64,000 bases of DNA from an uncultured delta proteobacterium (GTDB taxonomy: Bacteria; Desulfobacterota; RBG-13-43-22). This document shows, piece by piece, positions 1 through 64,000 of this stretch. The stretch lies in assembly GCA_963843145.1 (NCBI GenBank), contig CAWJJC010000022.1, positions 256,001 to 320,000 on the forward strand, in the 5' to 3' direction. The number at the start of each line of letters is the position of its first letter. Within the stretch, counting starts at the first letter, position 1. Position numbers and translations under genes: made by a program. Under the pieces are notes generated by a model. That model did not search any database and had not been told where the DNA came from. It saw nothing but the letters and a program-made list of their open reading frames with translations.

Positions 1-1
1 G

Positions 2-895
2 GCCCGGCTGAAACTGGCCCTGGACGAGCGGACCGCCGAATCCGATTTTACCGTTTCAGCCAATGACGGGGTGGTCACGGTCACCTATATGCCTCGGCAA
101 TCCCAGGGTTCTCCATTCATCACCGAAGTCCTGGCCGATCTCCCGGGGGTCAAAGAAGTCCTGGCCACTATGGCCGACAGCAATGTGCTCTGGATCCAGG
201 AGCGCTTCGATCCCCGTTCCGAAAATTATTCTCAGATCAATCAGGTGGCTCAACGTTGGGGCGCGGCCATAGAACTGCTCAGGTTTATACCCTCCGAGGA
301 GATCGGGATGGAGCCCGCAGAAGAGGCGCCGGCCGGCCACGCAACGGGATTTCAGAAAAAAGAATACACCGGGGGCATCGAAGACGACCTGCCCGAGTCG
401 CCCTCCGTCGATGACGGAGGGCTGGGGTTAACCCAAGAGGAACTGGTCCGCCAGGGACGGTCCGGGGGCAGCCGCAGCATCCAGGGGAATTTTCAGACCA
501 TAGCTTCGGCGGTCAGCCGGAATGTCAATTACAGTCTGGTGGTGATCGGCGATTTGTTCCTGTCCAAATCCAAGTCCGTCCAGACCCGCATGCTCCGGGA
601 CGTAAAGGTGTTCCTGGGGGATCGGGTCAGGGTGCCGGTGATTTCCGTCGACGAACTGCAGGAAAAATATCTCTTCGGCGGCCGGCAACTGATCAAATTC
701 CTGATCTTCATCGCCCTGGTGGCCGGGTGCTACCTGACCATTTTTACCAACCAGGTCCCGATCCTGGAATTTCTCCAAAAATACAAAGGAACGAAGGTCC
801 TCTCGGCGGTGGTCGTGGCCCTTTTCGTGCCGATCTTTGCCTACCTGTATGGCACGGTCGCCCACCTGTTCCTGAAAATGATCAAGTTCGATTAA
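2..895 (+). CDS. 5'-truncated membrane-anchored protein, probably cytidylate-kinase-like/BON family with two C-terminal TM helices
   Basis: Frame open from base 2 (ARLKLALDERTAESDFTVSANDGVVTV), resembling the BON-like segment of 9294-10130 (SRVKHALAVHDHTKGLELEVFAEKGVIKI); two hydrophobic helices at the C-terminus. Confidence 0.6.
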   Translation, partial: ARLKLALDERTAESDFTVSANDGVVTVTYMPRQSQGSPFITEVLADLPGVKEVLATMADSNVLWIQERFDPRSENYSQINQVAQRWGAAIELLRFIPSEEIGMEPAEEAPAGHATGFQKKEYTGGIEDDLPESPSVDDGGLGLTQEELVRQGRSGGSRSIQGNFQTIASAVSRNVNYSLVVIGDLFLSKSKSVQTRMLRDVKVFLGDRVRVPVISVDELQEKYLFGGRQLIKFLIFIALVAGCYLTIFTNQVPILEFLQKYKGTKVLSAVVVALFVPIFAYLYGTVAHLFLKMIKFD

Positions 896-925
896 ACTAT
901 CGCATGCGGATAAAGGAGTCTATCT

Positions 926-2014
926 ATGACTGGAGAATTAGCCAATTTATTTATCTCCTTGGACCTGGCCACGGCCCTGCAGGTGATCGTCCTGGGTTTT
1001 ATCGGCGGGGTCTTGAGCGGTTTTATCGGGAGCGGGGGGGCCTTCTTCATGACCCCGGGGATGATGAACCTGGGGGTCAACGGCGTCATCGCCGTGGCCA
1101 GCAACATTACCCACAAATTCGGCAAAGCCATGATGGGCTCCAAGAAACACGGGGAGATGGGCAATGTGGACAAGCGGCTGGCCCTCTTTCTGGTCTTGAC
1201 CTCCTTTGCCGGCATTCGGATCGCGGTCTGGATCAACAGTCTGCTTTTTCACGGGGGAGGGGACGGACACGGGGCCGCCAAAGGGGCCGGGGCCAATCTC
1301 TACATCAGCCTGGTTTTTGTCGGCATCCTGACGATGGTGGCTGTCTCCATGCTCCGGGATGTCCTGAAGAAAGGCGAGGATGGAGAAGGGCCCTCGAAAA
1401 AAATCGCTGAATTCCTTTCCGGCCTGAAGATTCCGCCTTTTATTTATTTTAAGGTGGCGGATGTCAAGGTCTCCTTGTGGCTGATCCTGCCGGTGGGGCT
1501 GGCTACGGGTTATCTGGCGGGAACCATCGGTGTCGGTGGATTTATCGGGGTCCCGGCCATGATCTATGTCTTCGGTATTCCCACGGCGGTGGCTGCCGGG
1601 ACCGAATTATATCTGGCCATGCTCATGGGGGCCTTCGGTGCCCTGAACTATGCCTGGGAAGGTTTCGTGGATATCCGTCTGGTGGTTTTGCTGTATGCCG
1701 GCTCCCTGTTGGGTGTCTATATGGGGGTTTACGGGGTCAAGGTAGTCAACGAACGGTACATCCGTCTGGTCACCGGATTGATCATCCTCCTCTGTGTCCT
1801 GAGTCGAGGGATTTCCATCCCGGTGTACCTCCGAGAGCTGGGGCACCTCAGCTATAATCCCGCCTACGATGTCTGGTTGAACGGGGCCAGCAAGTATCTG
1901 CTCTTTGCCAGTGGGATCAGCGGCGTCTTGGTTATCCTGGTCAATGTGTTCAAGGCCTTCAGCGCCCGGAAAAAGATACACCTGACGCTGGCCTATAGTA
2001 AGAAAACTACCTGA
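926..2014 (+). CDS. TSUP/TauE-SafE family sulfite/sulfur-compound exporter
   Basis: GFIGGVLSGFIGSGG and GYLAGTIGVGG Gly-rich repeats, many TM helices; RBS AAGGAG upstream. Confidence 0.9.
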   Translation: MTGELANLFISLDLATALQVIVLGFIGGVLSGFIGSGGAFFMTPGMMNLGVNGVIAVASNITHKFGKAMMGSKKHGEMGNVDKRLALFLVLTSFAGIRIAVWINSLLFHGGGDGHGAAKGAGANLYISLVFVGILTMVAVSMLRDVLKKGEDGEGPSKKIAEFLSGLKIPPFIYFKVADVKVSLWLILPVGLATGYLAGTIGVGGFIGVPAMIYVFGIPTAVAAGTELYLAMLMGAFGALNYAWEGFVDIRLVVLLYAGSLLGVYMGVYGVKVVNERYIRLVTGLIILLCVLSRGISIPVYLRELGHLSYNPAYDVWLNGASKYLLFASGISGVLVILVNVFKAFSARKKIHLTLAYSKKTT

Positions 2015-2063
2015 ACGGGTATTGGTGAACCCCAGCTCGAGGGAGCGGTAAGGAGGCAAACCG

Positions 2064-2471
2064 ATGGAGAATAAACTGCAAGTGCTTATACTGGACGATG
2101 AACCGATCGTCGGAAAACGGTTGGGACCGGCCCTGGCTAAAATGGGTGGGGAGGTGGAGGTTTTTGAAGACCCGCATCAGGCCCTGAAACGTATTGAGGA
2201 GAAAATCTTTGATATTGTGGTAACCGATATTCGGATGGAGGATATCGATGGCATCGAGATCCTGGAAAAGGTCAAGGCCAAATCCGACCGCACCAAGGTC
2301 ATTATGATCACCGGCTATGCCACCGTGGAGGTGGCCCGGGAGGCCATGGGCAAAGGGGCTTTTGATTTTATCGCCAAACCCTTTAAACCCAACGACCTGC
2401 GCGAAGTCATCGTCAAGGCTGCCAACGCCTTGGGATTTAAGGGGCTGACCCCCGTCATCCCCACTAAATAA
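2064..2471 (+). CDS. Stand-alone response regulator receiver
   Basis: LDDE, VTD, ITG, FIAKPF receiver motifs; RBS AAGGAGG. Confidence 0.92.
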   Translation: MENKLQVLILDDEPIVGKRLGPALAKMGGEVEVFEDPHQALKRIEEKIFDIVVTDIRMEDIDGIEILEKVKAKSDRTKVIMITGYATVEVAREAMGKGAFDFIAKPFKPNDLREVIVKAANALGFKGLTPVIPTK

Positions 2472-2510
2472 AAAAAGGGGCGGCGACATTTTTTAAGCGG
2501 GAACAGAACA

Positions 2511-4067
2511 ATGGTGCAGCGGGTCACTAAAGCCAATGATCCTTCAGACGATCTCCTGGAAAAAGAGGGGGCTCTTCTTGAAGGGACGTCCGTTTCCCCG
2601 ATGCCGGATGAACGCGGTTTCGCCGAAGCGCAGAAGGGCCTTACGGCCCGGCCCACCATGAGTATCCGGGCCAAGATCATTCTGGGATTTGTCCTGCTGT
2701 TTATCTTGAGTGCCGGGGCCAGCATCACCTTTCTGATCATGGGTTCCCGTATCAATCAGAAATTGAAGGTCATGGAAACCGTTAATTCCTATACCTTCGA
2801 GGTCCAACAGGCCCGCCGGTTTGAAAAGAATTTTTTTCTTTACCGGACCAATCTCCCGGACGCCCTGGAAAACATTCAGAATGCCCGTGAAGTCCTCAAG
2901 AAGGAAAAAGAAAATATTACCGAAGTGATCGGTCCGGAAAAATTAAATATGATGACGGCCCATCTGAACCGCTATGAAAGCCTGCTGACCAGCCTGAGGG
3001 CCGGCCAGGCCCCGTCGACCGAACCCCCGGCACCCTCGGCCAGTATCGAGGGAGAACTCCGGCAGCATGGGGCGGAAATGATTTTCCTGGCCGCCAATTT
3101 AGTCGAAAAAGAACGAAAAGACGTGGAGGCCATGACGCAATTATTTCGCCAGGTCCCGCTCTTTTTTTTGGCCATTCTGCTGATCGTCATGGCCTACCTG
3201 ACCCATTTTTTAGCCCAGCAGATCCTCCGTCCCCTAAACCGTTTTGTGGAATATACCTTGCGCATCGCCCGGGGTGATTTTACTCCCATCAAGCCGGCCA
3301 AAAAATACAAAGATGAATTCTCCCGACTGGCCATGGCCATCAACTGGATGATGGATCAATTAAAAAAAAACCAGGAGCAATATATTCAATCCCGTAAGAT
3401 GGCTTCCATCGGTACCCTGACCTCCGGTATTGCCCATGAACTGAATAATCCTCTCAATAATATCTGCATTACCACCGAATCCCTGATGGATGATCTGGAT
3501 ACCATTCCCGAGGCGGAAAAAAGAAAACGTCTTCAGGATATCTATACCCAGGCCGAGCGGGCCAGCGGGACGGTTCGCAATCTCCTGGACTTCACCCGGA
3601 TGGGGCAACCGACCTTCGTCCCGATTTCGGTTCGGGAACTCCTGAATTCCACCCTCAACCTGGCCCGGAACGAAATGGAGTTAAACGGCGTCCATCTGGA
3701 TTACGACCCTGAGTCGGCCGATGCCCGGTTGATGGGCGATTTCAGTCAATTGCAGCAAGTTTTCCTCAACCTGGTGATCAATGCCATCCAGGCCATGCCC
3801 CAGGGGGGCCGCCTGAGCATCGCGGTGAAAAACGAGGACCCCGACCTGGTCGGGATCACGGTAAAGGATACCGGCGTCGGTATCCCCCAGTCCATTATCA
3901 ATCAAATATTCGACCCTTTTTTTACCACCAAAGAAAAAGGGACCGGCCTGGGACTTTCGACCACCTACAGCATCGTCAAAAAACATGGGGGTAAGATCCA
4001 GATAGACAGCCAAATTAACCAGGGGTCCGCCTTCACCGTGCTTATTCCCAAATCCGAGGAGCGATAA
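2511..4067 (+). CDS. Membrane sensor histidine kinase (2 TM, HAMP, HisKA, HATPase)
   Basis: H-box GIAHELNNPL, N-box NLVINA, DTGVG, FFTTK-GTGLGL. Confidence 0.93.
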   Translation: MVQRVTKANDPSDDLLEKEGALLEGTSVSPMPDERGFAEAQKGLTARPTMSIRAKIILGFVLLFILSAGASITFLIMGSRINQKLKVMETVNSYTFEVQQARRFEKNFFLYRTNLPDALENIQNAREVLKKEKENITEVIGPEKLNMMTAHLNRYESLLTSLRAGQAPSTEPPAPSASIEGELRQHGAEMIFLAANLVEKERKDVEAMTQLFRQVPLFFLAILLIVMAYLTHFLAQQILRPLNRFVEYTLRIARGDFTPIKPAKKYKDEFSRLAMAINWMMDQLKKNQEQYIQSRKMASIGTLTSGIAHELNNPLNNICITTESLMDDLDTIPEAEKRKRLQDIYTQAERASGTVRNLLDFTRMGQPTFVPISVRELLNSTLNLARNEMELNGVHLDYDPESADARLMGDFSQLQQVFLNLVINAIQAMPQGGRLSIAVKNEDPDLVGITVKDTGVGIPQSIINQIFDPFFTTKEKGTGLGLSTTYSIVKKHGGKIQIDSQINQGSAFTVLIPKSEER

Positions 4068-4070
4068 GTC

Positions 4071-5009
4071 ATGTCTTTTTTTATCTATTTGCCGATTGCC
4101 GCCAGTAGTATCAATATCTTTCTCCTCTTGGGTCTGGGAGGCCTGGTGGGCTTTCTTTCCGGCCTTTTCGGGGTGGGAGGAGGCTTTCTGCTCACCCCGC
4201 TGCTGATTATGTTCGGCATCCCCCCCACCGTGGCCGCCGCCAGTGACTCCAACCAGATCGTGGCGGCCTCGGCTTCCGGGACCTATGCCCACTACCGTTT
4301 GGGAAATGTGGACTTCAAAATGGGGGTGGTTCTTTTGGTCGGGGGGGTGCTGGGCGGAAGTCTCGGGGTCTACCTGGTCCGCATGCTGCGGGCCATGGGA
4401 AATGCCGATTTCGTTATCAAGATCACCTACGTGGCCATGTTGGGGATCATCGGCGGGTATATGTTCGTCGAAAGCCTGCAAAGTCTCAAGAAGACGCCGG
4501 CCGCCGAAAAACCGTCGGAGGTTTCCCCCCGCAAACCTTCTCTATATGCCCGGTTGATTACCGCACTGCCTTTTAAGATGCATTTCACCAAATCCGGAAT
4601 CCAAATCTCCATGATCGTTCCCCTCTTGTTGGGAAGTCTGGTGGGGATCCTGGCGGCCATCATGGGTGTGGGAGGAGGCTTTGTCATGGTGCCGATCATG
4701 GTGTATCTGCTCCGGATGCCCATGCACGTCGTGGTGGGAACCAGTCTCTTTCAGATATTTTTTACCTGCATCAATGTGACCATCATGCAGGCCCATGTTA
4801 ACCATACCGTGGATTTCATCCTGGCCCTCATCCTGTTGATCGGCTCGTCCTGCGGGGCCCAGATCGGAGCCCGGATCAGCAAACGATTAAAGGGCGACCA
4901 GATCAAAATTCTTCTAGCCGTGATCATCATCGTGGTCATGGTCCAGATGCTCTTAGGCCTGATCCTTAGCCCCCATTTGCTATTAGCCTATAAAGGAGGC
5001 CACTCCTAA
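4071..5009 (+). CDS. TSUP/TauE-SafE family exporter
   Basis: GFLSGLFGVGGGFLLTP and AIMGVGGGF motifs. Confidence 0.92.
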   Translation: MSFFIYLPIAASSINIFLLLGLGGLVGFLSGLFGVGGGFLLTPLLIMFGIPPTVAAASDSNQIVAASASGTYAHYRLGNVDFKMGVVLLVGGVLGGSLGVYLVRMLRAMGNADFVIKITYVAMLGIIGGYMFVESLQSLKKTPAAEKPSEVSPRKPSLYARLITALPFKMHFTKSGIQISMIVPLLLGSLVGILAAIMGVGGGFVMVPIMVYLLRMPMHVVVGTSLFQIFFTCINVTIMQAHVNHTVDFILALILLIGSSCGAQIGARISKRLKGDQIKILLAVIIIVVMVQMLLGLILSPHLLLAYKGGHS

Positions 5010-5803
5010 TGAAGCGGTCCAAACAAACAACCTTGATTGGGGCCATCGTCCTTTTTGTCCTTAGTGGGGCTTTCTTTATTTCCGAGGCTGTTGGCCGGAC
5101 TTCCCCGCCGGGGATCGATGTGGTGCAACCCAAAACGATACGGATCGGGACCTTTTTTTCCGGAGGTCAGGTGACAGTGCGGGGGGTGGTCCCGGCGGGG
5201 GATCAAGTGGCCTTACGAATCCTGGGACCCCGTCATCCGCTGGTCCTGATGAAAAAGGGTCGCGTCGGGGGGCTGTGGATGAATGTGGGCCAGGTTACTT
5301 TCCAAGATATACCAAAAATCTACCTGCTCTGGACCTCGACCCCGGTGTCTTCCCTGGGGACGGAAGCCGAACGCCGATCCTGGAAAATGGATTATCCTTC
5401 GCTGCTGGCCGGAGCCTTGCCCCGAAACAATCCGGAGGAAGAAGGTCGGTTGCTTCAGGAATTGGTCAAATTAAAAGAGGCGGACCAGCTCTACCATATC
5501 TTTGAGGGTGCGGTTAAGATGAAGTCCCTGGAGCCCGAGGATTGGGAGCAGGTCGACGCGCTGTTAAGCCTGCCGGCAAAGATCGAGCCCGGTTCGTACT
5601 CCCTGGAGATGATAGCTTTCAAGGGGGGGCAAGGCCGGCTGATTCATTCCAGCACCCTGGAAGTCAGACTGGCGGGGTTGCCGGCCCTGGTTTCCGATTT
5701 GGCCGCCCGCCAGGGGTTATGGTACGGTATCCTGGCCGTGCTGATCGCCACCGTAAGTGGACTGCTCATCGGGATCGTTTTCAGTTCCAAAGGGGGCCAT
5801 TAA
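5009..5803 (+). CDS. TIGR02186-like membrane-anchored accessory protein of TSUP exporters
   Basis: N-terminal signal/TM, KKGRVGGLWMN motif, C-terminal TM; translationally coupled to the TSUP gene (TAATG). Confidence 0.8.
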   Translation: MKRSKQTTLIGAIVLFVLSGAFFISEAVGRTSPPGIDVVQPKTIRIGTFFSGGQVTVRGVVPAGDQVALRILGPRHPLVLMKKGRVGGLWMNVGQVTFQDIPKIYLLWTSTPVSSLGTEAERRSWKMDYPSLLAGALPRNNPEEEGRLLQELVKLKEADQLYHIFEGAVKMKSLEPEDWEQVDALLSLPAKIEPGSYSLEMIAFKGGQGRLIHSSTLEVRLAGLPALVSDLAARQGLWYGILAVLIATVSGLLIGIVFSSKGGH

Positions 5804-5838
5804 GAACCCGCAGCGCCTCCGAAACAGGTTCGAACGTC

Positions 5839-8397
5839 ATGTTGGATTCCATCAAATCTTTTTTCCGACGAAAAAAAAGCGAGGAAGGACTAAGCCTGCA
5901 GTTCCTGTTCCAAAGCTTCCGGGAACTGTTGGATTACAACAACCGAGCTCTGGACCTGATGGCCGATATGGGGGAAAAACTAGGCGGCGATTATCTGTTC
6001 GACAAACAGTATATTGAGACCGTGATCGCCGAGTTGGAGGAGGCGGTCTATAAAGTCGTCTACGATCTGAATTTAATCACTCCGAAGAAGTACCTGGAGC
6101 TGTTCACCGTTTTTGAAAAGGCTAAAATCGAAATTCAGGGCGAGTTGAGCTCCCGCTTCACCATCCCTAAGGGAGCCTACGTATATTCGCTAGGGGAACT
6201 GACCAAAGAAATGTCCGATTTTGCCGGAGAAAAAATGGCTACTCTGGGGGAACTCCGGAACCGTCTGGGATTGCGGATTCCGGAAGGTTTTGTGATTTCC
6301 ACCTATGCCTTCAAGCAGTTTATCGAAGCCAACGAGTTGGAATCCCTGGTGGCCCCCCTGGGGGAAGGGAAGTTACAGCCGGAGGTCATGGAGGAAAAGG
6401 CCCGGGAACTGCGGGAACGGATCCTGCGGGCCAAGGTCCCTTCGGAAATCAGGAAGGCCATCCGGAAAGTACTTTCTTCTCAGGAGGCCCTTCCGGTGAA
6501 GCACTGGGCGGTGCGCAGCAGCGCGGTTGGGGAAGACAGCCAAATCAGTTATGCCGGCCAGTATACCACGGTTTTAAATGTCCCCTCCGCGCAAATCGAG
6601 GCCGGCTACAAACAGGTAGTCGCCAGCCTGTTTGCTCCCCCGGTTATCCAGTATCGCCTACAGCGGGGGAGCCGGCAGCAGGAAATGGCCATGGCCGTCG
6701 GCTGTCTGTCCATGCTCTCCCCCCGGGTCAGCGGGGTCGTCTACACCGCCGATCCTAACGGCTTTGAAGGGAACGAAATGATCCTGGCGGCCGCCTGGGG
6801 GTTGGGTAAATTGGTGGTGGACGGGGAAAGAGCAGTGGATCAATACAAGGTTTCCAAAAATCCACCCTTTCCGGTTTTGTGGCAGCATATCGGGATTAAA
6901 AATGAACAATATGAATTGTCCGAAGCCGGGGGGATCGCCCTGGTCCCGGTCCCTCCGGAAAAGCAGGAGGTCCCCTGTCTGGATGAATCCCGGATGCGCG
7001 AAGTTCTGGCCGGGGCCATCCGGATTGAACAATACATGAAATCCTTCCAGGACATCGAATGGGCCATCGATTCCCAGGGCCAAGTCACCTACCTTCAGGC
7101 TCGGCCGCTCCAATTTACCGGCAAATTGAAATTGGATAAAAACCGGCTGATTACCGCCGCCCAGCAATATCCGATATTGCTAAAAGACCGGGGAGTGATC
7201 GCCAGCCGGGGTATCGGGGCCGGGACCGTTTTCCAAGTGCAATCCGAAGAGGACAGCCGACATTTTCCCCGCGGCGCAGTGCTGGTCTTGAAACATACTT
7301 CGCCCCGCCTATCCAAACTGGTTCCCGCCGCCAGTGCGGTGGTGACCGATATCGGGGCCGTCACCGGTCACATGGCCACCATCTGCCGGGAATTCCGGGT
7401 GCCCACCATCGTGGATACCGCCTTGGCTACGGAGGTCCTGAAATCCGGAATGGAAGTGACGGTGGATGCCGAAGAGAATGTGATCTATCAGGGGATCGTC
7501 AAAGAACTCCTGACCGCCCAGTTGATCGATCACATCCCCTATGAAGAAACCTATGAATTCAAATTGCTGCGGCGCTTGTTAAAAAAGGTTTCCATCCTGA
7601 ACGTGACCGATCCCCAATCCACTGATTTCGATTCGGCCCACTGTAAAACGTTTCACGACATCATCCGGTTTTCCCATGAAATGGCGGTCCGGAGGATCGC
7701 CCAGGGCATTCACCCCAGCCAGTTGGGTTTCATGCATTCGCTGACTAAAGTTAAGTTGCCCGTCCCGCTGGACCTGACCATCCTGGACATCGGGGGGGGG
7801 ATCCGAACGGGCCTTTCCTCCAACGAGATCTCCCTGGAAGAGATCGCCTGCGAGCCTTTGTCCATCCTGCTCCGGGCTTTGATCGCGCCGGGGGTCTGGC
7901 AGTCCCAACCGGTGGATTTGGACCTGAAGGGTTTCATTTCCAGCTTTACCAGCAACCTTTCCACCCAGGCGCTGGCCGCCGATAGCTCGAATGTGAATTT
8001 GGCCATTGTCTCCAAAGAATATATCAATCTAAATTTAGGTCTGGGGTACCATTTTAATATGGTGGACGGCTACCTTTCCAACGATCGCAACAGCAACTAC
8101 CTCTATTTTCGATTCTTCGGCGGCGTCACCGAATTCACCCGCCGGAGCCGACGGGTCAGGGTGTTGGCTCAGATTTTGGAAAAAAATGATTTTGCCGTGG
8201 AAAGCAAAGCGGACTTGATCATCGGCCGTATTAAAAAGATGGACCGCCCGAATATGGAGAACAAATTTCGTATGCTCGGACGATTAATCGGCTACACCCG
8301 GCAACTGGACGTCTTATTGCGGACGGATCAGGACATCGATTTTTTTACCAACCAGTTCTTTGAAGGGGAGGCGAATGCCCATCCCCTGACCGATTGA
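5839..8397 (+). CDS. PEP-synthase/PPDK-like protein (ATP-grasp plus phospho-His swivel domain, atypical C-terminus)
   Basis: AGEKMATLGEL, AVRSSA..ED....YAGQY, QDIEWAI, LQARP; His motif GAVTGHMATICRE; start at ATG 5839 avoids overlap with the upstream gene. Confidence 0.88.
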   Translation: MLDSIKSFFRRKKSEEGLSLQFLFQSFRELLDYNNRALDLMADMGEKLGGDYLFDKQYIETVIAELEEAVYKVVYDLNLITPKKYLELFTVFEKAKIEIQGELSSRFTIPKGAYVYSLGELTKEMSDFAGEKMATLGELRNRLGLRIPEGFVISTYAFKQFIEANELESLVAPLGEGKLQPEVMEEKARELRERILRAKVPSEIRKAIRKVLSSQEALPVKHWAVRSSAVGEDSQISYAGQYTTVLNVPSAQIEAGYKQVVASLFAPPVIQYRLQRGSRQQEMAMAVGCLSMLSPRVSGVVYTADPNGFEGNEMILAAAWGLGKLVVDGERAVDQYKVSKNPPFPVLWQHIGIKNEQYELSEAGGIALVPVPPEKQEVPCLDESRMREVLAGAIRIEQYMKSFQDIEWAIDSQGQVTYLQARPLQFTGKLKLDKNRLITAAQQYPILLKDRGVIASRGIGAGTVFQVQSEEDSRHFPRGAVLVLKHTSPRLSKLVPAASAVVTDIGAVTGHMATICREFRVPTIVDTALATEVLKSGMEVTVDAEENVIYQGIVKELLTAQLIDHIPYEETYEFKLLRRLLKKVSILNVTDPQSTDFDSAHCKTFHDIIRFSHEMAVRRIAQGIHPSQLGFMHSLTKVKLPVPLDLTILDIGGGIRTGLSSNEISLEEIACEPLSILLRALIAPGVWQSQPVDLDLKGFISSFTSNLSTQALAADSSNVNLAIVSKEYINLNLGLGYHFNMVDGYLSNDRNSNYLYFRFFGGVTEFTRRSRRVRVLAQILEKNDFAVESKADLIIGRIKKMDRPNMENKFRMLGRLIGYTRQLDVLLRTDQDIDFFTNQFFEGEANAHPLTD

Positions 8398-8446
8398 AGA
8401 GGGTTTTTCGATTGGGGAAAGGTCCCTAACGGGGAAGGAGGTTCCA

Positions 8447-8818
8447 ATGAAAAGTGATATTGCTGTCATGGTCCTGGACGATGAACCGATAGTCGGGGAG
8501 CGGCTCCGGCCGGTCCTGGAAAAGGAGGGCTTTCAGGTGGAAGTTTTTACCGACAGTCGGCAGGCGATCAACCGGCTGGAGGAGAAGCATTTTCAGGTCC
8601 TGGTAACCGATCTGAAAATGAGCGGGCCTACCGGCATCGATGTCCTGCGGTTTCTCAAAGACCGGAAACGGGACACCGAAGCCATCGTCATTACCGGATA
8701 CGCGACGATTGAAAGCGCCCGGGAAGCCGAATATCTGAACGCACAATTCGTCACCAAACCTTTCAAGCTGGAGCACATCGTTAAACTGGTGGAGAAAGCG
8801 GCTAAAAAATTCAAGTAA
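8447..8818 (+). CDS. Stand-alone response regulator receiver
   Basis: LDDE, VTDLKM, ITGY, TKPF; RBS AGGAGG. Confidence 0.92.
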   Translation: MKSDIAVMVLDDEPIVGERLRPVLEKEGFQVEVFTDSRQAINRLEEKHFQVLVTDLKMSGPTGIDVLRFLKDRKRDTEAIVITGYATIESAREAEYLNAQFVTKPFKLEHIVKLVEKAAKKFK

Positions 8819-8846
8819 TTCCTGCCGGCTTTGGAGCGGAGGTCCC

Positions 8847-9215
8847 ATGGAACCCATTCCCAGCGTAATGATCCTGGATGACGAACCGATCGTCTGCGAA
8901 CGACTGCGTTCCACCCTGGAGAAGGTGAATCTCGATCTCGAAACCTTTACCGACCCCCGGGAAGCGATTAAGCGATTTTCCGAAAAAAAATTTCAGGTCT
9001 TGATTACCGATCTCAAAATGAAAGAATTAGACGGTATCGAAATCTTGAAACGGGTCAAACAGGTTTCCCCGGAAACCCAGGTGATTATCATTACGGGTTT
9101 CGCTACAGTCGAAAAGGCAAAAGAAGCCCTAAAAATCGGGGCCTATGACTTTATCGCCAAACCTTTTAAACTTTCTCAGTTACGGGATTTGGTGGTCAAG
9201 GCTCTCGAGCGGTGA
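8847..9215 (+). CDS. Stand-alone response regulator receiver
   Basis: LDDE, ITDLKM, ITGF, FIAKPF. Confidence 0.92.
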   Translation: MEPIPSVMILDDEPIVCERLRSTLEKVNLDLETFTDPREAIKRFSEKKFQVLITDLKMKELDGIEILKRVKQVSPETQVIIITGFATVEKAKEALKIGAYDFIAKPFKLSQLRDLVVKALER

Positions 9216-9293
9216 GGCGCGGTCCCCATCTCAAGAAACGGCCTTCAGGGTTCAGAAGTTCGCCAAGTACCTATTCGTACCAAAGGAGGAAAA

Positions 9294-10130
9294 ATGGCCA
9301 TCATTACCATTTCCAGGGGCACCATGAGCGGCGGGGAATCCCTGGCGAAATGTCTTTCCGAGAAACTGGGATTTCCAGCCGTCAGCCAGGAAATTATCGA
9401 GGAGGCCTCCAGACGGTCCGGGATCTCCCCATCCCTTCTTCAGCAGCAACTGGAAAAAACCAAAGGATTGGTCCACGGCTCTTCCCCCGAGCGGCGTTGT
9501 TATCTTACCGCTATTCAATTGGCCCTGGCCGAAAGGATGCAAGAAGGTTCGTTCATCTATTATGGACATGCAGGACATCTATTGTTAAAAAAACTGCCCC
9601 AGGTCCTGAAAGTCCGAGTGATCGCCCCTCTGCAGTCGAGAGCCCAGAAACTGGCCGAGACGCAAAATATTACCCTGGAAGAAGCCCAAAAAAACATCGA
9701 GAAAATGGACGAGGGCCGGATTAAGTGGACTCGTTTTTTGTACGAGGTAGACTGGCGGGACCCGGCACTCTATGATTTGGTCATTAATCTGGATGCCATA
9801 ACGATAGAGGGCGCCTGCGGTATTATCGAGTGTGCTTTAAACCAAACGGAGTTTGCCGAGTCTCCGGATTCTTCGGCGAGCATTGAGGATTTTGTCCTGG
9901 CCAGCCGGGTGAAGCACGCTCTGGCGGTCCATGACCATACCAAGGGGTTGGAATTGGAAGTATTTGCCGAAAAGGGGGTTATTAAGATCAGCGGGAGCTT
10001 TGAGACCGGCGGGATTTTTCCCAGTGGGAAAAAACGAATCAAAAACGACCTGACCGTTGTGGCGCAACAGGTCCCGGGCGTTAAAAAAGTCCAGATCGGC
10101 CTTGAAGATATTCCGGTAGCCTTGGAATAA
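9294..10130 (+). CDS. Cytidylate-kinase-like protein with C-terminal BON-like domain
   Basis: IITISRGTMSGG P-loop-like start, YDLVIN motif; BON-like C-terminal segment. Confidence 0.85.
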   Translation: MAIITISRGTMSGGESLAKCLSEKLGFPAVSQEIIEEASRRSGISPSLLQQQLEKTKGLVHGSSPERRCYLTAIQLALAERMQEGSFIYYGHAGHLLLKKLPQVLKVRVIAPLQSRAQKLAETQNITLEEAQKNIEKMDEGRIKWTRFLYEVDWRDPALYDLVINLDAITIEGACGIIECALNQTEFAESPDSSASIEDFVLASRVKHALAVHDHTKGLELEVFAEKGVIKISGSFETGGIFPSGKKRIKNDLTVVAQQVPGVKKVQIGLEDIPVALE

Positions 10131-10155
10131 CAAATAGCCTAGAGAGGATAATCCG

Positions 10156-11112
10156 ATGGACATTGAACCCGGAATTGAGGGGAAAAGGCCGGTCTTCTTA
10201 AAACAGATCCTGGCGATTTTAGGAGAAGAGAAGGAGGTCCTGGACGGTCTCCTGCAGTTTGCCGATGAAGAGAAGGGGGTCCTGGACGGTCTTCTGCAGT
10301 TGGCCGAAGAGGGCAATAAACTCGAAGAAGAAAGGACCACTCTAGCCCGAAAGCGCAACGTCCTCACTACCCATTTGGTGGAAGACTCGGGGGCCCGAAC
10401 CGAATTGGCCCGAGAGCGCACCGAATTGAACAAACAATTGGTCAGGAATTCCGATCTGCGGACCCAGTCGGCCGAAAAACGCACGGACATGGCCGATACC
10501 CGCACCGGCCTGATGCGGGAACAGACCCGGCTATCATTCAAGAGCACCGAACTCGCCCAAGAACGGACCGGCTTGGCCAACCGGCGCACGGATATGGCTA
10601 CCAGGAGGACCGACCTGGCGGATAAACGAACTGGTCTGGCGGAGCGACGGACCAGTCTGGCGGATAGACGGACCGATCTGGCAGAGCAACGGACCAGCCT
10701 GGCGGACAGGAGGACCGGTCTGGCGGATAAACGAACTGGTCTAGCAGAGCAACGGACCGGTCTGGCGGTTCAGCGCACCCAACTGTCCAACCGCAGAACC
10801 GAACTGGCGAGCGGAAGAAATACGCTGGCCGACCTCCGGACCCACCTGTCCTCCCATCGGACCATCCTGGCAAAAGAAAGAACGCTTCTGGCCTTTATGC
10901 GCACCGGCATAGCCCTGATCGCCCTGGGGTTGGCCTTAATACGCTATTTTGGAATGGGGATCTGGACCGTGATGGATGGGTTTCTGATTCTGACCGGCCT
11001 GGTCACGATGAGCATTTCGGTTCGGGCCTATCTGTCCGCCTACCGAAAAGAACAACACGTGATCCTGGTTATCGACCAAAAGATGCGCGCTGTCGTCGAC
11101 TGGGTCGGTTAA
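10156..11112 (+). CDS. DUF202 (YidH-like) membrane protein with long heptad-repeat coiled coil
   Basis: C-terminal RTILAKERTLLAFMRTG plus two TM helices; repeated LAxxRT(G/D/S) units. Confidence 0.8.
   Translation: MDIEPGIEGKRPVFLKQILAILGEEKEVLDGLLQFADEEKGVLDGLLQLAEEGNKLEEERTTLARKRNVLTTHLVEDSGARTELARERTELNKQLVRNSDLRTQSAEKRTDMADTRTGLMREQTRLSFKSTELAQERTGLANRRTDMATRRTDLADKRTGLAERRTSLADRRTDLAEQRTSLADRRTGLADKRTGLAEQRTGLAVQRTQLSNRRTELASGRNTLADLRTHLSSHRTILAKERTLLAFMRTGIALIALGLALIRYFGMGIWTVMDGFLILTGLVTMSISVRAYLSAYRKEQHVILVIDQKMRAVVDWVG
10225..10308 (+). repeat. 42-bp tandem duplication (EEKxVLDGLLQxA twice)
   Basis: gaagagaagg..gtcctggacggtct..ctgcagtt at 10225 and 10267. Confidence 0.85.
10552..10842 (+). 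repeat. Degenerate 21-bp tandem repeat encoding a 7-aa unit LA(D/E)(K/R/Q)RT(G/D/S)
   Basis: Translation LAQERTG LANRRTD MATRRTD LADKRTG LAERRTS LADRRTD LAEQRTS... Confidence 0.85.
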
Positions 11113-11250
11113 GGGAAGAATTTCCCGGCGGACCATCCATTGAATTATGACGGTTACACTTAGTGGGGGAGATAACCCCACCCTGTGGAAATTTGCTTAT
11201 CCGCTAAAAGGAAATCCCCTATGTTGTAGACAGCCCGTTGGTAATCCACG

Positions 11251-11290
11251 AAAAAAAATGGGGCCCCCCGATTTTTCGGAGGGCCCCATC
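11251..11290 (-). terminator. Rho-independent terminator between convergent operons
   Basis: A-tract followed by the atggggccc...gggccccat hairpin just after the stop at 11304. Confidence 0.7.
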
Positions 11291-11303
11291 CGGAGGTTGT
11301 TTT

Positions 11304-13727
11304 TTAAAGAATATATTGAGCGACACCCTCCTTGTGCACCCGGCTGACCACCCCTTCTTTGACCATCTCCTGCAGTCCGACTATAATATCTTCTTTATTG
11401 GCTTTCAGGCTTTGGCTGAGCTCTTTCAGTTCAAAAAAGCGCTTATCCGAGCTGAGTAGATTGGCGATTCGGGACTTCACCCATTCTTCCTTCAGGATTC
11501 CCAGGAAGTCCTTGTCAAAGGCCATGGCATTGCGCTGGTTTCCAGGATAGACTTCCTCCCAGGGACGCCGCAGGGTGGCCCCCAGGACCCAGCGGACCCG
11601 GGGGTTGTTCACCGTAGCGTATATCCCCTGGATCTTTTCCTGAACATGAGGGCTTCGGTCGATAGGACCCAGCTCGTTGATTAATTTGATGAAGCTCTCC
11701 ACCACCACGATGTAATCCTCCGGTTTGTTCAGGTCCACGTGGGCCAGAGCGATGCGCCGACGGTCCTGTCCGGCGAACTCCAGCAGTTTTTTAAGGACGT
11801 TGACCCGGCTCCAGGTATGATCCAGTCCGAATGAGTGGTGGCAGTCATCCGGAGGGCAGCCGATCAAGATTAGGCCGTTGGCCCCTTCCACAAAAGCCCG
11901 GGCCAGCACCGAGGGGTCCAACTGACCGATGCAGCCCACCCGCAGTAGATAGACCCGGGGGTCGTAGGCCAGGCCTTTAAGGCCGGCATTATCGGCTGCG
12001 GCCAGACCTCCCCACATACAGCCGTAGGCCAGGACTTCGCCCTCAGACAGGGACCGGGCCAGGGCGGCCACCTGGGCCTCTCGCTGTTGGTTGGTGTTGT
12101 TTTGGAGGACCAAAGCATGGTGCGGGCAGGCGGCGGCGCAGGTCCCGCCGCCGGTACAGACCATGGGGTCCACCGCCCGGGGAATGCCGCCCCCCAGGCC
12201 TTCTACGGGCTCAATCCCGCCGCAATGGCAGATTTCCTTGCACAGTCCGCAGCCCGTGCACAGGGCCTGGTCAACCGAGCAAACCATCCGGGGGGCGTAG
12301 AGCTCGTTTTTTCGAGCCTTCTCCACCAGCTCCGACGTCTTGACCGCGGCCCGGCGGCCTTGGCGCAGGGCCTCATGGAGATCGCAGGGATAGCGGGCGC
12401 TGCCGGCCAGATACATCTCATCCCGCCCCACCTGTTCGGGTCGGACCTTTTCACCTTTCACTTCCAGAAACTTCCCCTTCTCGCACGCCAAACCCAGGAT
12501 ACCGGCGATCCGGGTGGCCTCCAGACCCACCGAACGCCGTGGGGAAAGGATTAATTTGTCCCAGGAAATTTCGTATTCCGTGTGGTCCTGGGGATCGCAA
12601 TAGGTCAGGTAACCGGCCTGCACCGTAGGACGGATGGCTCCGTCGTAAGGGATCCACTTGATCTTGTGCTGCCGGGCCAACCGTCGTTCTTCGGCGGAAA
12701 GGGGGAGCTGCATGAAGTGGTTGTAGATGAAACTGATCTCGAGGTCTTTTCGCTGGCTGATCATATACTGGGCAATGGACCAGGCGGTTCGGGACGACAG
12801 GTAGGCGTATTCCGGCGTTTTGGACTCGTAGTCGTTCAGCCAGAAGACGATTTTTCCGCTCGGGACCCCGTGGGTCCAGATCAACTCCTCGATTTCCGTG
12901 TGGCAGATCACCGATTTGCCGTCATGGCCGAAGTCGGACCCCTGGTTCAACATCTGGCCGTCCAGACAGGCGATAATGGCCCCTACTTCGAAGACCTTGG
13001 AGGGTTCCCCCTCTTGGGTCGAGAAGGTAACGGTGTAATGCCCGGTCCGACCCTTGACGCTTTTCAGCTCCCCGATGGTAATCCGCCGAACCAATGGGCT
13101 TTCATCCACCTCCTGCATGATTTTTTCCAGACGGTCGTAGTAATGCCGTTCCCCCGGATATTGTTCATGAAGCATGCGGATTTCATCTTCGTACTCATCG
13201 CTCTGGACCGCCAGGATGCAGTCGATGTTTTTCCGCAGCAGTTCCTGGGCGGCCGCGTAGGTGGCGATTCCTCCTCCGAGGATCATGACCGGGCCGACAA
13301 ACTCCACCTTTTCCGAGACCGTCGGCTCCAACACCGCCTGACCGGCCACCGCCGCCCCGATCAGTTTGGCTCCCTTGGCGGCCATTTCCTGGGGTGACAG
13401 CCGGTGCACAGCGGCCACATGGTCTTTTAGGTTGACCATGTCGATCTGACCTTCTTGGATATCCGTTCCGACGAAGGCTTGGTTGAATTTTTTTAAAAGG
13501 ATGCGGGGTTCGCAGCCGGCGATCACCAGTCGGTTCAACCCATGACGTTCGACGGATGCCTTGATTTGGTTCAATCCAGGAGTCGTGCAGGACATGGGCA
13601 GGATTTCAACCTGACTGATCAGGGGATTGTTCTGGAGCGCTTCCTGTAATTCCTTGAGGTCGACCCAGGGGTCGATCCGCCCGTCGCACTGGCAGAGAAA
13701 GACGCCTATTTTTTTATTGTCGTCCAT
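11304..13727 (-). CDS. HdrA-like/MvhD fusion (QmoB-like) Fe-S flavoprotein with C-terminal wHTH-like tail
   Basis: KIGVFLCQC start, ILGGG FAD motif, two ferredoxin motifs (CTGCGLC, CTGGGTCAAACP), MvhD motifs (YGCMW, RVGCIG, GCPPDDCH); RBS GGAGG before ATG 13727. Confidence 0.85.
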   Translation of the reverse strand: MDDNKKIGVFLCQCDGRIDPWVDLKELQEALQNNPLISQVEILPMSCTTPGLNQIKASVERHGLNRLVIAGCEPRILLKKFNQAFVGTDIQEGQIDMVNLKDHVAAVHRLSPQEMAAKGAKLIGAAVAGQAVLEPTVSEKVEFVGPVMILGGGIATYAAAQELLRKNIDCILAVQSDEYEDEIRMLHEQYPGERHYYDRLEKIMQEVDESPLVRRITIGELKSVKGRTGHYTVTFSTQEGEPSKVFEVGAIIACLDGQMLNQGSDFGHDGKSVICHTEIEELIWTHGVPSGKIVFWLNDYESKTPEYAYLSSRTAWSIAQYMISQRKDLEISFIYNHFMQLPLSAEERRLARQHKIKWIPYDGAIRPTVQAGYLTYCDPQDHTEYEISWDKLILSPRRSVGLEATRIAGILGLACEKGKFLEVKGEKVRPEQVGRDEMYLAGSARYPCDLHEALRQGRRAAVKTSELVEKARKNELYAPRMVCSVDQALCTGCGLCKEICHCGGIEPVEGLGGGIPRAVDPMVCTGGGTCAAACPHHALVLQNNTNQQREAQVAALARSLSEGEVLAYGCMWGGLAAADNAGLKGLAYDPRVYLLRVGCIGQLDPSVLARAFVEGANGLILIGCPPDDCHHSFGLDHTWSRVNVLKKLLEFAGQDRRRIALAHVDLNKPEDYIVVVESFIKLINELGPIDRSPHVQEKIQGIYATVNNPRVRWVLGATLRRPWEEVYPGNQRNAMAFDKDFLGILKEEWVKSRIANLLSSDKRFFELKELSQSLKANKEDIIVGLQEMVKEGVVSRVHKEGVAQYIL

Positions 13728-13747
13728 AATGGGTACCTCCTTATACC

Positions 13748-14386
13748 TTATACCTTTGGGGAAGAATGGGGGCTCTGGTGACCGCTGCCGCGGACACTGT
13801 CCAGACGGGCCCGCATCGCCCCGGTCGGGCAGACCGTCACGCAGGAACCGCAGGCCACGCACACCTCTGAGGGTTTTTCAAAAGGCGACCCAACTTTTTT
13901 GTGAACGCCCCGGCCGATGGTCGTGAGGGCGGAAACGCCCACCACCTCCCGGCAAACCCGGACACATAAACCACAGAGCAGGCATTGCTCTTCGGGATTA
14001 TCAATGCGGAAACGGGTTCCGGTTACCCCATACTCCGCCGCTAGGGCGCGAATTTCCTTGCTGGCCGGGCATTCGGCCAAAAGCATCTCCAGAATCCAAC
14101 GCCGCACATTTTTTACCCGGTCGCTGTCCGTTTGCACGGAAATGCCCTCTTGCGCCGGGAACATACAGGAAATCACCACCTTGGACCAGTTGCCTTTTTG
14201 GACCTCCACTACGCACAGGCGGCAGGCCCCGCTGGGCGAAACGGCTTCGTGATAGCAGAGGGTAGGTATGTGAATGCCGTACTGGCGGGCGGTCTCCAGG
14301 ACCGTCCAGCCTTCCTGGGCCTCTACCGGCTGGTCATTGATCGTAAAAGAAACGGATCTTGTTTTCGAATGGTTCTGGTTACTCAT
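13748..14386 (-). CDS. NuoG/HydA N-terminal-like Fe-S subunit (2Fe-2S plus 2x4Fe-4S; BamI/HoxU-like)
   Basis: IPTLC..GACRLC..SC; CLLCGLCVRVC; CVACGSCVTVCP. Confidence 0.88.
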   Translation of the reverse strand: MSNQNHSKTRSVSFTINDQPVEAQEGWTVLETARQYGIHIPTLCYHEAVSPSGACRLCVVEVQKGNWSKVVISCMFPAQEGISVQTDSDRVKNVRRWILEMLLAECPASKEIRALAAEYGVTGTRFRIDNPEEQCLLCGLCVRVCREVVGVSALTTIGRGVHKKVGSPFEKPSEVCVACGSCVTVCPTGAMRARLDSVRGSGHQSPHSSPKV

Positions 14387-14398
14387 GGGGTCACCTCT

Positions 14399-16309
14399 TT
14401 ATTCAATCTTTACCGCGTCAAACTTGCAGGAATCCAGGCACATGCCGCAGCGGATACAGGACGCTTCGTCGATCCGGTGGGGTTTTTTCTTCTCGCCGGA
14501 GATACAATTCTGGGGACAACTGCGGGCGCATAATCCGCAGCCGGTACAGGCCTCCGGGTCAATCCGGTAGGTTATCAAGGCCCTGCAAACGCCGGCCGGA
14601 CATTTGTGGTCCACGATGTGCGCCGCATACTCGTCGCGAAAATGCCGCAGCGTGGTCAGGACCGGATTGGGCGCCGTTCCTCCCAGCGCGCAAAGAGAAC
14701 CATCCTGAATGGCCTTGGCCAGGCTGTTCAGATCGTCTATATCCTCCATGGCCCCTTCTCCGCGTGAGAATCGATCGAGGAACTGGTACATCGATTTAAG
14801 CCCCAGCCGGCAGGGCAGGCATTTGCCGCAGGACTCGTCCATCAAAAAGGACAAGAAATAACGGGCTACGTCCACCACGCAGTCGCTGTCGTCCATAACG
14901 ATCATGCCGCCCGAACCCATCATGGAACCGGCCTTGGACAATGAATCAAAATCAACGGGTGTATCCCGAAGCGCATAGGGCAGACAGCCCCCCGAAGGCC
15001 CCCCGGTCTGTACGGCCTTGAAGTGGCCCCGTCCCGGAACACCTCCCCCGATGTTTTCCACCAGGTCATTGAGGGACATGCCCATGGGGATCTCCACCAG
15101 TCCGATGTTATTGATTTTGCCAACCAGCGAAAAAACTTTGGTGCCGGTGCTGGTGGGCACCCCGTAACCGGTGTACCAGTCGGGGCCTTTGCCGATGATC
15201 AAAGGGACATTACAGAAGGTTTCAATGTTGTTGATAATCGTCGGCTGGCCCCAAAGACCGGCTTCCGCCGGGAAAATATATTTGGGAGTGGCTTCGCCGG
15301 CCACCCCTTCAATGGAATGGATCAGGGCGGTTTCCTCCCCGCAGACGAAGGCACCGGCGCCTCGGACGATCAGCACCTCGAAATCAAACCCGCTGCCGAG
15401 GATGTCCTTCCCCAATAAACCCAGCTTTCGGGCCTGCTCCATGGCGATGGCCAGGTGTTTTCTGGCCAGGGGGTATTCCTCCCGCACGTACATATATCCC
15501 TGATGTGCCCCGATGGCGTAGGCGCCGAGAATGAGTCCCTCCAATACCGCGTGGGGATCCCCTTCCATCAGCGTTCGGTCCATGAAGGCCCCCGGATCCC
15601 CTTCGTCGCCGTTGGCGACGATGTAGACCGACCCGCCCTTTCTTTGAGCGGCACTGATGGCGGATTTCCATTTTATACCGGTGGGAAACCCGGCGCCCCC
15701 TCTTCCTCTCAGGCCGGATTTGACGATGGCCTCCACTACCTCACCGGGTTTCATGGTAGCCAGCGCCTTGGCCAGGGCCTCGTAGCCCCCGGCCGTAATC
15801 GTGTCGCGGATATCCGTGGGATCGATCTTGCCGATATTGTGCATGACGATCCGCGTTTGATTCTTGTAAAAAGGGATCTCTTCATGGTGGACAATGTGCT
15901 CGCCGGTCTTGGGGTCTTGATACAGGAGCCGATCCACCGGCTTTCCCTCCAGGAGGGTGGTTTGGACGATTTCCGGGCAGTCGGTTGGTTGCACCCGTTG
16001 GTAGAAAATGTCCGAGGGTTGTAAAATCACCAGGGGACCTCGTGAGCAAAAACCGTGACACCCGGTGGTTTTGATATCGGGAATAACCGAGATGTCCAAT
16101 CCGGCCTGGCTGATGGCCGTTCGAAGCGCACCGGCCACTTCCACGCTGCCGTTGGCCAGGCATCCCGTTCCATGGCAGACAATGATGTAGGGTTTTTGAG
16201 GATCCCTCGCCGTCAGGAGGGTTTCACGGTAGGTTTTTAACATATCCGGAGAAGTCAAACGGAGTTCCGTCGGTATCGGTTTGGGTTGTGCTTTACTTGC
16301 TTGAGCCAT
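14399..16309 (-). CDS. NuoF/HydB-like NADH-binding FMN Fe-S subunit
   Basis: GRGGAGFPTG, NGDEGDPGAFMDR, GAGAFVCGEET, ESCGKCLPCR; N-terminal thioredoxin-like 2Fe-2S and C-terminal 2x4Fe-4S. Confidence 0.93.
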   Translation of the reverse strand: MAQASKAQPKPIPTELRLTSPDMLKTYRETLLTARDPQKPYIIVCHGTGCLANGSVEVAGALRTAISQAGLDISVIPDIKTTGCHGFCSRGPLVILQPSDIFYQRVQPTDCPEIVQTTLLEGKPVDRLLYQDPKTGEHIVHHEEIPFYKNQTRIVMHNIGKIDPTDIRDTITAGGYEALAKALATMKPGEVVEAIVKSGLRGRGGAGFPTGIKWKSAISAAQRKGGSVYIVANGDEGDPGAFMDRTLMEGDPHAVLEGLILGAYAIGAHQGYMYVREEYPLARKHLAIAMEQARKLGLLGKDILGSGFDFEVLIVRGAGAFVCGEETALIHSIEGVAGEATPKYIFPAEAGLWGQPTIINNIETFCNVPLIIGKGPDWYTGYGVPTSTGTKVFSLVGKINNIGLVEIPMGMSLNDLVENIGGGVPGRGHFKAVQTGGPSGGCLPYALRDTPVDFDSLSKAGSMMGSGGMIVMDDSDCVVDVARYFLSFLMDESCGKCLPCRLGLKSMYQFLDRFSRGEGAMEDIDDLNSLAKAIQDGSLCALGGTAPNPVLTTLRHFRDEYAAHIVDHKCPAGVCRALITYRIDPEACTGCGLCARSCPQNCISGEKKKPHRIDEASCIRCGMCLDSCKFDAVKIE

Positions 16310-16319
16310 GGTTCCCTCT

Positions 16320-16784
16320 CTATTCAGCGGAGATTTTCTTGATTACGCTTTCCAGTTTTTTAGCGTTTACTTTAGCGTAATACTTTTCGTCGATGATGGC
16401 CACCGGGGCCAAAGCACAGGCGCCCAGGCAGTTTACCGTTTCCAGGGTAAACTTCAAATCCTTGGTGGTGGCGCCGGGTTGGACCTGCAGTTTCCGGGAA
16501 AGGTTTTCTACCAGTCGTAAGGAACCTTTTAGATGGCAGGCCGTTCCCTGGCAGACCCTGATTTCATGCTCTCCCTTGGGTTCGAGGCTGAATGATTTAT
16601 AAAAAGTGGCTACCGCATAGGCCTGGGTCAAAGGCACCCCGGCATGCTCGCAGACCAGGGCCATGGCTTCCGGTGAAATATAGTTATAAGCAGCCTGAAT
16701 TTCCTGAAGAAGAAATATCAGGGAGTCCGGCCTGCCCGGGTACCTTTCGATGATATCGTCTATCGAAACCTGTTCTCGGTTCAC
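16320..16784 (-). CDS. NuoE/HydC-like 2Fe-2S subunit
   Basis: VATFY, CQGTAC, CLGAC; GTG start with AAGGAGG RBS. Confidence 0.92.
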   Translation of the reverse strand: MNREQVSIDDIIERYPGRPDSLIFLLQEIQAAYNYISPEAMALVCEHAGVPLTQAYAVATFYKSFSLEPKGEHEIRVCQGTACHLKGSLRLVENLSRKLQVQPGATTKDLKFTLETVNCLGACALAPVAIIDEKYYAKVNAKKLESVIKKISAE

Positions 16785-16823
16785 CCTATGCCTCCTTATA
16801 TGTGGATATTTTTTTATTTAAAA

Positions 16824-16839
16824 AGCAAATGATATGCCA
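16824..16839 (-). promoter_or_regulatory. sigma54 -24/-12 promoter of the nuoE-like operon
   Basis: TGGCATATCATTTGCT has exact GG-N10-GC spacing; a sigma54 activator gene is adjacent. Confidence 0.85.
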
Positions 16840-16913
16840 TATACTATAACCTATTGTTTTATGCAATTAAAATGATTAATAAAAGGCGCAAGAGGGATGC
16901 TCTAGATAGAATA

Positions 16914-17025
16914 TGTTTCATGATTATCGAGCCTGGAGGGGGGAATAATTATAAAAATAATTAATATTTTTAAGTAGTTATAAATTTATTCCATTACATG
17001 AAACAAATTGAAACATATTGAAACT
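16914..17025. promoter_or_regulatory. Candidate enhancer (UAS) sites
   Basis: TGTTTCA at 16914; TGAAACA/TGAAACA/TGAAACT at 16999, 17009, 17019 (10-bp period) in an AT-rich intergenic region. Confidence 0.5.
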
Positions 17026-17035
17026 AAGGAACAGT

Positions 17036-18781
17036 TTATTCGATATTCAACCTTTTCATTTTCCGCCACAGGGAAGTCCGGCTGATACCTAATATCCGGG
17101 CGGCCTCCCGGCGGCGGCCACCGGCCTGCTTCAAGGCTTTTTCCAGGCGAACCGCTTCCCCTGCCGGATTTATCACTAGAGGCTCACGCCTTTTTTTCTC
17201 CGGCAGCCGTTCATTCATCAGCAGGTCCAGGCTGGGCAGGTTGCGTTGAAAAATCACCGGCCCCTTTACAAAAACATAGGCATATTCCAGTATTCTTTCC
17301 AACTCCCGGACGTTTCCCGGCCAGGGATAATTCATAAATTGCGCCATCACCTTGGGATCCAGACCGCGGACCTCCTTTTGATATTTCTGATTGAGGAGGC
17401 CCAGAAAATGTTCCACCAGCAAAGGGAGGTCTTCCATCCGTTCTCTTAAAGGAGGCAAGGTAATGGGAACGGTGCGGAGACGATAAAACAGGTCTTCCCG
17501 AAATCGGCCCTCAGCCAGGTCCTTGATCAGGTCCCGGTTGGTTGCGCTGATGATTCGGGCCTCCATGGGAATCAGCCGGGTGCCGCCCACACGTTCAAAG
17601 ACCCGTTGTTCCAGGACCCGCAGGAGCTTGACCTGCAGCTCCGGTTTCAGTTCGCCGATTTCGTCCAGGAAAAGGGTGCCGCTTCGGGCCAGTTCGAACC
17701 GCCCGACCTTGGAGCGGATGGCCCCGGTGAAAGCGGCTTTTTCATGACCAAAAAGTTCGGATTCCAACAAGGTCTCGGCCAGGGCCGAGCAATTGACGGC
17801 CACAAAGGGTCCCTCCCGATAGGCCGAATGGTGGTGAATGGCCCGGGCCACCAGCTCCTTGCCCGTACCGCTTTCCCCCTGGAGCAGCACGTTGGCCTGG
17901 CTGGCGGCCACATCGGGCAGGAGTTGAAAGAGCTGCTGCATGGCCGGGCTGCGGCCGATGATCTCGGAGAAACTATAGGCCCGGGAAAGGTGACCCGGCT
18001 GTTCAGCCAGATTGCCGATTAGATGGAAGGTTTCTACCGCGCCAATAACTTTTCCGTCCCGGTCTCGGACCACATTGGTGTTGACCAACATCGGCAGGCG
18101 GGCCCCGCTTTTATCCAACATCCGGACATCCTGGTCAAAGCGGGTAATCCCGCTTTCCAGGGTCAACCGTAGCGGGCAATCGCTCTGGCAGACATCCGAC
18201 CGGAAGATGTCCCAGCAAAAACGGCCCAAGACTTCCTCTCGCCGATAGCCGGTTATTTTTTCCGCCGTTTGATTGAACGAAGTGATCTGCCAGCGGGTAT
18301 TGATGGTAAATATACCTTCAGCCAGGTGTTCCAGCAGGCTTTCATACATGGGGGATGGCCTTCGGGGAAGGCCGGTTAACGGATCGACCCTATCTTGAGC
18401 TAGAAGGGGGGAAAATTCGGCGTCCCGAATACTGATGATCAGGCCGGTCACCAGTTGATTGATGCCGATCAAGGAGTTGACGGAAAAGACACTGTCAAAA
18501 ACAGACCCCCGAGAGTCCACGGTCCGGGTCTTCAGCCGTTGGGAACCTCCCCCGCGGCTCAACGCCTGGTCGATGGCGGCCATCACGACAGTCAGTCCGG
18601 GTCCCTCAAACAGCTCATCAAAGGAAATCCGCTCTCCGGGGACCAGGTCGGATCGCAACAACTGTTGGGCCCGGTCGTTGAAGCCCATAACCCGGTGATT
18701 GCGGTCCAGAACCAGGATGGCCTCGCCATTAAAATGGCCCGAGGAAACCAGGGTGTCTTCTTCCAGGGGTTTTTGGGTCAT
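17036..18781 (-). CDS. Double-PAS sigma54-dependent activator
   Basis: [29 protein letters not shown]-terminal Fis-type HTH; Cys-rich PAS ([14 protein letters not shown]). Confidence 0.93.
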
Positions 18782-18818
18782 GGCCTTTGGACGTCAGGTA
18801 TTGGCTTGGTGCCTGGGG

Positions 18819-19073
18819 TTATCCTAAAATACGGGTGATGTCTTCATCTTCCAGGAAAGAGGATATATTCCAGCACAGGGCCCTCAATTCCTTGTCGAGG
18901 ATGCCGGGAGACAGCAGTTTCCCTCCCTCGAAACCCCGGGACCTGACCAAGGCAACAATTAGATGAAGCTTTTCCCGATATACTTCTTCATTCCGGGTGA
19001 AAGCCCGGTGATAGGCGGCCACCAGGGTATTGACCCGATTGATAGAACAGCGTTTACAAGTTCGATCAGGCAT
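18819..19073 (-). CDS. Small hypothetical protein
   Basis: 84-aa ORF with CxxC, co-oriented with the activator; no family recognised. Confidence 0.5.
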   Translation of the reverse strand: MPDRTCKRCSINRVNTLVAAYHRAFTRNEEVYREKLHLIVALVRSRGFEGGKLLSPGILDKELRALCWNISSFLEDEDITRILG

Positions 19074-19297
19074 GGGTGATTTGATTATAACATTTTTGAA
19101 AGATTACTTTAAGAAAGTAGCATTATATACTCCATATCTTTAGGGAGGTCAAACGGCAAAGCGTTTCCAAGTGGAGAAGAATTAAAGACAAATTTAAAAA
19201 GGCTGACAAATCTGGCTGGGCCGGCAGGGCTTTTCTCGAAAAGAGCAGTTTCTATTTATGGGAGTGTCTCCATCAGGATCGTAATCCATGTTGAAAA

Positions 19298-19467
19298 CTG
19301 GACCGGCCGGTCACCGGATATGGTGAGGTGCGGTAGGGCAACTATGGGATTATATAGGTGGCCGATACGGGAATCGGCATTTCGGCTGAAGATATCCACC
19401 GGATTTTCGAACCCTTCTATACAAAAAAAAGATGGGGCGAAGCAGGACGGGGTTGGGGATGGCCGTC
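19298..19467 (+). pseudogene. Remnant of a histidine kinase HATPase domain
   Basis: Reads LDRPVTGYGEVR*GNYGII*VADTGIGISAEDIHRIFEPFYTKK, then after a frameshift in the A-run KMGRSRTGLGMAV. Confidence 0.8.
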
Positions 19468-19571
19468 AAATAGGAACTTTGTCCCAGGGGGGAAATGGCC
19501 GGCTGACGGTTCCTGAAGGATTCACCCTGATGGGGGGAATGGAGGGTTCCGGGCGTCCGGGAAAAATTGTC

Positions 19572-19612
19572 AAGGCGGCCTGTCTCCCCTTATCGGGAGA
19601 CGGGGCCGCCTT
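19572..19612 (-). terminator. Hairpin terminator after the DUF5320-like genes
   Basis: aaggcggcc-tgtctccc...gggagac-g-ggccgcctt inverted repeat. Confidence 0.6.
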
Positions 19613-19624
19613 TATCCTCAGGGT

Positions 19625-19978
19625 TCACTCGGTAGCTGAACCGGCCTCCATATCCTGAAGGCGCTTTTTGATCCTATCCAACTCAGACTGCAAGGCTTCC
19701 GCCCGGCCTTTCAGCGACCCTTTTTCCAATTCCGGATCCGACCCTTCGAACGAAGCCCCCCCACCGGCGAAACGCCGCCAGGCCGGCAGACCCGCACCGA
19801 AGAACCAACGGCATAACCCTCGACCGCCGCTCCTCCCGCCGGGACCCAGGCTGTTGCTGAAAAAGCTACCCCAGCCCCCCTGATTAAATGCGGGCCTCCC
19901 GGAGCCGGCGCAATACCCGCCTCCCCGGCCGGTCATCGGCCCCATTCCCATGGGCCCTGTCCTGTCTCCTCTGGGCAT
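19625..19978 (-). CDS. DUF5320-like Gly/Arg-rich protein
   Basis: MPRGDRTGPMGMGPMTGRGGGYC start, C-terminal coiled coil. Confidence 0.85.
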   Translation of the reverse strand: MPRGDRTGPMGMGPMTGRGGGYCAGSGRPAFNQGGWGSFFSNSLGPGGRSGGRGLCRWFFGAGLPAWRRFAGGGASFEGSDPELEKGSLKGRAEALQSELDRIKKRLQDMEAGSATE

Positions 19979-20037
19979 GATCGAACCTCCTTTCCGGTGG
20001 TTGAATTTCTGTTTGAGTATAGATTAGAAAACATTGA

Positions 20038-20283
20038 TTACCAGTTGAACCAACGCCGACGGCTTCCCAGGCCTGAAAGACTACCCCGGCCTCGACCCAA
20101 GCCCAGACCAAACCAACCCAGAAAACCGCTACCGGCTTTCCGTTGAAAAGAACCCGGTTGTCCAAAATCGCCGTTTAATTTCCGGCCCAGAAGGCCCTTC
20201 GAAGAACCGCTAGTGCAGGGTCCGGCGCCCCGGCCGGTCATGGAACCTTGCCCCAACGGTCCCGTTTTATCACCACGAGGCAT
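20038..20283 (-). CDS. DUF5320-like Gly/Arg-rich protein
   Basis: MPRGDKTGPLGQGSMTGRGAGPC from ATG 20283. Confidence 0.75.
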   Translation of the reverse strand: MPRGDKTGPLGQGSMTGRGAGPCTSGSSKGLLGRKLNGDFGQPGSFQRKAGSGFLGWFGLGLGRGRGSLSGLGSRRRWFNW

Positions 20284-20288
20284 ACAAA

Positions 20289-20705
20289 TCACCCCCTTTC
20301 CATTTTTTTCCATTTCCGCATCTCCGGGTTCCGGTTGATCAGCCGGCGGCAGCGGGTTGGCCGGCCCCTGGGAACCCAGCCGGGCATTCGAAAGCAGGGT
20401 CGATGCAGCGATCCACACAAAAAGGCCCGGAGGACCACCTCCAGGTCGCCGCAAATAAACCCGATGACCCGGACCCCGGCCGCCTCCAGGGCTGTCTCCA
20501 GAGGGGTCGAAACCGCTCCGCAGATCAGGGTTTGCGTCCCTAAGCCGGTTACCTCTTTGGCCCGGTGGAAGGGATCATGGTGGTTCAGGGTTATTTTTTC
20601 CCGCTGGACTTCCTGCCCTCCCGTGCACTGAATCAGGTAGACGTTATCCGATACGTCAAACACCGGAGCTATCCTCCCCTGCCAATGAGCCACCGCGACT
20701 TTCAT
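20289..20705 (-). CDS. NifB/NifX-family (FeMo-co-binding/ORP-like) protein
   Basis: MKVAVAHWQGRIAPVFD...LICGAVS...FRMPG. Confidence 0.82.
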   Translation of the reverse strand: MKVAVAHWQGRIAPVFDVSDNVYLIQCTGGQEVQREKITLNHHDPFHRAKEVTGLGTQTLICGAVSTPLETALEAAGVRVIGFICGDLEVVLRAFLCGSLHRPCFRMPGWVPRGRPTRCRRLINRNPEMRKWKKMERG

Positions 20706-20718
20706 AAATCCTTTCAAA

Positions 20719-20734
20719 TGCAATCCGGGGGCCA
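20719..20734 (-). promoter_or_regulatory. sigma54 -24/-12 promoter candidate
   Basis: TGGCCCCCGGATTGCA with correct spacing; divergent from a sigma54 activator; very close to the start codon. Confidence 0.6.
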
Positions 20735-20884
20735 AGGCCCGGTGATTAAATAGTTGACTAAAACCGGTAGGTTATGAAATATTTCCCTTGTAGCATTGAC
20801 AATAATCATTCAAAATACTATTATATTTAAGATAAAAGATTTTATTTTGCACGATTAAAAGTGGTAGTAGGGATAGGCTTGGGG

Positions 20885-22246
20885 ATGAAACTGGAAGAGG
20901 AAATAGGTCTTCGAGACGTTATCCTGGACTCCATCAACGAAGGGGTGTTCACGGTGGGTCCCGACTGGCGAATTACAGCCTTTAACCGGGCCGCGGAACG
21001 GATAACCGGCGTGTCCCGGAGGGAGGCCCTCGGCCGTTCCTGTTCCGATGTGTTTCATGCCGACATCTGTGAAAAGGATTGTGCCCTCAAGCGAACCTTC
21101 ACCACCGGCCAGCCGATTGTGAATGCCACCGCTGGTATCATCAACAACCGGGGACAACGGGTGCCGATCCGTATCGGCACCGCCATCTTAGAAAACAGCG
21201 TCGGAGAGGTCATCGGGGGCGTGGAAACCTTTCAGGACCTAAGCCAAGTCGAGGAGCTGCAAAAAGAATTGCTTAACCGGCATTCGTTTGAGGACATCAT
21301 CGGACGAAGCCCGGCCATGATGCAGTTGTTCGAGGTGGTCCCCCAGATTGCCGAGAGCAACAGTACGGTGCTGATTGAGGGCCCCAGCGGCACCGGGAAA
21401 GAACTATTCGCCAAGGCTATTCACAATCGGTCTCCCCGCCGGAAAAAGCGTTTCCTGGCCTTGAACTGCGCGGCCCTGCCGGACACCCTGCTGGAAAGCG
21501 AACTGTTTGGACACAAGGCCGGGGCCTTTACCGACGCCAAACGGGAAAAGGTGGGCCGCTTTGTCCTGGCCAACGGGGGGACCCTGTTCCTGGATGAAAT
21601 CGGCGATATCTCGCCGGCCATGCAGGTACGCCTGCTGCGGGTGCTCCAGGAACGCCAGGTCGAGCCTTTAGGGGGTCTCGAGCCTGTACCGGTGGATGTC
21701 CGGGTCGTGGCCGCCACCAATCAGGATCTGGCCGGGCTCATTCAGGCCGGCCGGTTTCGCGAGGATCTCTATTACCGCCTGCATGTCATACATCTGAAGC
21801 TGCCGCCCCTGAAGGAACGGCGGGAAGACATCCCGCTTCTGGTGGATCATCTGGTGGGCAAGTTCAACCGTCTGCAGGGGAAGCAGATTGCCGGCGTTTC
21901 CCAGGAGGCCATGGCCCGGCTGCTGGAGTATGATTATCCGGGCAATATCCGGGAGCTGGAAAACATTATCGAGCAGGCTTTTGTGCTCTGCCGCGGCGGG
22001 TTGATCGAGATGGCCCATCTGCCTCCTGAAATGCGTCCGCCCGCTGATTCCGCCGGGGAAACCTTCGGCCCGATGAGCCTGGAGGCCATGGAAAAGCGGC
22101 TCATCCTGGAAACCCTTTGGCGTTGTTCGGGAAACCGGAAACAGGCCTCCCGGGAATTAGGCATCGATGTGAGTTCCCTCTACCGAAAAATAAAGGCCTT
22201 GCAGTTGGAGGTGCCGGAAATGGACGGCCGCAGCCGTAAAAAGTGA
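20885..22246 (+). CDS. PAS sigma54-dependent activator (OrpR-like)
   Basis: Cys-rich PAS (CSDVFHADICEKDC), GPSGTGKE, GAFTDA, HTH; divergent from NifX/DUF5320 genes. Confidence 0.92.
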   Translation: MKLEEEIGLRDVILDSINEGVFTVGPDWRITAFNRAAERITGVSRREALGRSCSDVFHADICEKDCALKRTFTTGQPIVNATAGIINNRGQRVPIRIGTAILENSVGEVIGGVETFQDLSQVEELQKELLNRHSFEDIIGRSPAMMQLFEVVPQIAESNSTVLIEGPSGTGKELFAKAIHNRSPRRKKRFLALNCAALPDTLLESELFGHKAGAFTDAKREKVGRFVLANGGTLFLDEIGDISPAMQVRLLRVLQERQVEPLGGLEPVPVDVRVVAATNQDLAGLIQAGRFREDLYYRLHVIHLKLPPLKERREDIPLLVDHLVGKFNRLQGKQIAGVSQEAMARLLEYDYPGNIRELENIIEQAFVLCRGGLIEMAHLPPEMRPPADSAGETFGPMSLEAMEKRLILETLWRCSGNRKQASRELGIDVSSLYRKIKALQLEVPEMDGRSRKK

Positions 22247-22532
22247 AACCGACCGGGGCCGCCCACCGGCTTTTAGAAAAAGACCCAACCCAGGAACGGG
22301 TAGAAAAATTTGTCATCCCCGAAGGAGGATCGATCAAGATTTAAGTCAGGGGGATATTCCCCACCCCTTTTCCCTTGATCTCCCCGAACTCTGGAAATTA
22401 ATCCAAGATTTCATGCAGGAAGCGGTTCTCTTCACAGAATCGGATTCACGTCCTCCCTCCGGTGTCCCTACCTCCTAAGGATCAGGTATTAACAGTCTTA
22501 TAATAGAACCGACTATCCCCTGGCCTTCCTAT

Positions 22533-22618
22533 CGTCATTCCCGCAGCGATTTTGGGCGACAATCTAGTCCCTTCCTTGTGGGATGCTGGATCCCCGATTA
22601 AAACACTCGGGGATGACG
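22533..22618. repeat. REP/MITE-like palindromic element
   Basis: cgtcattcccg ... cggggatgacg terminal inverted repeat with internal hairpin tccccga-ttaaaacac-tcgggga. Confidence 0.55.
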
Positions 22619-22819
22619 GTCGGTGTATGTACGGACCATTGTGAGACCCTTAACAAGTCTCCTTATCCTCTCCTTTTTTCTATCCTTGACCCACCAGGGG
22701 ACATATTTTATACTCTTCCCAAACCAGTGGTGGGATTCTTTGGAATGAATTTATCACTTTTCCCTTCAGGGGCTGGCCTTGTCGCCTCAGTCCCTGGAAG
22801 TGGCTGAAATACAATAATT

Positions 22820-24718
22820 ATGACCGAAAACACCGAAAAAATGGGCCAGGGCATCGCTACCTCCGAGAAAAAAGTCCATTCCCTCCGGCGGGGAGCCCAA
22901 TCCCGTGTGCCCCTCAAAGCGGCGATCATAGGCGGCGGAAAGGCCTGCGAGGATCTGCTGACGCTGCTCAGCGACGATCGGCTGACCCGGCTGAAAATGG
23001 AAATCCTGGGCGTGTCCGACCCCAATCCCGAATCCCCCGGCCTGGTACGGGCCAGGGAGATGGGGTTATTCACGACCGGGGACTTCTCCGAACTTTATGC
23101 CCTTCCCGGTTTGAATTTGCTTATCGAGTTGACCGGCTCTCTGGCGGTCCGGGAGCATGTCATTCGGACCATCCCTCTGGAGGTCAGTTTCATCGACCAC
23201 CGCGGTGCCCGGCTGCTGTGGGATCTGATTCAGATGGAAATCGAAAAACAGGCACTGCAGGTGGAGTCGGAGAACAAGCTCCGGCAGTTCCTGGAGTCGG
23301 CCCACGACGTCATTATCATTAAAGACCTGGAAGGTCGGTACCTGTACGTCAATCCGGCCGGAAGCCGGTCCACGGGTTTATCCCGGGAACAGGTCATCGG
23401 CCATACGGATTTTGAGCTTTTCCCTGAACCCCAGGCCAGGGCCATGTATGAGAACCATCAGGAGGTGGTCAGGGAGCAGAAGACCCGATTCTCCAAAGAT
23501 CGGATGCATATAGCCGGCGAAGTCCGCTACTACGATACGGTGCGCTTCCCGATTTTTAATGAGCAGGGTGGGATGGATTCCCTGGCCATCATCTCCAGGG
23601 ATGTGACGGAAGAGGTGGCCCTTCAGGAGGAGCTGCGCCGGAACAAGGAATACCTGGAGAATATTCTCTCCAACTCGTATGACTTGATCATAACCACCGA
23701 TACAGAGGGTCGTATCGTGACTGTCAACCCGGCGGCTGAGCGGATGCTGGGCTACACCCGGGACGAGATGATCGGCGTCCCGATGGAAAATTTCTGGAAA
23801 GAGCCTGGGATTCGCCGGGAAATCATGAGACAGGTTGAAGCCAGCGGCGCGGTGAATAACACGACGGGCGCTCTGGTCGCCAAGGACGGGCAGGTGGTGG
23901 AAATCGGCCTTTCCCTCTCCCAACTACGGGATGTTCAGGGAAAGGTCCTGGGCACCGTTGGGATCAGCAAGGACATCTCCGAGGAAAACCGTCTGCGCAA
24001 ACAACTGCTGGAGCAGGAGCGGCTGGCCGCCGTGGGCCAGACGGTGGCCAGCGTTACCCATTGCATGAAAAACGTCCTGAACGGACTGAAGGGCGGCGCC
24101 TATATGGTGGAGGTGGGTCTGAAACGGAATGACTCCAAGCTAACCCGTGAGGGTTGGGAGACAGTACAGGAAGGCGTCGACCGGATCAGCAAGATCAGCC
24201 TGAACCTGCTGAGCTATTGCCGGGAGCGAAGACCCGTTCCTGTTCCCGTCAGCCCTTATCAACTGGCCCGGGACGCCGTGGAGATGGTGCAGAAATCCGC
24301 CCAGCAACAGGGTGTTGCGCTCACCTGCCAGGGGGGAGAAGATGAGATTGCTCACTTGGATCCGGATGCCGTCGGTCGCGCTCTGCTGAATCTGGTAACC
24401 AATGCCGTGGAGGCCTGCAAAGAAAAAACCTACGGCCCGGGGGAAAGCCCCCGGGTGGACGTTCGGATTGAGCGGGCCGACCGGGTGATCCGCTTTATCG
24501 TGAGCGATAACGGCATCGGGATGGGCCCGGAGGTCCGGGAACAACTTTTCAAACGGTTTTTCAGCACCAAGAGCTATAAAGGGACCGGCCTCGGGCTTAG
24601 TACCACCGCCAAGATTATTGAGGAGCACGGCGGCAAGATTTCGGTCGAATCCGAGCCCGGAAAGGGCTCCCGGTTTACCGTGTCGATCCCCTCCCAACTC
24701 CAACGATCGAACGAGTAG
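22820..24718 (+). CDS. Cytoplasmic histidine kinase with N-terminal Rossmann-like domain and two PAS domains
   Basis: AAIIGGGKA; two PAS; H-box VTHCMKN; NLVTNA, DNGIG, GTGLGL. Confidence 0.92.
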   Translation: MTENTEKMGQGIATSEKKVHSLRRGAQSRVPLKAAIIGGGKACEDLLTLLSDDRLTRLKMEILGVSDPNPESPGLVRAREMGLFTTGDFSELYALPGLNLLIELTGSLAVREHVIRTIPLEVSFIDHRGARLLWDLIQMEIEKQALQVESENKLRQFLESAHDVIIIKDLEGRYLYVNPAGSRSTGLSREQVIGHTDFELFPEPQARAMYENHQEVVREQKTRFSKDRMHIAGEVRYYDTVRFPIFNEQGGMDSLAIISRDVTEEVALQEELRRNKEYLENILSNSYDLIITTDTEGRIVTVNPAAERMLGYTRDEMIGVPMENFWKEPGIRREIMRQVEASGAVNNTTGALVAKDGQVVEIGLSLSQLRDVQGKVLGTVGISKDISEENRLRKQLLEQERLAAVGQTVASVTHCMKNVLNGLKGGAYMVEVGLKRNDSKLTREGWETVQEGVDRISKISLNLLSYCRERRPVPVPVSPYQLARDAVEMVQKSAQQQGVALTCQGGEDEIAHLDPDAVGRALLNLVTNAVEACKEKTYGPGESPRVDVRIERADRVIRFIVSDNGIGMGPEVREQLFKRFFSTKSYKGTGLGLSTTAKIIEEHGGKISVESEPGKGSRFTVSIPSQLQRSNE

Positions 24719-24834
24719 GCCTGTGGGCTTTAAGCGGAGGATACGAGGCTTCGACTGCGAAAACACCCTTGTTTTTTTGAGGCGGTTAATCTATATACTA
24801 CTAGTCGATAACAAGGCCCTCAAAGGAGAAGACC

Positions 24835-25650
24835 ATGAAACCTGTGAATGTATTGATTATTGATGATGACCAGAGCAATGTCCGTTATTTGACCACCATC
24901 CTGGAGGAGAACGGCTTTACGGACATCCAGGCGGCCTTTGACGGAGTGGAAGGGTTGGAGAAGGTGGAGACGGTCAAGCCCGGGCTGATCCTCCTCGACC
25001 TGCGCATGCCCAAGAAAAACGGTATTTTAGTTTTTAACGACCTCAGAGGGAACGAGCGGTTCAAGGACATCCCGGTCATCATCCTCACCGGAGAAGGCGG
25101 TTTCCTGAAGCACCTGGCGGAATTACGTCAGTTTCGCGAGGACGGCCCGGTTTTGGATGCTAAGACTTCGGAGGAGGTGCTGGGGCGCTTCATTGCCTCG
25201 CAGCCGGACGGATTTCTGGAAAAGCCGGTTGAGCCGGATCGGCTGATGGCCATCATCAGGAAATTGCTGGCCACCCTGGAAGAGGTCAAAGAAGCCCGGC
25301 AACAAGATGTCAATGCGTTACGGGACCGGAAGCTTTCGGGGGGAGTACAATTCAAAGGAGTTCTGTTCGACAGCAGTGAGCGGAGCCGAAACGCCCTGGC
25401 CGCCACCGCCATCATGTTGGCGGCCTCGGATTTCAAATTGCCGGAGGGGTTTGCCTGGCGCTCGGTGGACAACCGGAACATCATCCTGGACCGAAAGGAA
25501 CTCCTGGCGTTTCAGGCGGCTATGACCGGCTGGGTCTTCCGGACTTACCAGGCCTCCTGGGACCATAAGGCGGCGATTGAAGCCCTGTCCAGCATCGAAG
25601 AGGCCGAAAAGTACGACCTGGAGCAGGGATGGCCCGGTAAGGTGCTTTAG
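24835..25650 (+). CDS. Response regulator receiver fused to a DUF4376-like (phage tail-associated) domain
   Basis: IIDDD, LLDLRMP, LTG, EKP; C-terminal RD...GGVQFKGVLFDS.ERSR...WRSVDN...SWDHKAAIEA pattern. Confidence 0.8.
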   Translation: MKPVNVLIIDDDQSNVRYLTTILEENGFTDIQAAFDGVEGLEKVETVKPGLILLDLRMPKKNGILVFNDLRGNERFKDIPVIILTGEGGFLKHLAELRQFREDGPVLDAKTSEEVLGRFIASQPDGFLEKPVEPDRLMAIIRKLLATLEEVKEARQQDVNALRDRKLSGGVQFKGVLFDSSERSRNALAATAIMLAASDFKLPEGFAWRSVDNRNIILDRKELLAFQAAMTGWVFRTYQASWDHKAAIEALSSIEEAEKYDLEQGWPGKVL

Positions 25651-25704
25651 AACCACCTAGAACGCGAGCGGATCAGCCCGTTTCCTTCTTCCTCCCCCCA
25701 GTAC

Positions 25705-26715
25705 GATTCCGGCAAGTGCCTGCACTATTACTTCTACTTCATCGACAAAACGTTCGGCCTAGGCTATCTCCGCGTTCCCACCTGGGCGCCCCTCCGACTC
25801 CAGTTCTATATGAACGGCCATAACTGGCTGGCGACGAAATTGACCAAGCGGAAGATTCCTTTTGTGCTGCGGGAGAACGCCTTCCTCTCTATTGCCGATT
25901 TTGCCAAAGCGCAGGAACTGTCCGATAGCATCAAGGTCTCGGATTTACACCGCGCCTTAGATGGCTTCGCCCAAAAATACTGCCCGGTCTTTCAAGAGTA
26001 CGGCCTCACCTATCATTGGAGCACCATGCAGGTGGAATATGCCACCGACCTTGTTTTCAAGAGACAAGCCGACCTTCGGGTCTTGTACGATCAGATCGTC
26101 CGAACCGCCATTCACTCCGTGAAACCGGAGAATATCGCCACCTTCCTGGGCCGAAAGCTGCACGCCAACTACCAGGGCGAACTGGGCAATAACTTCAACA
26201 CCCGCATTCAGGGAACACGGATCAAGCACCATATGGGCGCTTCTTCCATCAAGATGTACGACAAGTTCGGAATCATCCTCCGGATCGAGACCACATCCAA
26301 CGACGTCTCGGAGTTCAAGCATTACCGGGAAGTCCAGTTACGGACCGGAGGCACCGTTCACAAAACCGCGCCCCTGAAGAAGAACATCTACAGCCTTTTC
26401 GAACTCACGGCCATCTTCAAAGCCTCGAATCGCCGTTACCTGGAATTTATCTCCACCTTCAATGACCAGAGCCGAGGGATCAAAAACCTCGAAAGGATTT
26501 CTAAACCCGTGGAAACCGACGACCGTTCCTATAAGGGGTTCAATTTTTTCAGTCCCGATGATCTCAAACTATTTGAAATCCTGGCGCGTGGCGAATTCAA
26601 TATCAACGGACTTCAGAACAAGTCACTTCGCCATCACCTCCCGGAAATAAATACCGCCGCGATGACGAGGGTCCTGAAACGGCTCCATATTCACGGCCTG
26701 ATTCGTCCTAAATAG
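25705..26715 (+). mobile_element. Truncated putative transposase/replication-initiator-like gene (family often annotated 'MarR-family')
   Basis: GKCLHYYFYFID..FGL.YLRVPTWAP..LQFYMNGH lies in frame upstream of the ATG; SIKMYDK..ILRIETT motif; ends abruptly in an HTH-like segment (LKRLHIHGLIRPK*). Confidence 0.6.
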
Positions 26716-26739
26716 GGAACCGCTTGTTGATAACAAGGC

Positions 26740-27663
26740 TTATTCATGAGCACATCCACAGGTGGAGGATAGTTTGCAGGAAAAGGTTTTGTCCGCTAAA
26801 GACCACCACAGTTCGTTGATGCGCAGGTGAGGGACTTCAGCGGCGATTTCCGGGTGGTATCCTTGAGGGTAGGAAAGGTCCGCCAGGGGGGATTCATCCC
26901 CCAAAAAGGCCTCAACCCGCTGCTGAATAGGCAAATCTTTTTCTAAGGACTGGTCGGGAGGGGCAAAGCAGACCAGCACGGCCAGTCCCCAAATATCTTC
27001 GGCCTTCCGCTCTAGCAGCAACCCGTCTTTTTCCAAAGTATGTTCAAAACCTGGGGAGCGGGCCAGTACGATTCGTACTGGACTCTGTTTTCGATAATAA
27101 GCGTAAAGGCATAAAAGGCGATCAAAAAAGGGAACGCCGAGGTCCCAGCCGGGTACATCCCTGATCAATCGATCCGGGTTAGCGGCACCGTTTGCTATTG
27201 CCTCCGAAAGTCCATTCTGGCTTCCAGAGGGGGACCGGATGCGGAGGCTGGTCAGGCTTTCAAATACAAACGCGGACGTTCCTTGTCTTTGGTCAAGGAG
27301 CCATTCCAGGACCCCGAGGTGAAAAAGGTTATCCGGGACCCGGCGGATGGACTGAAACCTGGGCGTGCCGGTGTGATCAAAGTGCTCGCTCAGTATTTGT
27401 TCCCTTTCTTCAAGGGAGAAGCGCGAAAAGACCTCCTGATGGGGATAGGGAAAAAGTCTCACGGAAAAAAGGCCCCGGTTAAATTCCGAACCGTTTTCTG
27501 CCAAGACTTCGGTCCGCTCCAGTTGCAGGGAGAAAGGGCCAGGTCCTTGGGCCAACCAGAAATACCAGTTCGGTTGATCCTTCCAGACCTGGCTTACCCC
27601 CATCAGGCCTAAGGCTTCCTTCAATTCTTCGGCCCAGGAAGCCATAAGGAGCATTCCTTCCAT
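26740..27663 (-). CDS. Hypothetical protein
   Basis: 307-aa ORF, last gene of the minus-strand operon; C-terminal CKLSSTCGCAHE. Confidence 0.7.
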   Translation of the reverse strand: MEGMLLMASWAEELKEALGLMGVSQVWKDQPNWYFWLAQGPGPFSLQLERTEVLAENGSEFNRGLFSVRLFPYPHQEVFSRFSLEEREQILSEHFDHTGTPRFQSIRRVPDNLFHLGVLEWLLDQRQGTSAFVFESLTSLRIRSPSGSQNGLSEAIANGAANPDRLIRDVPGWDLGVPFFDRLLCLYAYYRKQSPVRIVLARSPGFEHTLEKDGLLLERKAEDIWGLAVLVCFAPPDQSLEKDLPIQQRVEAFLGDESPLADLSYPQGYHPEIAAEVPHLRINELWWSLADKTFSCKLSSTCGCAHE

Positions 27664-27689
27664 TTCGCTCCGAAAGGCAGTTTCTAAGT

Positions 27690-27965
27690 CTATGAGAAAT
27701 CTCCCTTCTTCAAAAAGAGTTCCTTGACGATGGCTGATTTTTCCCGCCCGGTGGTCTCGATGCCCTCCAGGCGGGCCGTCTCCATCAGGATGTCATCAGG
27801 GTAGGCCAGGGTCAAGGAGGCGCTAGATTCCTCGGATTCGAAGAAGCATTCAAAATCAGCCCTCCGGTTGACCTCATTGATCCCTTCCTGATAAGCCGTG
27901 ATAGTTTCCCCCAGCAACTGCCTCAGATATCGGGGAAGGAAAAGCCTTTTACTTTGATCGATCAT
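27690..27965 (-). CDS. Small hypothetical protein
   Basis: RBS AAGGAGG, operon context. Confidence 0.7.
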   Translation of the reverse strand: MIDQSKRLFLPRYLRQLLGETITAYQEGINEVNRRADFECFFESEESSASLTLAYPDDILMETARLEGIETTGREKSAIVKELFLKKGDFS

Positions 27966-27981
27966 AGGAACTGGACCTCCT

Positions 27982-29202
27982 TTAAAGGGCCTTTCTTCTT
28001 AAGGGCCAGGTCCCCCCAAAATCTCGATGAACCAGGATAATGGAAAGGAAGAGGATGGTCCAAACCAACGGTGAGTCGTCGGGTTGTCCCACCCCGGGCA
28101 CTTTTCCGAGAAAAAAAGTGGTGGCCGGGGAATAGTAGAAAAGGTAGATCAGGATTCCGCCGGCCAGACTGATGGCGGTGCGGATAATCCCTCTAGCCCA
28201 CAGCCCGGAAAGCCGAGGCGCATTATTAAAATAAGTGGACCAAATAAACGCGGCTAAAATAAAGAAGCCGGCAATTTCGCCGGCATGAATATAGCGGAAA
28301 TTGGGACCATCCGTGTACTGGCCGCCCTCAAAGGCCTCTCCCCAGGGGATATTCATGACCTTTAACAGGATCACGAACAGGATCACCCCCAGGATAAAAG
28401 TTCCGAGGAAGGTAACCAGGCCCTTGGCCAAGGTCCCCTGGCCGTTCCTTTCCAGCCGGCTCCAGGGCCGCCCTTCCCATAAAAGATCCGAAATCACGAT
28501 CCAGAAAAGGATACACAGGATCAGCCCCAGATTAAAAAAGGCACTCCCGGTTTTGGCAAAGGAGATCCACCAGGGTTGAACACCGGCTTTGGATTGTGCC
28601 GGATAAAACAGGTAGCAGACGTGGGGATGGAACAAGAGGCTATAGGTGATGATTGAAAAAAGGAGCACCGTAACCAGGCGGGACCAGGCCAAAGTGCCCC
28701 GGTTGGCATTCAGCCAGGGCCAGTCGCCGAAACCGACCCGCCAAACAAGGGCCCACCAAAGAAAGGCCCCAAAAAAATAAACAATGGCCAGGGAAGCGAT
28801 TTCACGGGCATTATAGGCTTCGGCCCCTATACCCCCGCCGGCCACAATCGACTTGGGGCTGAAGTAAGCCACCCCAAATTTTCCGATAAATCCCCAGAAA
28901 AAAACATAGACCAGGAAAAGCATCAAAAAAATGGAGACGGCGGTCAGCAGAATACCCCGGAAAAAGGTAGTTTTCCCCGGCAGGTGAAAGGGGTAGTAGT
29001 CGGCTACGGCGGTCATAAGGATGATGGCCGAAAACCAGGTTACCACGAGGGAAAAGCCATACATCGGGGTGTAGAGTTTAAACCAGCTTTTATTGGGATC
29101 CATAAAAATGAACCAGAGAAGCCAGACCACACAGAAGACCACCGCTAGGCACACCAGTCCAAGTATATAGTTGAACGGTTGGGGTTTTTCCCCTGTTTCC
29201 AT
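27982..29202 (-). CDS. Polytopic membrane protein of unknown function (putative transporter/redox anchor)
   Basis: About ten or more hydrophobic helices; RBS AGGAGG before ATG 29202. Confidence 0.82.
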   Translation of the reverse strand: METGEKPQPFNYILGLVCLAVVFCVVWLLWFIFMDPNKSWFKLYTPMYGFSLVVTWFSAIILMTAVADYYPFHLPGKTTFFRGILLTAVSIFLMLFLVYVFFWGFIGKFGVAYFSPKSIVAGGGIGAEAYNAREIASLAIVYFFGAFLWWALVWRVGFGDWPWLNANRGTLAWSRLVTVLLFSIITYSLLFHPHVCYLFYPAQSKAGVQPWWISFAKTGSAFFNLGLILCILFWIVISDLLWEGRPWSRLERNGQGTLAKGLVTFLGTFILGVILFVILLKVMNIPWGEAFEGGQYTDGPNFRYIHAGEIAGFFILAAFIWSTYFNNAPRLSGLWARGIIRTAISLAGGILIYLFYYSPATTFFLGKVPGVGQPDDSPLVWTILFLSIILVHRDFGGTWPLRRKAL

Positions 29203-29239
29203 AGACTTTCCCCTCCTTTCGCGATTGTCCGGCTGGGGT

Positions 29240-30334
29240 CTAAAAAACAACCTGGTCGCCATTGGTCAAAAATACATTGCTGGCCTTGGCCACCGTAGAG
29301 TACTTCTTGTAAGACTTGTACTTGTTCGTGCCTTTGACGATGGGTATGCCCTCGGCCGCCGCCTTTTCCCCCCAGATCCATCCCGTGCAATGATTACAGG
29401 CGACCTTTTCCAATTTAAAGGTCTTAACCCCCCGGATGATATCGTCAAACTTGGGGTCCCAGGTTTCAAACAGGGTGATATGGAGGCCCCCGTAACAGCC
29501 ATAGGGATCATATCCTTCGAAATTCTTCTTGGCGTAAGAAAACAAGGATAGGATTCCCGGGTGGCAGCAGCCGGTTACGGTGAGAATGCCTTTGTCCTTG
29601 ACATTGAAATAGAGGACATTCTCTCCGCGGACCCGGAGCAGGATGGGGACATCAAAATTTTTAATCGCCACACCCTCCATGAGTTTATAAACACCCGTGC
29701 CTTTTTCCCCTTCCGGATCACAAAGCACCAGCTTTCCGGTGTGGGGGTGGTCGTTCTTACAGATGGGCACCGCTTTCCCTTCCTTGTTCTTGGCCACGTG
29801 GTGGGCCTTTTGCTTGAGCAGGGCCATGTCTTCGGGATAATAGGTTTTGGGGGCATACATGGTAATATCGGGTTTGTGCTTCATAGTGGATTCAATGCCC
29901 CAGAAGTGGTCCAGGTGCCAGTGGGAGAGCATCATAAACTCGATTTCCCCGCTCTTCAGCATGGCCGGGATCTTGTTCATTTGGAAGATATAGTCCATCC
30001 ATTCGGTGTTCCATCCGGTATCCATGAGAAATTTTCTCTCTTTACCCTCCAGCGTGGTCACGGTGATCAGGGCCGAGTAGCCCCCGGCATTGTCCCACGT
30101 CCAGGGGATGATGTACTGATTGGTCATGCCGCCGCCATAGTCCATCATATCTTTTTTAAAGATATCGTTATTAAACCAGCTTGTTTCGGTGAGGACGTCC
30201 ACCTTGACGGACTTCACCTGGCCGAGGTTCAATTTGTTGGCCGCTTTGGCCTGGCCGGGCAGGCCCAGGGACCCCGCCGCCGACAAAGCGGCCCCCGTGG
30301 CCATCATGGATTTCAGGAAATTGCGTCTTTCCAT
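29240..30334 (-). CDS. Tat-exported metallo-beta-lactamase-fold protein (COG1237-like)
   Basis: MERRNFLK twin-Arg signal; MDTG, SHWHLDH, GCCHPG, GGLH, HCTG motifs. Confidence 0.88.
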   Translation of the reverse strand: MERRNFLKSMMATGAALSAAGSLGLPGQAKAANKLNLGQVKSVKVDVLTETSWFNNDIFKKDMMDYGGGMTNQYIIPWTWDNAGGYSALITVTTLEGKERKFLMDTGWNTEWMDYIFQMNKIPAMLKSGEIEFMMLSHWHLDHFWGIESTMKHKPDITMYAPKTYYPEDMALLKQKAHHVAKNKEGKAVPICKNDHPHTGKLVLCDPEGEKGTGVYKLMEGVAIKNFDVPILLRVRGENVLYFNVKDKGILTVTGCCHPGILSLFSYAKKNFEGYDPYGCYGGLHITLFETWDPKFDDIIRGVKTFKLEKVACNHCTGWIWGEKAAAEGIPIVKGTNKYKSYKKYSTVAKASNVFLTNGDQVVF

Positions 30335-30416
30335 AATAATTCTCCTTGATTCTGAGATTCTGACCTAAAAAGATTTTTTTAAGGTACAGGAAACATTAAT
30401 ACAATCGTTTTATTAA

Positions 30417-30749
30417 TTAACCGGCCTCTTTTTCAATGCCTTTACGCAGGTTGTAAAGATAATCGATGAGCAGTTCGCTTTCGGTCGTTTTCAATGTGAC
30501 GCCGTTTTTATGCATGACATTGATCACCAGAACCCAATCATCACGGGTCTTCCCGGGTCTTTCCGGATCGGCCACGGAATCGTGGCACCCCAAACATTTT
30601 TGGGTATACAGTTTGTAGGCTTTTCTGTTTTCAACCTTTTTTTTGCCCTCCTGGGCCTCGCCGTTGATGCCCGCCAAGAAAAGAGCCGCTGCCAGGAAGG
30701 TAAAGAAGCCCAACCTTAGAAATACTTTTCCGCCTAAGCTTTTTTTCAT
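30417..30749 (-). CDS. Periplasmic monoheme c-type cytochrome
   Basis: Signal peptide, CLGCH heme motif, candidate distal Met in VINVMH. Confidence 0.85.
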   Translation of the reverse strand: MKKSLGGKVFLRLGFFTFLAAALFLAGINGEAQEGKKKVENRKAYKLYTQKCLGCHDSVADPERPGKTRDDWVLVINVMHKNGVTLKTTESELLIDYLYNLRKGIEKEAG

Positions 30750-30957
30750 TGATATCACCTCCTTTCCGTTTAATGATCACCTTATTAAAGAAATTGACCA
30801 AGACTCGAGTTTTTCCCTGAGTGACGACCTTCTCCACCACTAGTCATATTAGCAAAATCGAAGGGCAATAATCAATCGGTTAATTGAGACTACCTCTTAT
30901 CACCCCATACCCTTTTAGCCTGGCAAGGTCTCATGACGGTTACACGGATCCCCCCCA

Positions 30958-32064
30958 TTAAGGGGCGTCGTTTTTCGGCAGGGTGAAGCGAAAAATGCTG
31001 CCCTTCCCAAAAGTACTTTCCACCGAGAGCGTTCCCCCGTGGGCGGTCACAATGGCTTTGGCAATGGATAACCCCAGGCCGGAGCCTTCGCCCTTTTTGT
31101 CGATCCGGCAGAAGGCATCGAAGACGCAGGGCAGGTCTTCCGGCCGAATGCCCATCCCGGTATCCGAGACCTCCACCAGGACATCTTCGGTTCGGTTTGC
31201 CAGCCGGATGGTTACCGTGCCTCCCGGTTCGGTATATTTGACGGCATTGTCCAGGAGATTCGAGATCACCCGGTCGATCATGGCCGCATCGGCCAAAATA
31301 ACCGGCAGGCTTTCCTGGTCATATTCGAAAGACAGGGTTAGATTTTTTTTCTCGGCCTCCACCCGCATGGCTTCGAGGCGGTGGTTGAGGGCCTCTTCCA
31401 GATTATAGGGGGCCGGGGCCGGTTGATATTGATTTCGCTCAAATCTGGAAAAGTCGAGAAAGTCCGCTACGATTCGCTGCAATTTGGCGGTTTCATCCCT
31501 GATGATGGACAGGTAATCCTTCTGTTTTTCAGTCAGCGGACCGGCCTTTTCGGCGAGCAGCCTGTTCAAAAACCCTTCGCCGGTGACGATCGGATTTTTC
31601 ATGTCGTGGACCAGCATGGAGAGAAAGTTTTTTCGTTCCCTTTCCTTCTGCTTTATTTCAGTGATGTCCCGGAACAATTCGACCCCGCCGAGAAAATTTC
31701 CCGCGTCGTCAAAGAGCGGAAAGATCGTCATAGATAAGGTAATGGCTTCCCCGCTCTTTTTCTTTAGGATCCCTTCGGTGGCAATGGAAGAGGTGTGCCG
31801 TTCAAAGGCCTGTGAAAATAACGGACAGGAATGGGGATCGGATGAGCCGTGGAGGATTTGGAGGTGTGATTTTCCTAAAATCTCATCTCGCGAATATCCC
31901 GTGAGCTGCTCGGCGGCCGGATTAAACTCCAGGATAATTCCATCCTGGTCGACCAGGGAAAAACCGACCGGCAGGTTTCTGAGAATGGCCTCGTAAAGTT
32001 GCGGGATCGAAAAAACAGGCTTCATTCCAACCGGGTGACTTTCGGGCGCATCTGTCGGCGGCAT
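30958..32064 (-). CDS. PAS histidine kinase
   Basis: PAS; LVHDMKNP; NLLDNA; DTGMG; GSGLGL. Confidence 0.92.
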   Translation of the reverse strand: MPPTDAPESHPVGMKPVFSIPQLYEAILRNLPVGFSLVDQDGIILEFNPAAEQLTGYSRDEILGKSHLQILHGSSDPHSCPLFSQAFERHTSSIATEGILKKKSGEAITLSMTIFPLFDDAGNFLGGVELFRDITEIKQKERERKNFLSMLVHDMKNPIVTGEGFLNRLLAEKAGPLTEKQKDYLSIIRDETAKLQRIVADFLDFSRFERNQYQPAPAPYNLEEALNHRLEAMRVEAEKKNLTLSFEYDQESLPVILADAAMIDRVISNLLDNAVKYTEPGGTVTIRLANRTEDVLVEVSDTGMGIRPEDLPCVFDAFCRIDKKGEGSGLGLSIAKAIVTAHGGTLSVESTFGKGSIFRFTLPKNDAP

Positions 32065-32122
32065 TATTTTTCTTCCTGCTGGCGAACGGGCTGATCTTTT
32101 AAGGGACCAACCGTCGGCTTGT

Positions 32123-32476
32123 TTAAAAATTAAAGACCTTGGCCTCTGCAGCCAGATCGATTAAATGGGGTCCCCCATCCAAAACCATGTTGGAGAAAAA
32201 CTTGGCCTCGTCCACCTGACGGGCCTGGGCACAGGGGATTCAGACCCCGATCGGGATTTCATGTTCAATTAGGTAAGGTAGATAGTCCTGGGGACAATCG
32301 CCGGTAACCGTTTTAATGGTCAGGTCCCGGCCGGAATCGGCCCATTTGACGCCGTCGTCGATAAGAAAAATATTCACCTGATGTCCCTTGGAATGCGCTA
32401 TTTTCCCAAACTGGAAACAACGGGTCGCCTTTCCCACCTCATCCTTGCTCAAGACAAACAAAAAATTAGCCATCAC
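32123..32476 (-). CDS. DsrE-family selenoprotein (UxxC)
   Basis: DsrE N-terminus (IFLIDDGV); in-frame TGA at 32242-32240 continues as U-IPCAQARQV...KVFNF*; hairpin at 32204-32225. Confidence 0.85.
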
Positions 32477-32494
32477 TTTCTCCTCCTTTACTTT

Positions 32495-33493
32495 TTAAGG
32501 GGAAGGAATGGTCCCCCTGATGAATGAAGATTTTTTCCTGGTTCCTTTTCCCGTCAACGAAGTCAATGTCTGAAGACGTTTCTCCGCGTCTTTCGTAATC
32601 CGGCTGAAAAGATCGGCTAGGGTCATTTCTTTGTGGATGAGGGCCACCCCCTGTCCCATCATCAGCGCCCCTTTTTCCAGGTCTCCCTCGGCCACGGCCA
32701 GTCGAAGGGCGGCTATGGTCAGGTCGTCGATCTTTTTCTTATCTACCCCCTGTCGTTCCAAGGCCAGGATTTCCCGGACCCGCTGATTCCTGAAAACTCG
32801 AAACTCCAGTCCTGTAGAACGACCGATGACCGTGGTATCCGTATCCCCGGCCGATAAAACCGCCTGCTTATAATGAGGATGAAGTGTGGCTTCCCGGGTA
32901 GCCAATAGCCGGGTACCTAACTGAACCGCCTCCGCCCCCAGGGCCAAGGCCGCGGCCAGACCACGGCCATCGGCGATTCCTCCGGCCGCTATTATCGGCA
33001 AATCGGTAGTATCTTGCACCAGCGGTATCAAAACCAGGGTGCTTATTTCATCGGGACAGAGATTACCGCCGGCTTCGGCCCCCATGGCGATCAAGGCATC
33101 CACCCCGGCCTGATCCGCCCTTTCGGCCATCTCCCGGTTGAAGACGACCTGCAAAACAATCCGTCCGGCTTTTTTGAATCGCTGGACCCAGGGAAGTGGA
33201 TCCCCGGCAGAGAAAACAATAACGGGCACCTCTTCCTCGTAAACCACCTCGATGGCTTCCTTGGCGGAGGCCAGACGGAGGGGGATGTTGACCGCAAAGG
33301 GCTTTGCGGTTATCTGGCGAAGCCGGCTAATTTCCTTCCGTAACTCTTCAGGTTGAAAGGTGGCCGCCGCAATGGTTCCCAACCCTCCAGCCTCACAGAC
33401 CGCGGCGGCCATATCCGCTCCGGTAATCCAGGCCATGGCCCCCTGGAGAAGAGGATAATGGATTTTAAGCAAGCGGGTTATTGAAGTTTGAAT
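32495..33493 (-). CDS. FabK/nitronate monooxygenase-family flavoprotein
   Basis: YPLLQGAM, AGGLG, EAGG, IAAGGIADGRG, LGTR; start is either ATT 33493 or TTG 33472. Confidence 0.85.
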   Translation of the reverse strand: MQTSITRLLKIHYPLLQGAMAWITGADMAAAVCEAGGLGTIAAATFQPEELRKEISRLRQITAKPFAVNIPLRLASAKEAIEVVYEEEVPVIVFSAGDPLPWVQRFKKAGRIVLQVVFNREMAERADQAGVDALIAMGAEAGGNLCPDEISTLVLIPLVQDTTDLPIIAAGGIADGRGLAAALALGAEAVQLGTRLLATREATLHPHYKQAVLSAGDTDTTVIGRSTGLEFRVFRNQRVREILALERQGVDKKKIDDLTIAALRLAVAEGDLEKGALMMGQGVALIHKEMTLADLFSRITKDAEKRLQTLTSLTGKGTRKKSSFIRGTIPSP

Positions 33494-33515
33494 AGTTCAG
33501 CTCCGATCCGGATGA

Positions 33516-34274
33516 TCACTTCGTAACCGTCCTCAGTTTTGCCAGAGCCTGGTGCGCAGCATTGATTAAAGGATGCACCGTGGGCGCCGAAGTGAGCAGG
33601 GGATGCGTGGCGATCTGCATCATATCCAGATCGCGGACATTCAGCTTGGTCTGGATCCCGATGGCTATGGTATTGATCAATTCCCCGACAGAAGATCCTC
33701 CCGACAACTGACCGCCAAGCAGCGTCCCCCCTTTATCGGCGAAGATCAGCTTGACCTTCAGCGGGGATGATCCGGGAAGTACTCCCGGGTGGCGATCCGG
33801 AGCAACCGCCTGACCCGTAACCATCCTAAATTCCTCTTGTTCACAGGCCCGGCAAGTCATCCCGGCGCTGGCCAGGGAAATATCCCCGATCTTGGTTGAA
33901 AAGGCAGAGATGGTCCCCTGTATCTGCCGGAGAACGCGGATCCCATATATATTGGTTCCGGCGATTCTCGCTTCAGCCGTCGCTGTTGAGGCCAGCCAAA
34001 CAGGGGCCTCTTTTCTGGTAAAAAAATCACGTTTCAAAGCGCAATCACCCACAGCGAAAACGTTTTTCGTTCTGGTTCTCATATAAGAATCCACCCATAT
34101 AGAGCCGCTTTCGGTGCAAAACAATTTGGCCTTTTTGGCCAAATCAATGTTTGGTTTGCCGCCGATGCCCAGGATGACGAGATCGGCGGCTAGGGTCTCT
34201 CCGTTATCCAGAGTGACTGATTCCACCCTGGTATTTCCATCAATGGAAACCAGATCTTCGGCAAAATCACTCAT
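33516..34274 (-). pseudogene. N-terminally deleted NADH oxidase/CoA-disulfide reductase-family gene
   Basis: Has ADLVILGIG, VFAVGDC and the dimerisation domain (LLGGQ, HP) but no N-terminal GxGxxG FAD/NAD motifs. Confidence 0.7.
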
Positions 34275-34304
34275 ATTTTCCCTCCTGACCCGGGACTCAG
34301 AGGC

Positions 34305-35633
34305 TCATAAATGATCCGCGTTTTGCCTTCCTATCTCGGACTCCTCTGCCGGGTGCGGTGCGGTAAGCGGTTCGGACTGGTTATTCCTGAATTTGTCGAT
34401 GACTTCGCGCACCGTTGCACCCTCTTCGGCCCGGTAAATGTCCACAAAATGGTCTTTCAACATGTAAAATGAAATTTCTCCAATTTTAGGGGTGAAAACA
34501 ATATCCAGTCGGTGCTTGAGGACGGCCTTGATGACTTTGACTCCCACATGGATCTGTTCTTTTTCCTTGATAAATTCATTGTAATAAAAGTCCTCGATCT
34601 CCAAGACGTCCCGGTCCACTTCGAGAATAATGAAATAAGGGGCCCTGCCGAAATGCCCGTAGACCCTTGAATCCAATCCGTTAATATCCTCTACGGGGAT
34701 TATGATCGACCGGTCCGTTTGTTTAGACGGTTCTATGTGCACGAAAACGGATTCAATCCCATCATAGGTTTTTATCACCCTTTCTTCCATTTGGTCTGCC
34801 AGATCATGAGCCTTATACACGGTCAAGGAAGGGCTGGTGGTGACGATACATTCCACCATTTTGAATGGCCCGAACTGCCTTATTTTTACCTCCCCCACCC
34901 CCTTAACCCCCTTCATTTTGAATAGTTGGTCTTCTATTCCCTGCTGCATTTGTGGATCGAGATTGGCGTCCATCAATATCAGAATAGGGGTCCAGACATT
35001 TTTTAGGCCCAGGCGGATAATAAGCAGGGCGATTACCATGATGACCGCGCCCTCGGCATAGGGGACCCTGGCGTAGGCCAACAACAGACCCATCAGAACA
35101 ATTAAGGAGATGCCTATATCCAGAAAAGATTCAGAGGCGTTGGCTAACAGGGAGTTGGACTTGATCAGCTCACCCGTTTCTTTCTCCTTTTTGGCGATAA
35201 AATAGGCGGCGATCAGGGAAAGCAAACTTACAGCAACCGGCCAAATTGGAAATTGTTGCAGAGAAGGTAGAATGAAGAACTTCTTAAATCCTTCGTTCAG
35301 GTTCTCTAGTCCGGCCCAAGTAATCAGGATTCCAATTACCAGGGTTACAAATGTCTCGGCCCGGTATAATCCATAGGGGAATCTTTCACTTTTTTTTCGG
35401 GAGGCCAGCCAGAGCCCTAACCAGGAGGCAAAGATGGCCACCACGTCAACGCCGCTGTGGAAGGCGTCGGCGATGAGAATTCTGGAATCTGACCGGTGGC
35501 CTATGACGAACTTTCCGGCCGCCAAAAGTACCGTCAAACAAGTTGCGATTAAGGCGACCTTCCGACCCTGTTTAAGCCTATCGGTAGGGTGGTTTCCGGC
35601 ATCCATTTTTTCGGCCGAAACCAGGCTATTCAC
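34305..35633 (-). CDS. Cation diffusion facilitator fused to a NifB/NifX-like domain
   Basis: ADAFHS, FPYG, AHDLAD, VHIEP; C-terminal GHFGRAPYF. Confidence 0.9.
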   Translation of the reverse strand: MNSLVSAEKMDAGNHPTDRLKQGRKVALIATCLTVLLAAGKFVIGHRSDSRILIADAFHSGVDVVAIFASWLGLWLASRKKSERFPYGLYRAETFVTLVIGILITWAGLENLNEGFKKFFILPSLQQFPIWPVAVSLLSLIAAYFIAKKEKETGELIKSNSLLANASESFLDIGISLIVLMGLLLAYARVPYAEGAVIMVIALLIIRLGLKNVWTPILILMDANLDPQMQQGIEDQLFKMKGVKGVGEVKIRQFGPFKMVECIVTTSPSLTVYKAHDLADQMEERVIKTYDGIESVFVHIEPSKQTDRSIIIPVEDINGLDSRVYGHFGRAPYFIILEVDRDVLEIEDFYYNEFIKEKEQIHVGVKVIKAVLKHRLDIVFTPKIGEISFYMLKDHFVDIYRAEEGATVREVIDKFRNNQSEPLTAPHPAEESEIGRQNADHL

Positions 35634-35850
35634 CCTTTAAAAATTGGCGGGTCATAATTGATCCGCACTGAGGGCAATGGCTTTGGAAACAAGGGATACC
35701 TGGCTTATGGGGCACCACAAGACGGCATTGGGGACAGATACAATTCGTAGAAGGCCCTCCCGGCCCGATGGCTCCAGGGCCTCTTCCGCTACCGAACGCT
35801 CTGCCTTTACTTCCCCGTTGTCGCCCGCCGCCCCCGAACATAAAGGGCAT
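35626..35850 (-). CDS. Small Gly-rich Cys-motif (zinc-ribbon-like) protein
   Basis: CICPQC..PH..G.PC....CPQCG..M.R. Confidence 0.75.
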   Translation of the reverse strand: MPFMFGGGGRQRGSKGRAFGSGRGPGAIGPGGPSTNCICPQCRLVVPHKPGIPCFQSHCPQCGSIMTRQFLKGE

Positions 35851-35871
35851 GATGACCTCCTGTCCGCACGC

Positions 35872-36639
35872 TCATTTAAAGGGGCGCTTTTTGGCTACGG
35901 AAAGATTAATTTTTTTTACATTTTTTTTAAAAAACTGCATTCCACCGCCTTCGCTGACGATCTGTAGAATGCCTTTGTTGTCCAGAACCTCGATACCGGA
36001 AAGAACCGTTACCGGAGTGTCCTGAAAGACCTCCGGCAAAAAAGGGGTGGAGGCCCCTAACAGGACGACCTCACGACAGGATCGGGAGGCTTCCAAGAGG
36101 GCATCCAAGGTATTATTAATCAAAGTGGTTGAAGTGATCAGGGCAACTTGGCATCGAGGAAGAAGCTTTAAGGCCACCTCTTCAGGAAGTATTTCTCCTG
36201 GTTGTTCCACCTTTTCAAAAATATGCAGCCGGCTGACCTTTTTTTTTAGTTCAAGAACCAGAGGACCAAAATATCCCACCATTCCCACCGTATCTTCAGA
36301 TGTTAGGTTGAGGAATTCCAGGATATCCCCTTCCTGAGCCCCACAGGGTTGATAGTTGGACAGGGCATTGACCGTTGCCAATCCCACCGCCGCCTCTATT
36401 TTTTCATTTGAATCAAGACCGGACAAAAGGTCCCCTACTCTCCTGCCGGCCAGGGGGCGCAGGCCAGGAAATACGGAACATCCTCCGGGTAAATCCTGCC
36501 GAAAAGTAAAGGCCACACCGGTCCGGCCGGATTCGAGCTGCACAGCAGTGTATCCCAAACCGATACGCACATCTTTAACCCGATCTTCCCTGCCGCTTTC
36601 TTGCAGAGCTTGTATGATCTTTTTCTGGATGATGCCCAT
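35872..36639 (-). CDS. DUF364 Rossmann-like putative metal-chelation protein
   Basis: IGLGYTAV, GLATVNAL, MVGYFGP, ITSTTLINNT, GAST. Confidence 0.85.
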   Translation of the reverse strand: MGIIQKKIIQALQESGREDRVKDVRIGLGYTAVQLESGRTGVAFTFRQDLPGGCSVFPGLRPLAGRRVGDLLSGLDSNEKIEAAVGLATVNALSNYQPCGAQEGDILEFLNLTSEDTVGMVGYFGPLVLELKKKVSRLHIFEKVEQPGEILPEEVALKLLPRCQVALITSTTLINNTLDALLEASRSCREVVLLGASTPFLPEVFQDTPVTVLSGIEVLDNKGILQIVSEGGGMQFFKKNVKKINLSVAKKRPFK

Positions 36640-36712
36640 GAGGTAAAAAACGCTCGCCCCTTTATAAGCCCTTCACCCGGGCTTTCAAATTTCTACTTAT
36701 TCGGCCAACAGA

Positions 36713-37417
36713 TCAGGGCTTCCAGACCTCCCAGACCTTGCCGACCAACGCCGGTCCGGGTTTAAGGGTTACTTGTCCCGGCTGCCAGCCCGAAGGGGTT
36801 ACTTCACCGGTGGAACGCACATGCTGGAAGGCCTTGATTTGCCGCATCAACTCGTCGGGACTGCGCCCCACCTCAGGGGTAAGGACCTCCATGGCGCGGA
36901 TGATAAAATCCGGATCAATAATGAAACGACCTCGAATATCCACCCCGGCCGCTTCGTCATACACCCCGTAAATCGTGCCGATTTTCCCCCCGGCGTCTGA
37001 GAGCATCGGGAAGGGGACCCCGCCGTTTACCATCTTGGACAACTCCTGCTCCTGCCAAATTTTGTGGACAAAACGACTATCGGTACTCATGGCCAAAACT
37101 TCTACTTCCCGCGCCTTAAATTCCTGATAACGGGCGGCAACTGCCGCCAGTTCGGTCGGTCAGACAAAAGTGAAGTCTCCGGGGTAGAAGCAAAGAACAA
37201 TCCATTGACCCTTATAGTCCGAGAGTTTAATCGGCTTAAATCCCTGGCCTTCGACGAAGGCATTCGCCTCAAAATCCACAGCTTCCGACCCAACGCGAGC
37301 GATCATCTTTTTTCCCTCCGGTGATGGTGCACTTCCAACTGCCGCCACGGATGATTCCACTGCGGGGACAATGGGCCCCCGCGCAGGTTTGACACAACCT
37401 TCGGTGAGTTCCGGCAT
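36713..37417 (-). CDS. prxU: Selenocysteine-containing peroxiredoxin
   Basis: [16 protein letters not shown]: UGA at the peroxidatic Cys position (37162-37160); reading continues in frame through STDS..H..W and GR to the stop at 36713; hairpin at 37133-37148. Confidence 0.93.
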
Positions 37418-37533
37418 AGCACCTCCTAATCTGAGAATTTATCTCTAACAGGTTAGCAAGAGAATCTGCAAATTCGAAACACGAAACAAGCACGAAAGTC
37501 CAAAGTCCAAATATTTTTGGTTAGTCTTCTCTG

Positions 37534-37992
37534 CTAACCGGCACTCCCCTTACCCTGAGGAGCGGACTTAAAATAATTTTCAATGGCCTGCCGCAACGTG
37601 TCTCGGGCCAGCACCGCACAATGTTTTTCTTCCGAAGGGATGGCCGAAAGGCAGCGGAGTATCTGGTGTTCGTCAATATCCCAGGCCTCCTCCAGGCTTT
37701 TTCCCTTGGCCAAAGAGGCGGCGATGGAGGCACAGGTCCGGCTGAAAGCGCAGCCATCGACTTGAAACCGAACTTCGTCGATGTTTTCCTTCCCGATGCG
37801 CAAGTACATCATCATGGTATCCCCGCAAGGTCCGGTGATTTTACCGATCCCATTGGCCTCGGGTAACTGGCCTTCATTGTAAGGACCCAGCCAATTTTGT
37901 AGATAGGGTTGTCCCCCTCCGATTCCGACCGGACTATTCGGGATCGTCTCGCGGTTCACCGATCGGTTTTTGTTATCCAGTTCCATGTCCAT
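37534..37992 (-). CDS. NifU/IscU-like Fe-S scaffold
   Basis: GPCGD, DGCAFS, HCA.LA motifs. Confidence 0.88.
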   Translation of the reverse strand: MDMELDNKNRSVNRETIPNSPVGIGGGQPYLQNWLGPYNEGQLPEANGIGKITGPCGDTMMMYLRIGKENIDEVRFQVDGCAFSRTCASIAASLAKGKSLEEAWDIDEHQILRCLSAIPSEEKHCAVLARDTLRQAIENYFKSAPQGKGSAG

Positions 37993-38879
37993 CCTTTGGA
38001 ATTTGGTTCAGGAATTCCAGCGTCCGCTCCCAGAGGACCCCTATTTCTCGGCCCAATCCATCAGGCGCATATTCAGGGATGGTCTGGGCCGCCACCATGG
38101 CCTGGGTGACGACGGGATCATAGGGGAGTCTTTCCCAGAAGCCCCAGGTTGTTTTTTCGAGCATAATCCTCGATTTTCCGGGAAACGTCGGGCTGAAGGT
38201 CGAATTTATTAATCAGGACCATCCCCGGGATCTTAAAATGTCGGAGCAATTCCACCACCCGGTTTAAGTCATGGAGTCCCGAAAGGGTGGGTTCAGTGAC
38301 CAGCAGCACCGCGTCGGTTCCGGTAACCGACGAAATGACCGGACACCCGATACCGGGAGGTCCGTCGATGAGGATTAGTGGTCGCCCCTGCTCCTCGGCC
38401 AGATCCCGGGCCTGCTGTCGGACAAGGGACACCAGCAGGCCTGAATTTTCCTGGGCCACCCCCAACTGGGCATGCACCAGAGGACCAAAACGGGTATCGG
38501 AGACAAACCACTGGCCGCACTCGACCAGGGGAAAATCGATCGCCTGGACCGGGCAGAAATGTACGCAGACCCCGCAGCCCTCGCAGGAAAAAGGGTCTAC
38601 CCGGTAGTCTTCACTAATAGCCTGAAAGTTGCAAACCTCCCGACACAAACCACAGGCGGTGCAGCTTTCCGCCCGGATGACGGCCTTCCGCCCTCCCAAA
38701 AAACGTTCGGTTTTTCGTTTTTGCGGATCGAGCAGGAGGTGCAGGTCCGGGGCATCCACATCGCAATCAACCAGGACCTTATCCGGAATGATGGCCGCCA
38801 AGGCCCCTACCAGGCTGGTTTTTCCCGTTCCGCCCTTGCCACTCAAGACCGCGATTTCTTTAATTTTAGTGGAGGACAT
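37973..38879 (-). pseudogene. MinD-superfamily ATPase with ferredoxin insert, frameshifted near its 3' end
   Basis: SGKGGTGKT, DCDVDAP, 2x4Fe-4S, DGPPGIGCP; C-terminus RLPYDPVVTQAM lies in another frame after an extra A near 38131. Confidence 0.8.
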
Positions 38880-39732
38880 CGTCCCCCCTTCGCTCCGGTG
38901 GCACCAGCGTGGTAATATTCCGGAGGAGTTCCCGGAAGTCGGGTTTCATTTCAGGTTTCACCTCCAGGAGGGATTGGCCCCGGGCATAGCCTTCGGCGAT
39001 CCGACGATCAAAAGGGATTTTCAAAAGCAGCGGGATCCCCTCCTTCTTCAGGTAGCGCTCTACCTGATCATCGCCCATATCCGCCCGATTTAAAACCACC
39101 CCGCAGGGAATCTGCAGGATCTTCAAGGCTTCCACGGCCAGTCGGAGATCGTAAAGGCCGAAGGGGGTGGGCTCGGTCACCAGCAGGCAAAAATCCGAAT
39201 CCTTCACCGCCTGAATGACCGGACAGGAAGTCCCCGGGGGGGCGTCAATCAGGGTCAGCCGCTGGGGGAGACCCCTTTTTTTCACTTCCCGAATCAAAGG
39301 AGGGGAGAGGGGTTCTCCGATCTTCAATTCCCCCTGAACCAGGTGTATCCCGCCGGCCTCCCCCTGGGCAATAACCCCCAGCGCTTTCTTCCCGGGGAAG
39401 AGGGCCTGGGGTTCGCAAACCCGGAAACAACCCCCACAGGCATGGCACATCTCCGGGAAGGTCAGGATCGTTTCCCCCAAAACCAGAATGGCCTTGAACT
39501 GACAGATCTGGGAACAGGCCCGGCAATGGGTGCACTTGGTTTCATCCACCTGGGGGATTTTCAGATAAAGGGTTTCCTTCGGCCCCCAGGGAATATCCAA
39601 AAACAGATGGGCGTTCGGCGCTTCCACATCACAATCGAGCAGATTTACCGGTCCATCCAGGGACTGGGCCAAGGCCACCGCCACGCTGGTCTTGCCCGTT
39701 CCTCCTTTGCCGCTGGCTACTGAAATAATCAT
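38866..39732 (-). CDS. MinD-superfamily ATPase with ferredoxin insert
   Basis: SGKGGTGKT, DCDVEAPN, CTHCRAC, CHACGGC, DAPPGTSCP, VTEPTPFG. Confidence 0.92.
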   Translation of the reverse strand: MIISVASGKGGTGKTSVAVALAQSLDGPVNLLDCDVEAPNAHLFLDIPWGPKETLYLKIPQVDETKCTHCRACSQICQFKAILVLGETILTFPEMCHACGGCFRVCEPQALFPGKKALGVIAQGEAGGIHLVQGELKIGEPLSPPLIREVKKRGLPQRLTLIDAPPGTSCPVIQAVKDSDFCLLVTEPTPFGLYDLRLAVEALKILQIPCGVVLNRADMGDDQVERYLKKEGIPLLLKIPFDRRIAEGYARGQSLLEVKPEMKPDFRELLRNITTLVPPERRGDDVLH

Positions 39733-39748
39733 GAGTTTTTAATTTTAA

Positions 39749-41002
39749 TTAATGATCACAGACATTCGCACCGGTGATCAGGGTCTGGCTAAGATAATGG
39801 CCAATCAATTCTTCGGGAGGGAGTTGCGGGGCGCCGGTGAGGACCTTGATTCCCCTTTCCGTGAAAAGCGTAATGGCCCGCTGGCCCATGCCCCCGGCAA
39901 TAATCAGATTGACCCCCTTCTCGCCCAGCCATCGGGGAAGGAGCCCCGGTTCATGGGGCGGCGGGGTGACCAGTTCCTTCTGAGTGATTTCCTGGCCTTT
40001 CAGGTCGATCAGAGCAAACTGCTCGCAATGGCCGAAATGGTTGCAAAGCATTCCCTCGGCCAAAGGAATGGCGATTTTCAGGTCGGTCAGCGTAATCGGG
40101 TTTTCAGGCATGGTGAGCTCCTTTTCTTTGGTTTCAATCGTCTTGGTTTCTTGAATCGGCCCTATAGACTGAAGGATCTTATGGACGATTCCATCCAGGG
40201 AATCCTTAAAAGGGGCTTCCGGCTGATGAGTCAGATAGGCCTGGCCCGCATCCTCCGCTTCCATTAAACGAACGTCAATGGGCAAACTTCCCAGAAAGGG
40301 CACGTTCATTTGGCGGGCCGTTTTTTCTCCGCCCCCTTTCTTGAATAAAGCAGTTTCTTGACCGCAGTGGGGGCAGGTATAGCCGCTCATATTTTCCACC
40401 AGTCCCAGGATGTTCATATTCACCTGGCGGCAGAAATTAATGGATTTCCGGACGTCGGCCAGGGAGATGTCCTGAGGCGTAGTTACAATAACGGCCAGGG
40501 CATCGGGAATCGTCTGCGCCACGGTCAAGGGCTCATCCCCGGTCCCCGGCGGGGAGTCGATCACCAGAAAATCCAGGTCTCCCCAGGCGACGTCCGAAAC
40601 AAATTGACGAATGACGCTGATCTTCAGGGGCCCCCTCCAGATAACCGCCGAATCCTTGTCGGGCATCAGGGCTTCGATGGAGATGACCTTCAAATGATCG
40701 TCGACCTTCAGGGGGTAAATGGCCTCTTCTTCCGGACGGACGAACGCCATCCCGTCGAGTCCCAGCATGCGGGCGATACTGGGCCCGTGGAGATCCACAT
40801 CCATCAGACCGACCCGAAAGCCTTTAAGCGACAAGGCGGTGGCCAGATTGACGGCCAGGCTGCTCTTCCCTACCCCGCCCTTGCCGCTCATAACCAACAA
40901 CTTATGGCCGATCCGAGAAAGGGATCGAGCGATCAGGGCGTCTTGCTTCTGGTGAGGATCATCATTTTTAATGGTTGGTATTTCCTTACCACAGTTTGAC
41001 AT
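39749..41002 (-). CDS. Mrp/ApbC Fe-S carrier ATPase fused to a NifX/ORP domain (MrpORP-like)
   Basis: SGKGGVGKS, WRGP, DSPPGTGD, ENMS, CPHC; C-terminal HFGHC...PPPHEPG...CDH. Confidence 0.92.
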   Translation of the reverse strand: MSNCGKEIPTIKNDDPHQKQDALIARSLSRIGHKLLVMSGKGGVGKSSLAVNLATALSLKGFRVGLMDVDLHGPSIARMLGLDGMAFVRPEEEAIYPLKVDDHLKVISIEALMPDKDSAVIWRGPLKISVIRQFVSDVAWGDLDFLVIDSPPGTGDEPLTVAQTIPDALAVIVTTPQDISLADVRKSINFCRQVNMNILGLVENMSGYTCPHCGQETALFKKGGGEKTARQMNVPFLGSLPIDVRLMEAEDAGQAYLTHQPEAPFKDSLDGIVHKILQSIGPIQETKTIETKEKELTMPENPITLTDLKIAIPLAEGMLCNHFGHCEQFALIDLKGQEITQKELVTPPPHEPGLLPRWLGEKGVNLIIAGGMGQRAITLFTERGIKVLTGAPQLPPEELIGHYLSQTLITGANVCDH

Positions 41003-41074
41003 TACGGCTGCTCCTTTACATCTTTATTATTTTTTGCCACACACTTTTGGGTGAGTATCCCCCAGACCTGGTAT

Positions 41075-41285
41075 GGCCGACGGGTCTCGGCGGAAGGGTT
41101 TTCCCAAGCTACTCCGGACTTCGAATCCGGGCCTAAGTTGCTAATTCTAATTGAAGCAGGCCCAAACTCAGAGACTTTTGGAGTCTTTCAGGCCGGCCGT
41201 GCCTCAAGGAAGATTTTAAAAAACGGGGGCCGGGTCAGAACCTATAAAGAATTGTGGAAAACCCTTTCGCCGAGACCCGTCGGCC
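41075..41285. mobile_element. MITE-like element with 30-bp inverted repeats
   Basis: ggccgacgggtctcggcggaagggttttcc (41075-41104) vs ggaaaaccctttcgccgagacccgtcggcc (41256-41285), one mismatch. Confidence 0.6.
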
Positions 41286-41354
41286 TCGGAGGCCCAATAT
41301 CAGGCGTAGCTGCCATATTCTGTAGCCACTTACGCAAAAGGGCGAACAACCTTA

Positions 41355-41555
41355 TTATCCTCGAGCCATCAAGGACCCGCATTTGGGACATTTCTGAGAG
41401 TTGCAAGGAACTCCCCGGGTATGGGAACTTTTTTGACCGCATTTCGGGCAGAGACAATTTCCTCCGGCTCCCTGGCCGGCTCCTCCCCCGCCTCCACTCC
41501 CAAATCCTTTACCCTGACCGGCCCCTGCCGGTCCGGTACCATCTCTTCTTGGCAT
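41355..41555 (-). CDS. Small DUF5320-like/zinc-ribbon protein
   Basis: MPRRDGTGP start; CLCPKCG..H.RGVPC...KCPKCG..M.R. Confidence 0.8.
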   Translation of the reverse strand: MPRRDGTGPAGAGQGKGFGSGGGGGAGQGAGGNCLCPKCGQKSSHTRGVPCNSQKCPKCGSLMARG

Positions 41556-41586
41556 AACCTACTCCTTTCTCTTGATGTTGGTTCTT

Positions 41587-41949
41587 TTACCAATGCCCTT
41601 CCACGTTCGGGCCCTGGGCAAAGGATAGCTTATTCTCCTTATATTGCCGGAGGGCCTCCCTGACGGTGCCTGAAAGACCCACGGCCACCGGGATCTTGGC
41701 GGCCTCCAGGACCTTAAAGGCCTTGGGCCCGCAGTTTCCCGTCAGAACCGCCTGCGCCCCGCTTTCCACCACGGTCTGAGCCGCCTGAATGCCAGCCCCC
41801 TGGGCCAGTTGCAGGTTCTGCTTATTTTCCACCACCTCCAGGGAACCACCATCCGGGTCCACCAGGAGAAAATATTTTGCCCGCCCGAATCGCGGATCCA
41901 GTTCGCTGTCCAGGGTTTGGCCCTGGGCACTTATGGCTAGTTTCATCAC
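41587..41949 (-). CDS. NifB/NifX-family Orange protein (ORP)-like
   Basis: LDPRFGRA, GAGIQAAQ, TGNCGPKAF, NVEGHW. Confidence 0.9.
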   Translation of the reverse strand: MMKLAISAQGQTLDSELDPRFGRAKYFLLVDPDGGSLEVVENKQNLQLAQGAGIQAAQTVVESGAQAVLTGNCGPKAFKVLEAAKIPVAVGLSGTVREALRQYKENKLSFAQGPNVEGHW

Positions 41950-42007
41950 TCAGTCCCTTTCTTACTCAGATATATGAATCAAATCAATTATTCCCGGAAG
42001 CGCATAC

Positions 42008-42193
42008 TTACACTTCCTGAATGGTTATGGCACCGAATTCGCAAACTTCCACACAGCTTTCACACCCTAAACATTCTTCGGCATTCACCGGGACGGCCTT
42101 GTCTTCTTTTAATTCAAAAACGCTGACCGGACAGACATCCACGCAGTTGCCGTCCCCCGTGCATTTCTCCTGGTCTACCGTAACCGTAAACAT
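42008..42193 (-). CDS. Dicluster ferredoxin
   Basis: CTGDGNCVDVCP and CLGCESCVEVC; RBS AAGGAG. Confidence 0.92.
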   Translation of the reverse strand: MFTVTVDQEKCTGDGNCVDVCPVSVFELKEDKAVPVNAEECLGCESCVEVCEFGAITIQEV

Positions 42194-42263
42194 AGCTTTT
42201 TACTCCTTTATGTTTTCCTGCACGTTCTCGTCTTGCCGGTGCGGTTTTCCTTCTCCGAGGCGC

Positions 42264-42578
42264 TTAAACCATGCCCATCGATCGAGGGAGTCCGGCCAGC
42301 TTACAGATGTCCCGGGCCTTGTCGACCTTAAAAATTTCGATCAACTGTTTTCGGCTGTAGCCCAGCTCTTTCCGAATCAGACTAAACATGGGCGCCAGGC
42401 CGTGTTTATGGTAGTAATCTCGAAGGTATTGGATTATTTTCCAGTGGGCCGGTCCTAGAGGGATGTTCATTCGCTCGGCGTACTTTTCGGTGAAATGCGC
42501 ATCCCAATTCTGAGGATTCTCGATAAAGCCCTCCTTATTCAGGGGCAAGCTTTGAGTGACCTCCGGGCTTGTTTTCAT
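42264..42578 (-). CDS. DsrC/TusE-family protein lacking the penultimate Cys
   Basis: EGFI..P..W, HWKIIQYLRDYY, CKLAGLP; ends RSMGMV. Confidence 0.85.
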   Translation of the reverse strand: MKTSPEVTQSLPLNKEGFIENPQNWDAHFTEKYAERMNIPLGPAHWKIIQYLRDYYHKHGLAPMFSLIRKELGYSRKQLIEIFKVDKARDICKLAGLPRSMGMV

Positions 42579-42628
42579 TATCCGTCCTCCTTTCACTAAT
42601 CCATTCCATCGTCTCAGTGCTTAAAGAC

Positions 42629-42644
42629 TTCAAGAAAAATGCCA
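42629..42644 (-). promoter_or_regulatory. sigma54 promoter candidate of the ORP-like operon
   Basis: TGGCATTTTTCTTGAA (perfect -24, GA instead of GC at -12). Confidence 0.6.
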
Positions 42645-42673
42645 AAGCCGGATTTAGAGACAATATTTATTTG

Positions 42674-42686
42674 AATCAACAAGTTA
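42674..42686 (+). promoter_or_regulatory. IHF binding site
   Basis: AATCAACAAGTTA matches WATCAANNNNTTR; lies between the promoter and the UAS candidates. Confidence 0.7.
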
Positions 42687-42721
42687 AAAGAAGCGAGGGA
42701 ACAGGTTTTTTAAATTAACTA

Positions 42722-42765
42722 TTGCATAATGCAACTGTATTTTTATTAAAAAAATGCATATTGCA
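42722..42765. promoter_or_regulatory. Paired palindromic UAS candidates
   Basis: TTGCATAATGCAA (42722) and ATGCATATTGCA (42754). Confidence 0.6.
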
Positions 42766-42887
42766 CTAAAAAAAGAAAGGGTTCAGGGGAGAAACAGAGG
42801 CAACTTCAGGCCGCTGCTATTTCCACTTTAGAGCGCCGGGACGAGGGAAGAGACAGGACTGCGGATAGACAGATCAGGGGATGGCGA

Positions 42888-44363
42888 TCAAGCCGAAAGC
42901 ACCGGCAGGAAGACGGAAAATATGCTGCCACTTCCGGGTTGGCTCTCCACCTTGATTTGGCCCTGGTGGGATTCCAGGATGCTTTTGACGATGGCTAGAC
43001 CCAGACCCGTGCCGTTGATGTAGCGGGTTTTTTCGTCTTTAACGCGATAGAATTGTTGAAAGATCAAATTCAAATCTTCCGGGCGGATCCCTATTCCGGT
43101 ATCCTGGATCCGGATACAAAGATAGTCATTCTTGGCAGAGGCGGTGACCGTGACCCGTCCGCCCCCCGGACTGTATTTGATGGCGTTGGTGATCAAGTTG
43201 GACATAACCTCGTCCATGTTTTGGCGATTGGCCAAGATGAGGGGCAGCGTTTCCGGGATATCAGTCTCCAGGCGGATGGATTCCGATTCCGCCCGGGGCA
43301 GGAGAAAGGCGACCTGTTCCCGGATGACGGTGGCCATATCCACCGGCTCCCGTTCCAGCGAGATCAACCCGGATTCAATGCGCGCCAGGTTGAGCAGTTC
43401 AGCAGCCAGGCTGGACAGATTATTGATTTTTTCTGAAGCCCGCATCAAAATGGAACGCTGTTTTTCCGTTACCTCCCCGGCCAATCCGTCCAGGATTACC
43501 TTAAGCTGCATCAGGACCGAGTTCATCGGGCTCTGGATTTCGTGGCTCACGGTAGAGACAAATTGAGATTTCTTGCGATCCATCAGTTTCAGGACGGTAA
43601 TGTCGTGCACCACGGTGATGACCCCCAGGTTTCGGCCGTTGGGGTCCCGAAAAGGCGCGCAGCGGATATTCAGGATAATTTCTTCCGGCCTGTTCGGACC
43701 GTTCAGCGCCATCTCTTCCGTTAATTCCGAGAATTCCGATTCGGGCATCTCCAGGGCCTGGGAGATCATTTCCAGCAGCCGGGGAATTCCGATAAATTCT
43801 TCGATGCCCCGTCCGATCATCGATTGTACCGGGCAGCCGATCATTCTTAAAAAGGCCGGATTGGCCAGGGCGACCTTATTCTGATGGTTGGTGCACATCA
43901 CCCCGTCGGAGATGTGGTTGACCATGGTGCGCAGCCGGGAGCGGGTATCCGCAATGTCCCACAGCGCTCGGGTGTAATCGATGGCTTTGGACACGGTGAC
44001 CCGGAGATGTTCCGGGGTGAAAGGCTTGGGGATGAAATCAAAAGCCCCTTTCTTCATGGCGTCCACCGAATGTTCGAGGGTGGCGTAGCCGGTGATCACA
44101 ATGACCACCGTGTCCGGGTCCAAAGATTTTACTTTAGCCAGCACCTCAAAGCCTGACATCTCCGGCATCATCAAGTCCAGCAGAATGATGTCGTAATGCT
44201 CGGCCGGGAGGTGCTCCAGGGCCTGAATTCCGCTGGAAGCCAGACTGACCTCGTAGCCGCATTCCTCCAGAACCAGTTTGCAGGCCTCTCGAATGCGGGC
44301 CTCATCGTCCACCACCAGAATCCTGGGCGTATGTTCAATTTCGACGGCTATTTCCGTTGTCAT
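42888..44363 (-). CDS. Hybrid receiver-PAS-histidine kinase
   Basis: VVDDE..LLDLMMP..KPF; PAS; VSHEIQSP; NLITNA; GTGLGL. Confidence 0.92.
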   Translation of the reverse strand: MTTEIAVEIEHTPRILVVDDEARIREACKLVLEECGYEVSLASSGIQALEHLPAEHYDIILLDLMMPEMSGFEVLAKVKSLDPDTVVIVITGYATLEHSVDAMKKGAFDFIPKPFTPEHLRVTVSKAIDYTRALWDIADTRSRLRTMVNHISDGVMCTNHQNKVALANPAFLRMIGCPVQSMIGRGIEEFIGIPRLLEMISQALEMPESEFSELTEEMALNGPNRPEEIILNIRCAPFRDPNGRNLGVITVVHDITVLKLMDRKKSQFVSTVSHEIQSPMNSVLMQLKVILDGLAGEVTEKQRSILMRASEKINNLSSLAAELLNLARIESGLISLEREPVDMATVIREQVAFLLPRAESESIRLETDIPETLPLILANRQNMDEVMSNLITNAIKYSPGGGRVTVTASAKNDYLCIRIQDTGIGIRPEDLNLIFQQFYRVKDEKTRYINGTGLGLAIVKSILESHQGQIKVESQPGSGSIFSVFLPVLSA

Positions 44364-44425
44364 ACTTCTCCTTTACTATCCGGCGATCCCGGTTCAAGCG
44401 CCCTTTTCACTCGGAACCTACGCCG

Positions 44426-45946
44426 CTAACCGATGGAATCCGGAAAAGAATCCGTGGGATCGAGGTCCAGCGGAAGCTTCACCAGGAAGGTCGTCCCCTC
44501 CGGTCCGGTCTCTTTAACGAATATTTCTCCCTGGTTCTCGTTAACGATGCCGTAGGCGGTGCTCAGCCCTAGACCGGTTCCTTTCCCCGGTTCTTTGGTG
44601 GTGAAGAACGGATCAAATATCCGGGTCAGATGGTCCGGGGAAATTCCGGGACCGGTATCCGATATCTCCAGGCAGGCCTTTTGATTCTTTTCATCCTTGT
44701 AGGTTCTCAGGGTCAGGATTCCTTTTTTATCCATGACATCTAAAGCATTCATCACCAGGTTGATAATGACCTGGCTCATTTTTTTTTGGTCCGCTTTCAC
44801 CGGCAGGCCGGTGTCGGATAAAAACTTCCGAATCGTTACATTGATAAAGAGTTTTTGATCTCGAATCAGGGGGAAGCTCTCCTCCACCAAGGTATTGAGC
44901 AGGAAGCGCTCGCGGGAACTTCCGGATTGGCGGCTGTAGGCCAAAAGGTTTTTCACGATGTCCCGGCAACGTTCCGCATCCTCCAGGATAAAGTTCAGGT
45001 TGTTTCGGAGCGGATGGTTCTCTTCCAGTTTTTCCTTCATCAGGCTGCCGTACATCAAAATACCGGTTAGGGGGTTATTGATTTCATGGGCCACCCCAGC
45101 GGCCAACTGGCCTAAAGAGGCCAGTTTTTCGGCTTGAAGCAACTGGGTTTGGGCCTCTTCCAATTTTTTCTTCACCGTGAGTCGTTCCCGCAGGTCATTA
45201 TAAATTCCCATGGTAGCCGTTTCCTGGCCGTTCTCATAAATGATGGCAGCGGTCATTTCCACCGGAATTTGTTCCTTTTGGGCCGTGATGATGCTGACGG
45301 GGGTAACCGGGAGTTTGCCTCGTCCCCCGTAATCGGCCGATCGCAGTTTTTTCATGATATCCCGGGCTGCACCTGGAGGATAAAGACAACTGACGTCAAC
45401 TTGCTCCCCCGGTTTTAAGGAATACCCGAACAGTTCCTCGGCCGCCTTGTTCATCAGCAGGATTCGGCCGTCCCGGCCAGCGGCCACAATAGCGCTGGGG
45501 GAGCTTTGAAGGACTCGGGCAAGTAATTCCCGAACGCCGTGCAAACTTTTTTCGAGAATTTTGGTTCTGGTGACATCCCGAATGGATTCAATGACATAAA
45601 TGACCTGTCCATTTTGGTCCAGGATTGGAGAAAAAACACGATCCTCCCAGTGGTTGCTGCCGTCCGGGTTTTGGATCTGTCGCAAAATGGAATGCCCTAT
45701 CCCCTCCGAGAGGGTTTGCTCCAGCGGGCACTGGGTGCAGGGGAGATCCGGGTCGCCGGCCATGGTCTGAAAAAATTCCTTACAGCTCTTGCCGACGATA
45801 TCCTTCCGGGTGAGACCAAAGGTGTCCAGCAGCTTCAGATTGGCGGCCACGATGGTGCGGTCGGGTTTCAGAATCAGAGTCGGGAAGGACAGGGAGTCAA
45901 AGACCCGCAGTCTAAAATCAATTTCTTCAGACGGATTTGAATCCAT
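44426..45946 (-). CDS. Double-PAS cytoplasmic histidine kinase
   Basis: [31 protein letters not shown]. Confidence 0.92.
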
Positions 45947-45951
45947 TTCAG

Positions 45952-46467
45952 CTAAGGTTGTTTTTCGGTTTCGGGACTTAAAAAGGCCTGCCCCAGGGCC
46001 TTCCGGGCCGCGCGGGCTTTCCCCTCCGGCATAATCAGGTAAACCGATGCACCGGCGCAGGCCATGGCCAGAACCGACACGGCCTGGATGGCGAGAGCGT
46101 TCAAGGCCGCGCTGGCAATCCCATACCGGTCTCCGTAATGAGGGCCATGGAAATAAATCAATTCCACCGGACTTTCAACCTGCAGAGACATCCGGGGTTC
46201 TTCTTCCAACCATTTTTCCAGGAAGGCCTGGTAGCGGTCTACCCCCTGCGCCGAAAACAGCAGATTGAATTGCAGGGTTTTGCCGTTCAGGTTCGAACCG
46301 GCGACCATGATAAATCCGTCGCCGGCGGTGCCCCAGTCCTGCATGCGGTGTCCCCAGTCGGCCATCCGGTCAACCGGACAGGAAAATTTGAAGAGGGACA
46401 AGCCGGTCTTTTCCATAAATCCATAGGTCTTGATGACCGGTTCCCAATACACGGCGATGGTTTCCAA
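45952..46467 (-). CDS. Stand-alone ACT-like (aspartokinase regulatory-type) protein
   Basis: PVELIYFHGPHYGDRYGIASAAL..L....V.V; TTG start. Confidence 0.6.
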   Translation of the reverse strand: METIAVYWEPVIKTYGFMEKTGLSLFKFSCPVDRMADWGHRMQDWGTAGDGFIMVAGSNLNGKTLQFNLLFSAQGVDRYQAFLEKWLEEEPRMSLQVESPVELIYFHGPHYGDRYGIASAALNALAIQAVSVLAMACAGASVYLIMPEGKARAARKALGQAFLSPETEKQP

Positions 46468-46499
46468 GGTACAGTCTCCGCGGAGGATGATTCCAGGGA

Positions 46500-47027
46500 T
46501 TATATCTGCCGGATTCGAAATTCCGGGCGGAAGGGAGTATGGTGGGCCGGAAGTTCCAATACCGTCTCCAGGGCACTGAGGGCGTGGTCCAGCAGCCGGT
46601 AGTCCGTGCTGACGGTCAGCGCGGATAAGGAGGTTCCCGTCCCGTATAGCGGGAGCCCGGTTCTTCCAAAAATCGCCATAACCAATCCCAGCAATCGCAG
46701 ACTGGAATGATGTGGGAAAAAAGTCAATGTCCCTACCGGCGCTATACTTTCTACGCTGGAACTCAAGTCCGGATCCCGCTCCAGCAGCCCTTGGGCCTGG
46801 CCAAAATCTTCGGTTTCCAGGCAGCAGGAACAGACGGTATTTTGGGTCGTGCTGCTGAGGCCCACAAAGGGCAGGTTGATCCGGTTTTCAGCCAAAAGGC
46901 GAAAAAGACGGACCGCCCGAAGATTCTCTCCCGGGCGATCAAGACAATTCAACTGGACCATTTCCAGGCTCAGTTTAATGCCGCCCAATCGGATCCGGCC
47001 TCCGGCGTTTGGGAAGGGAGCCGTCAT
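46500..47027 (-). CDS. Stand-alone ACT-like protein
   Basis: LGGIK, LFRLLAENRINL, VGTLTFFPH, TSLSALT. Confidence 0.6.
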   Translation of the reverse strand: MTAPFPNAGGRIRLGGIKLSLEMVQLNCLDRPGENLRAVRLFRLLAENRINLPFVGLSSTTQNTVCSCCLETEDFGQAQGLLERDPDLSSSVESIAPVGTLTFFPHHSSLRLLGLVMAIFGRTGLPLYGTGTSLSALTVSTDYRLLDHALSALETVLELPAHHTPFRPEFRIRQI

Positions 47028-47153
47028 AAAAAAGGGTTAATCGGGACCGGATCATCGCCGGCCCGGGAAAGGTCCGGTGCCTTCAGGTTACGGGTTCCCC
47101 TTCGCCTGAAACCGCCCGGCCTCCCTGTTGCTTTTAACCGGTTAATGAACAGT

Positions 47154-47540
47154 TTACTCCAGATTGTCTTTGACGATTTCCATCAGTTTGTCCAGATCGA
47201 TCGGTTTCGGAATGTAATCGTCCGCCAAGGTGGTTTTACCGCCCATGTGGGTGTAATTGGTCGAGCTAACCGCATCGGCGACGGCGGTAAGGAGTATGAC
47301 GATAATATCCTTGGTTTCATCGGATTTTTTCAGCTCATCACACAGGGTATAGCCGTCCTTACGCGGCATCATGACATCGAGGATAACCAAGGCCGGACGT
47401 TCCGCCTTGATCTTTTCCAACGCCTCGACCCCATCGTAGGCTTTGGTTACCCGGAAGTTGTGGCTTTCCAATTTCATGGCCACCGATTCCACCAGATCCG
47501 GATCGTCGTCCACGACCATGATCAGTTTCTTGTCAGTCAT
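47154..47540 (-). CDS. Stand-alone response regulator receiver
   Basis: VVDDD, ILDVMMP, LTA, IPKP. Confidence 0.92.
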   Translation of the reverse strand: MTDKKLIMVVDDDPDLVESVAMKLESHNFRVTKAYDGVEALEKIKAERPALVILDVMMPRKDGYTLCDELKKSDETKDIIVILLTAVADAVSSTNYTHMGGKTTLADDYIPKPIDLDKLMEIVKDNLE

Positions 47541-47588
47541 CGTTCTTCTCCTTCTTGATTGTTGTTCAGGGACACGGCCGGTATTCGA

Positions 47589-48512
47589 CTAAAGCGCGGG
47601 TCGTGGCAGGAGTCCGGCTCTTTCCACGATTTCCGGGACCTTCTTTTCCCACTCGATGGCCATAATGTGGAATCCGGCTACGCCTTCCACTTCTTTCAAG
47701 CGCTGGATGCTTTCGACGCAGATCTTGATCCCTTCCTCGGCCTGCTTTTCTTTGGGCACCCCGGCCATCCGATTCACCACTTCGTCCGGTACGTCCATGC
47801 CCGGCACTTTATTCTTCATGTAACGGGCCATGCCAACGGATTTCATGGGGGTGATTCCGGCCAGAATATAGCATTTCCGGTGAAGCCCCCGGGCCCGAAC
47901 CCCGGCCATCCATTTTTCAAATTTATCCAGGTTATAGATACACTGGGTCTGGATGAAATCGACCCCGGCGGCCACTTTTTTGGCCAGTCGGGCCACCCGC
48001 AGTTCGAACGGATCCGCAAAGGGATTGGCGGCGGCCCCGATGAACATCCGGGGCGGATTCTCAATATCCGCCCCTCCCTGGAATTTGCCTTCATCCCGCA
48101 TGGTTTTCACCATCCGGATAAATTGGAGGGAATCGATATCGTGAACACTGGCGGCCATGGGATGATCCCCGAAAAAGGGATGATCGCCGGATAAACAGAG
48201 CATGGTGTTGATCCCATGCGCATAGGCCCCGAGGATGTCCGCCTGCATAGCCAGCCGGTTCCGATCTCGGGTGACCATCTGCAGCACGGGGTTCAGCCCC
48301 ATCTGTTTGAGGAAGACCGAGGCGGCAAAGCTCGACATGCGGACCATGGCCGTCTGGTTGTCCGTAACATTGACCGCGTCAACCACTCCCCTAAGCAATT
48401 CTCCCTTTTCCTTGATTTTTTCCGGGACGGCCCCCCGCGGGGGACCGCATTCGGAAGTGACCGCCAGGTTGCCCGCGGCTAAAACTTTTTCGAGTACGCT
48501 ATCGGTTTTCAT
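47589..48512 (-). CDS. metF: 5,10-methylenetetrahydrofolate reductase catalytic subunit
   Basis: SECGPP, NVTDN, RDRNR.AMQ, LSGD, KKV.AG.DFIQTQ. Confidence 0.92.
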   Translation of the reverse strand: MKTDSVLEKVLAAGNLAVTSECGPPRGAVPEKIKEKGELLRGVVDAVNVTDNQTAMVRMSSFAASVFLKQMGLNPVLQMVTRDRNRLAMQADILGAYAHGINTMLCLSGDHPFFGDHPMAASVHDIDSLQFIRMVKTMRDEGKFQGGADIENPPRMFIGAAANPFADPFELRVARLAKKVAAGVDFIQTQCIYNLDKFEKWMAGVRARGLHRKCYILAGITPMKSVGMARYMKNKVPGMDVPDEVVNRMAGVPKEKQAEEGIKICVESIQRLKEVEGVAGFHIMAIEWEKKVPEIVERAGLLPRPAL

Positions 48513-49177
48513 TCTGCCAAATCCTCTCTGATGATCTTTCGCGGACCACCGCCTCCGGCTGTTCGCCAGTCCTTGGCCGGCGTAAAATCTTCGTATCGGT
48601 CTTCCAGGCCCAAGGCCTTGAGCCGGTCCCAGATCAACTGCCAGGCACAGTCCACCTCCGAACTGATTTCACATTTTCCCCGGGTCGATCCGCCGCAGGG
48701 TCCATTCATCAACCGTTTGGAACACCGGGCTATAGGGCAAATCCCCCCGGTTAATCCGAGGAGACAGTCCCCGCAACCCTGGCAGCGCTCGGCCCAGACC
48801 CCCGGACGTTCCGAGGCGCCCATAAAGGTGGTGTTGACGGCGGGGAAAACCGGTTTATCCTTGAAGCGCCGGGCCACTTCCTGAACGCCGCAGCCGCAGG
48901 CCATGGACATGACGGCCTCCACCCCGTCGATCAGGGGGACCAACTCCTCCACATATTCCGGATCGCACTGCCTTTCCAGCGTATGTTCCCGGATTTCGAT
49001 GTTTTTACCGCTTTTTAAAAAGGACATATGCAGGGCCGAGGCCAACAGCCCCACTTCCTTCCGTCCCCCGGCCGCGCAGACGGTAACGCATTCATTGCAG
49101 CCTACGAGAAGAATGCGTCCAAAGGGCCGCAGGTATTCCGTCAGTTCGTCTAAAGGTTTTCGGGTAGCCGTGATCAT
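48509..49177 (-). CDS. metV: MTHFR Fe-S/Zn accessory subunit
   Basis: GCNECVTVC, ERQCDPE, CGCG, CQGCGDC, CPIARCSK...NGPCGG, CAW. Confidence 0.9.
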   Translation of the reverse strand: MITATRKPLDELTEYLRPFGRILLVGCNECVTVCAAGGRKEVGLLASALHMSFLKSGKNIEIREHTLERQCDPEYVEELVPLIDGVEAVMSMACGCGVQEVARRFKDKPVFPAVNTTFMGASERPGVWAERCQGCGDCLLGLTGGICPIARCSKRLMNGPCGGSTRGKCEISSEVDCAWQLIWDRLKALGLEDRYEDFTPAKDWRTAGGGGPRKIIREDLAE

Positions 49178-49206
49178 ATTTTTCCACTCTCCTTCGTTCG
49201 GGCGCC

Positions 49207-49647
49207 TCAACAGGCAATCTTCCGCTCCTCGAGGAGGGCGGAATGAATGGGGCTGGGACCCAACTGGCGAATTTTTTCCGTTATATTCTTGGCCGTTTCG
49301 GCAAAGCGGTCGCCCATGCCGGCGGACAACAGGACCATTTCGAGGCGTTCCCCCCCGATTCCGATTTCATCTAACAGTTTTTGGACCAGCGCCACCCGGC
49401 GCGCCGCCCGGGTGTTACCGGTTTTAAAATGACAGTCGCCTTCGAGACAGCCGGCCACGTACACCCCGTCGGCGCCCTTTTCAAAGGCCTTGACGATATG
49501 GATGGCGTCCACCTTGCCGGAGCAGGGAACTCGAATAATTTTGACGTTGGCCGGATAACAGAGTCGCTGGCTTCCCGCCATATCCGCCGCCGTGTAGGCG
49601 CAGTAGTGGCAGCAGAAGGCCACGATGACCGGTTCAAAGTTTTCCAT
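49207..49647 (-). CDS. mvhD: Methyl-viologen-reducing hydrogenase delta subunit (2Fe-2S)
   Basis: FCCHYCAY.AAD, RVPCSGK, GADGV..AGCLEGDCHF. Confidence 0.92.
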   Translation of the reverse strand: MENFEPVIVAFCCHYCAYTAADMAGSQRLCYPANVKIIRVPCSGKVDAIHIVKAFEKGADGVYVAGCLEGDCHFKTGNTRAARRVALVQKLLDEIGIGGERLEMVLLSAGMGDRFAETAKNITEKIRQLGPSPIHSALLEERKIAC

Positions 49648-52600
49648 TAGGCCACCAACCTTTCCAGGAGTCCTTCCAGTTTGGCCAGGATCTGGTCATC
49701 CTCAAACTGCAAGAGTTGTATCGCCTTGGCCGGGCATTCGGCCGCACAAAGGCCGCAACCGTGGCACGTGGCCGGATCGATCTCCGAAACCCCGTCGGCG
49801 TTGATGAACGGAATCCCAAATGGGCAAGCCCTTACGCAAATCAGGCAGGCGGCACATTTGGCCCCGTCCACCCGGGCCACGGCCGCGCCCAGATTAATCA
49901 CGTCCCGGGCCAGCAGGGTCAGCGCCCGGGAGGCGACCGCCTGGGCCTGGGCCACACTTTCCCGGATGGTCTTGGGACTGTGGGCCGTGCCGGCCACGAA
50001 AAAGCCGGGGATCGGGAGATCGACCGGCCGGAGCTTGACGTGGTCTTCCAAGAAATAGCCGTCGCCGGTCCGCGGCAGCTTAAAAATCAGGGCCAGATCT
50101 TCCGTGGCTTCTTCGTCGGCCACCAATCCGGTACTCAGGCAAAGGCTGTCCGCCTTGACGGTCAACGTCCGGTCCAGGATCAGATCGCGAAAGGTGACCT
50201 CCAGCCGGTCCTCCGCGGCGACAACCTGGGGCGGCTCTTCTCTTTCAAAGCGAGCAAAGATCACGCCCCGCTCCCGGGCCAGCCGATAATAATCCTCCTG
50301 GAACCCGTAAGTACGCATGTCTCGATACAGGATAAAAATTTGCGTTTCCGGATTGAGGTCGAGAATTCGCAGGGCATTTTTGATGGCACTCTGGCAACAG
50401 AGGCGGGAACAATTGGGGTTGTCCGGACAGCGGGAGCCCACGCACTGGATCATCACTACGTTTTCCCAGGATTTGACCGTTTCCGGCTGATCCTCGATCA
50501 GGGCGTCAATCTCCAGTTGGGTCCGAACCGCCGGGTGTTGGTCCAGCAGGAATTCCGGTGGCCGGTTCGGCAGGGCCCCGGTGGCCAGGATGGTGACGCC
50601 GTGTTCTATTTGGCGGTAAAACATCTGCGGGCCAACCTGCATGCCGGTTTTGAACATGCCGGGCATCCCGGTATGATCCACGATGATGGCCCGGGTGATG
50701 ACCTGGATATTTTCGTGCCCTTCGACCTTTCCCATCAATTCCCGGATGAAGGTGGCGACATCCTCTCCTTCCAGAGTCCGGCGGATGTTTTGGGCCAGGC
50801 CGCCCAGGCCGGCCGACCGTTCGGCCAGGACCACCTTAAACCCCCGTTCGGCCAGATTCAGGGCCGCGGTCATACCGGTGACCCCCCCTCCAACTACCAG
50901 AATCGTCTTGTTCATGGGTAACAGGTGATCGACCAGAGGGTGGGCCTGGCGGACACTGCTTACGGCCATCCGGATCAGGTGGTCGGCTTTTTCGGCGGCC
51001 CCTCCCGGTTGATCGGCATGGACCCAGGTGGCCTGATCCCGGATATTGGCGATTTCCAGGAGGTAGCGGTTGAGTCCGGCCTTGCGGATCGTGTCTTGAA
51101 ACTTGGTTTCATGGGTCCGGGGGGAACAGCCGCCGATCACCACCCGGTTGAGACCTTCGGCTTCGATGACTTGTTGAATATGTTCCAGGGATTCCCGGCT
51201 GCAGCCATGGCCCACGACCTCGGAAACCGCCACCTGCGGCAAGATCCGGGCCTCCTCGGCCAGGGTCTGGACATCGATCACCCCACCGATATTGTAGCCG
51301 CAATCGCAGATGAAGACCCCGATCCGGGCTTCTTCGCCGGTGACGTCCCGCTCCGGAGGGAACGGGTCTTCCTGATCGGCCGTGGCCGTGACCGCCGTTA
51401 GATTGGCCGAGGCCATACAGGCGGCGGCGCTGGCTTGAACCATGGTTTCCGGTATGTCTTTCGGGCCTTCGAAAAGACCGCAGACGTAGATCCCCGGCCG
51501 GGAGGTGGCCACGGGATTGAAGCTTCCGGTTTTGGCGAAATAGTGCTCGTTCAGTTCGATGCCCAGATGGCGGGCCAACTGGTGGACGTCTTCGGCAACG
51601 TGGAACCCGGTGGAAAGCACCACCAGATCGAAATCTTCCTCTTGCGGCAGGCCGCTGTCCTGGAGGACGTAGGAGACGGACAGGGATTCGGCCCCGTCAT
51701 GGCGGACCACGCTGTGCGGTCGGCAACGGACGAGGCGGACGCCGTAGTCGTTTTTCGCCCGGTCCAGGTAGCGTTCATAGTCTTTCCCGGAGGTTCGCAT
51801 GTCCATGTAGAAGATGGTGGTCTCCATACTTTCCCGGAAGCGTTCCTTGGTCACGATGGCTTCCTTCAAGGCGAACATGCAACAGGCACTGGAACAGTAG
51901 GAGGCCGCCCCGTTTTGCAGCCCCCGGGATCCGACGCATTGAATCCAGGCGATTTTTTGAGGCTGCCGGCCGTCCGAGGGCCTAACGAGTTGACCCAGGG
52001 TTGGTCCGGAGGCCGACAGGATTCGTTCATACTCCAAACTGGTCACCACATCCGGCTCATCCGTGTAGCTGATACTATCCAGTCTGCTGGGGTCGAAAAG
52101 GGCCGCTCCGGGGGCCAGCACGATGGAACCGCAGGCGATTTGGCTGGTCTTTTCGGCGTCGTCGATGACGATGGCCCCGGCCGGACAGACCCGAACCAGC
52201 CCCTCCACATCCGGGCATTTCTCCAAATCGATGGAAAACGCTTGGGGCGTGGCCTGAGGGTAGCGCATGCAGGTGGGCGCCCGATGGTCCAGTCCCGGGG
52301 TAAAACGGACACATTCCGGGTACTTTTTGAAACAGTCCCCACAGGCCGTGCATTTGTCCAAATCGATATAGCGGGGGGCGGTGGTCAGGGTTACGCTGAA
52401 ATTTCCCGCCTCCCCTTCCACTTTTTCCACCTGACTCATGGTCAGCAGTTCAATATGAAGCTGACGACCGCTTTCGGAAAGATGGGGTGAAAGAGTGCAG
52501 AGGTCACAGTTATTGGTGGGAAATGTACGATCGAGTTGGGTCATCAGACCGCCGATGGAAAAGGCCTTGTCGACCAAAACCACGTCTCGGCCGGACTCGG

Positions 52601-52688
52601 CCAGATCCAGGGCGGTTCGTATTCCGCCGAGGCCTCCACCGACGACCAGTATCTTATTGTTTGATTGCCATTTTTCTTGATTCTGCAT
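49647..52688 (-). CDS. hdrA: Large heterodisulfide reductase subunit A-like flavoprotein (two FAD modules)
   Basis: Two VVGGG motifs, LDRTFPTNNC, two QCVGSR...CS..CC motifs, GPKDIP, ferredoxin motifs. Confidence 0.92.
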   Translation of the reverse strand: MQNQEKWQSNNKILVVGGGLGGIRTALDLAESGRDVVLVDKAFSIGGLMTQLDRTFPTNNCDLCTLSPHLSESGRQLHIELLTMSQVEKVEGEAGNFSVTLTTAPRYIDLDKCTACGDCFKKYPECVRFTPGLDHRAPTCMRYPQATPQAFSIDLEKCPDVEGLVRVCPAGAIVIDDAEKTSQIACGSIVLAPGAALFDPSRLDSISYTDEPDVVTSLEYERILSASGPTLGQLVRPSDGRQPQKIAWIQCVGSRGLQNGAASYCSSACCMFALKEAIVTKERFRESMETTIFYMDMRTSGKDYERYLDRAKNDYGVRLVRCRPHSVVRHDGAESLSVSYVLQDSGLPQEEDFDLVVLSTGFHVAEDVHQLARHLGIELNEHYFAKTGSFNPVATSRPGIYVCGLFEGPKDIPETMVQASAAACMASANLTAVTATADQEDPFPPERDVTGEEARIGVFICDCGYNIGGVIDVQTLAEEARILPQVAVSEVVGHGCSRESLEHIQQVIEAEGLNRVVIGGCSPRTHETKFQDTIRKAGLNRYLLEIANIRDQATWVHADQPGGAAEKADHLIRMAVSSVRQAHPLVDHLLPMNKTILVVGGGVTGMTAALNLAERGFKVVLAERSAGLGGLAQNIRRTLEGEDVATFIRELMGKVEGHENIQVITRAIIVDHTGMPGMFKTGMQVGPQMFYRQIEHGVTILATGALPNRPPEFLLDQHPAVRTQLEIDALIEDQPETVKSWENVVMIQCVGSRCPDNPNCSRLCCQSAIKNALRILDLNPETQIFILYRDMRTYGFQEDYYRLARERGVIFARFEREEPPQVVAAEDRLEVTFRDLILDRTLTVKADSLCLSTGLVADEEATEDLALIFKLPRTGDGYFLEDHVKLRPVDLPIPGFFVAGTAHSPKTIRESVAQAQAVASRALTLLARDVINLGAAVARVDGAKCAACLICVRACPFGIPFINADGVSEIDPATCHGCGLCAAECPAKAIQLLQFEDDQILAKLEGLLERLVA

Positions 52689-52789
52689 AGTACCCTTTAT
52701 TTTGTTTTGTCCCGGACACCATGGGCCGGGTGAAAAGTTAACTGGGAAGCCAGGAGGCCATCCGGCCCCCCCGGTTCAACGCCCACCCT

Positions 52790-53662
52790 TTAGAGACCGG
52801 CCGCGTCCAGAATGGCCGGCAGTCGGTGTTCCCATCCCAGGGTCTGAATCAATACGCCCTGAGCCAGACCCTTCAGCCCGGCGATGGTCTCTCCGGCAAT
52901 CCGGATTCCCTCGTTTTCCCGATCCGCCGATTTACGGATACGCCGTATCAGCTCTTCGGAGATATGGGCCCCCGGTTCACTGTTGGCGATGTACCGGGCT
53001 ACGGCGACCGATTTTAAAAGAAAAACGGTGGGAATGATCGGCACCTGGAGGGTTTGGGCCTTGGACATGAAATCGCTGAAGCGATCCAGATCGAACACCG
53101 GGGGGGCGATGAGAAAGCGGGCGCCGGCTTCAATTTTTTTGCGGGCTGTTTCCAGTTCCTCTTCCAGGGCCTGGGAGTCCTCGAACAGGGCGATGGTGCC
53201 TCCGGCAGTAAAACTGGGGCTGCCGTCGAGATCAAATCCGGCCAGATCCTTTCCGTCCTGGAGAGACCGGATCGCCTGCAGCAGACCGATTTCATCCAGG
53301 TCGTCGACCGGTTGCGTCTCCCGGTGGTCGCTCTGGCTGATATCCACGCTGTGGACCACGAGGAGGTTTTGAATTCCGAGCACATGGGCCGCCAGCGCAT
53401 CGCCCTGGAGGGCCATGCGGTTGCGGTCCCGGCAATAGACATGGATAATCGCTTCGAGGCCCTGTTGCTGCATCAAGACTCCTCCGGCCAAGGCGCTCAT
53501 TCGCATGATCCCGTTGTCCATGTCCGGGATGACGATGGCGTCGACCCGACCCTTGATCCGACGGGCGTCCATCACCAGCCTGGAGATGTTGACGCCTTTG
53601 GGGGTGTGCATCTCGGCCAATACCACAAACTCTCCTGACGATAATCGTTTCTGAAAACTCAT
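52790..53662 (-). CDS. Second, divergent MetF-like protein
   Basis: AEMHTPKG, RDRNRMALQGD, KKIEAGA; LSGD replaced by VHSVD and TQ by PP. Confidence 0.85.
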   Translation of the reverse strand: MSFQKRLSSGEFVVLAEMHTPKGVNISRLVMDARRIKGRVDAIVIPDMDNGIMRMSALAGGVLMQQQGLEAIIHVYCRDRNRMALQGDALAAHVLGIQNLLVVHSVDISQSDHRETQPVDDLDEIGLLQAIRSLQDGKDLAGFDLDGSPSFTAGGTIALFEDSQALEEELETARKKIEAGARFLIAPPVFDLDRFSDFMSKAQTLQVPIIPTVFLLKSVAVARYIANSEPGAHISEELIRRIRKSADRENEGIRIAGETIAGLKGLAQGVLIQTLGWEHRLPAILDAAGL

Positions 53663-53818
53663 AGGCGCTTTTTCCCCTCCACTACCGGTTTGGTAAGGTT
53701 AGTGGTTCTCCCGAACCGAAATGATGCTACCTGCCGGGAGACCTCTTTTTGATGGACTTTTTTCTCCGGACAAGCGATGTGCCTGAAACGCAGGACTTCG
53801 GCTTGGGGTTCTTTGGTT

Positions 53819-54064
53819 TTAGTGACGTTTCCTTATCCGCAATCGGTGAAAGTTTTCTTTTTCTTCCAATGGGTCGGTATCGATGATCTCATAGGAAGAA
53901 TCCGCCAGCACCTTGAAAAGGTCCTGAAGCGTGTCTGCATCCAGTCCCAGGAGCTCCATAATTTCGAGGGCCTTCATTTCATTGAAGAGTCGAGTTATCT
54001 TCAGCAAAGTGATCGAAGATATGCTCCCTCTGAAATCAAGTATGTAGTCTGCCTGAGATGACAA
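53819..54064 (-). CDS. TusA/SirA-fold small protein without Cys
   Basis: YILDFRGSISSITLLK aligns with TusA LD.RG..CP.P; ends FHRLRIRK; probable TTG start. Confidence 0.55.
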   Translation of the reverse strand: MSSQADYILDFRGSISSITLLKITRLFNEMKALEIMELLGLDADTLQDLFKVLADSSYEIIDTDPLEEKENFHRLRIRKRH

Positions 54065-54102
54065 TGGCCTGATATCCCTTTTTGGCTTTGGGAAATGGGC
54101 AA

Positions 54103-54118
54103 AGCAAAAAAGGGACCA
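54103..54118 (-). promoter_or_regulatory. sigma54 -24/-12 promoter of the tusA-like/metF/hdrA operon
   Basis: TGGTCCCTTTTTTGCT with exact spacing; divergent sigma54 activator next door. Confidence 0.72.
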
Positions 54119-54284
54119 AGGGACCAAGGAACGGCCGCAAGAAAAGATTATATGATTTATTACATAAAAACAATAGATTTAATAGAATAACCCAGAGAGG
54201 GAACCCCCAGGGGTTGACAAAGGGGTGTTAAACTGTAAATATAGCCTGCCTTTACAGGTGCTATCGTTTAACAGAGGAGCTTTA

Positions 54285-55676
54285 ATGTTAGGTCAGGAAC
54301 TCGACCGGTACTGGAAAACCGTGGTCAATACGATCAGTGACGGCATCATGATCGTCAGTACCAGCGGTACCATCGTATCGGTCAACGAAGCTTTTGAACA
54401 GATAACAGGCTATGAGCGGGCCGAACTGATCGGCAAACCATGCACCGTCATGGACTGCGATGTTTGTAGGGAAGCGCTGGAAAACGGCGGGGATCATTGG
54501 TGTATTCTTTTTCGAACCGGAAACATCCGGCAGCGGAAATGCCGGATCAGGAAGAAGGACGGCACGTACATCCATGCCCTGAAAAAGGCCGCTATTTTGC
54601 GCGATGACGACGGCCGGACGATCGGTGCCGTGGGGACTATATCCGATCTGACTGAAATCATAGAAAAAGATAACCAGCTCGAGGCGTTTCGGCAGGAGCT
54701 TCGCTCCGCAGACGGGTTTCACGGTATCATCGGAACCTCCGCCCCCATGCGGCAGGTGTTCGACTTGATAGAAAATTCGGCCCATTCCGATGCGCCGGTG
54801 ATTATTTTCGGGGAAAGCGGTACCGGCAAGGAATTGGTGAGCCGGGCGATTCATGAAATCGGGGAACGGAAAAATCAACCCCTGGTCAAGGTCAACTGTG
54901 CCAGCCTGACGGAATCCTTGCTGGAAAGCGAGCTGTTCGGTCATGTGCGGGGCGCCTATACCGGTGCCTACCGCGACCGGATCGGGCGCTTCGAGAAGGC
55001 CAACGGCGGGGACCTGTTTCTGGATGAAATCGGCGATCTGCCCCTGTCAACCCAGGTCAAACTGCTGCGGGTCCTGGAAGAGAAAATGATCGAACGGGTA
55101 GGGGCCAGCACCCCGATCCCCACCGATGTTCGCTTTATTTCCGCCACCAACCGAAATCTGCTGCAGCTCGTCGAGCGGGGCGCTTTTCGAAAGGATTTTT
55201 ACTTTCGGATCAATGTCATTCCCATTTCGCTGCCCGTCCTTCGGGACAGGGTCGAAGATATCCCCTTGCTGGCCGAATCCTTTTTTCGAACGATACGGTT
55301 GAAAAGCGGGAAAAACATCGAAGGGATCAGCAACGAGGCCATGGATGTCCTCGTTAGCCACTCCTGGCCGGGAAACGTCCGGGAGCTAAAAAGCGCCTTC
55401 GAATACGCCTTTGTCACCTGCCAGGACGTCATGATCCGGCCCGAGCACCTTCCGTCTACCATCTACCGTCGAAAAGGCTCCCCCAGGACATCCAAGCGGA
55501 AATCCTTCGACCTGAAGGAGATAGAAAAACGGGAACTGCTGGAGACGCTGGAAAAGACCGGCGGAAATCAATCGGAAGCCGCCGAACTCCTTCGGGTTTC
55601 CCGAGTCACCATCTGGAACCGCATGAAACGGTTCGGCATCAACGCCGAACGGAAAATTGCAGTCCGAACGAATTGA
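54285..55676 (+). CDS. PAS sigma54-dependent activator
   Basis: Cys-rich [27 protein letters not shown]; RBS AGGAG. Confidence 0.93.
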   Translation: MLGQELDRYWKTVVNTISDGIMIVSTSGTIVSVNEAFEQITGYERAELIGKPCTVMDCDVCREALENGGDHWCILFRTGNIRQRKCRIRKKDGTYIHALKKAAILRDDDGRTIGAVGTISDLTEIIEKDNQLEAFRQELRSADGFHGIIGTSAPMRQVFDLIENSAHSDAPVIIFGESGTGKELVSRAIHEIGERKNQPLVKVNCASLTESLLESELFGHVRGAYTGAYRDRIGRFEKANGGDLFLDEIGDLPLSTQVKLLRVLEEKMIERVGASTPIPTDVRFISATNRNLLQLVERGAFRKDFYFRINVIPISLPVLRDRVEDIPLLAESFFRTIRLKSGKNIEGISNEAMDVLVSHSWPGNVRELKSAFEYAFVTCQDVMIRPEHLPSTIYRRKGSPRTSKRKSFDLKEIEKRELLETLEKTGGNQSEAAELLRVSRVTIWNRMKRFGINAERKIAVRTN

Positions 55677-55736
55677 GTTTAACGAATCCACTGCGGCACT
55701 TGGTGCCCCAAAATTCTCTTTCCTCGGTTTTCTTTT

Positions 55737-56318
55737 CTAGGTCAATATCTCCCCGGGACCTTCAGCTGGTCGCTTCTCACCGCTGCTCCCTCGCTCATAA
55801 GAAAGAAGCATTTGGTGAACGCCCCTGAAATAGGGGAGGTTGGGTTTGAGCCATCCAAAGAAAACCCGGGCCAGAATGTACCATAGAATAAAAAAGGCCA
55901 CATAATTCATCCCCCATCCCTTGAAGGGGAGGGGCAGGGAAATACCAGCGAACCTCTCCTGCATCCAGGCTAGGGCTAAAAAGATGGGCCAGAGGGAGGC
56001 AGCGGATAAGCCGAACTTGTTGAAAAAAAGGTGGCCGAAGGCGTCGTTTCCCTCTTTATTGATTGCCCGGTAGCTCTTTTCATCCCCCAGGCGAAGTGCC
56101 TCCTCGGAAAGGCGGCCCATCTTTTCCGTCCGGTCTGTCAGCCGGTCCAGGTGGTTCTTGTTCACCTTGAAAACCAGCGATATGGTAAGCTCCCCTACCA
56201 GTACCGCGAGAAAGGCGAGCAGAAAAGTTCCTAAGAAGTAGTCCACCAAGGGAATTCCGAAGAGCCGGTAAAGCTGAATCAGGAAGCGGTCAAAAAATTC
56301 ATACATGCTGAACTCCAT
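55737..56318 (-). CDS. Hypothetical membrane protein
   Basis: About three TM segments; follows the TSUP gene. Confidence 0.75.
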   Translation of the reverse strand: MEFSMYEFFDRFLIQLYRLFGIPLVDYFLGTFLLAFLAVLVGELTISLVFKVNKNHLDRLTDRTEKMGRLSEEALRLGDEKSYRAINKEGNDAFGHLFFNKFGLSAASLWPIFLALAWMQERFAGISLPLPFKGWGMNYVAFFILWYILARVFFGWLKPNLPYFRGVHQMLLSYERGSSGEKRPAEGPGEILT

Positions 56319-56395
56319 CTTTCACCACACCTTCCACTGCAGGGGTTTAAAACACCAGGAGCGTGCCGGGGGCGACCCGGCACGCCCGAGAAACA

Positions 56396-57649
56396 TTAGG
56401 GCAGCCAAGCTTGGCCGAAAAAGCCGGCGCTGAAGTAGCGCAAGCCTACATACAGGGCCAGGATGATGAAGATGATCTTCAACCAGATATCGGGAATATA
56501 TTTCTGGGTACGCGGCCCGATCATGGATCCGATGAAAATTCCGATGAGTTCGATGCCGATAAGACCCCAGTCCATACCGGCCTTGGCTACGGTCATATAC
56601 CCGGTTATGCTGGTGAGCATGCTGAGCAACACCGCCAGGGCGGAGGTCCCGGCTACCACGAACATGGGCGCCCCCACCAGGCTGATCAGAAAGGGGACAT
56701 ACAGAAACCCTCCGCCCACCCCGAGAAAGGACGAAATAGCGGCAATGAAAATCCCGCCTATAAAGGCGAAGATAGGGTTAAACGAAAAATCCGATCCGAA
56801 AAATGAAAAGGTGCATTGGGTAAGTCCAAAATGTTTAAGGTTAATCCCCTGGGCCGCCAAGTCCTTTTTTTCCTTGACACTCTGTTCAAAAGCCTGGGCT
56901 GCCGCCTTGGCCGACTTTTTTTTGGCCTGTCCTTTCGGTGTCATATCATAGACCAGGAAGGCCCCCACGACGAACACGAAGAGACCGAACCACCCCTGAT
57001 ATTGCCGGAAGCTGACCTTGCCGCCCGTCAGCATAGGGATAAACACGGCACCGGCAATAGACCCGAGGGCCAGGGCGACACCGAGAGGCCAGGCCAGTCG
57101 TTTGGCCCTCAAATAATTGATGGTGCTGATCAGGGCCGAAAGGCCGACCAGGAATTGATTGGAGGTTCGAATACTGTCGGTCAGGGTCTTGTTCAGGTCA
57201 TGCGCGGTAGTTCTGAAGCCCTTGGCATAATCACCGAGACCATAAATCGTCATGTGGCCCACACCAGCCATGATTCCGCCGAAGGCCCCGACGGTGGAAA
57301 ATATCCAGCCCACCCAAACGGCCCACAATATGGCCAGCACGTAATTTACCTTGGGGGCTCCCGGAATCCCGAACACGCCTTTCGGGGCATTCAGATCTAT
57401 CTGGCCTTTTCCTTGGCCGACCGGGGCCTTGGCTATGGCCTCACCCAGTTTACCCGAAAGACCGAGGTTGTTCCCGACTGTCCGTGATGTTTCTGGGGTT
57501 GGTTCCGAGAGCTGCGGTGCAACCGGCGGTGCTGGTTTTTCTTGGGCCACTGCCGTCAAAACCGTGGTGATAGATAGGGCCAGCGACAAGGCCAAAACGA
57601 TCAAAGCCCCTTTCCGCCACCCGTTCATTCTCTTTTCTTTCTGCATCAT
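56396..57649 (-). CDS. TSUP/TauE-SafE family exporter with N-terminal extracytoplasmic extension
   Basis: GWIFSTVGAFGG and SFLGVGGGFLYVP motifs; RBS AAGGAGG. Confidence 0.88.
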   Translation of the reverse strand: MMQKEKRMNGWRKGALIVLALSLALSITTVLTAVAQEKPAPPVAPQLSEPTPETSRTVGNNLGLSGKLGEAIAKAPVGQGKGQIDLNAPKGVFGIPGAPKVNYVLAILWAVWVGWIFSTVGAFGGIMAGVGHMTIYGLGDYAKGFRTTAHDLNKTLTDSIRTSNQFLVGLSALISTINYLRAKRLAWPLGVALALGSIAGAVFIPMLTGGKVSFRQYQGWFGLFVFVVGAFLVYDMTPKGQAKKKSAKAAAQAFEQSVKEKKDLAAQGINLKHFGLTQCTFSFFGSDFSFNPIFAFIGGIFIAAISSFLGVGGGFLYVPFLISLVGAPMFVVAGTSALAVLLSMLTSITGYMTVAKAGMDWGLIGIELIGIFIGSMIGPRTQKYIPDIWLKIIFIILALYVGLRYFSAGFFGQAWLP

Positions 57650-58184
57650 TCAAATTTCCTCCTTTGTAAATGGACTAGGCCCCAAGCGGAAAATGATTCA
57701 AGCCTGTTACCTATCGGTTGACCATTTGCTCCGCCAACGCCGTGCCGGAAACCTGGAAGACCCTGCCGTTTTTCAGTTGGGTTTTATCAATACTGGATGG
57801 AGACTGATTCGGCCTAGCGAGTTTAAGGAGGGGTCAGCGGCCACTGATTCTTTGGCTGGCAGCCCAGCGAAGGAAGGGGCATCTCTGGACCGACGCCAGT
57901 TTGAGATGAATAGGGAAATCCGACAAACGCCAGCCAATCGGAGCAAGGAACCAAGAGCCCTATTGTTCTACTATCTACCATGGTATACCTCTTGGTGATG
58001 GATAATAGTACTATTTATTATCCCAACATTCACCGCCGTTGTCCAGCGATTTTGAGGAGGACTTCAGAAAGGGGGAGCGCTCGAAGGGATTGGAGGGAGA
58101 CCTTTAGGCCGGCAGTTCCTAAGGGAAGGCCGGATAGAGGCGGTTAAGGCCGCCCCCATCCTCGGCCGTTAATCGAGTGGAAGC

Positions 58185-58685
58185 CTAAGAACTAATATTT
58201 ACCGTTGCCGATCCAAACCCTCCCATGGAGGAGGCCTGCACCTGGTCGGTCCCGGTTTGTTGCGGAACGTAGGTTCCCAGCAGTTGACCGATATCATTGG
58301 AAGTACTGACGCAACCGGTAACCACCGGCGCATCTTTACCTAATTCATCGACAAAAATCATTCCGTGCGTAGTAGAAAGGCAAATACGTGTTCCCTTGAG
58401 GGCCGGTGAGCCGGCCGCGTCCCTGACCGTAACCACCACGGAAGTTGATTCCGCCCTACCCAGGGAAAGGGTGCTGGAAAAGAGTTTGACATTAACCGTC
58501 CAGCCTACCCCGGATCCGCCTGTGCCGGTGGCCCCGGTGCTGGTGCTGCTGCCGGCCCCGGAACTGCAGGCCAATAGTCCCGCGACCATTATTAAGAATA
58601 CTCCCAGGGACATCACGGTGGCCGGTCGACGGGTTCCTTTGGTGAACGCTCGCTTTAAAACCGCCTTCATCTTTTCCGGGACCAT
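58185..58685 (-). CDS. Lipoprotein with Ig-like beta domain
   Basis: Lipobox LLAC, Gly/Ser/Thr linker, VVVTVRDAAGSP beta-strand motif. Confidence 0.6.
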   Translation of the reverse strand: MVPEKMKAVLKRAFTKGTRRPATVMSLGVFLIMVAGLLACSSGAGSSTSTGATGTGGSGVGWTVNVKLFSSTLSLGRAESTSVVVTVRDAAGSPALKGTRICLSTTHGMIFVDELGKDAPVVTGCVSTSNDIGQLLGTYVPQQTGTDQVQASSMGGFGSATVNISS

Positions 58686-58825
58686 TCCATTCTCCTCCCT
58701 ATGTTTGGATAAGATTTGTTTACCTGGAGGCCCTGAGGCCTTGGCTGAAAGCAATGATACCATAATTTCTCTTTTTTCAACTACATAAAAGCGTCATCCG
58801 AGGGCCGGGTCAATAAATTGTGACC

Positions 58826-59794
58826 TTAGGTCTCAAGGCCCGGTCTTTTATTGCCGAGCGAATCATCCAATACCGACAGGGCCTGGCAATAAAGACTGGC
58901 GGCCCGGTAGGAACTACGGACCAAGGGTCCCGAGGCTACCCCTTCAAACCCCATTTTGCGGGCCTTTTCCTCCCAGCCGGCAAATTCCGCGGGCCGCACA
59001 TAACGCCGGAGCGGGAGATGCGCGGGGGTGGGCTGGAGGTACTGGCCGATAGTCAGCAGGTTGCATCCTTGATTTCTAAGTTCCTGAAGGACAGCCAAGA
59101 CTTCGGCCTCCTTCTCTCCTAATCCTACCATCAGCCCGGATTTGGTCAATACCTCGGGGAACTGATTTCTTAAAAAGTTAAAAAGAGACAGGGACCGCTG
59201 ATAATCCGCCCCGGGACGGACCAAGGGATACAGGCGCGGGACCGTCTCCATATTATGATTAATAACGGCGGGGCGGCTTTCAGCAACCCCCTGAAACGAT
59301 TCTTCCCGTCCCTGGAAGTCGGGTATCAGGCACTCCACCCTGGTCCCAGGGGTCCGTTCCCTGATGGCCAGGACAGTCCGTCCGAAGTGCTCTGCCCCGC
59401 CATCCGGAAGGTCGTCCCGGGTGACCGAGGTTAAGACCGCGTATTGGATCCCCATCTTTTGGATGGCCGCCGCAACTCTATCCGGTTCATCGGCCTCCAG
59501 GGGTTTAGGGGGACCGGGCGAAACTGCGCAAAAAGCACAATTTCGGGTACAGCGGTCGCCCATCAGCAGAAAGGTGACGGTCCCCTGTGAAAAACATTCG
59601 CCCTGGTTGGGACATCGTGCTTCCTGGCAAACGGTATGCAGGCCGTCTTGCTGAATAAGCCCTTTTATCCGCAAGATATTCGGCCCGGCGGCCATCCTTT
59701 TTTTCAGCCAGGCCGGCTTGGGCTGAAAAGGAGCACGGCTTCTTGAAGTCGGATTCGCCTGTCCCGTCTGGATGTCAGTGATGATTGGGTCCAT
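58826..59794 (-). CDS. lipA: Lipoyl synthase
   Basis: TVCQEARCPNQGEC, CTRNCAFC, VRSSY. Confidence 0.96.
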   Translation of the reverse strand: MDPIITDIQTGQANPTSRSRAPFQPKPAWLKKRMAAGPNILRIKGLIQQDGLHTVCQEARCPNQGECFSQGTVTFLLMGDRCTRNCAFCAVSPGPPKPLEADEPDRVAAAIQKMGIQYAVLTSVTRDDLPDGGAEHFGRTVLAIRERTPGTRVECLIPDFQGREESFQGVAESRPAVINHNMETVPRLYPLVRPGADYQRSLSLFNFLRNQFPEVLTKSGLMVGLGEKEAEVLAVLQELRNQGCNLLTIGQYLQPTPAHLPLRRYVRPAEFAGWEEKARKMGFEGVASGPLVRSSYRAASLYCQALSVLDDSLGNKRPGLET

Positions 59795-60587
59795 CTGAAA
59801 TGCTTATCGGTCTTTTTTTACAATTTTCAAGCAATTTTTTCAAGTTTTCATCGTCCTGTTCTCTGGAGACCAGTTTTACATTGAAAACTTTTTCAAAATG
59901 GCCGGCCAAACGCCGGCGCAGATCCTGCGCTTCTATCATTCCCTCCTTCAATAATTCCAGGGAGGTCATTCGAACCCCGGACAACCCGCAGGGGACAATC
60001 CAATGGAAAGGACCCAGATCGACGCCGTAATTCAAGGCAAAGCCGTGATAGACGATACCCGCTTGCACTGCCAGGCCCAAAGAGGCAATTTTTTCCCCTT
60101 TCACCCAAACGCCGGGGTACCCCGCCTTTCGACCGGCCTGGAGGTCGTAATCCGCCAGGGCGCCAATGAGCACCTCTTCCAGTAAAAAAACGTAATCCCG
60201 GATTCCTAATCGATGGGATTTCAAATTGAAAACAGGATAGCCGACCAACTGCCCGGGGCCGTGATAGGTTACCTGGCCTCCCCGCTCGCAGCGGATGAGG
60301 TCGATGTGGAGCGCCTGCAACCGTTGAGGATCGACCAAAACGTTGCCCAATTTTCCCCACCTACCCAAGGTCAGCACCGGCGGGTGTTCCAGGAGGATCA
60401 AGAAATCCGGGAAAAGAGGGTCGGCTTTTTTTTGGTTTACCAGAAATTTCTGGAGATCCCAGGCGGCCTGATAAGGAACAAGTCCCAGGTTCAACCAGAC
60501 TACCTCTTTCATGCCGAAAGTATACTTTTTTTGCCCCTTCTTCACAAGGAGTTCTTGCCGGCGGTTATCCTTGACCTCGTTTCCCAT
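59775..60587 (-). CDS. lipB: Lipoyl(octanoyl) transferase
   Basis: LEHPPV.TLG, RGGQVTYHGPGQLVGY, KIASLG, HGFALN, PCG; real start may be ATG 60512. Confidence 0.95.
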   Translation of the reverse strand: MGNEVKDNRRQELLVKKGQKKYTFGMKEVVWLNLGLVPYQAAWDLQKFLVNQKKADPLFPDFLILLEHPPVLTLGRWGKLGNVLVDPQRLQALHIDLIRCERGGQVTYHGPGQLVGYPVFNLKSHRLGIRDYVFLLEEVLIGALADYDLQAGRKAGYPGVWVKGEKIASLGLAVQAGIVYHGFALNYGVDLGPFHWIVPCGLSGVRMTSLELLKEGMIEAQDLRRRLAGHFEKVFNVKLVSREQDDENLKKLLENCKKRPISISDGPNHH

Positions 60588-60668
60588 CCTTGATAGGATA
60601 CGGTAGCTTTCAGGCTGAACTAAACCATTCCCCCGGTTTTACCGGGCGGGCATTAAAGAGGAAAAACC

Positions 60669-61271
60669 ATGCCGTCTGCCCCCAAAGCGCTGATCAGCGT
60701 GACCGACAAGTCCGGAATTGTGGAATTCGCCCGGGAATTGATTCAATTGGATTTTGAAATCCTGTCCACCGGCGGGACGGCCAAGGCCCTTCAGGCCGCC
60801 GAGCTGCCGGTAACAGAGGTCTCCGCCTATACCGGGTTCCCGGAAATCCTGGACGGGCGCGTCAAGACCCTACAGCCCAAGATCCACGGCGGGCTATTGG
60901 GGCGCCGTCAGGATCCCCGGCACCGGGAACAAATGCAGGCCTTGGATATTGAACCCATCGAACTGCTGGTGGTCAATTTATACGCCTTCGAAAAGACCGT
61001 CGCCAAACCGGGATGTACTTTGGAGGAGGCCATCGAAAATATTGATATCGGCGGTCCCGCCCTACTCCGGGCGGCTGCCAAGAACTACGTGGAAGTGACG
61101 GTCCTCAGCGATCCAAATGATTACCCGCAGGTCCTTCAGGAACTAAAAACCAACGGCCGGACTTCCCTCGCCACCCGATTTTACCTGGCTAAGAAGGTCT
61201 TCGCCTTAACCCAACGGTACGATGGGGCCATCAGCCACTACCTCAATACTTTTGTGGATCCCCATGAATAG
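60669..61271 (+). CDS. purH: IMP cyclohydrolase (PurH N-terminal domain only)
   Basis: [33 protein letters not shown]; stops at 200 aa. Confidence 0.88.
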
Positions 61272-61866
61272 CCGTCCGCGGCCTCTTTCCCAGGTGCCCG
61301 GCCGGGTCGCCTTTGACATCGACGGGGTTTTCGGCAATGTCATGGAACTATTCATCCGCCTGGCCCGTGAGCTTTATCAAATAGATTCCATTCACTATGG
61401 GGATATTACCCGATATTATCTGTACGACTGCCTGGACCTGGATTCAGAGATCATCGACCGGTTGATCGAGAAGATTGTCGATTACCCGTATGCTCTGAAA
61501 ATGATTCCTTTCGAACAGTCGGTGCCCGTCCTGAGCGTTTATGGGCAGCGCTATCCCCTGACTTTCGTCACCGCCCGTCATAAGGCGGAACCGATCACCG
61601 ACTGGGTCCTCGGCCAGTTGCCGGATGTCGATCCCCTCCGCATTCGGGTCATCGCCGCCGGGCAACACCATTTGAAACTTAAGATACTTCAGGAATTGGG
61701 TTTTACCTATTACATCGATGATCATTTGGACACCTGTCATTTATTATCCCAACACGCCATCCGGCCCATCGTTTTCGAGCAACCCTGGAATCAGGAGCCC
61801 CATCCTTTTCACAGGGTAGCAAACTGGCAGGAACTAGGGGAAATTTTATTGGACTACTCCGCTTAA
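61264..61866 (+). CDS. HAD-superfamily 5'-nucleotidase-like phosphatase
   Basis: FDIDGV, FVTAR, YIDD, PWN. Confidence 0.85.
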
Positions 61867-61896
61867 GGCCGGGGTGTTTTCGAGAGGAGGAAGTTT

Positions 61897-63687
61897 ATGA
61901 AGATTCTGGTAGTCGGCGGAGGAGGACGGGAACATGCCCTGGTCTGGAAGATCGACCAGAGTCCCCTGGTGGAAAAAATATTTTGTGCGCCGGGTAACGC
62001 CGGTATCGCGGAAATGGCCACCTGCCTGCCCCTGAAAGGGGAAGACACCGGCGCCCTCCTGGACTTCGCCTTCAAGGAGAAAATTGATTTAACCGTAGTG
62101 GGGCCGGAATCCCCCCTGACCTTAGGCCTGGTGGATACCTTTGAAAAAAAAGGGTTGAAGGCCTTTGGCGTGAGCAAAAGGGCGGCCCTGCTGGAGGCCA
62201 GCAAGGATTTCGCCAAACGGCTGATGACCAAATACCAAATCCCTACCGCGGCCTATCGTTCGTTCACCGATCCGAAACAGGCCATGGCCTACCTGGACAA
62301 GCTCGGGACGCCGGTCGTGGTCAAAGCCGATGGATTGGCCGCCGGCAAAGGGGTCATGGTTTGCCAAACCCTGGCTGAGGCCAAGGCGGCGATCGAGTTG
62401 ATCATGCTGGACCGGGCCTTTGGAGAAGCCGGGAACAAGATCATTTTGGAAGAATACCTGACCGGCGAGGAGGCCTCCTTCCTGGCCTTCAGCGATGGAA
62501 AAACGGTTCTGCCCATGCCCACCTCTCAGGATCACAAGCCGATTTACGACAACGACCAGGGCCCCAATACGGGGGGGATGGGGGCCTATTCACCGGCCCC
62601 GGTGGTGGATGAAGCCCTGTTTCAGGAGGTCATGAATCGGGTCATGATCCCTACGGTCCGGGCCATGGCCAAAGAAGGACGGCCTTATAAAGGGGTGCTT
62701 TATGCGGGGTTGATGATCAACCAGGGAAAGATCAAGGTTCTGGAATACAATGTCCGTTTCGGCGATCCGGAGGCCCAGCCATTACTAATGCGGCTTAAGA
62801 GCGACCTGGTGGAAATCCTGACAGCGGTAACGGTCGGTAAACTGGATCAGGTGAAAGCCGTCTGGGACACCCGCCCGTCGGTTTGCGTGGTTATGGCCGC
62901 CCATGGTTATCCCGGCACCTATCAGAAAGGGCAGACCATTCAGGGCCTGGAGGCGGCTAAACGCCTGAAGGACGTGGTGGTATTTCACGCCGGCACCACC
63001 TTCAAGGATAAGGCCGTGGTGACCAACGGCGGCCGAGTCCTGGGGGTAACCGCCTTGGGGGAAGACATCCCCCGGGCGATTAAAAAGGCCTATCAGGCGG
63101 TCGGCAAAATCCAATGGAAAACGGCCTATTATCGGACCGATATCGGCCAAAAAGCCTCTAAGCACCTTAAGGAGAAAGGGCTTAAACCCAAACCGCTGGT
63201 GGGGTTGATGATGGGCAGTGATTCGGATTTGCCGGTCCTGGAAGTCGCTGCCCGCACCCTGAAGCAATTTAAAATTCCCTTTGAACTGATGGTTTCCTCG
63301 GCCCATCGCTCTCCGAAAAAAACCGCGGAGTTTGCCCGGCGGGCCGAAGATCGGGGGTTCAAGGTCCTGATCGCCGGGGCCGGGGCTGCCGCGCACCTGG
63401 CCGGTGTTTTGGCGGCGGAGACTACCCTGCCGGTGATCGGGGTCCCGATTGACTCCTCGTCCTTGAAAGGGCTGGACTCCCTGCTGGCCATGGTTCAGAT
63501 GCCGTCCGGGGTCCCGGTAGCCACCATGGCCATCGGGATCGCCGGGGCCAAAAACGCAGCCATTCTGGCGGCCCAGATCCTGGCCCTTTTTAATCCCCAG
63601 ATAGCCGAGGCGCTGAAGGCCTTCAAACAGCGCCTGGAGGCCGAGATCCAGGAAAAAGACAAAAAAATCCACACGGTCTGGCCTTGA
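61897..63687 (+). CDS. purD: Phosphoribosylamine-glycine ligase fused to PurE
   Basis: GGGGREHAL, KADGLAAGKG, NTGGMGAY; then MGSDSD, SAHR, AAHLAG, MPSGVPVAT. Confidence 0.96.
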   Translation: MKILVVGGGGREHALVWKIDQSPLVEKIFCAPGNAGIAEMATCLPLKGEDTGALLDFAFKEKIDLTVVGPESPLTLGLVDTFEKKGLKAFGVSKRAALLEASKDFAKRLMTKYQIPTAAYRSFTDPKQAMAYLDKLGTPVVVKADGLAAGKGVMVCQTLAEAKAAIELIMLDRAFGEAGNKIILEEYLTGEEASFLAFSDGKTVLPMPTSQDHKPIYDNDQGPNTGGMGAYSPAPVVDEALFQEVMNRVMIPTVRAMAKEGRPYKGVLYAGLMINQGKIKVLEYNVRFGDPEAQPLLMRLKSDLVEILTAVTVGKLDQVKAVWDTRPSVCVVMAAHGYPGTYQKGQTIQGLEAAKRLKDVVVFHAGTTFKDKAVVTNGGRVLGVTALGEDIPRAIKKAYQAVGKIQWKTAYYRTDIGQKASKHLKEKGLKPKPLVGLMMGSDSDLPVLEVAARTLKQFKIPFELMVSSAHRSPKKTAEFARRAEDRGFKVLIAGAGAAAHLAGVLAAETTLPVIGVPIDSSSLKGLDSLLAMVQMPSGVPVATMAIGIAGAKNAAILAAQILALFNPQIAEALKAFKQRLEAEIQEKDKKIHTVWP

Positions 63688-64000
63688 GAATCATCGCCGA
63701 CTTTCATCTTCATTCGGCCTTTAGTCGGGCGACCAGCCGGGATATGCACCTGCCGGAGATCGCCCGTTGGGGTCGTTTGAAAGGACTGTCCCTCCTGGGC
63801 ACCGGCGACTTTACTCACCCGGCTTATTTTCAGGAGATTCGGACCCAGTTGGAGGAAACCGGAAAGGGGCTGTTGCGACTTAGGGGTGGAAAAGCCGACG
63901 ACCCACTTTTTCTCTTGACCGCCGAAACCAGCCATATCTATACCCAGGGCGGAAAAGGCCGGCGGATCCACATGATGATTTTTGCCCCGGGGCTGGCCGC
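63684..64000 (+). CDS. PHP-domain endonuclease Q-like protein (3' truncated by window)
   Basis: TTG start overlapping the purD stop; RIIADFHLHSAFSRATS...LGTGDFTHP. Confidence 0.85.
   Translation, partial: MRIIADFHLHSAFSRATSRDMHLPEIARWGRLKGLSLLGTGDFTHPAYFQEIRTQLEETGKGLLRLRGGKADDPLFLLTAETSHIYTQGGKGRRIHMMIFAPGLA

What the first reader, a model, noticed from the sequence alone, without database searches (positions are those of the whole stretch)
2..10130. TSUP exporters wired to a non-canonical phosphorelay (PPDK-like phospho-His protein, three output-less receivers, CMP-kinase-like/BON proteins)
Seen: one tightly packed co-oriented unit with two TSUP exporters, a TIGR02186-like accessory protein, one kinase, three paralogous single-domain receivers, a PEP-synthase-like protein and two cytidylate-kinase-like/BON proteins. 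None of these genes has a recognisable DNA-binding output. Established: PPDK/PEPS enzymes autophosphorylate a swivel His via an ATP-grasp domain. Inference: this is a post-translational signalling circuit that controls sulfur-compound transport, with the PPDK-like protein acting as a second phosphodonor or as the receivers' target. I know of no functional description of this module, although similar gene sets occur in sulfate reducers.
Basis: partly seen in the sequence, partly recalled or inferred. Interest (0 to 1): 0.75.

Follow-up and report, generated by a model that had tools for sequence, protein, structure and literature searches.

The report
Transporter operon with unknown phosphotransferase
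A conserved set of genes in anaerobic bacteria couples a probable sulfur-anion transporter to a small signalling protein and an enzyme that is labelled as a sugar-metabolism enzyme but cannot be one, pointing to an undescribed way of controlling transport with phosphate tags.

Summary
The gene inventory is confirmed, and the unit runs on to 11112. The conserved core is TauE2, TIGR02186-like, PPDK-like (PPL), receiver: complete in 51 of 54 well-flanked loci among the 80 closest of 499 GTDB loci. PPL is not a PEP synthase. Its ATP-grasp and swivel His511 are intact, but the pyruvate TIM barrel is replaced by an unclassified C-terminal domain with near-invariant His, Asp and Arg residues (1,083 clusters at 50% identity). 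REC2-type receivers are fused to PPL in 13 of 576 sequences. Paralogues with a dead ATP-grasp, and minimal forms that keep only His613, also occur. Best reading (0.5): a receiver-coupled, ATP-driven phosphotransferase that controls the transporter after translation. Main rival (0.33): a small-molecule dikinase acting on the transported solute. Similar Desulfovibrio and Dissulfuribacter clusters have published phenotypes, but I could not verify their membership by sequence. Neither substrate nor phosphotransfer has been shown.

The parts
2..895 (+). C-terminal ~297 aa of a ~502-aa protein: degenerate Cytidylate_kin2 (outside the window), BON-like segment, unassigned alpha/beta domain, two hydrophobic C-terminal segments; accessory
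   Evidence: no Pfam; 70-80% identical to L001/L002 ORFs; PF13189 in the full orthologue; USP-like fold tested, not supported (HHalign 2%)
926..2014 (+). TSUP/TauE transporter 1 (accessory; 10 of 54 loci)
   Evidence: in L004, L005 and L009 it is followed by a minimal His613-bundle protein, REC1 and a second PPL paralogue, both of which are absent from this window
2064..2471 (+). Single-domain receiver REC1
2511..4067 (+). Membrane sensor histidine kinase (HAMP-HisKA-HATPase_c); the start may lie further in (2600 or 2658)
   Evidence: H-box nearly identical to that of the NtrC-paired kinases in related loci
4071..5009 (+). TSUP/TauE transporter 2 (core)
   Evidence: 67 of 68 loci
5009..5803 (+). 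TIGR02186-like / Alph_Pro_TM membrane accessory protein (core)
   Evidence: 73 of 74 loci
5839..8397 (+). PPL, 852 aa: three-helix N-domain (~20-104), ATP-grasp (~110-430), swivel His511 domain (~445-557), unclassified C-terminal domain (560-848) with H606, D607, H613, E614, H738, R769, R772, D824 (core)
8447..8818 (+). Single-domain receiver REC2; orthologue of the receivers fused to PPL
   Evidence: (27-row clade, SH-aLRT 97, includes the fused L026, L036, L040)
8847..9215 (+). Single-domain receiver REC3
9294..10130 (+). Cytidylate_kin2 plus BON-like protein with a degenerate P-loop; probable nucleotide- or ligand-binding accessory
   Evidence: (TIGR02173 47.9 bits, cut-off 102); fused to a receiver in L041:15410
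10156..11112 (+).
   Evidence: 10 of 54 loci
11256..11296 (.). Terminator-like hairpin between the unit and the convergent Fe-S oxidoreductase genes
   Evidence: longest stem listed; the overall count of such sites is not above shuffles

Best explanation
The unit is a TSUP (TauE plus TIGR02186-like) anion transporter operon, most likely switched on by a sigma-54/NtrC system, that carries its own post-translational control module. SHOWN from sequence and models: PPL keeps all the residues needed to move a phosphoryl group from ATP to His511, has no pyruvate barrel, and has a new acceptor unit made of its N-domain and C-domain; a receiver sits next to it or is fused to it. INFERRED: the membrane kinase phosphorylates the receivers; REC2 acts on or with PPL; PPL passes phosphoryl from His511 to a protein acceptor at the N/C-domain site (a second His such as H613 or H738, then a receiver Asp or the transporter complex); the net effect is to set transporter activity. 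The cargo is most likely a sulfur oxyanion such as thiosulfate or sulfite; this rests on family membership and on papers about similar clusters.
For: Core order conserved in 51 of 54 well-flanked loci whose record titles span Thermodesulfobacteriota, Gemmatimonadota, Acidobacteriota, Myxococcota, Planctomycetota and Elusimicrobiota. K132, R226, E232, G240, Q420, R422 and H511 invariant in 100 of 100 aligned homologues. 13 of 576 C-domain sequences are fused to a REC2-type receiver, with 7 changes on the tree. Pseudo-enzyme forms, which are more typical of signalling than of metabolism: 24 of 94 four-domain representatives deviate from the ATP-grasp catalytic set, most of them heavily, while 94 of 94 keep the swivel His. 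Four loci pair a dead-ATP-grasp copy with an intact one; in L052 the intact copy has lost H511 and H738 while its neighbour keeps them. Four minimal N-domain plus degenerate C-domain proteins, placed directly before REC1, keep only the H613 position (HHalign 94.5%). The full model folds the three N-domain helices with helix 605-622 into a four-helix bundle, and mean-field DCA gives matching couplings (Y85-F611, Y85-M615, E67-F605, G45-N740, G49-M741, G45-T487). PMC4001038: D. vulgaris insertions in TauE DVU0251, receiver DVU0247 and PPDK-like DVU0246 each give nitrate resistance, an insertion in the downstream phosphatase DVU0245 does not, and the kinase there is annotated as a pseudogene. PMC13490349: adjacent TauE, TM partner and 'PEP synthase' rise together on thiosulfate disproportionation (log2 1.56, 1.79, 3.40).
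Against: Every characterised ATP-grasp/swivel-His enzyme named in PMC12167813 phosphorylates a small molecule, and a His/Asp/Arg cluster fits a small-molecule site equally well. All fusions lie in one 70-leaf clade, and many keep the receiver's own Met, so they look like stop-codon losses between neighbours; none of the 120 hits carries a receiver. The operon kinase and the NtrC-paired kinases share H-box residues, and NtrC receivers resemble REC1-3 in helix 1, so the receivers may serve the transcriptional pathway. Membership of DVU0246 (744 aa) and DITHS69_1988 was not verified by sequence. Insertions in upstream genes of the Desulfovibrio cluster may be polar, and the G20 phosphatase mutant had positive fitness (+2.08). 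DCA depth is low (Neff 252 for 472 columns) and not independent of the model. Four-helix matches at Z 9-12 are generic, and no HPt protein was among the listed rows.
Confidence: 0.5

Rival explanations
1. PPL is a small-molecule dikinase or ligase (working like RPH, PpsAB or HpeHI) that phosphorylates or activates the solute carried by TauE2, trapping or detoxifying it; the phosphorylated receiver is only an allosteric on/off switch.
For: Precedent of the superfamily. D607 (545 of 545), R772 (552 of 552), D824 (548 of 548), H738 (551 of 552) and the F-x-G-G loop look like an enzyme site. Split and complementary copies recall two-component dikinases. It also explains the co-induction with TauE and the shared mutant phenotype.
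Against: No downstream catabolic genes recur with the core; the recurring neighbours are receivers, kinases, USPs and degenerate P-loop proteins. It does not explain minimal proteins that keep only H613.
Confidence: 0.33
2. The genes are only co-regulated: the receivers are phosphate sinks or feedback elements of the kinase/NtrC sigma-54 system, and PPL and TauE work independently.
For: Activator upstream in 25 of 60 loci; sigma-54 motif in 20 of 26 activator loci against 1.3 expected; shared kinase and receiver specificity residues.
Against: The receiver stays beside PPL in 75 of 78 loci, while an activator is within the fetched flanks in only 24 of 54; repeated PPL-REC2 fusion; a second, divergent TauE1 module has its own receiver and PPL paralogue.
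Confidence: 0.12
3. PPL is an ordinary PEP synthase (pyruvate, water dikinase), as databases label it.
For: Source names; best sequence and structure hits for the N-terminal two thirds are PEP synthases; Thr509, the regulatory position in PEPS/PPDK, is kept in 68 of 73 anchor proteins.
Against: No PEP-utilizers_C match; TIGR01418 277.7 bits against a 739.75 cut-off, matching residues 115-618 only; the C-domain model (pLDDT 85) has a run of short hairpin-type strands and helices, not eight beta-alpha repeats. In D. vulgaris, ppsA DVU1833 is essential while DVU0152, DVU0246, DVU3214 and DVU3237 are not.
Confidence: 0.03

Closest known systems
PEP synthase (TIGR01418/PRK06464) and PPDK
   Same: ATP-grasp followed by a swivel His domain; conserved catalytic Lys, Arg and His, and the Thr two residues before the His
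   Different: No PEP/pyruvate TIM barrel; extra three-helix N-domain; unrelated ~290-aa C-domain; receiver fusions and pseudo-enzyme paralogues
Rifampin phosphotransferase, phenylphosphate synthase PpsAB, HpeHI/CreHI, PigC/RedH
   Same: ATP-grasp/swivel chassis reused with a different acceptor domain; best VIA match 5hv1 (Z 37, residues 111-553); split or complementary forms
   Different: Domain order (here the swivel precedes the acceptor domain); the match stops at residue 553; context is a transporter and receivers, not catabolism or resistance
Desulfovibrio 'nitrate cluster' DVU0251-0245 / Dde_0597-0605 (PMC4001038)
   Same: TauE, histidine kinase, single-domain receiver and a PPDK-like gene annotated with ATP-grasp and mobile domains only; shared phenotype; authors suggest a leaky thiosulfate transporter
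   Different: Has a PtxB-like periplasmic protein and a dual-specificity phosphatase; the receiver precedes the PPDK-like gene; DVU0246 is 744 aa; homology to PPL not tested
D. vulgaris DVU0145-0152 (PMC4641369, PMC4265775) and D. thermophilus DITHS69_1988-1990 (PMC13490349)
   Same: Predicted sigma-54 transport operon with a 135-aa receiver next to an 853-aa 'PEP synthase-related' gene, induced in syntrophy; and TauE, TM partner and 'PEP synthase' co-induced on thiosulfate
   Different: The papers give no role to the PPDK-like gene, or file it under carbon metabolism; sequences were not obtained
HPt/DHp phosphotransfer domains and PTS Enzyme I (recalled)
   Same: Predicted four-helix bundle bearing an invariant His-Glu; a swivel His acting as protein phosphodonor is known from Enzyme I
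   Different: The bundle is composite (N-domain plus a C-domain helix), the donor is ATP via an ATP-grasp, and there is no sequence or listed structural match to an HPt

Membership tests
PEP synthase / PPDK | ATP-grasp domain with catalytic Lys/Arg/Glu | tested here: met
   PF01326 E 3.8e-69; residues invariant
PEP synthase / PPDK | Swivel domain with phospho-His | tested here: met
   PF00391; H511 in 100 of 100 and 94 of 94
PEP synthase / PPDK | C-terminal PEP/pyruvate TIM barrel (PF02896) | tested here: not met
   No Pfam match; equivalog cut-offs missed and matches end at ~residue 618; model secondary structure is not a barrel
RPH / PpsAB / HpeHI small-molecule dikinases | Order ATP-grasp, substrate domain, C-terminal swivel | tested here: not met
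   Swivel at 445-557 precedes the C-domain
RPH / PpsAB / HpeHI small-molecule dikinases | RIF-binding-type substrate domain fold | tested here: inconclusive
   C-domain searches gave best Z 5.9-6.4 to unrelated folds
RPH / PpsAB / HpeHI small-molecule dikinases | Phosphorylates a small molecule, giving AMP and Pi | not testable with these tools
   Needs an assay
His-Asp phosphorelay | Phosphorylatable receivers (acidic pair, Asp, Thr/Ser, Lys) | tested here: met
   D11, D12, D55, T83 and K104 invariant in 65 of 65 receivers aligned with REC2; REC1 and REC3 also intact
His-Asp phosphorelay | HPt-like four-helix bundle with an exposed His | tested here: inconclusive
His-Asp phosphorelay | His-to-Asp phosphotransfer | not testable with these tools
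   Needs 32P assays
TSUP/TauE transporters | PF01925 over the full length | tested here: met
   120.5 and 178.4 bits against a cut-off of 32.6
TSUP/TauE transporters | Transport of a sulfur compound | not testable with these tools
   PMC5840216 passages say function cannot be predicted for these proteins
Active (d)CMP kinase | Walker A GxxGxGK[ST] (motif recalled) and equivalog score | tested here: not met
   Lys position is Gly in the window protein; TIGR02173 47.9 bits against 102.1
Sigma-54-dependent operon | -24/-12 motif and an enhancer-binding protein | tested here: inconclusive
   Outside this window; motif 39 bp before the USP-like gene in L001 and L002, not matched in L007; 20 of 26 activator loci

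The most novel reading that the evidence does not exclude
PPL is an ATP-grasp-powered, non-GHKL 'histidine kinase': phosphoryl moves from ATP to swivel His511, to His613 on a composite HPt-like four-helix bundle, and on to the Asp of the cognate receiver (or the reverse), with the Arg-rich C-domain sensing an intracellular oxyanion. Dead-ATP-grasp and minimal His613 paralogues would be relay partners acting in trans. This would be a new class of input into His-Asp signalling that gates TSUP transporters, hidden under the label 'pyruvate, water dikinase'.
Probability: 0.22. Interest if true: 0.9.

Novelty: new variant of a known kind. Interest (0 to 1): 0.64.

Why it matters
A family of at least 1,083 clusters at 50% identity, often named pyruvate, water dikinase, cannot perform that reaction as known, so metabolic reconstructions and proteomics of sulfur-cycling anaerobes may be misreading it. 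It supplies a new acceptor domain for the dikinase chassis. How dissimilatory sulfur bacteria take up and export sulfur oxyanions is an open question (PMC5840216), and the Desulfovibrio nitrate-resistance cluster has no mechanism. This analysis names specific residues (H511, H613, H738, D55) that make both questions testable in a genetically tractable host. If phosphoryl reaches the receiver, it is a new kind of two-component input.

Tried and rejected
Complex prediction of PPL (18-848) with REC2: score 0.18 against a mark of 0.32, verdict 'no answer'; not used for or against binding. C-domain fold searches: Foldseek had no match at E<=0.001; VIA best Z 5.9 (rmsd 4.3, 104 aligned) and 6.4 (rmsd 4.2, 105 aligned), both to T4 MotA, within background; neither a TIM barrel nor an RPH substrate domain was listed, which does not show the fold is new. 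PDB sequence search of the C-domain: best E 0.11. No HPt was among the 50 rows for the full model. Atlas: the C-domain hit only its own family; the minimal protein gave no usable hit. A USP fold for the C-part of gene 1 was not supported (HHalign 2%). Attempt to reach cultured members (DVU0246, DITHS69_1988) through a Desulfurivibrionaceae query: no cultured organism was named among the 120 rows; a supplement search for neighbouring DITHS69 tags found nothing. Plasmids: no match. One search returned mostly chemistry papers; one search found nothing relevant. The receiver tree is the quick tree, since the careful search did not finish. In one search the second promoter pattern was written after I had seen the L001 site, so L001 is not an independent test.


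Full report
Observation. The ORF list and sequence show eleven co-oriented genes from the window edge to 11112, with gaps of -1 to 78 bp. Pfam and NCBIfam confirm two TauE transporters, a PF09608 accessory protein, one HAMP-HisKA-HATPase kinase, three receivers, a PPDK_N plus swivel protein (PPL, 5839-8397) and a Cytidylate_kin2/BON protein. The first ORF is truncated; its kinase-like domain is seen only in orthologues.

Conservation. One GTDB scan with a C-domain alignment found 499 loci and returned the closest 80. Counting only loci with enough flank: TIGR02186-like gene directly upstream of PPL 73 of 74; TauE2 upstream 67 of 68; receiver adjacent or fused 75 of 78; full core 51 of 54; any kinase 49 of 54; CMP-kinase-like 25 of 54; TauE1 10 of 54; DUF202 10 of 54; second PPL paralogue 12 of 54. 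The misses are L014 (PPL alone), L037 and L067 (no receiver detected). These are the nearest relatives and not independent samples. The core is thus TauE2, accessory protein, PPL, receiver, and the rest is accessory. CMP-kinase-like genes and downstream USP-type genes are nearly exclusive (27 and 27 loci, 2 with both, 24 with neither, of 80), but this follows lineage.

A transcriptional output exists. L001, L002 and L007 share the window's gene order and extend further 5'. Each has a co-oriented sigma-54 activator ORF (cut by the locus edge), then a USP-like gene, then gene 1. An activator lies upstream in 25 of 60 loci. A -24/-12 motif lies within 400 bp of the first gene in 20 of 26 loci with an adjacent activator (background 1.3) and in 4 of 41 without (0.5); L001 and L002 have one 39 bp before the USP-like gene, and L007 does not match. 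The operon kinase and the activator-paired kinases have homologous sensor regions and near-identical H-boxes. The claim of no DNA-binding output is therefore mostly a window-edge effect, though what lies upstream in this genome cannot be seen.

PPL is not a PEP synthase. K132, R226, E232, G240, Q420, R422 and H511 are invariant in 100 of 100 homologues, so autophosphorylation on His511 is expected from the established dikinase mechanism. But there is no PF02896 match, TIGR01418 scores 277.7 against 739.75, and sequence and structure matches to PEPS and RPH end near residue 553-568. The C-domain model (pLDDT 85) is an alpha/beta domain without a confident structural neighbour. The domain occurs in 1,083 clusters at 50% identity. 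Across 552 unique copies, D607, R772 and D824 are invariant and H606, H613, H738 and the F-x-G-G loop nearly so. In D. vulgaris the annotated ppsA DVU1833 is essential, while four PPDK-related genes of 744-887 aa are not (supplement rows of PMC10102598).

Link to receivers. All three receivers are phosphorylatable. Thirteen of 576 C-domain sequences carry a C-terminal receiver, all of the REC2 type, with seven changes on the tree; the three fused GTDB examples fall in REC2's clade. Against over-reading this: the fusions sit in one 70-leaf clade, and many keep the receiver's start Met.

Hints of relay architecture. Of 94 four-domain representatives, all keep the swivel His but only 70 keep the full ATP-grasp set. 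Four loci pair a dead-ATP-grasp copy with an intact one, and in L052 the two are complementary. L004, L005, L008 and L009 encode, directly before REC1 (and after TauE1 in the three loci where it is visible), a protein of N-domain plus eroded C-domain that has lost H606-D607, H738 and the Arg cluster but keeps the H613 position in 4 of 4. In the full model the three N-domain helices and helix 605-622 align as one four-helix bundle, and DCA on 383 sequences gives consistent couplings and places the conserved N-domain Gly loop near both the H738 hairpin and swivel T487 (low depth). A His-Glu on such a bundle recalls HPt/DHp modules (from memory). The match is generic, and I could not inspect whether H613 is exposed. 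Other short forms lack the H613 motif but keep H738 (P0321, P0355).

CMP-kinase-like proteins. They match PF13189 and two uncharacterised structures, but lack the Walker-A Lys, and one is fused to a receiver. They are best read as ligand-binding accessories.

Literature. PMC4001038 (passages, part 2 of the text, section 16) describes a Desulfovibrio TauE-kinase-receiver-PPDK-like-phosphatase cluster. Isolated DVU0246, DVU0247, DVU0250 and DVU0251 mutants resist nitrate and DVU0245 does not; the authors propose a leaky thiosulfate transporter from unpublished data. Because DVU0246 lies downstream of the TauE gene and upstream of the phosphatase, its phenotype is hard to explain by polarity (my inference). 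PMC13490349 (passages) shows consecutive TauE, TM partner and 'PEP synthase' genes co-induced on thiosulfate. PMC4641369 (passages, section 5) and PMC4265775 (passages) describe DVU0150-0146 as a predicted sigma-54 transport operon induced in syntrophy. PMC5840216 (passages) and PMC12167813 (passages) give background; PMC4844700 was seen as a listing only. None of these genes could be fetched, so membership rests on gene order, length and annotation. Ten searches found no description of this enzyme family or of PPL-receiver phosphotransfer; the library lacks most subscription journals, and bioRxiv supplements were closed.

Verdict. The module is real and conserved, and it holds an uncharacterised dikinase-chassis phosphotransferase with a new acceptor domain, coupled to a TSUP transporter and a receiver, probably under sigma-54 control. 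Post-translational control of transport is the best reading (0.5), and a receiver-gated small-molecule dikinase is the close rival (0.33). The boldest reading, an ATP-grasp-driven His-His-Asp relay, stands at about 0.22. New variant of a known kind; interest 0.64.

Noticed in passing
window 10607-10768 and 10225-10307: The DUF202 gene has 7.7 copies of a 21-bp unit and a 42-bp duplication; its length varies from 248 to 368 aa in relatives.
   Followed up: partly
window 11304-16309 (-): NuoF/HydB-like, 2Fe-2S/4Fe-4S and HdrA-like-MvhD genes form a probable electron-bifurcating complex, convergent on the unit.
   Followed up: no
window 17036-18781 (-), 20861-22246 (+), 54225-55676 (+): Three PAS-sigma-54 activators, plus several PAS histidine kinases elsewhere in the window.
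   Followed up: no
window 56396-60587 (-): A third TauE gene close to radical-SAM lipoyl-synthase-like and lipoate-ligase genes.
   Followed up: no
window 24835-25650 (+): Receiver fused to DUF4376, followed by four ORFs of 300-430 aa (25810-30334) without a Pfam match.
   Followed up: no
window 47589-53662 (-): Two MTHFR-family genes, DUF5981 and a 1013-aa flavoprotein, suggesting a methyl-branch Wood-Ljungdahl cluster.
   Followed up: no
L001:8313-10879; L002:6571-7505; L007:7493-8284: PPL, TauE2 and the accessory gene are each split into two ORFs in these assemblies (frameshift or assembly error).
   Followed up: no
L025, L026, L036, L040, L046, L054, L075: Neighbours include CCG/Fe-S, NarI-like, NrfD and Rex genes, suggesting linkage to membrane redox complexes in Gemmatimonadota and Planctomycetota.
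   Followed up: partly
P0360, P0370: PPL homologues with ~200-aa C-terminal extensions other than receivers; one has a weak lectin-like match.
   Followed up: no
L065:12609-14048: N-domain plus swivel plus eroded C-domain protein next to an intact paralogue; another architecture of the family.
   Followed up: partly

Follow-up and report, generated by a model that had tools for sequence, protein, structure and literature searches.

Four adjoining genes in the window, i.e., the whole stretch of 64,000 nucleotides which was analysed, code for three Nuo-like proteins and an HdrA-MvhD fusion protein. The operon contains no H-cluster, NiFe, molybdopterin or CCG (HdrB/D) domain, as an earlier note on this DNA had stated and as Pfam and NCBIfam scans confirmed. 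This raises the question of whether the four proteins could make up an enzyme by themselves, and with what they would exchange electrons.

Gene content, promoter and distribution of the operon

The following features were assigned:

16320..16784, minus strand: NuoE/HydC/BamG-like subunit (BfuC), 154 aa (Pfam PF01257, 2Fe-2S_thioredx, E 9e-51)
14399..16309, minus strand: NuoF/HydB/BamH-like subunit (BfuB), 636 aa (Pfam, full-length alignments)
13748..14386, minus strand: short NuoG-N/BamI/WorA-like subunit (BfuA), 212 aa (Pfam Fer2_4 and a 2x[4Fe-4S] domain)
11304-13727, minus strand: HdrA-MvhD fusion protein, 807 aa (ORF, Pfam/NCBIfam)
11256..11291, minus strand: intrinsic terminator, 16-pair stem with 10 GC pairs, then a T-run
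16824..16839, minus strand: sigma54 -24/-12 promoter element TGGCAT-N5-TTGCT (pattern match, position, recurrence)
16914..17025, no strand assigned: probable sites bound by the activator, with TGTTTCA/TGAAACA repeated at a spacing of about 10 nt (top 7-mer in orthologous upstream regions)
17036..18781, minus strand: sigma54 enhancer-binding protein, 581 aa, with PAS, AAA+ and Fis-type HTH domains (Pfam, NCBIfam)
18819..19073, minus strand: short conserved ORF (84 aa), separated by 37 nt from the activator gene downstream of it

In the ORF list the four genes are tightly packed on the minus strand, with gaps of 10, 12 and 20 nt, and a strong terminator closes the operon 3' of the fusion gene. 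The ORF of the fusion gene (11304-13862, minus strand) runs across the stop of the preceding 212-aa gene; the start at 13862, assumed earlier, was corrected to 13727, where a Met (MDDNKKIGVFLCQC) is the likely start and yields 807 aa. The -24/-12 element is located 40 nt ahead of the GTG start of the 154-aa gene. As a pattern alone it is no more frequent than random sequence would give (15 matches in the window vs 23.5 expected); with a loose pattern, and without a shuffle control, it was present again in 27 of 32 orthologous upstream regions. The promoter call carries weight because of its position, the adjoining sigma54 activator and this recurrence. Thus, the description as a four-gene sigma54 operon closed by a terminator (element at 16839..16824, 16-pair stem at 11291..11256) was upheld.

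The operon is conserved in relatives of sulfate reducers: the same four genes were found together in about 100 related loci, intact and full-length, from several families within the phylum. Of the 401 phylum genomes which were sampled, 33 encode relatives of the fusion protein. Among scorable units, the genes upstream of the fusion gene were NuoG-N (82/83), NuoF (65/66), NuoE (59/62) and the activator (47/50). The earlier note's reading would have been refuted if homologous operons always included a catalytic subunit, simply lost here; in the loci examined no catalytic gene was seen among the operon genes, optional fifth genes (see below) aside. The NuoF tree is not congruent with that of the fusion protein, and modules have therefore been swapped between operons, a point against the explanation favoured below. 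The query genome also possesses a complete Bam-like cluster and a MetF-linked NuoF/HdrA cluster, both with paralogous modules.

Nuo-like subunits and HdrA-MvhD fusion protein

By alignment, the three Nuo-like proteins are of the HydBC/Bfu type, and their nearest solved relative is the BfuABC-type WorABC "plug" (9MQX) of WorABCSL from Acetomicrobium mobile, which likewise has a short BfuA (PMC12318220). The BfuC-like protein possesses four Cys for one [2Fe-2S] cluster; its top solved match was 9mqx_C (E 2e-40), followed by HydC 8a6t_C. In the BfuB-like protein Pfam and NCBIfam detected Complex1_51K, NADH_4Fe-4S, two Fer4 motifs and an N-terminal thioredoxin-like 2Fe-2S stretch; the domain order is N-terminal thioredoxin-like [2Fe-2S], FMN/NADH domain, [4Fe-4S] helical bundle and C-terminal 2x[4Fe-4S] ferredoxin domain. 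It aligned over its full length with 9mqx_B (E 2e-223), 7t2r_B, 8a6t_B, 7q4v_B and 7p5h_B, and the alignments to solved bifurcating HydB-type subunits cover both the N-terminal [2Fe-2S] and the C-terminal 2x[4Fe-4S] domains. The BfuA-like protein (top solved match 9mqx_A, E 2e-42) resembles BamI and WorA in its cofactor pattern (one [2Fe-2S] cluster, two [4Fe-4S] clusters). Its invariant Cys in 14 sequences (44, 55, 58, 74, 135, 138, 141, 145, 176, 179, 182, 186) are all twelve present in the BamI paralogue of the same genome; a His-ligated cluster motif was absent from this alignment.

As far as the available parts of the survey of this family describe it (PMC9304861), BfuB and BfuC agree in domain and cofactor pattern with HydABC/Bfu enzymes (8A6T, 7P5H, 7T2R), and BfuA without the His-ligated cluster resembles clade 45/Type 2 enzymes; unlike in HydABC, the BfuA of the operon has no catalytic domain. 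These parts name no Bfu type with an HdrA-MvhD fusion save Bam-Bfu; F420-Bfu is an archaeal BfuA fusion. WorABC is reported to supply the nanowire of the tungsten enzyme WorSL (PMC12318220), whereas here the next subunit is the HdrA/MvhD fusion and a tungsten enzyme is not encoded.

The fusion protein consists of five regions:

13323..13727, minus strand: HdrA N-terminal domain, residues 1-135 (alignment to 5odc_A residues 4-133)
12318..13322, minus strand: derived thioredoxin-reductase (TrxR)-like domain, residues 136-470 (alignments, conservation, fold search)
12063..12317, minus strand: C-terminal ferredoxin domain, residues 471-555 (motif comparison, invariant columns)
11658..12062, minus strand: MvhD domain, residues 556-690 (Pfam FlpD, E 7e-30; match to 5odc_D)
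11307..11657, minus strand: C-terminal tail of about 117 residues, ending in a winged helix (sequence, AlphaFold2 model)

Pfam and NCBIfam detected FlpD/MvhD (565-687) and Fer4, with the HdrA2/HdrA models far under their cut-offs. In accordance with the earlier note, residues 3-560 aligned by BLASTP with 452-1011, i.e., the second half, of the 1013-aa HdrA encoded at 49647-52688 (25% identity, E 8e-35), KIGVFLCQC pairing with RIGVFICDC, and the Cys-free WLNDYESKTPEY..SSRTA stands opposite the cluster motif QCVGSRCPDNPNCSRLCCQSA. Four invariant Cys of the N-domain (12, 14, 47, 72) are expected to bind one [4Fe-4S] cluster. The TrxR-like domain has lost, family-wide, the inserted ferredoxin domain, the Cys cluster motif and CxxC. 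In the ferredoxin domain, motif 1 is CxxCxxCxxxC with an additional invariant C502, and motif 2 is C-x-G-[GE]-G-x-C-xxx-C, with three Cys. The MvhD domain contains four Cys (570, 599, 624, 629) for one [2Fe-2S] cluster and the sequence C-M-W-G, where, throughout the family, Gly is located beside the cluster instead of the Cys of MvhD or the Sec of the BamF paralogue. The tail is collinear with that of the same genome's BamF paralogue, both ending in a winged helix; in the AlphaFold2 model (mean pLDDT 87) it comprises helices 767-774 and 778-791 and a beta hairpin, 795-806. The wHTH-like tail noted earlier is thus, by sequence and model, a linker plus winged helix of the BamF type.

The fusion protein shares with HdrA of MvhADG-HdrABC (5ODC) the N-terminal domain, TrxR-like fold and C-terminal ferredoxin domain, and with Methanosarcina HdrA2 (NF040770) the fused MvhD domain. 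Unlike these, it lacks the inserted ferredoxin domain, the cluster motif and HdrBC, has a winged-helix tail in addition, and scores 294 bits against a family cut-off of 1100. The proposed likeness to QmoB of QmoABC from sulfate reducers holds for the architecture alone, an HdrA-like part with a C-terminal MvhD-like domain; genes for QmoA, QmoC and AprAB are not adjacent to the operon, and no FAD motif is detectable in the fusion, although QmoB is described as an FAD-binding flavoprotein (PMC3333476, as far as available).

More extensive is the agreement with the electron-input arm BamGHI-BamF-BamE of class II benzoyl-CoA reductase from Geobacter metallireducens, which the earlier note had recognised: a HydBC-type NuoE/NuoF pair, a short three-cluster NuoG-N subunit like BamI, an MvhD adaptor extended by linker and winged helix like BamF, and an HdrA-type unit which, as in BamE, would be fed via its C-terminal ferredoxin domain. 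The paralogues in the Bam-like cluster of the same genome are 55% (NuoF) and 38% (BamI) identical. According to the accessible portions of a preprint (bioRxiv 10.64898/2026.04.10.717634), BamGHI contains five [4Fe-4S] and three [2Fe-2S] clusters, the winged helix of BamF touches BamI, electrons pass from I3 via E1/E2 to F1, and in BamE, a dimer of fused HdrA units, one half is structural and does not bifurcate. The operon differs from the Bam system in having no BamB, BamC or BamD, in its adaptor being fused to the HdrA unit, and in possessing a single such unit; it differs from BamE in the three losses listed above and from BamF in the Gly beside the [2Fe-2S] cluster.

Predicted electron flow and alternative explanations

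From these comparisons, the explanation which we favour, with about an even chance of being correct, is that the operon encodes a stand-alone soluble Bfu (HydBC-type) iron-sulfur flavoprotein complex, in which the HdrA/BamF-like subunit would serve as a non-bifurcating arm for a third substrate. The NuoE- and NuoF-like subunits would form an FMN core which trades electrons with NAD(H) and ferredoxin and which would be the sole bifurcating or confurcating site. The short NuoG-N-like subunit (BamI/WorA type) would move mid-potential electrons from this core to the 807-aa fusion, i.e., one HdrA unit plus a BamF-type MvhD adaptor, whose winged-helix tail may dock on the NuoG-N-like subunit. Electrons would then cross the C-terminal ferredoxin clusters and the MvhD [2Fe-2S] cluster to the derived TrxR-like domain and the [4Fe-4S] cluster of the N-domain, where they could be given to, or drawn from, a third substrate not encoded by this clade's operon, most likely a redox partner which diffuses freely or binds transiently. 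The HdrA part is considered a wire or substrate arm because it no longer has the elements with which HdrA bifurcates electrons at its flavin and passes them on to HdrBC or ferredoxin. A free-standing complex with a short BfuA would be unusual, since the characterised ones are all stably plugged into catalytic subunits (WorSL, BamBCDEF), as far as their descriptions are available (PMC9304861, PMC12318220, bioRxiv 10.64898/2026.04.10.717634). Also, HdrA-like genes inside the fetched flanks of 8 related loci could point to Hdr partners, against a stand-alone complex.

Both points would suit a possible, if rather doubtful, explanation, the plug-in module of the earlier note. The four proteins would then be the input arm of a larger stable enzyme whose catalytic or Hdr-type output subunits have their genes at another site; the stripped HdrA unit might, e.g., be paired with a canonical HdrA(BC), like the non-bifurcating TrxR2 half of BamE with TrxR1. 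The structural half of BamE would be a precedent, the fusion aligns with the C-terminal HdrA unit of large two-unit-type proteins, and the query genome has at least a dozen HdrA paralogues. In some clades the operon is followed by a fifth gene, either FrhB-like (13 of 17 scorable clade-C loci, 3 of 46 in the large clade) or IscU-like (directly downstream in 6 loci). However, neither is present in the query's own sub-clade, where no conserved partner gene adjoins the operon, and an orthologue of the FrhB-like gene is absent from the query genome and from 5 other large-clade operon genomes (four with paralogues of 29–30% identity only, one without a match). The missing TrxR-domain cluster motif is presumably the one which leads to HdrC or BamD in canonical HdrA. 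TGTTTCA/TGAAACA, the top-ranking 7-mer, which was present in 22 of 29 de-duplicated orthologous upstream regions, forms clusters of at least 3 copies within 160 nt at two sites in the 5.3-Mb genome, this operon and a CRISPR array. Since these likely activator repeats cluster, among the promoters of the genome, only here, no co-regulated partner was found; together with the FrhB-like data, this counts against the earlier suggestion of a partner encoded elsewhere.

Unlikely, too, is that the TrxR-like domain is itself a catalytic site, where a flavin or other nucleotide is still bound and a small molecule or a thiol of a protein is reduced, e.g., via Cys448; in that case, the four genes would encode a whole enzyme which acts on a new third substrate. 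Conservation of the domain matches that of the cluster-binding domains (28–34% of columns at least 90% conserved, vs 23% in the N-domain), and the term "degenerate", applied previously, understates this constraint. C448, W296, N298 and D256 have been gained as invariant residues, H268 and C275 are near-invariant, and the HdrA fold is kept in the model, HdrA chains being the top Foldseek hits (6tjr_A, target-normalised TM 0.76). Furthermore, the conserved input wire of ferredoxin domain and MvhD must finish at a redox-active site, and regulation appears dedicated to the operon. Against catalysis, a Pfam FAD or Pyr_redox family was present in 0 of 120 fusion homologues among the matches listed, vs all 10 scanned more distant HdrA-MvhD proteins bar two short ones; the third Gly of GxGxxG (here GGGIAT), the GG motif and the acidic residue ending the second strand are altered, and clade C lacks C275 and H268. 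Flavin may still bind, and the domain could exceed wiring, because its conservation hot spots (151-165, 181-195, 436-465) coincide with classical FAD-motif positions and clade C fusions keep GxGxxG; Atlas features point towards FAD-oxidoreductase clusters (0.93), although as no more than a lead.

That two bifurcation modules work one after the other, as they do in class II benzoyl-CoA reductase, with an FAD of the fusion splitting electrons to two acceptors, would appear very improbable. The parallel architecture of BamGHI-BamF-BamE and the HdrA fold would agree with it, but both exit routes (TrxR-domain cluster motif, inserted ferredoxin domain) are gone, as are CxxC and the Cys/Sec beside the [2Fe-2S] cluster, and genes for an HdrBC/D or BamBC partner are absent from the operon. 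Because motifs linked with HdrA-type bifurcation, which we take to correspond to particular HdrA or BamE clusters, have disappeared, the HdrA part probably does not provide a second site of bifurcation. A non-functional remnant of a Bam- or Hdr-type cluster stripped of its catalytic genes, as the absent catalytic gene and lost HdrA motifs might suggest, is already contradicted by the conservation data, which indicate a strongly constrained, not a decayed, unit (intact genes in about 100 loci of several families, invariant Cys ligands), and by the operon's own activator, promoter and terminator and the confident AlphaFold2 model.

Activator and upstream open reading frames

The PAS domain of the activator contains the triad C189-x-D-x6-C198-x3-C202, which 41 of 43 PAS hits share, among them all activators encoded beside the operon. 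It corresponds to that of the sigma54 activator OrpR from Desulfovibrio vulgaris (Cys-x8-Cys-x3-Cys, with an acidic residue two after the first Cys), where, in the available text, C52, C61 and C65 ligate a redox-sensing [4Fe-4S] cluster and the regulon is confined to neighbouring genes (PMC8359166), as the predicted sites suggest here. The N-terminus is longer than in OrpR, and the target is the four-gene redox operon, not orp genes. By analogy, the operon is probably redox-regulated and made only at low redox potential.

The 84-aa ORF, with the motifs C-[KR]-R-C-S..RVN..L and LCWNISS, was found in 19 loci by clustering and by tblastn in 22 of 100 related loci and the window; it is single-copy in the genome (tblastn) and had no Pfam match at E ≤ 0.1. 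An OrpR-like paralogue and orp-like genes are located directly upstream (20861-22246).

Layout, conservation and spread of the operon

Four closely spaced genes follow a sigma54 activator gene on the minus strand of the window; the domains of the four products were assigned with Pfam and NCBIfam:

17036–18781 (−): sigma54 activator gene, upstream of the operon
16320–16784 (−): NuoE-type [2Fe-2S] protein, 154 aa
14399–16309 (−): NuoF/HydB-type protein, 636 aa
13748–14386 (−): NuoG N-terminal fragment, 212 aa, with Fer2_4 and 2x[4Fe-4S] domain
11304–13727 (−): HdrA-MvhD fusion protein, 807 aa

With the Met after the stop of the third gene taken as the start of the fusion gene, the intergenic gaps are 10, 12 and 20 nt. 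In the NuoF-like protein, Pfam and NCBIfam detected a thioredoxin-like 2Fe-2S stretch at the N-terminus, followed by an FMN domain, NADH_4Fe-4S and two C-terminal Fer4 motifs; the fusion protein contains an MvhD (FlpD) domain (residues 565–687) and Fer4 motifs, and its matches to the HdrA and HdrA2 models were far under the family cut-offs. A TGGCAT-N5-TTGCT element is located 40 nt 5' of the first start codon. By itself this pattern is no more frequent in the window than expected by chance; it was regarded as a sigma54 promoter because of its position, the neighbouring activator and its recurrence in orthologous loci (27 of 32 upstream regions, with a loose pattern and without a shuffle control). 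On the 3' side a hairpin of 16 pairs is followed by a T-run, and thus the sigma54 operon with terminator described in the earlier note was recovered. The note had also stated that H-cluster, NiFe, molybdopterin and HdrB/D subunits are missing, which agrees with the absence of hydrogenase, pterin and CCG domains from the operon in the Pfam/NCBIfam searches.

More than 120 full-length homologues of the fusion protein (about 810 aa, 55–85% identity) were found by a word-indexed search. In an exhaustive search the bit scores dropped sharply from 976–605 for family representatives to at most 275 for the next full-length proteins. Matches at E ≤ 1e-100 were present in 33 of 401 sampled genomes of the phylum and were concentrated in a few families. 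In a rooted FastTree calculated from 76 sequences of the family with 4 outgroups, two groups were separated: clade C, with 36–40% identity to the fusion protein of the window, and a large clade.

The loci examined comprised 15 from the genome collection, 20 segments excised from genomes and 65 loci from metagenomes; gene order was counted in 102 operon units, which were not de-duplicated. Upstream of the fusion gene, a NuoG-N-like gene was present in 82 of 83 scorable units, a NuoF-like gene in 65 of 66, a NuoE-like gene in 59 of 62; for the activator the count was 47 of 50. Exceptions were L107 (no Nuo genes), L022 and L097 (no NuoE within the set distance), and L081, L116 and L128, where no activator was found. 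The four-gene unit is conserved. Of the scorable loci, the metagenome locus L107 alone lacks Nuo-like genes upstream of the fusion gene; their place is taken by an IscU-like gene and by an activator in the opposite orientation.

The Nuo-like subunits and the fusion protein

The NuoF-like protein has the make-up of BfuB, i.e., FMN/NADH, N-terminal [2Fe-2S] and C-terminal 2x[4Fe-4S] domains, although its N-terminal thioredoxin-like [2Fe-2S] match reached 23.8 bits, slightly below the Pfam cut-off of 24.8. It could be aligned end to end with 9mqx_B (E 2e-223), NiFe-HydB 7t2r_B, HydB 8a6t_B, 7q4v_B and 7p5h_B, with NfnB 9n5u_B, and also with 8oh5_B, whereas complex I subunits matched its central part alone. 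For the NuoE-like and NuoG-N-like subunits, 9mqx chains were the first matches among solved structures. The structure 9MQX shows the WorABCSL complex from Acetomicrobium mobile, which is described in PMC12318220 as a bifurcating plug on a tungsten-enzyme nanowire. The NuoE-like protein stands alongside as the [2Fe-2S] subunit BfuC, and the 212-aa subunit corresponds to a Type 2 BfuA, which links the core to a third substrate and is devoid of the A3 and A5 clusters. Twelve invariant Cys, sufficient for one [2Fe-2S] and two [4Fe-4S] clusters, are common to this subunit and the genome's own BamI paralogue; the His/Cys motif of a fourth cluster is missing from both, with LLAECPAS in the 212-aa subunit at the place of the HydA motif. 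This pattern is that of the clade 45 / Type 2 enzymes of Schut et al., whose BfuA is without A3 and A5 (PMC9304861), and it agrees with the cluster count measured for BamGHI in class II benzoyl-CoA reductase (BamB-I) of Geobacter metallireducens (bioRxiv 10.64898/2026.04.10.717634; BCRII preprint in the following). Judged by sequence, the Nuo-like part of the operon belongs to the Bfu (HydBC-type) cores.

The genome encodes three other NuoF paralogues in settings of known type, namely in Bam-like, MetF-linked and Nuo-linked clusters, the MetF-linked one with a NuoG-N-HdrA fusion, and the operon's NuoF was separate from all of them in a quick IQ-TREE analysis. Since this tree was incongruent with that of the fusion protein, it was not used for inferring history.

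By phmmer against solved structures, residues 5–234 and 328–543 of the fusion protein align with residues 4–233 and 420–636 of HdrA (5odc_A), and residues 562–690 with MvhD (5odc_D). Residues ~234–419 of 5odc_A, i.e., the inserted ferredoxin domain, have no counterpart, a loss which is family-wide. In the earlier note the protein had been aligned with the second half of the HdrA encoded at 49647–52688 (1013 aa), and the replacement of the cluster motif had been pointed out; BLASTP reproduced both. The AlphaFold2 model was confident (pLDDT 87, pTM 0.80); with it, Foldseek yielded HdrA chains at the top (E ~7e-29), followed by the HdrA-like 6tjr_A and thioredoxin reductases. The MvhD part scores with FlpD at E 7e-30 (Pfam), and its [2Fe-2S] ligands C570, C599, C624 and C629 are invariant. 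In the model, the C-terminal ~117 residues comprise a conserved linker together with a long helix and a winged helix; sequence and model identify this tail as a BamF-type extension. The genome's own BamF paralogue (TGA read as Sec) has the same layout as this C-terminal part, with a BLASTP alignment collinear through the linker. In layout, the fusion protein is an HdrA unit joined to a BamF-type adaptor. According to the BCRII preprint, BamF is >100 residues longer than other MvhD proteins and its winged helix touches BamI; for this reason the tail is best read as a device for docking the fusion protein onto the NuoG-N-like subunit. In two library proteins, P0146 and P0147 (1255 and 1737 aa), HdrA, ferredoxin and MvhD parts precede a tail-like stretch, to which a GltD/NfnB-like NAD(P)H module is fused; in these proteins the pyridine-nucleotide module comes after the tail rather than docking on it.

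Motifs were compared in alignments of 40 and 71 sequences. As in HdrA, the N-terminal domain cluster (four invariant Cys ligands) and the C-terminal ferredoxin domain are kept, the latter with seven of the eight canonical Cys and an extra invariant Cys502; its second motif has only three Cys (C-x-G-[GE]-G-x-C). Throughout the family, the TrxR domain has lost its Cys motif (CxGSR..CS..CC; QCVGSR..CSRLCC in HdrA), whose residues we take to be the ligands of the HdrA TrxR-domain [4Fe-4S] cluster, and has W-x-N-D-x-E...S-x-R-x-A-W instead. The CxxC motif of the 'DCxxC' region is lost as well, and so is the Cys/Sec after Trp in MvhD: the fusion protein reads C-M-W-G, with Gly or Ser at this position in the family, where the own BamF paralogue has C-H-W-U at its redox-active site. 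The lost motifs are presumably the counterparts of the BamD-directed cluster, the low-potential exit and the gating Cys/Sec of class II benzoyl-CoA reductase. In the BCRII preprint, the TrxR-domain cluster leads to BamD and the inserted ferredoxin domain to low-potential output, and a Cys-Cys disulfide and Sec are discussed as gating elements; electrons pass from cluster I3 of BamI via the C-terminal ferredoxin clusters of BamE and the [2Fe-2S] of BamF to the bifurcating FAD. Thus, from the motifs, HdrA-type bifurcation and both HdrA exits look absent from the fusion protein, and the input path, i.e., ferredoxin domain, MvhD and tail, appears to be retained.

Canonical FAD motifs are likewise altered, with GGGIAT for GxGxxG and DEIRML for the GG motif, which is lost family-wide. 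In most members Thr, Ser or Ala has taken the place of the third Gly of GxGxxG; a few retain this Gly, notably the whole of clade C. No match to the FAD or Pyr_redox families of Pfam was obtained with the fusion protein of the window or with any of 120 listed homologues, in contrast to more distant HdrA-MvhD proteins. The TrxR-like domain has 28–34% of columns conserved to at least 90%, compared to 23% in the N-terminal cluster domain, and its conservation hot spots fall at classical FAD-motif positions. Language-model features, taken as a lead only, group it with FAD oxidoreductases. Family-specific invariant residues include W296, N298, D256 and Cys448, the latter in 'PCDL', where canonical HdrA has 'PK(D/T)I'. 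The domain is not drifting, and flavin may still be bound by the fusion protein. The idea that Cys448 substitutes for the Lys contacting N5 of the bifurcating FAD was rejected: at the aligned positions the own BamE paralogue has Lys (C-terminal unit) and Val (N-terminal unit), and their places in the sequence do not fit Lys280/Gln768 of the BCRII preprint.

Regulation

The activator contains, besides AAA+ and HTH domains, a PAS domain with three spaced Cys, C189-x-D-x6-C198-x3-C202, a spacing identical to that of C52, C61 and C65 in OrpR; D191 corresponds to the acidic residue 54. OrpR binds a [4Fe-4S] cluster that is redox-sensitive; the protein is active when the redox potential is low, and its regulon comprises neighbouring operons only (PMC8359166). 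Because of this analogy, expression of the operon should be confined to low redox potential. Across the loci, the Cys triad was present in 41 of 43 PAS hits; the two hits without it were unrelated window proteins.

The most enriched 7-mer upstream of the operons was TGTTTCA/TGAAACA, occurring in tandem with about 10-nt spacing in 22 of 29 de-duplicated regions. Among 621 such sites in the genome, clusters of at least three within 160 nt were found twice, i.e., at this operon and in a CRISPR array, and therefore the activator looks dedicated to this operon. A genome-wide search for the TGTTTCA-repeat regulon yielded no co-regulated partner gene. The CRISPR array (contig C27 of the same genome, 142600–143400), with a repeat starting GTTTCAATCCACGCCCC, was a chance match in the motif scan.

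An 84-aa ORF (18819–19073, minus strand) with CxxC and LCWNISS motifs and no Pfam family is located before the activator gene, as it is in 22 of 100 related loci. The region directly 5' of the operon's own activator (19625–22246) has the appearance of an orp-type locus: a second, OrpR-like activator with the same Cys triad (20861–22246, plus strand) is divergent to a gene with a Nitro_FeMo-Co domain (~20289–20705) and two DUF5320-like genes (19625–19978 and ~20038–20270), all on the minus strand, with a sigma54-like element at 20719–20734 (minus strand).

Partners, possible function and related clusters

HdrB/HdrC (or HdrD), the partners of HdrA, are lacking: neither the operon nor the flanking DNA contains a CCG domain; BamB, BamC and BamD of class II benzoyl-CoA reductase are not in the operon; and QmoA, QmoC (an HdrC/HdrE fusion) and aprAB are not among its flanking genes. 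The genome encodes DsrA and many HdrA paralogues.

A fifth gene was sought as a member of the FrhB/FdhB family (Fer4, FrhB_N and FrhB_C, ~368 aa) on the same strand, starting <600 nt past the stop and with at least 45% identity to the first example; a locus counted as scorable if 700 nt or more of sequence were available downstream. It was present in 13 of 17 scorable clade-C loci and in 3 of 46 of the large clade, all three in one sub-clade, and in none of the scorable loci of the sub-clade to which the window's operon belongs. The hairpins that separate the FrhB-like gene from the fusion gene had no T-run, so that the two genes may be co-transcribed. The window's genome has one distant FrhB-family gene only (27% identity), apparently split between two frames; in five other genomes with large-clade operons, FrhB-like paralogues of only 29–30% identity were found in four and no match in one. 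Against the orphan module of the earlier note would speak, according to that note, homologous operons that always include a catalytic subunit; by the counts per clade and the genome searches, homologues do not always carry one, the fifth gene being absent from many loci. In 6 loci the operon is immediately followed, on the same strand, by an IscU-like (NifU_N) gene, and such a gene is present within the flanks in 14 of 100; 8 loci have HdrA-like genes of 900–1080 aa in their flanks. In relatives, different genes occupy the position behind the fusion gene, which suggests that their operons have different partners.

In the most economical mechanism, the FMN core would be the single bifurcating or confurcating site, and the BamI-like subunit with the fusion protein would form the third-substrate arm. 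To a stand-alone four-subunit complex of this kind, serving a diffusible or transient partner, we would give about even chances. Stable plugging into subunits encoded elsewhere is considerably less probable; the short-BfuA systems so far characterised are all plugs, and the search for repeat-controlled genes brought up no partner. Catalysis in the rewired TrxR-like domain itself, which its conserved hot spots could indicate and the altered FAD motifs do not favour, seems unlikely. Little speaks for serial bifurcation, the bifurcation elements of HdrA having apparently gone, or for decay, in view of the conserved unit.

A more specific proposal, which we consider quite improbable, is that the rewired domain is a new Bfu third-substrate site and that the complex pools electrons of NADH and reduced ferredoxin for an undescribed reduction when the OrpR-type activator senses a strongly reducing environment. 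The electrons could perhaps be delivered to IscU/Orp-type proteins of metallocluster assembly, whose genes repeatedly adjoin the operon, or serve chemistry at the invariant Cys448.

The four-gene unit was not described in the literature searched; supplementary figures or tables of PMC9304861 may list the operon type, and the one supplementary text file of that paper has no Hdr or Desulfarculus entry. Nearest was a 2013 genome paper, which lists nuoEFG-mvhD and hdrA clusters without analysis. The parts are known in kind; new among the texts searched is their combination, i.e., a Bfu core with a BamF/HdrA-like fusion as an arm from which the bifurcation elements are gone, and a dedicated OrpR-type activator, with no output module. 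Recent structures revealed HydBC-type (Bfu) cores as plugs for very different output modules, e.g., an HdrA-type second bifurcator in benzoyl-CoA reductase. The operon, widespread in uncultured and cultured Desulfobacterota, would appear to be a natural minimal version of that coupling (Bfu core, BamI-like wire, BamF/HdrA-like adaptor, no known output). It could serve as a small system for the study of Bfu/Hdr module docking and as a clean regulatory case, with a predicted Fe-S redox-sensing activator, a defined repeat motif and a single target; it also points to an NADH/ferredoxin-linked reaction, not yet known, in anaerobic sediments and groundwater.

Several related clusters were encountered in the same genome. 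The Bam-like cluster on contig C12, positions 160001–180000 (L032), is complete: C-terminus of AOR, 383-aa CCG protein, 947-aa HdrA, Sec-containing BamF-like protein with winged-helix tail, NuoE, NuoF (642 aa) and BamI-like protein (204 aa), then two BcrAD/BadFG-type ATPase genes. Contig C20, positions 400001–420000 (L033), encodes a CCG protein, NuoF (617 aa), a 1094-aa NuoG-N-HdrA fusion, Sec-MvhD, MTHFR and a 769-aa HdrA-MvhD fusion, possibly an NADH-linked methylene-THF reductase complex. A second Hdr locus in the window (47589–55676) is a MetFV-HdrA-MvhD-type cluster with MTHFR (52790–53662), the 1013-aa double HdrA, MvhD (49207–49647), an MTHFR C-terminal-domain protein (48509–49210) and another MTHFR (47589–48512), adjoined by a PAS sigma54 activator (54225–55676). 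A metal/Fe-S gene cluster (34305–41002, minus strand) encodes a cation-efflux and Nitro_FeMo-Co fusion, DUF364/DUF4213, NifU_N, two CbiA/ParA and Fer4 proteins and a NUBPL-type ParA and Nitro_FeMo-Co fusion, which resemble components of the Orp complex. A 252-aa ORF (33516–34274) matches the C-terminal third of Pyr_redox_2 and the dimerisation domain only, possibly a truncated disulfide-reductase gene or a missed start.

Follow-up and report, generated by a model that had tools for sequence, protein, structure and literature searches.

A response regulator of a Desulfobacterota lineage with a phage-type DUF4376 domain as its possible kinase-controlled output

DUF4376 has been described as a domain of phage tail-fibre chaperones. 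The product of gene 27 of phage V22 (gp27) was characterised as a new type of intermolecular tail-fibre chaperone; it is essential for maturation of the tail fibre, and its relatives share a C-terminal DUF4376 (PMC7289586). The fibre of the CJIE1 prophage likewise requires a downstream gene with DUF4376 (PMC7882524). AlphaFold-Multimer models the DUF4376 chaperones as homotrimers whose core is helical and which bear beta-hairpin "tentacles"; in these models the chaperones touch the fibre via N-terminal beta strands. Self-association of the helical body has been proposed from this modelling, and the models have been likened to intramolecular chaperone domains (PMC10579305). Among the papers listed, the literature found on DUF4376 deals with phages, phage-derived tools and the annotation of prophages and ICEs. 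The literature searched, subscription-only papers and supplements aside, yielded no description of a receiver fused to DUF4376, in agreement with the supposition of an earlier note on this DNA, made from the letters of the sequence, that such a fusion had not been reported.

The window, that is, the whole stretch of 64,000 nucleotides from an uncultured delta proteobacterium that was analysed here, contains an open reading frame on the + strand (24835..25650) that encodes a response regulator of 271 aa plus a stop. In this protein a receiver with an insertion is joined to DUF4376; this observation is confirmed at these positions, far beyond chance. The regulator gene, its parts and two genes upstream of it are the following.

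20861..22246, + strand: PAS-AAA+-HTH sigma-54 activator (Pfam Sigma54_activat, E 3.6e-70), upstream of the kinase
22820..24718, + strand: sensor histidine kinase, 632 aa (Pfam PAS_4/PAS_9 twice, HATPase_c E 4.9e-27)
24835..25650, + strand: whole regulator gene, receiver with insertion, fused to DUF4376
24835..25098, + strand: receiver core beta1-beta4, residues 1-88 (Pfam Response_reg at 6-88, invariant residues, Foldseek)
24997-24999, + strand: codon of the phospho-acceptor D55, inside the receiver core, with D10, D11 and T85
25099..25206, + strand: family-specific insertion in the alpha4 region, residues 89-124 (alignment, secondary structure of the model, omega)
25207..25272, + strand: beta5-alpha5 of the receiver, residues 125-146 (switch F127, K130-P131; strand 126-129 and helix 134-145 in the model)
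25273..25647, + strand: DUF4376 domain, residues 147-271 (Pfam PF14301, model of the isolated domain, BFVD match, signature residues)

Response_reg (PF00072) matches residues 6-88 of the regulator (E 1.5e-21, 77 bits against a cut-off of 30.2), the match covering only profile positions 1-80 of 111, because an insertion of approximately 36 residues comes next. The catalytic set of a receiver is complete: the acidic pair D10 and D11, the aspartate D55, the threonine T85, the aromatic switch F127 and the lysine K130. All of these residues, as well as P131, are invariant in the alignment of 37 family members. In the AlphaFold model the receiver adopts the (beta-alpha)5 fold, with strands at 6-9, 31-34, 51-55, 81-85 and 126-129 and helices between them, and Foldseek matches it to the receivers of CheY, Spo0F, RR468 and PleD (E 1e-9 to 4e-11), the TM-score by target being 0.8-0.9 for CheY, Spo0F and RR468. 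The full-length model has pLDDT 84.3 and pTM 0.59. The Pfam scan of the regulator called no DNA-binding or enzymatic domain.

The insertion is located in the model between beta4 (ending in IPVIILT85) and beta5 (F127-L-E-K130-P131), where it is predicted to form a helix (89-97), a loop of low confidence (pLDDT 52-59) and a second helix (109-121). It is highly conserved, with the consensus GEGGFLKHLAELRxFHED...PTEEVLxRFI, and in the alignment of 37 members it nearly matches the receiver core in conservation. Pfam, the alignment and the model hence agree with the earlier description of an intact receiver with an insertion before the K-P motif, the inserted approximately 36 residues lying between beta4 and K130-P131.

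In the C-terminal half, DUF4376 (PF14301) matches residues 150-258 (E 3.6e-19, 69.6 bits against a cut-off of 25) and spans profile positions 1-102 of 106, so that what had been called a DUF4376-like domain is a genuine DUF4376; the motif string RD..GG..F.G..FDS..SR..W..DN..SW..K.AI.A, by which it had been recognised, is found within residues 163-250. PHROGs places this half in tail and tail-fibre families (phrog_2837, 2e-17; phrog_1807, phrog_1141 and phrog_10508). The domain begins without a linker: the PF14301 match starts four residues past the end of alpha5, and in the model hardly any gap separates alpha5 (134-145) from the helix with which DUF4376 starts (148-168). The model of the isolated domain (pLDDT 97.6, pTM 0.88) consists of a helix, a hairpin, a helix, a hairpin, a helix of 30 residues and a short helix. 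Predicted structures of phage DUF4376 proteins in BFVD match it with rmsd 1.4-3 over 114-134 columns, one of them with rmsd 1.4 over 114 columns and 31% identity.

The signature residues G175, P203, F206, R209, N213, W242 and W266 are conserved in both the regulator and the chaperone-type clades. Nine more positions, including T147 and E150 at the junction, are conserved in the regulator clade only, and D181, N187 and G199 in the chaperone type only. Both by the alignment and by omega, the receiver is more conserved than the DUF4376 part. No solved structure or clear structural relative of DUF4376 was found by Foldseek, VIA-align, or PDB sequence and profile searches: for the model of the isolated domain, the best Foldseek match in PDB has E 0.95, which is background, the top VIA-align Z-scores are 7.1 in the wide search and 7.2 in the second look, also at the background level, and searches of PDB with the sequence and profile of the domain gave nothing below E 0.16. 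Prefoldin-beta (Z 6.1-7.2), Skp (5.0-5.2) and a fibre chain of cyanophage Pam3 (6.5) recur among the VIA-align matches without standing out. A prediction of a three-copy complex of residues 146-271 scored 0.01 against a mark of 0.42 and neither favours nor opposes self-association. The conserved polar residues R209, N213 and W242 could equally mark a ligand site.

One metagenome contig spans the junction of the receiver and DUF4376 (25238-25454), in sequencing runs that covered little of the stretch (at most 0.23 of sampled words). Independently made assemblies also contain this fusion. A contig from an RNA library at 25118-25268 fits with transcription of the gene, without proving it. Rfam gave nothing at E<=0.1 over 22000-28000, and promoter and terminator scans showed no excess over the shuffled expectation.

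The fusion is not a singleton. A clustered-protein search over 5.8 billion proteins gave 465 hits; among the 120 matches listed, which were examined, at least 73 clusters (approximately 271 aa, 51-100% identity) hold both PF00072 and PF14301, which is the outcome of the architecture search that the earlier note had proposed. In at least five further full-length clusters among the matches listed (44-52% identity) the C-terminal domain has diverged too far for a PF14301 call; in the most divergent members, P0075-P0079, which have no such call, several signature residues are lost. Where the source of a cluster is named, it is Deltaproteobacteria, Desulfatiglandaceae, Desulfatiglandales or Candidatus Desulfacyla. 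Database labels of the members already read "response regulator" or "DUF4376 domain-containing protein".

The full fusion is also present in six named genome records (L001-L006, 60-81% identity), and among 41 related genomes four have it intact (G000, G003, G004, G007), and G002 has it split into two pieces. Of 401 genomes sampled evenly from the phylum, six contain the regulator type; they belong to two taxonomic families, f1 (G000, G002, G003) and f71 (G156, G324 and a degraded remnant in G299). In the class of the window, five of 21 genomes have DUF4376, in each case as a single copy and always in the regulator gene, and in the genome of the window itself (5.35 Mb, 97.9% complete) the DUF4376 of the regulator is the only one. 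Longer fused forms were sought among proteins of 476-2000 aa, where none of the 120 matches listed has PF14301. A word-index search restricted to residues 146-271 gave 17 hits, all from the family itself, and in ESM Atlas all 30 of 30 feature hits were clusters with DUF4376 only.

The kinase gene ends 117 bases before the start of the regulator gene. Its product comprises an N-terminal Rossmann-like region, with a weak NAD-binding-type match at residues 32-128, followed by two PAS domains, an H-box and HATPase_c, with no call of a membrane segment. According to tblastn, an orthologue of this kinase is situated directly upstream, on the same strand, in each of the 12 distinct intact fusion loci (the window, L001, L002-L006, and the loci of G003, G007, G002, G156 and G324; L001 is identical to L084/L102 and was counted once). 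The downstream genes vary between all loci, and no conserved partner or fibre-like gene adjoins the kinase-regulator pair. The sigma-54 activator at 20861..22246 is a possible member of the same circuit: its orthologue is kept upstream in L001 (89%) and L096 (97%), only weaker sigma-54 activators are found near L003, L005, L009 and L094, and there is none within 6 kb of the fusion locus of L002. The 26 neighbouring ORFs scanned, from 5.5 to 41.5 kb, code for proteins of redox chemistry and metabolism, for two sigma-54 activators, for a further PAS kinase and for Fe-S/ParA-type proteins; as the earlier note had stated, no other phage genes are among them.

The ratio omega was calculated by the Nei-Gojobori procedure for ten fusion genes, giving 45 pairs (many saturated, one identical), seven of them with usable dS. 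In these seven unsaturated pairs, omega is 0.015-0.19 for the receiver core, 0.05-0.12 for the insertion and 0.13-0.28 for the DUF4376 part. The latter part is hence under purifying selection, and the domain is maintained, although less tightly than the receiver.

An exhaustive HMMER search among 1.84 billion representatives retrieved 798 relatives of residues 146-271 at E<=0.001. The best DUF4376 relatives outside the family are 35-46% identical and mostly 106-220 aa long, with the domain at the C-terminus; of those scanned, 39 of 39 have PF14301 as the sole Pfam domain and 12 of 12 match tail-related PHROGs. In the unrooted maximum-likelihood tree, 37 regulator domains and three fragments (40 rows) fall on one branch against 49 chaperone-type domains (support 100/98), and the split between regulators and chaperones is present in 100% of 200 bootstrap trees. 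A single fusion event suffices for the regulator clade. As the chaperone-type group is far broader, the transfer of the domain likely ran from phage to cell, the tree itself being unrooted.

Since the receiver is competent by its sequence, the kinase is always present, no DNA-binding or catalytic domain is seen, and a rigid, specifically conserved junction links the two domains, the output of the regulator may well be protein-protein interaction under the control of the kinase, through a domain that the cell has taken over from a phage chaperone for a role of its own. We assign to this reading a probability of approximately 0.45, that is, slightly short of even odds. The earlier note had suggested a domesticated phage domain serving in signalling, and, given the conserved non-phage two-component context and the purifying selection, a co-opted output is a reasonable interpretation. 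In such a two-gene, two-component system of a Desulfobacterota lineage, a soluble kinase would sense an intracellular signal and phosphorylate D55 of the receiver. The ensuing change at the alpha4-beta5-alpha5 face, with its conserved extra helix pair, would pass via alpha5 into the first DUF4376 helix, and DUF4376, which is akin to the helical body of the tail-fibre chaperones, might serve for self-association and/or for binding of a cellular partner. With a protein-interaction output through DUF4376, the system would act post-translationally, not via DNA binding or catalysis. Phosphotransfer, the coupling through alpha5, the protein-binding output and the identity of the partner are the parts of this scheme that we infer.

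The strongest caveat is a sister lineage of receiver-only proteins, which allows for DUF4376 being a modulator and not the output. The sister proteins (148-156 aa) have the same receiver with the same insertion, are 49-58% identical and lack DUF4376; they occur in genomes labelled as Desulfarculaceae and, within the window's own family, in many genomes. Homologous PAS kinases accompany these proteins as well, in two gene orders: in the window's family the receiver-only regulator is followed by a shorter kinase (approximately 522 aa), and in L007, L008 and G037 a longer kinase is followed by the receiver-only regulator. The receiver tree groups the receiver-only proteins in a single clade (100/97). 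A distant outgroup roots this tree with two fusion sequences basal, and monophyly of all fusions is not rejected (p-AU 0.54), so that both gain and loss of DUF4376 are compatible with it. As far as sequences can tell, the sister proteins show that the inserted receiver type is apparently able to signal without DUF4376; hence the essential signalling may lie in the receiver and the insertion, with DUF4376 only modulating it.

It is therefore conceivable, if rather unlikely, that the regulator is an auxiliary receiver, acting as a phosphate sink or by allosterically modulating its own kinase or a neighbouring sigma-54 activator, and that DUF4376 is an accessory scaffold or stabilising tail and not the output. 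The pairing of the receiver-only relatives with homologous kinases would be expected in this case, and the coexistence of a fusion gene and a receiver-only gene in G004 and G007, the strong constraint on the insertion (with omega not above 0.12), the sigma-54 activators near several loci, and the DivK-like DVU0259 family being the best NCBIfam match, albeit below the cut-off, point in the same direction. However, a passive tail is hard to square with the selection acting on DUF4376 over a range of 44-100% identity and with the positions conserved specifically in regulators, and sigma-54 activators are common in these genomes, while missing beside some of the loci.

The sole experimentally supported role of DUF4376 proteins is maturation of tail fibres (PMC7289586, PMC10579305), and the seven signature residues are kept in the regulator. 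Both would fit a kinase-controlled chaperone or cap for a cellular client, trimeric or fibrous, such as an adhesin or the fibre of a tail-like particle encoded elsewhere. This seems doubtful nevertheless: a whole-genome search for six phage hallmarks (sheath, baseplate J, tail collar, Peptidase_S74, HK97 capsid, Terminase_6N) found none of them in a genome that is 97.9% complete, the loci share no conserved fibre-like neighbour, and the N-terminal region that was modelled against the fibre (PMC10579305) is missing here. An extended version, to which we give an equally small chance, is that of a domesticated chaperone body turned into a signal-switched cap, either blocking fibre assembly of infecting phages or controlling maturation of fibrous surface proteins of the host. 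The switching signal would then be a cytoplasmic redox or metabolite cue, and the domain would still recognise trimeric beta-structured fibres.

Chaperone-type copies of DUF4376 occur in three other genomes of the 401-genome sample (G220, G352 and G362), following fibre genes in G352 and G362. All four such copies found elsewhere in the phylum are situated within prophage modules: three follow a tail-fibre gene immediately, and an endolysin gene also adjoins two of them; the fourth is next to the gene of a minor head protein. The statement of the earlier note that DUF4376 is elsewhere a domain of phage tail-fibre modules is thus supported by these copies, by the PHROGs tail families, and by PMC7289586 and PMC10579305. 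The prophage copies demonstrate that the phylum is infected by phages that encode DUF4376 chaperones, and the regulator domain is homologous to the bodies of these chaperones. One could hence think of an anti-phage decoy or sensor, in which DUF4376 binds the fibres or chaperones of infecting phages and sabotages their assembly or reports the infection; the earlier note had considered both binding of phage tail proteins and a decoy role.

We regard such a function as very improbable. PADLOC-DB 2.0, applied to the regulator, the kinase and seven neighbours, detected no defence family; seven of the nine proteins had no hit, and the only matches were generic (an SduA model on regulator residues 5-64, 2e-7, receiver-like, and AAA+/sigma-54 models on the upstream activator). 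The neighbourhood is metabolic and regulatory, with no defence-island context. Defence genes show patchy turnover; the kinase-regulator pair, in contrast, is stably kept across two taxonomic families, with inheritance that looks vertical. Chaperone-type DUF4376 was found in none of the 21 genomes of the class. Binding of tail proteins is further disfavoured because the part of the chaperone modelled on the fibre, its N-terminal beta strands (PMC10579305), is replaced by the receiver here.

Finally, an artefact of assembly or annotation or a decaying pseudogene fusion, at which the frame changes in G002 and in cluster P0022 and the degraded remnant in G299 might hint, can be dismissed, as the intact frame of 271 aa is found in at least 73 clusters, six named genome records and five further genomes, omega is well below 1, and the kinase gene of G002 has a frame change as well, which makes us suspect assembly errors there.

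DUF4376 has previously been discussed only within phage tail-fibre chaperones, and the regulator is its first cellular context found in the literature searched; as a co-opted protein-interaction output, it would extend the range of response-regulator outputs by a new type. As a small soluble protein with a likewise soluble kinase, the regulator makes the oligomeric state, partners and structure of DUF4376 easily accessible, and such biochemistry would also shed light on how the phage chaperones of this widespread class work. Should the domain have kept its ability to bind fibres, phage interference gated by a signal would be a new form of such interference.

Among the known systems, the DUF4376 chaperones (V22 gp27, A5 gp9 and those of the Campylobacter CJIE1-like prophages) belong to the same family as the regulator by their C-terminal approximately 110 residues. 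In V22 gp27, DUF4376 is found at 87-187 (E 3.2e-21), and the protein is 24% identical to regulator residues 141-266. According to the models, the body of helix, hairpin, helix, hairpin and helix appears to be common to the phage chaperones and the regulator. The phage chaperones have a variable N-terminal part, are encoded directly after the fibre gene and are needed for fibre activity (PMC7289586, PMC10579305, PMC7882524); in the regulator, unlike chaperones of the V22 gp27 type, N-terminal residues 1-146 are a receiver, and the upstream neighbour is a histidine kinase gene and not a fibre gene. The CheY-like gp30 of V22, encoded three genes after the DUF4376 chaperone, was considered as a counterpart of the receiver and rejected, being canonical (profile 2-111 of 111) and only 23% identical, with a gap of 22 residues at the site of the insertion.

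Two other groups of fibre chaperones have been compared with the DUF4376 proteins. The intramolecular chaperone domains at the C-terminus of fibres and spikes of T5 (4UW8) and K1F (1V0E/3GW6) are trimerising helical caps with beta-hairpin tentacles, to which the DUF4376 models are likened in PMC10579305; the entries 1V0E, 3GW6 and 4UW8 are not in the best 50 of the VIA-align or Foldseek lists, and Peptidase_S74 (PF13884) has no Pfam match to the regulator at E<=1. One paper (PMC7882524) equates the conserved C-terminus of the phage Mu protein TfaMu with DUF4376. We reject this identification, as TfaMu is PF02413 (E 6.7e-37), has no DUF4376 hit and aligns with DUF4376 in hhalign with a probability of 0.3%; nor does PF02413 match the regulator in Pfam at E<=1. 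TfaMu (Caudo_TAP), the tail-fibre assembly protein U of Mu, whose structure has reportedly been solved together with the fibre (PMID 31209305, according to the Mu record), is a functional analogue of the DUF4376 chaperones.

On the side of the signalling proteins, the regulator resembles the CheY, DivK and DVU0259 family in that the output of the receiver is neither DNA binding nor, apparently, catalysis. The best NCBIfam match is the DVU0259/DivK-like NF045717, with 73.4 bits, below its cut-off of 160. RssB, in turn, is an adaptor-type, protein-binding response regulator. Compared with the CheY, DivK and DVU0259 types, the receiver of the window has an extra helix pair and a phage-type domain of 125 aa; and whereas the receiver-only sisters end right after alpha5, the regulator of the window continues from this helix into DUF4376.

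The N-terminal part of the kinase that precedes the fusion regulator is a putative input region:

22913-23203, plus strand: kinase N-terminal region (residues 32-128), without a Pfam call

This region contains a GxGxxA-type motif (AAIIGGGKAC), weakly matches acetylating acetaldehyde dehydrogenase in the enzyme's NAD-binding part (E 3e-5), and is common to the kinases of both the fusion systems and the receiver-only systems. Taken together, the motif, the weak match and the conservation across both kinase sets suggest a nucleotide- or redox-sensing input.

The kinase-regulator system also occurs in degraded or frame-changed form. At locus L109 in genome G299 (1372-3008, minus strand), the N-terminal and PAS part of the kinase (residues ~1-341) runs straight into a stretch that matches residues 116-237 of the regulator. 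This degraded copy lacks the core of the kinase as well as that of the receiver. At locus L096 in genome G002 (5663-8495), the frame changes at about residue 120-123 of the regulator and at about residue 68-100 of the kinase, and in the protein cluster of the regulator family, P0022, a frame change is located inside DUF4376. For the L096 and P0022 cases, an assembly error is the likelier cause.

Downstream of the regulator there are two stretches of ORFs:

25705-26715, including an in-frame extension: 301-aa ORF without a family match
26740-30334, minus strand: four consecutive ORFs (307, 91, 426 and 364 aa)

The 301-aa ORF had no match in Pfam, NCBIfam or PADLOC. It looks 5'-truncated, as its frame remains open upstream of the ATG to about 25705, with no start codon in this extension. 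Depth is high over the 40 nt at 25704-25746, where many unrelated metagenome contigs align (up to 279 in X4, the set of contig matches to the window); judging from this recruitment, these 40 nt belong to a gene segment that is very widespread and strongly conserved, without an assigned family. At the thresholds applied, Pfam gave no family for any of the four minus-strand ORFs. The 426-aa protein has a multi-pass membrane appearance, judged by eye, and in the 364-aa protein the twin-arginine signal is weak, as are the NCBIfam matches of the metallo-beta-lactamase fold.

Upstream of the sigma-54 activator, we observe one further pair of genes:

19625-20735, minus strand: DUF5320 protein and 148-aa protein

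The latter has a weak C-terminal MrpORP-like match. Both are kept together with the activator at the fusion locus L001, at 65-77% identity.

In Alteromonas phage V22, the host-recognition module (L099, 24372-26198) encodes gp27, a DUF4376 chaperone, and, three genes further on, gp30, a stand-alone CheY-like receiver. As a counterpart of the window's receiver, gp30 was considered and rejected: it is of the canonical type and bears no particular resemblance to the window's receiver. According to PMC10579305, the same pair of chaperone and CheY-like receiver is retained in phage A5.
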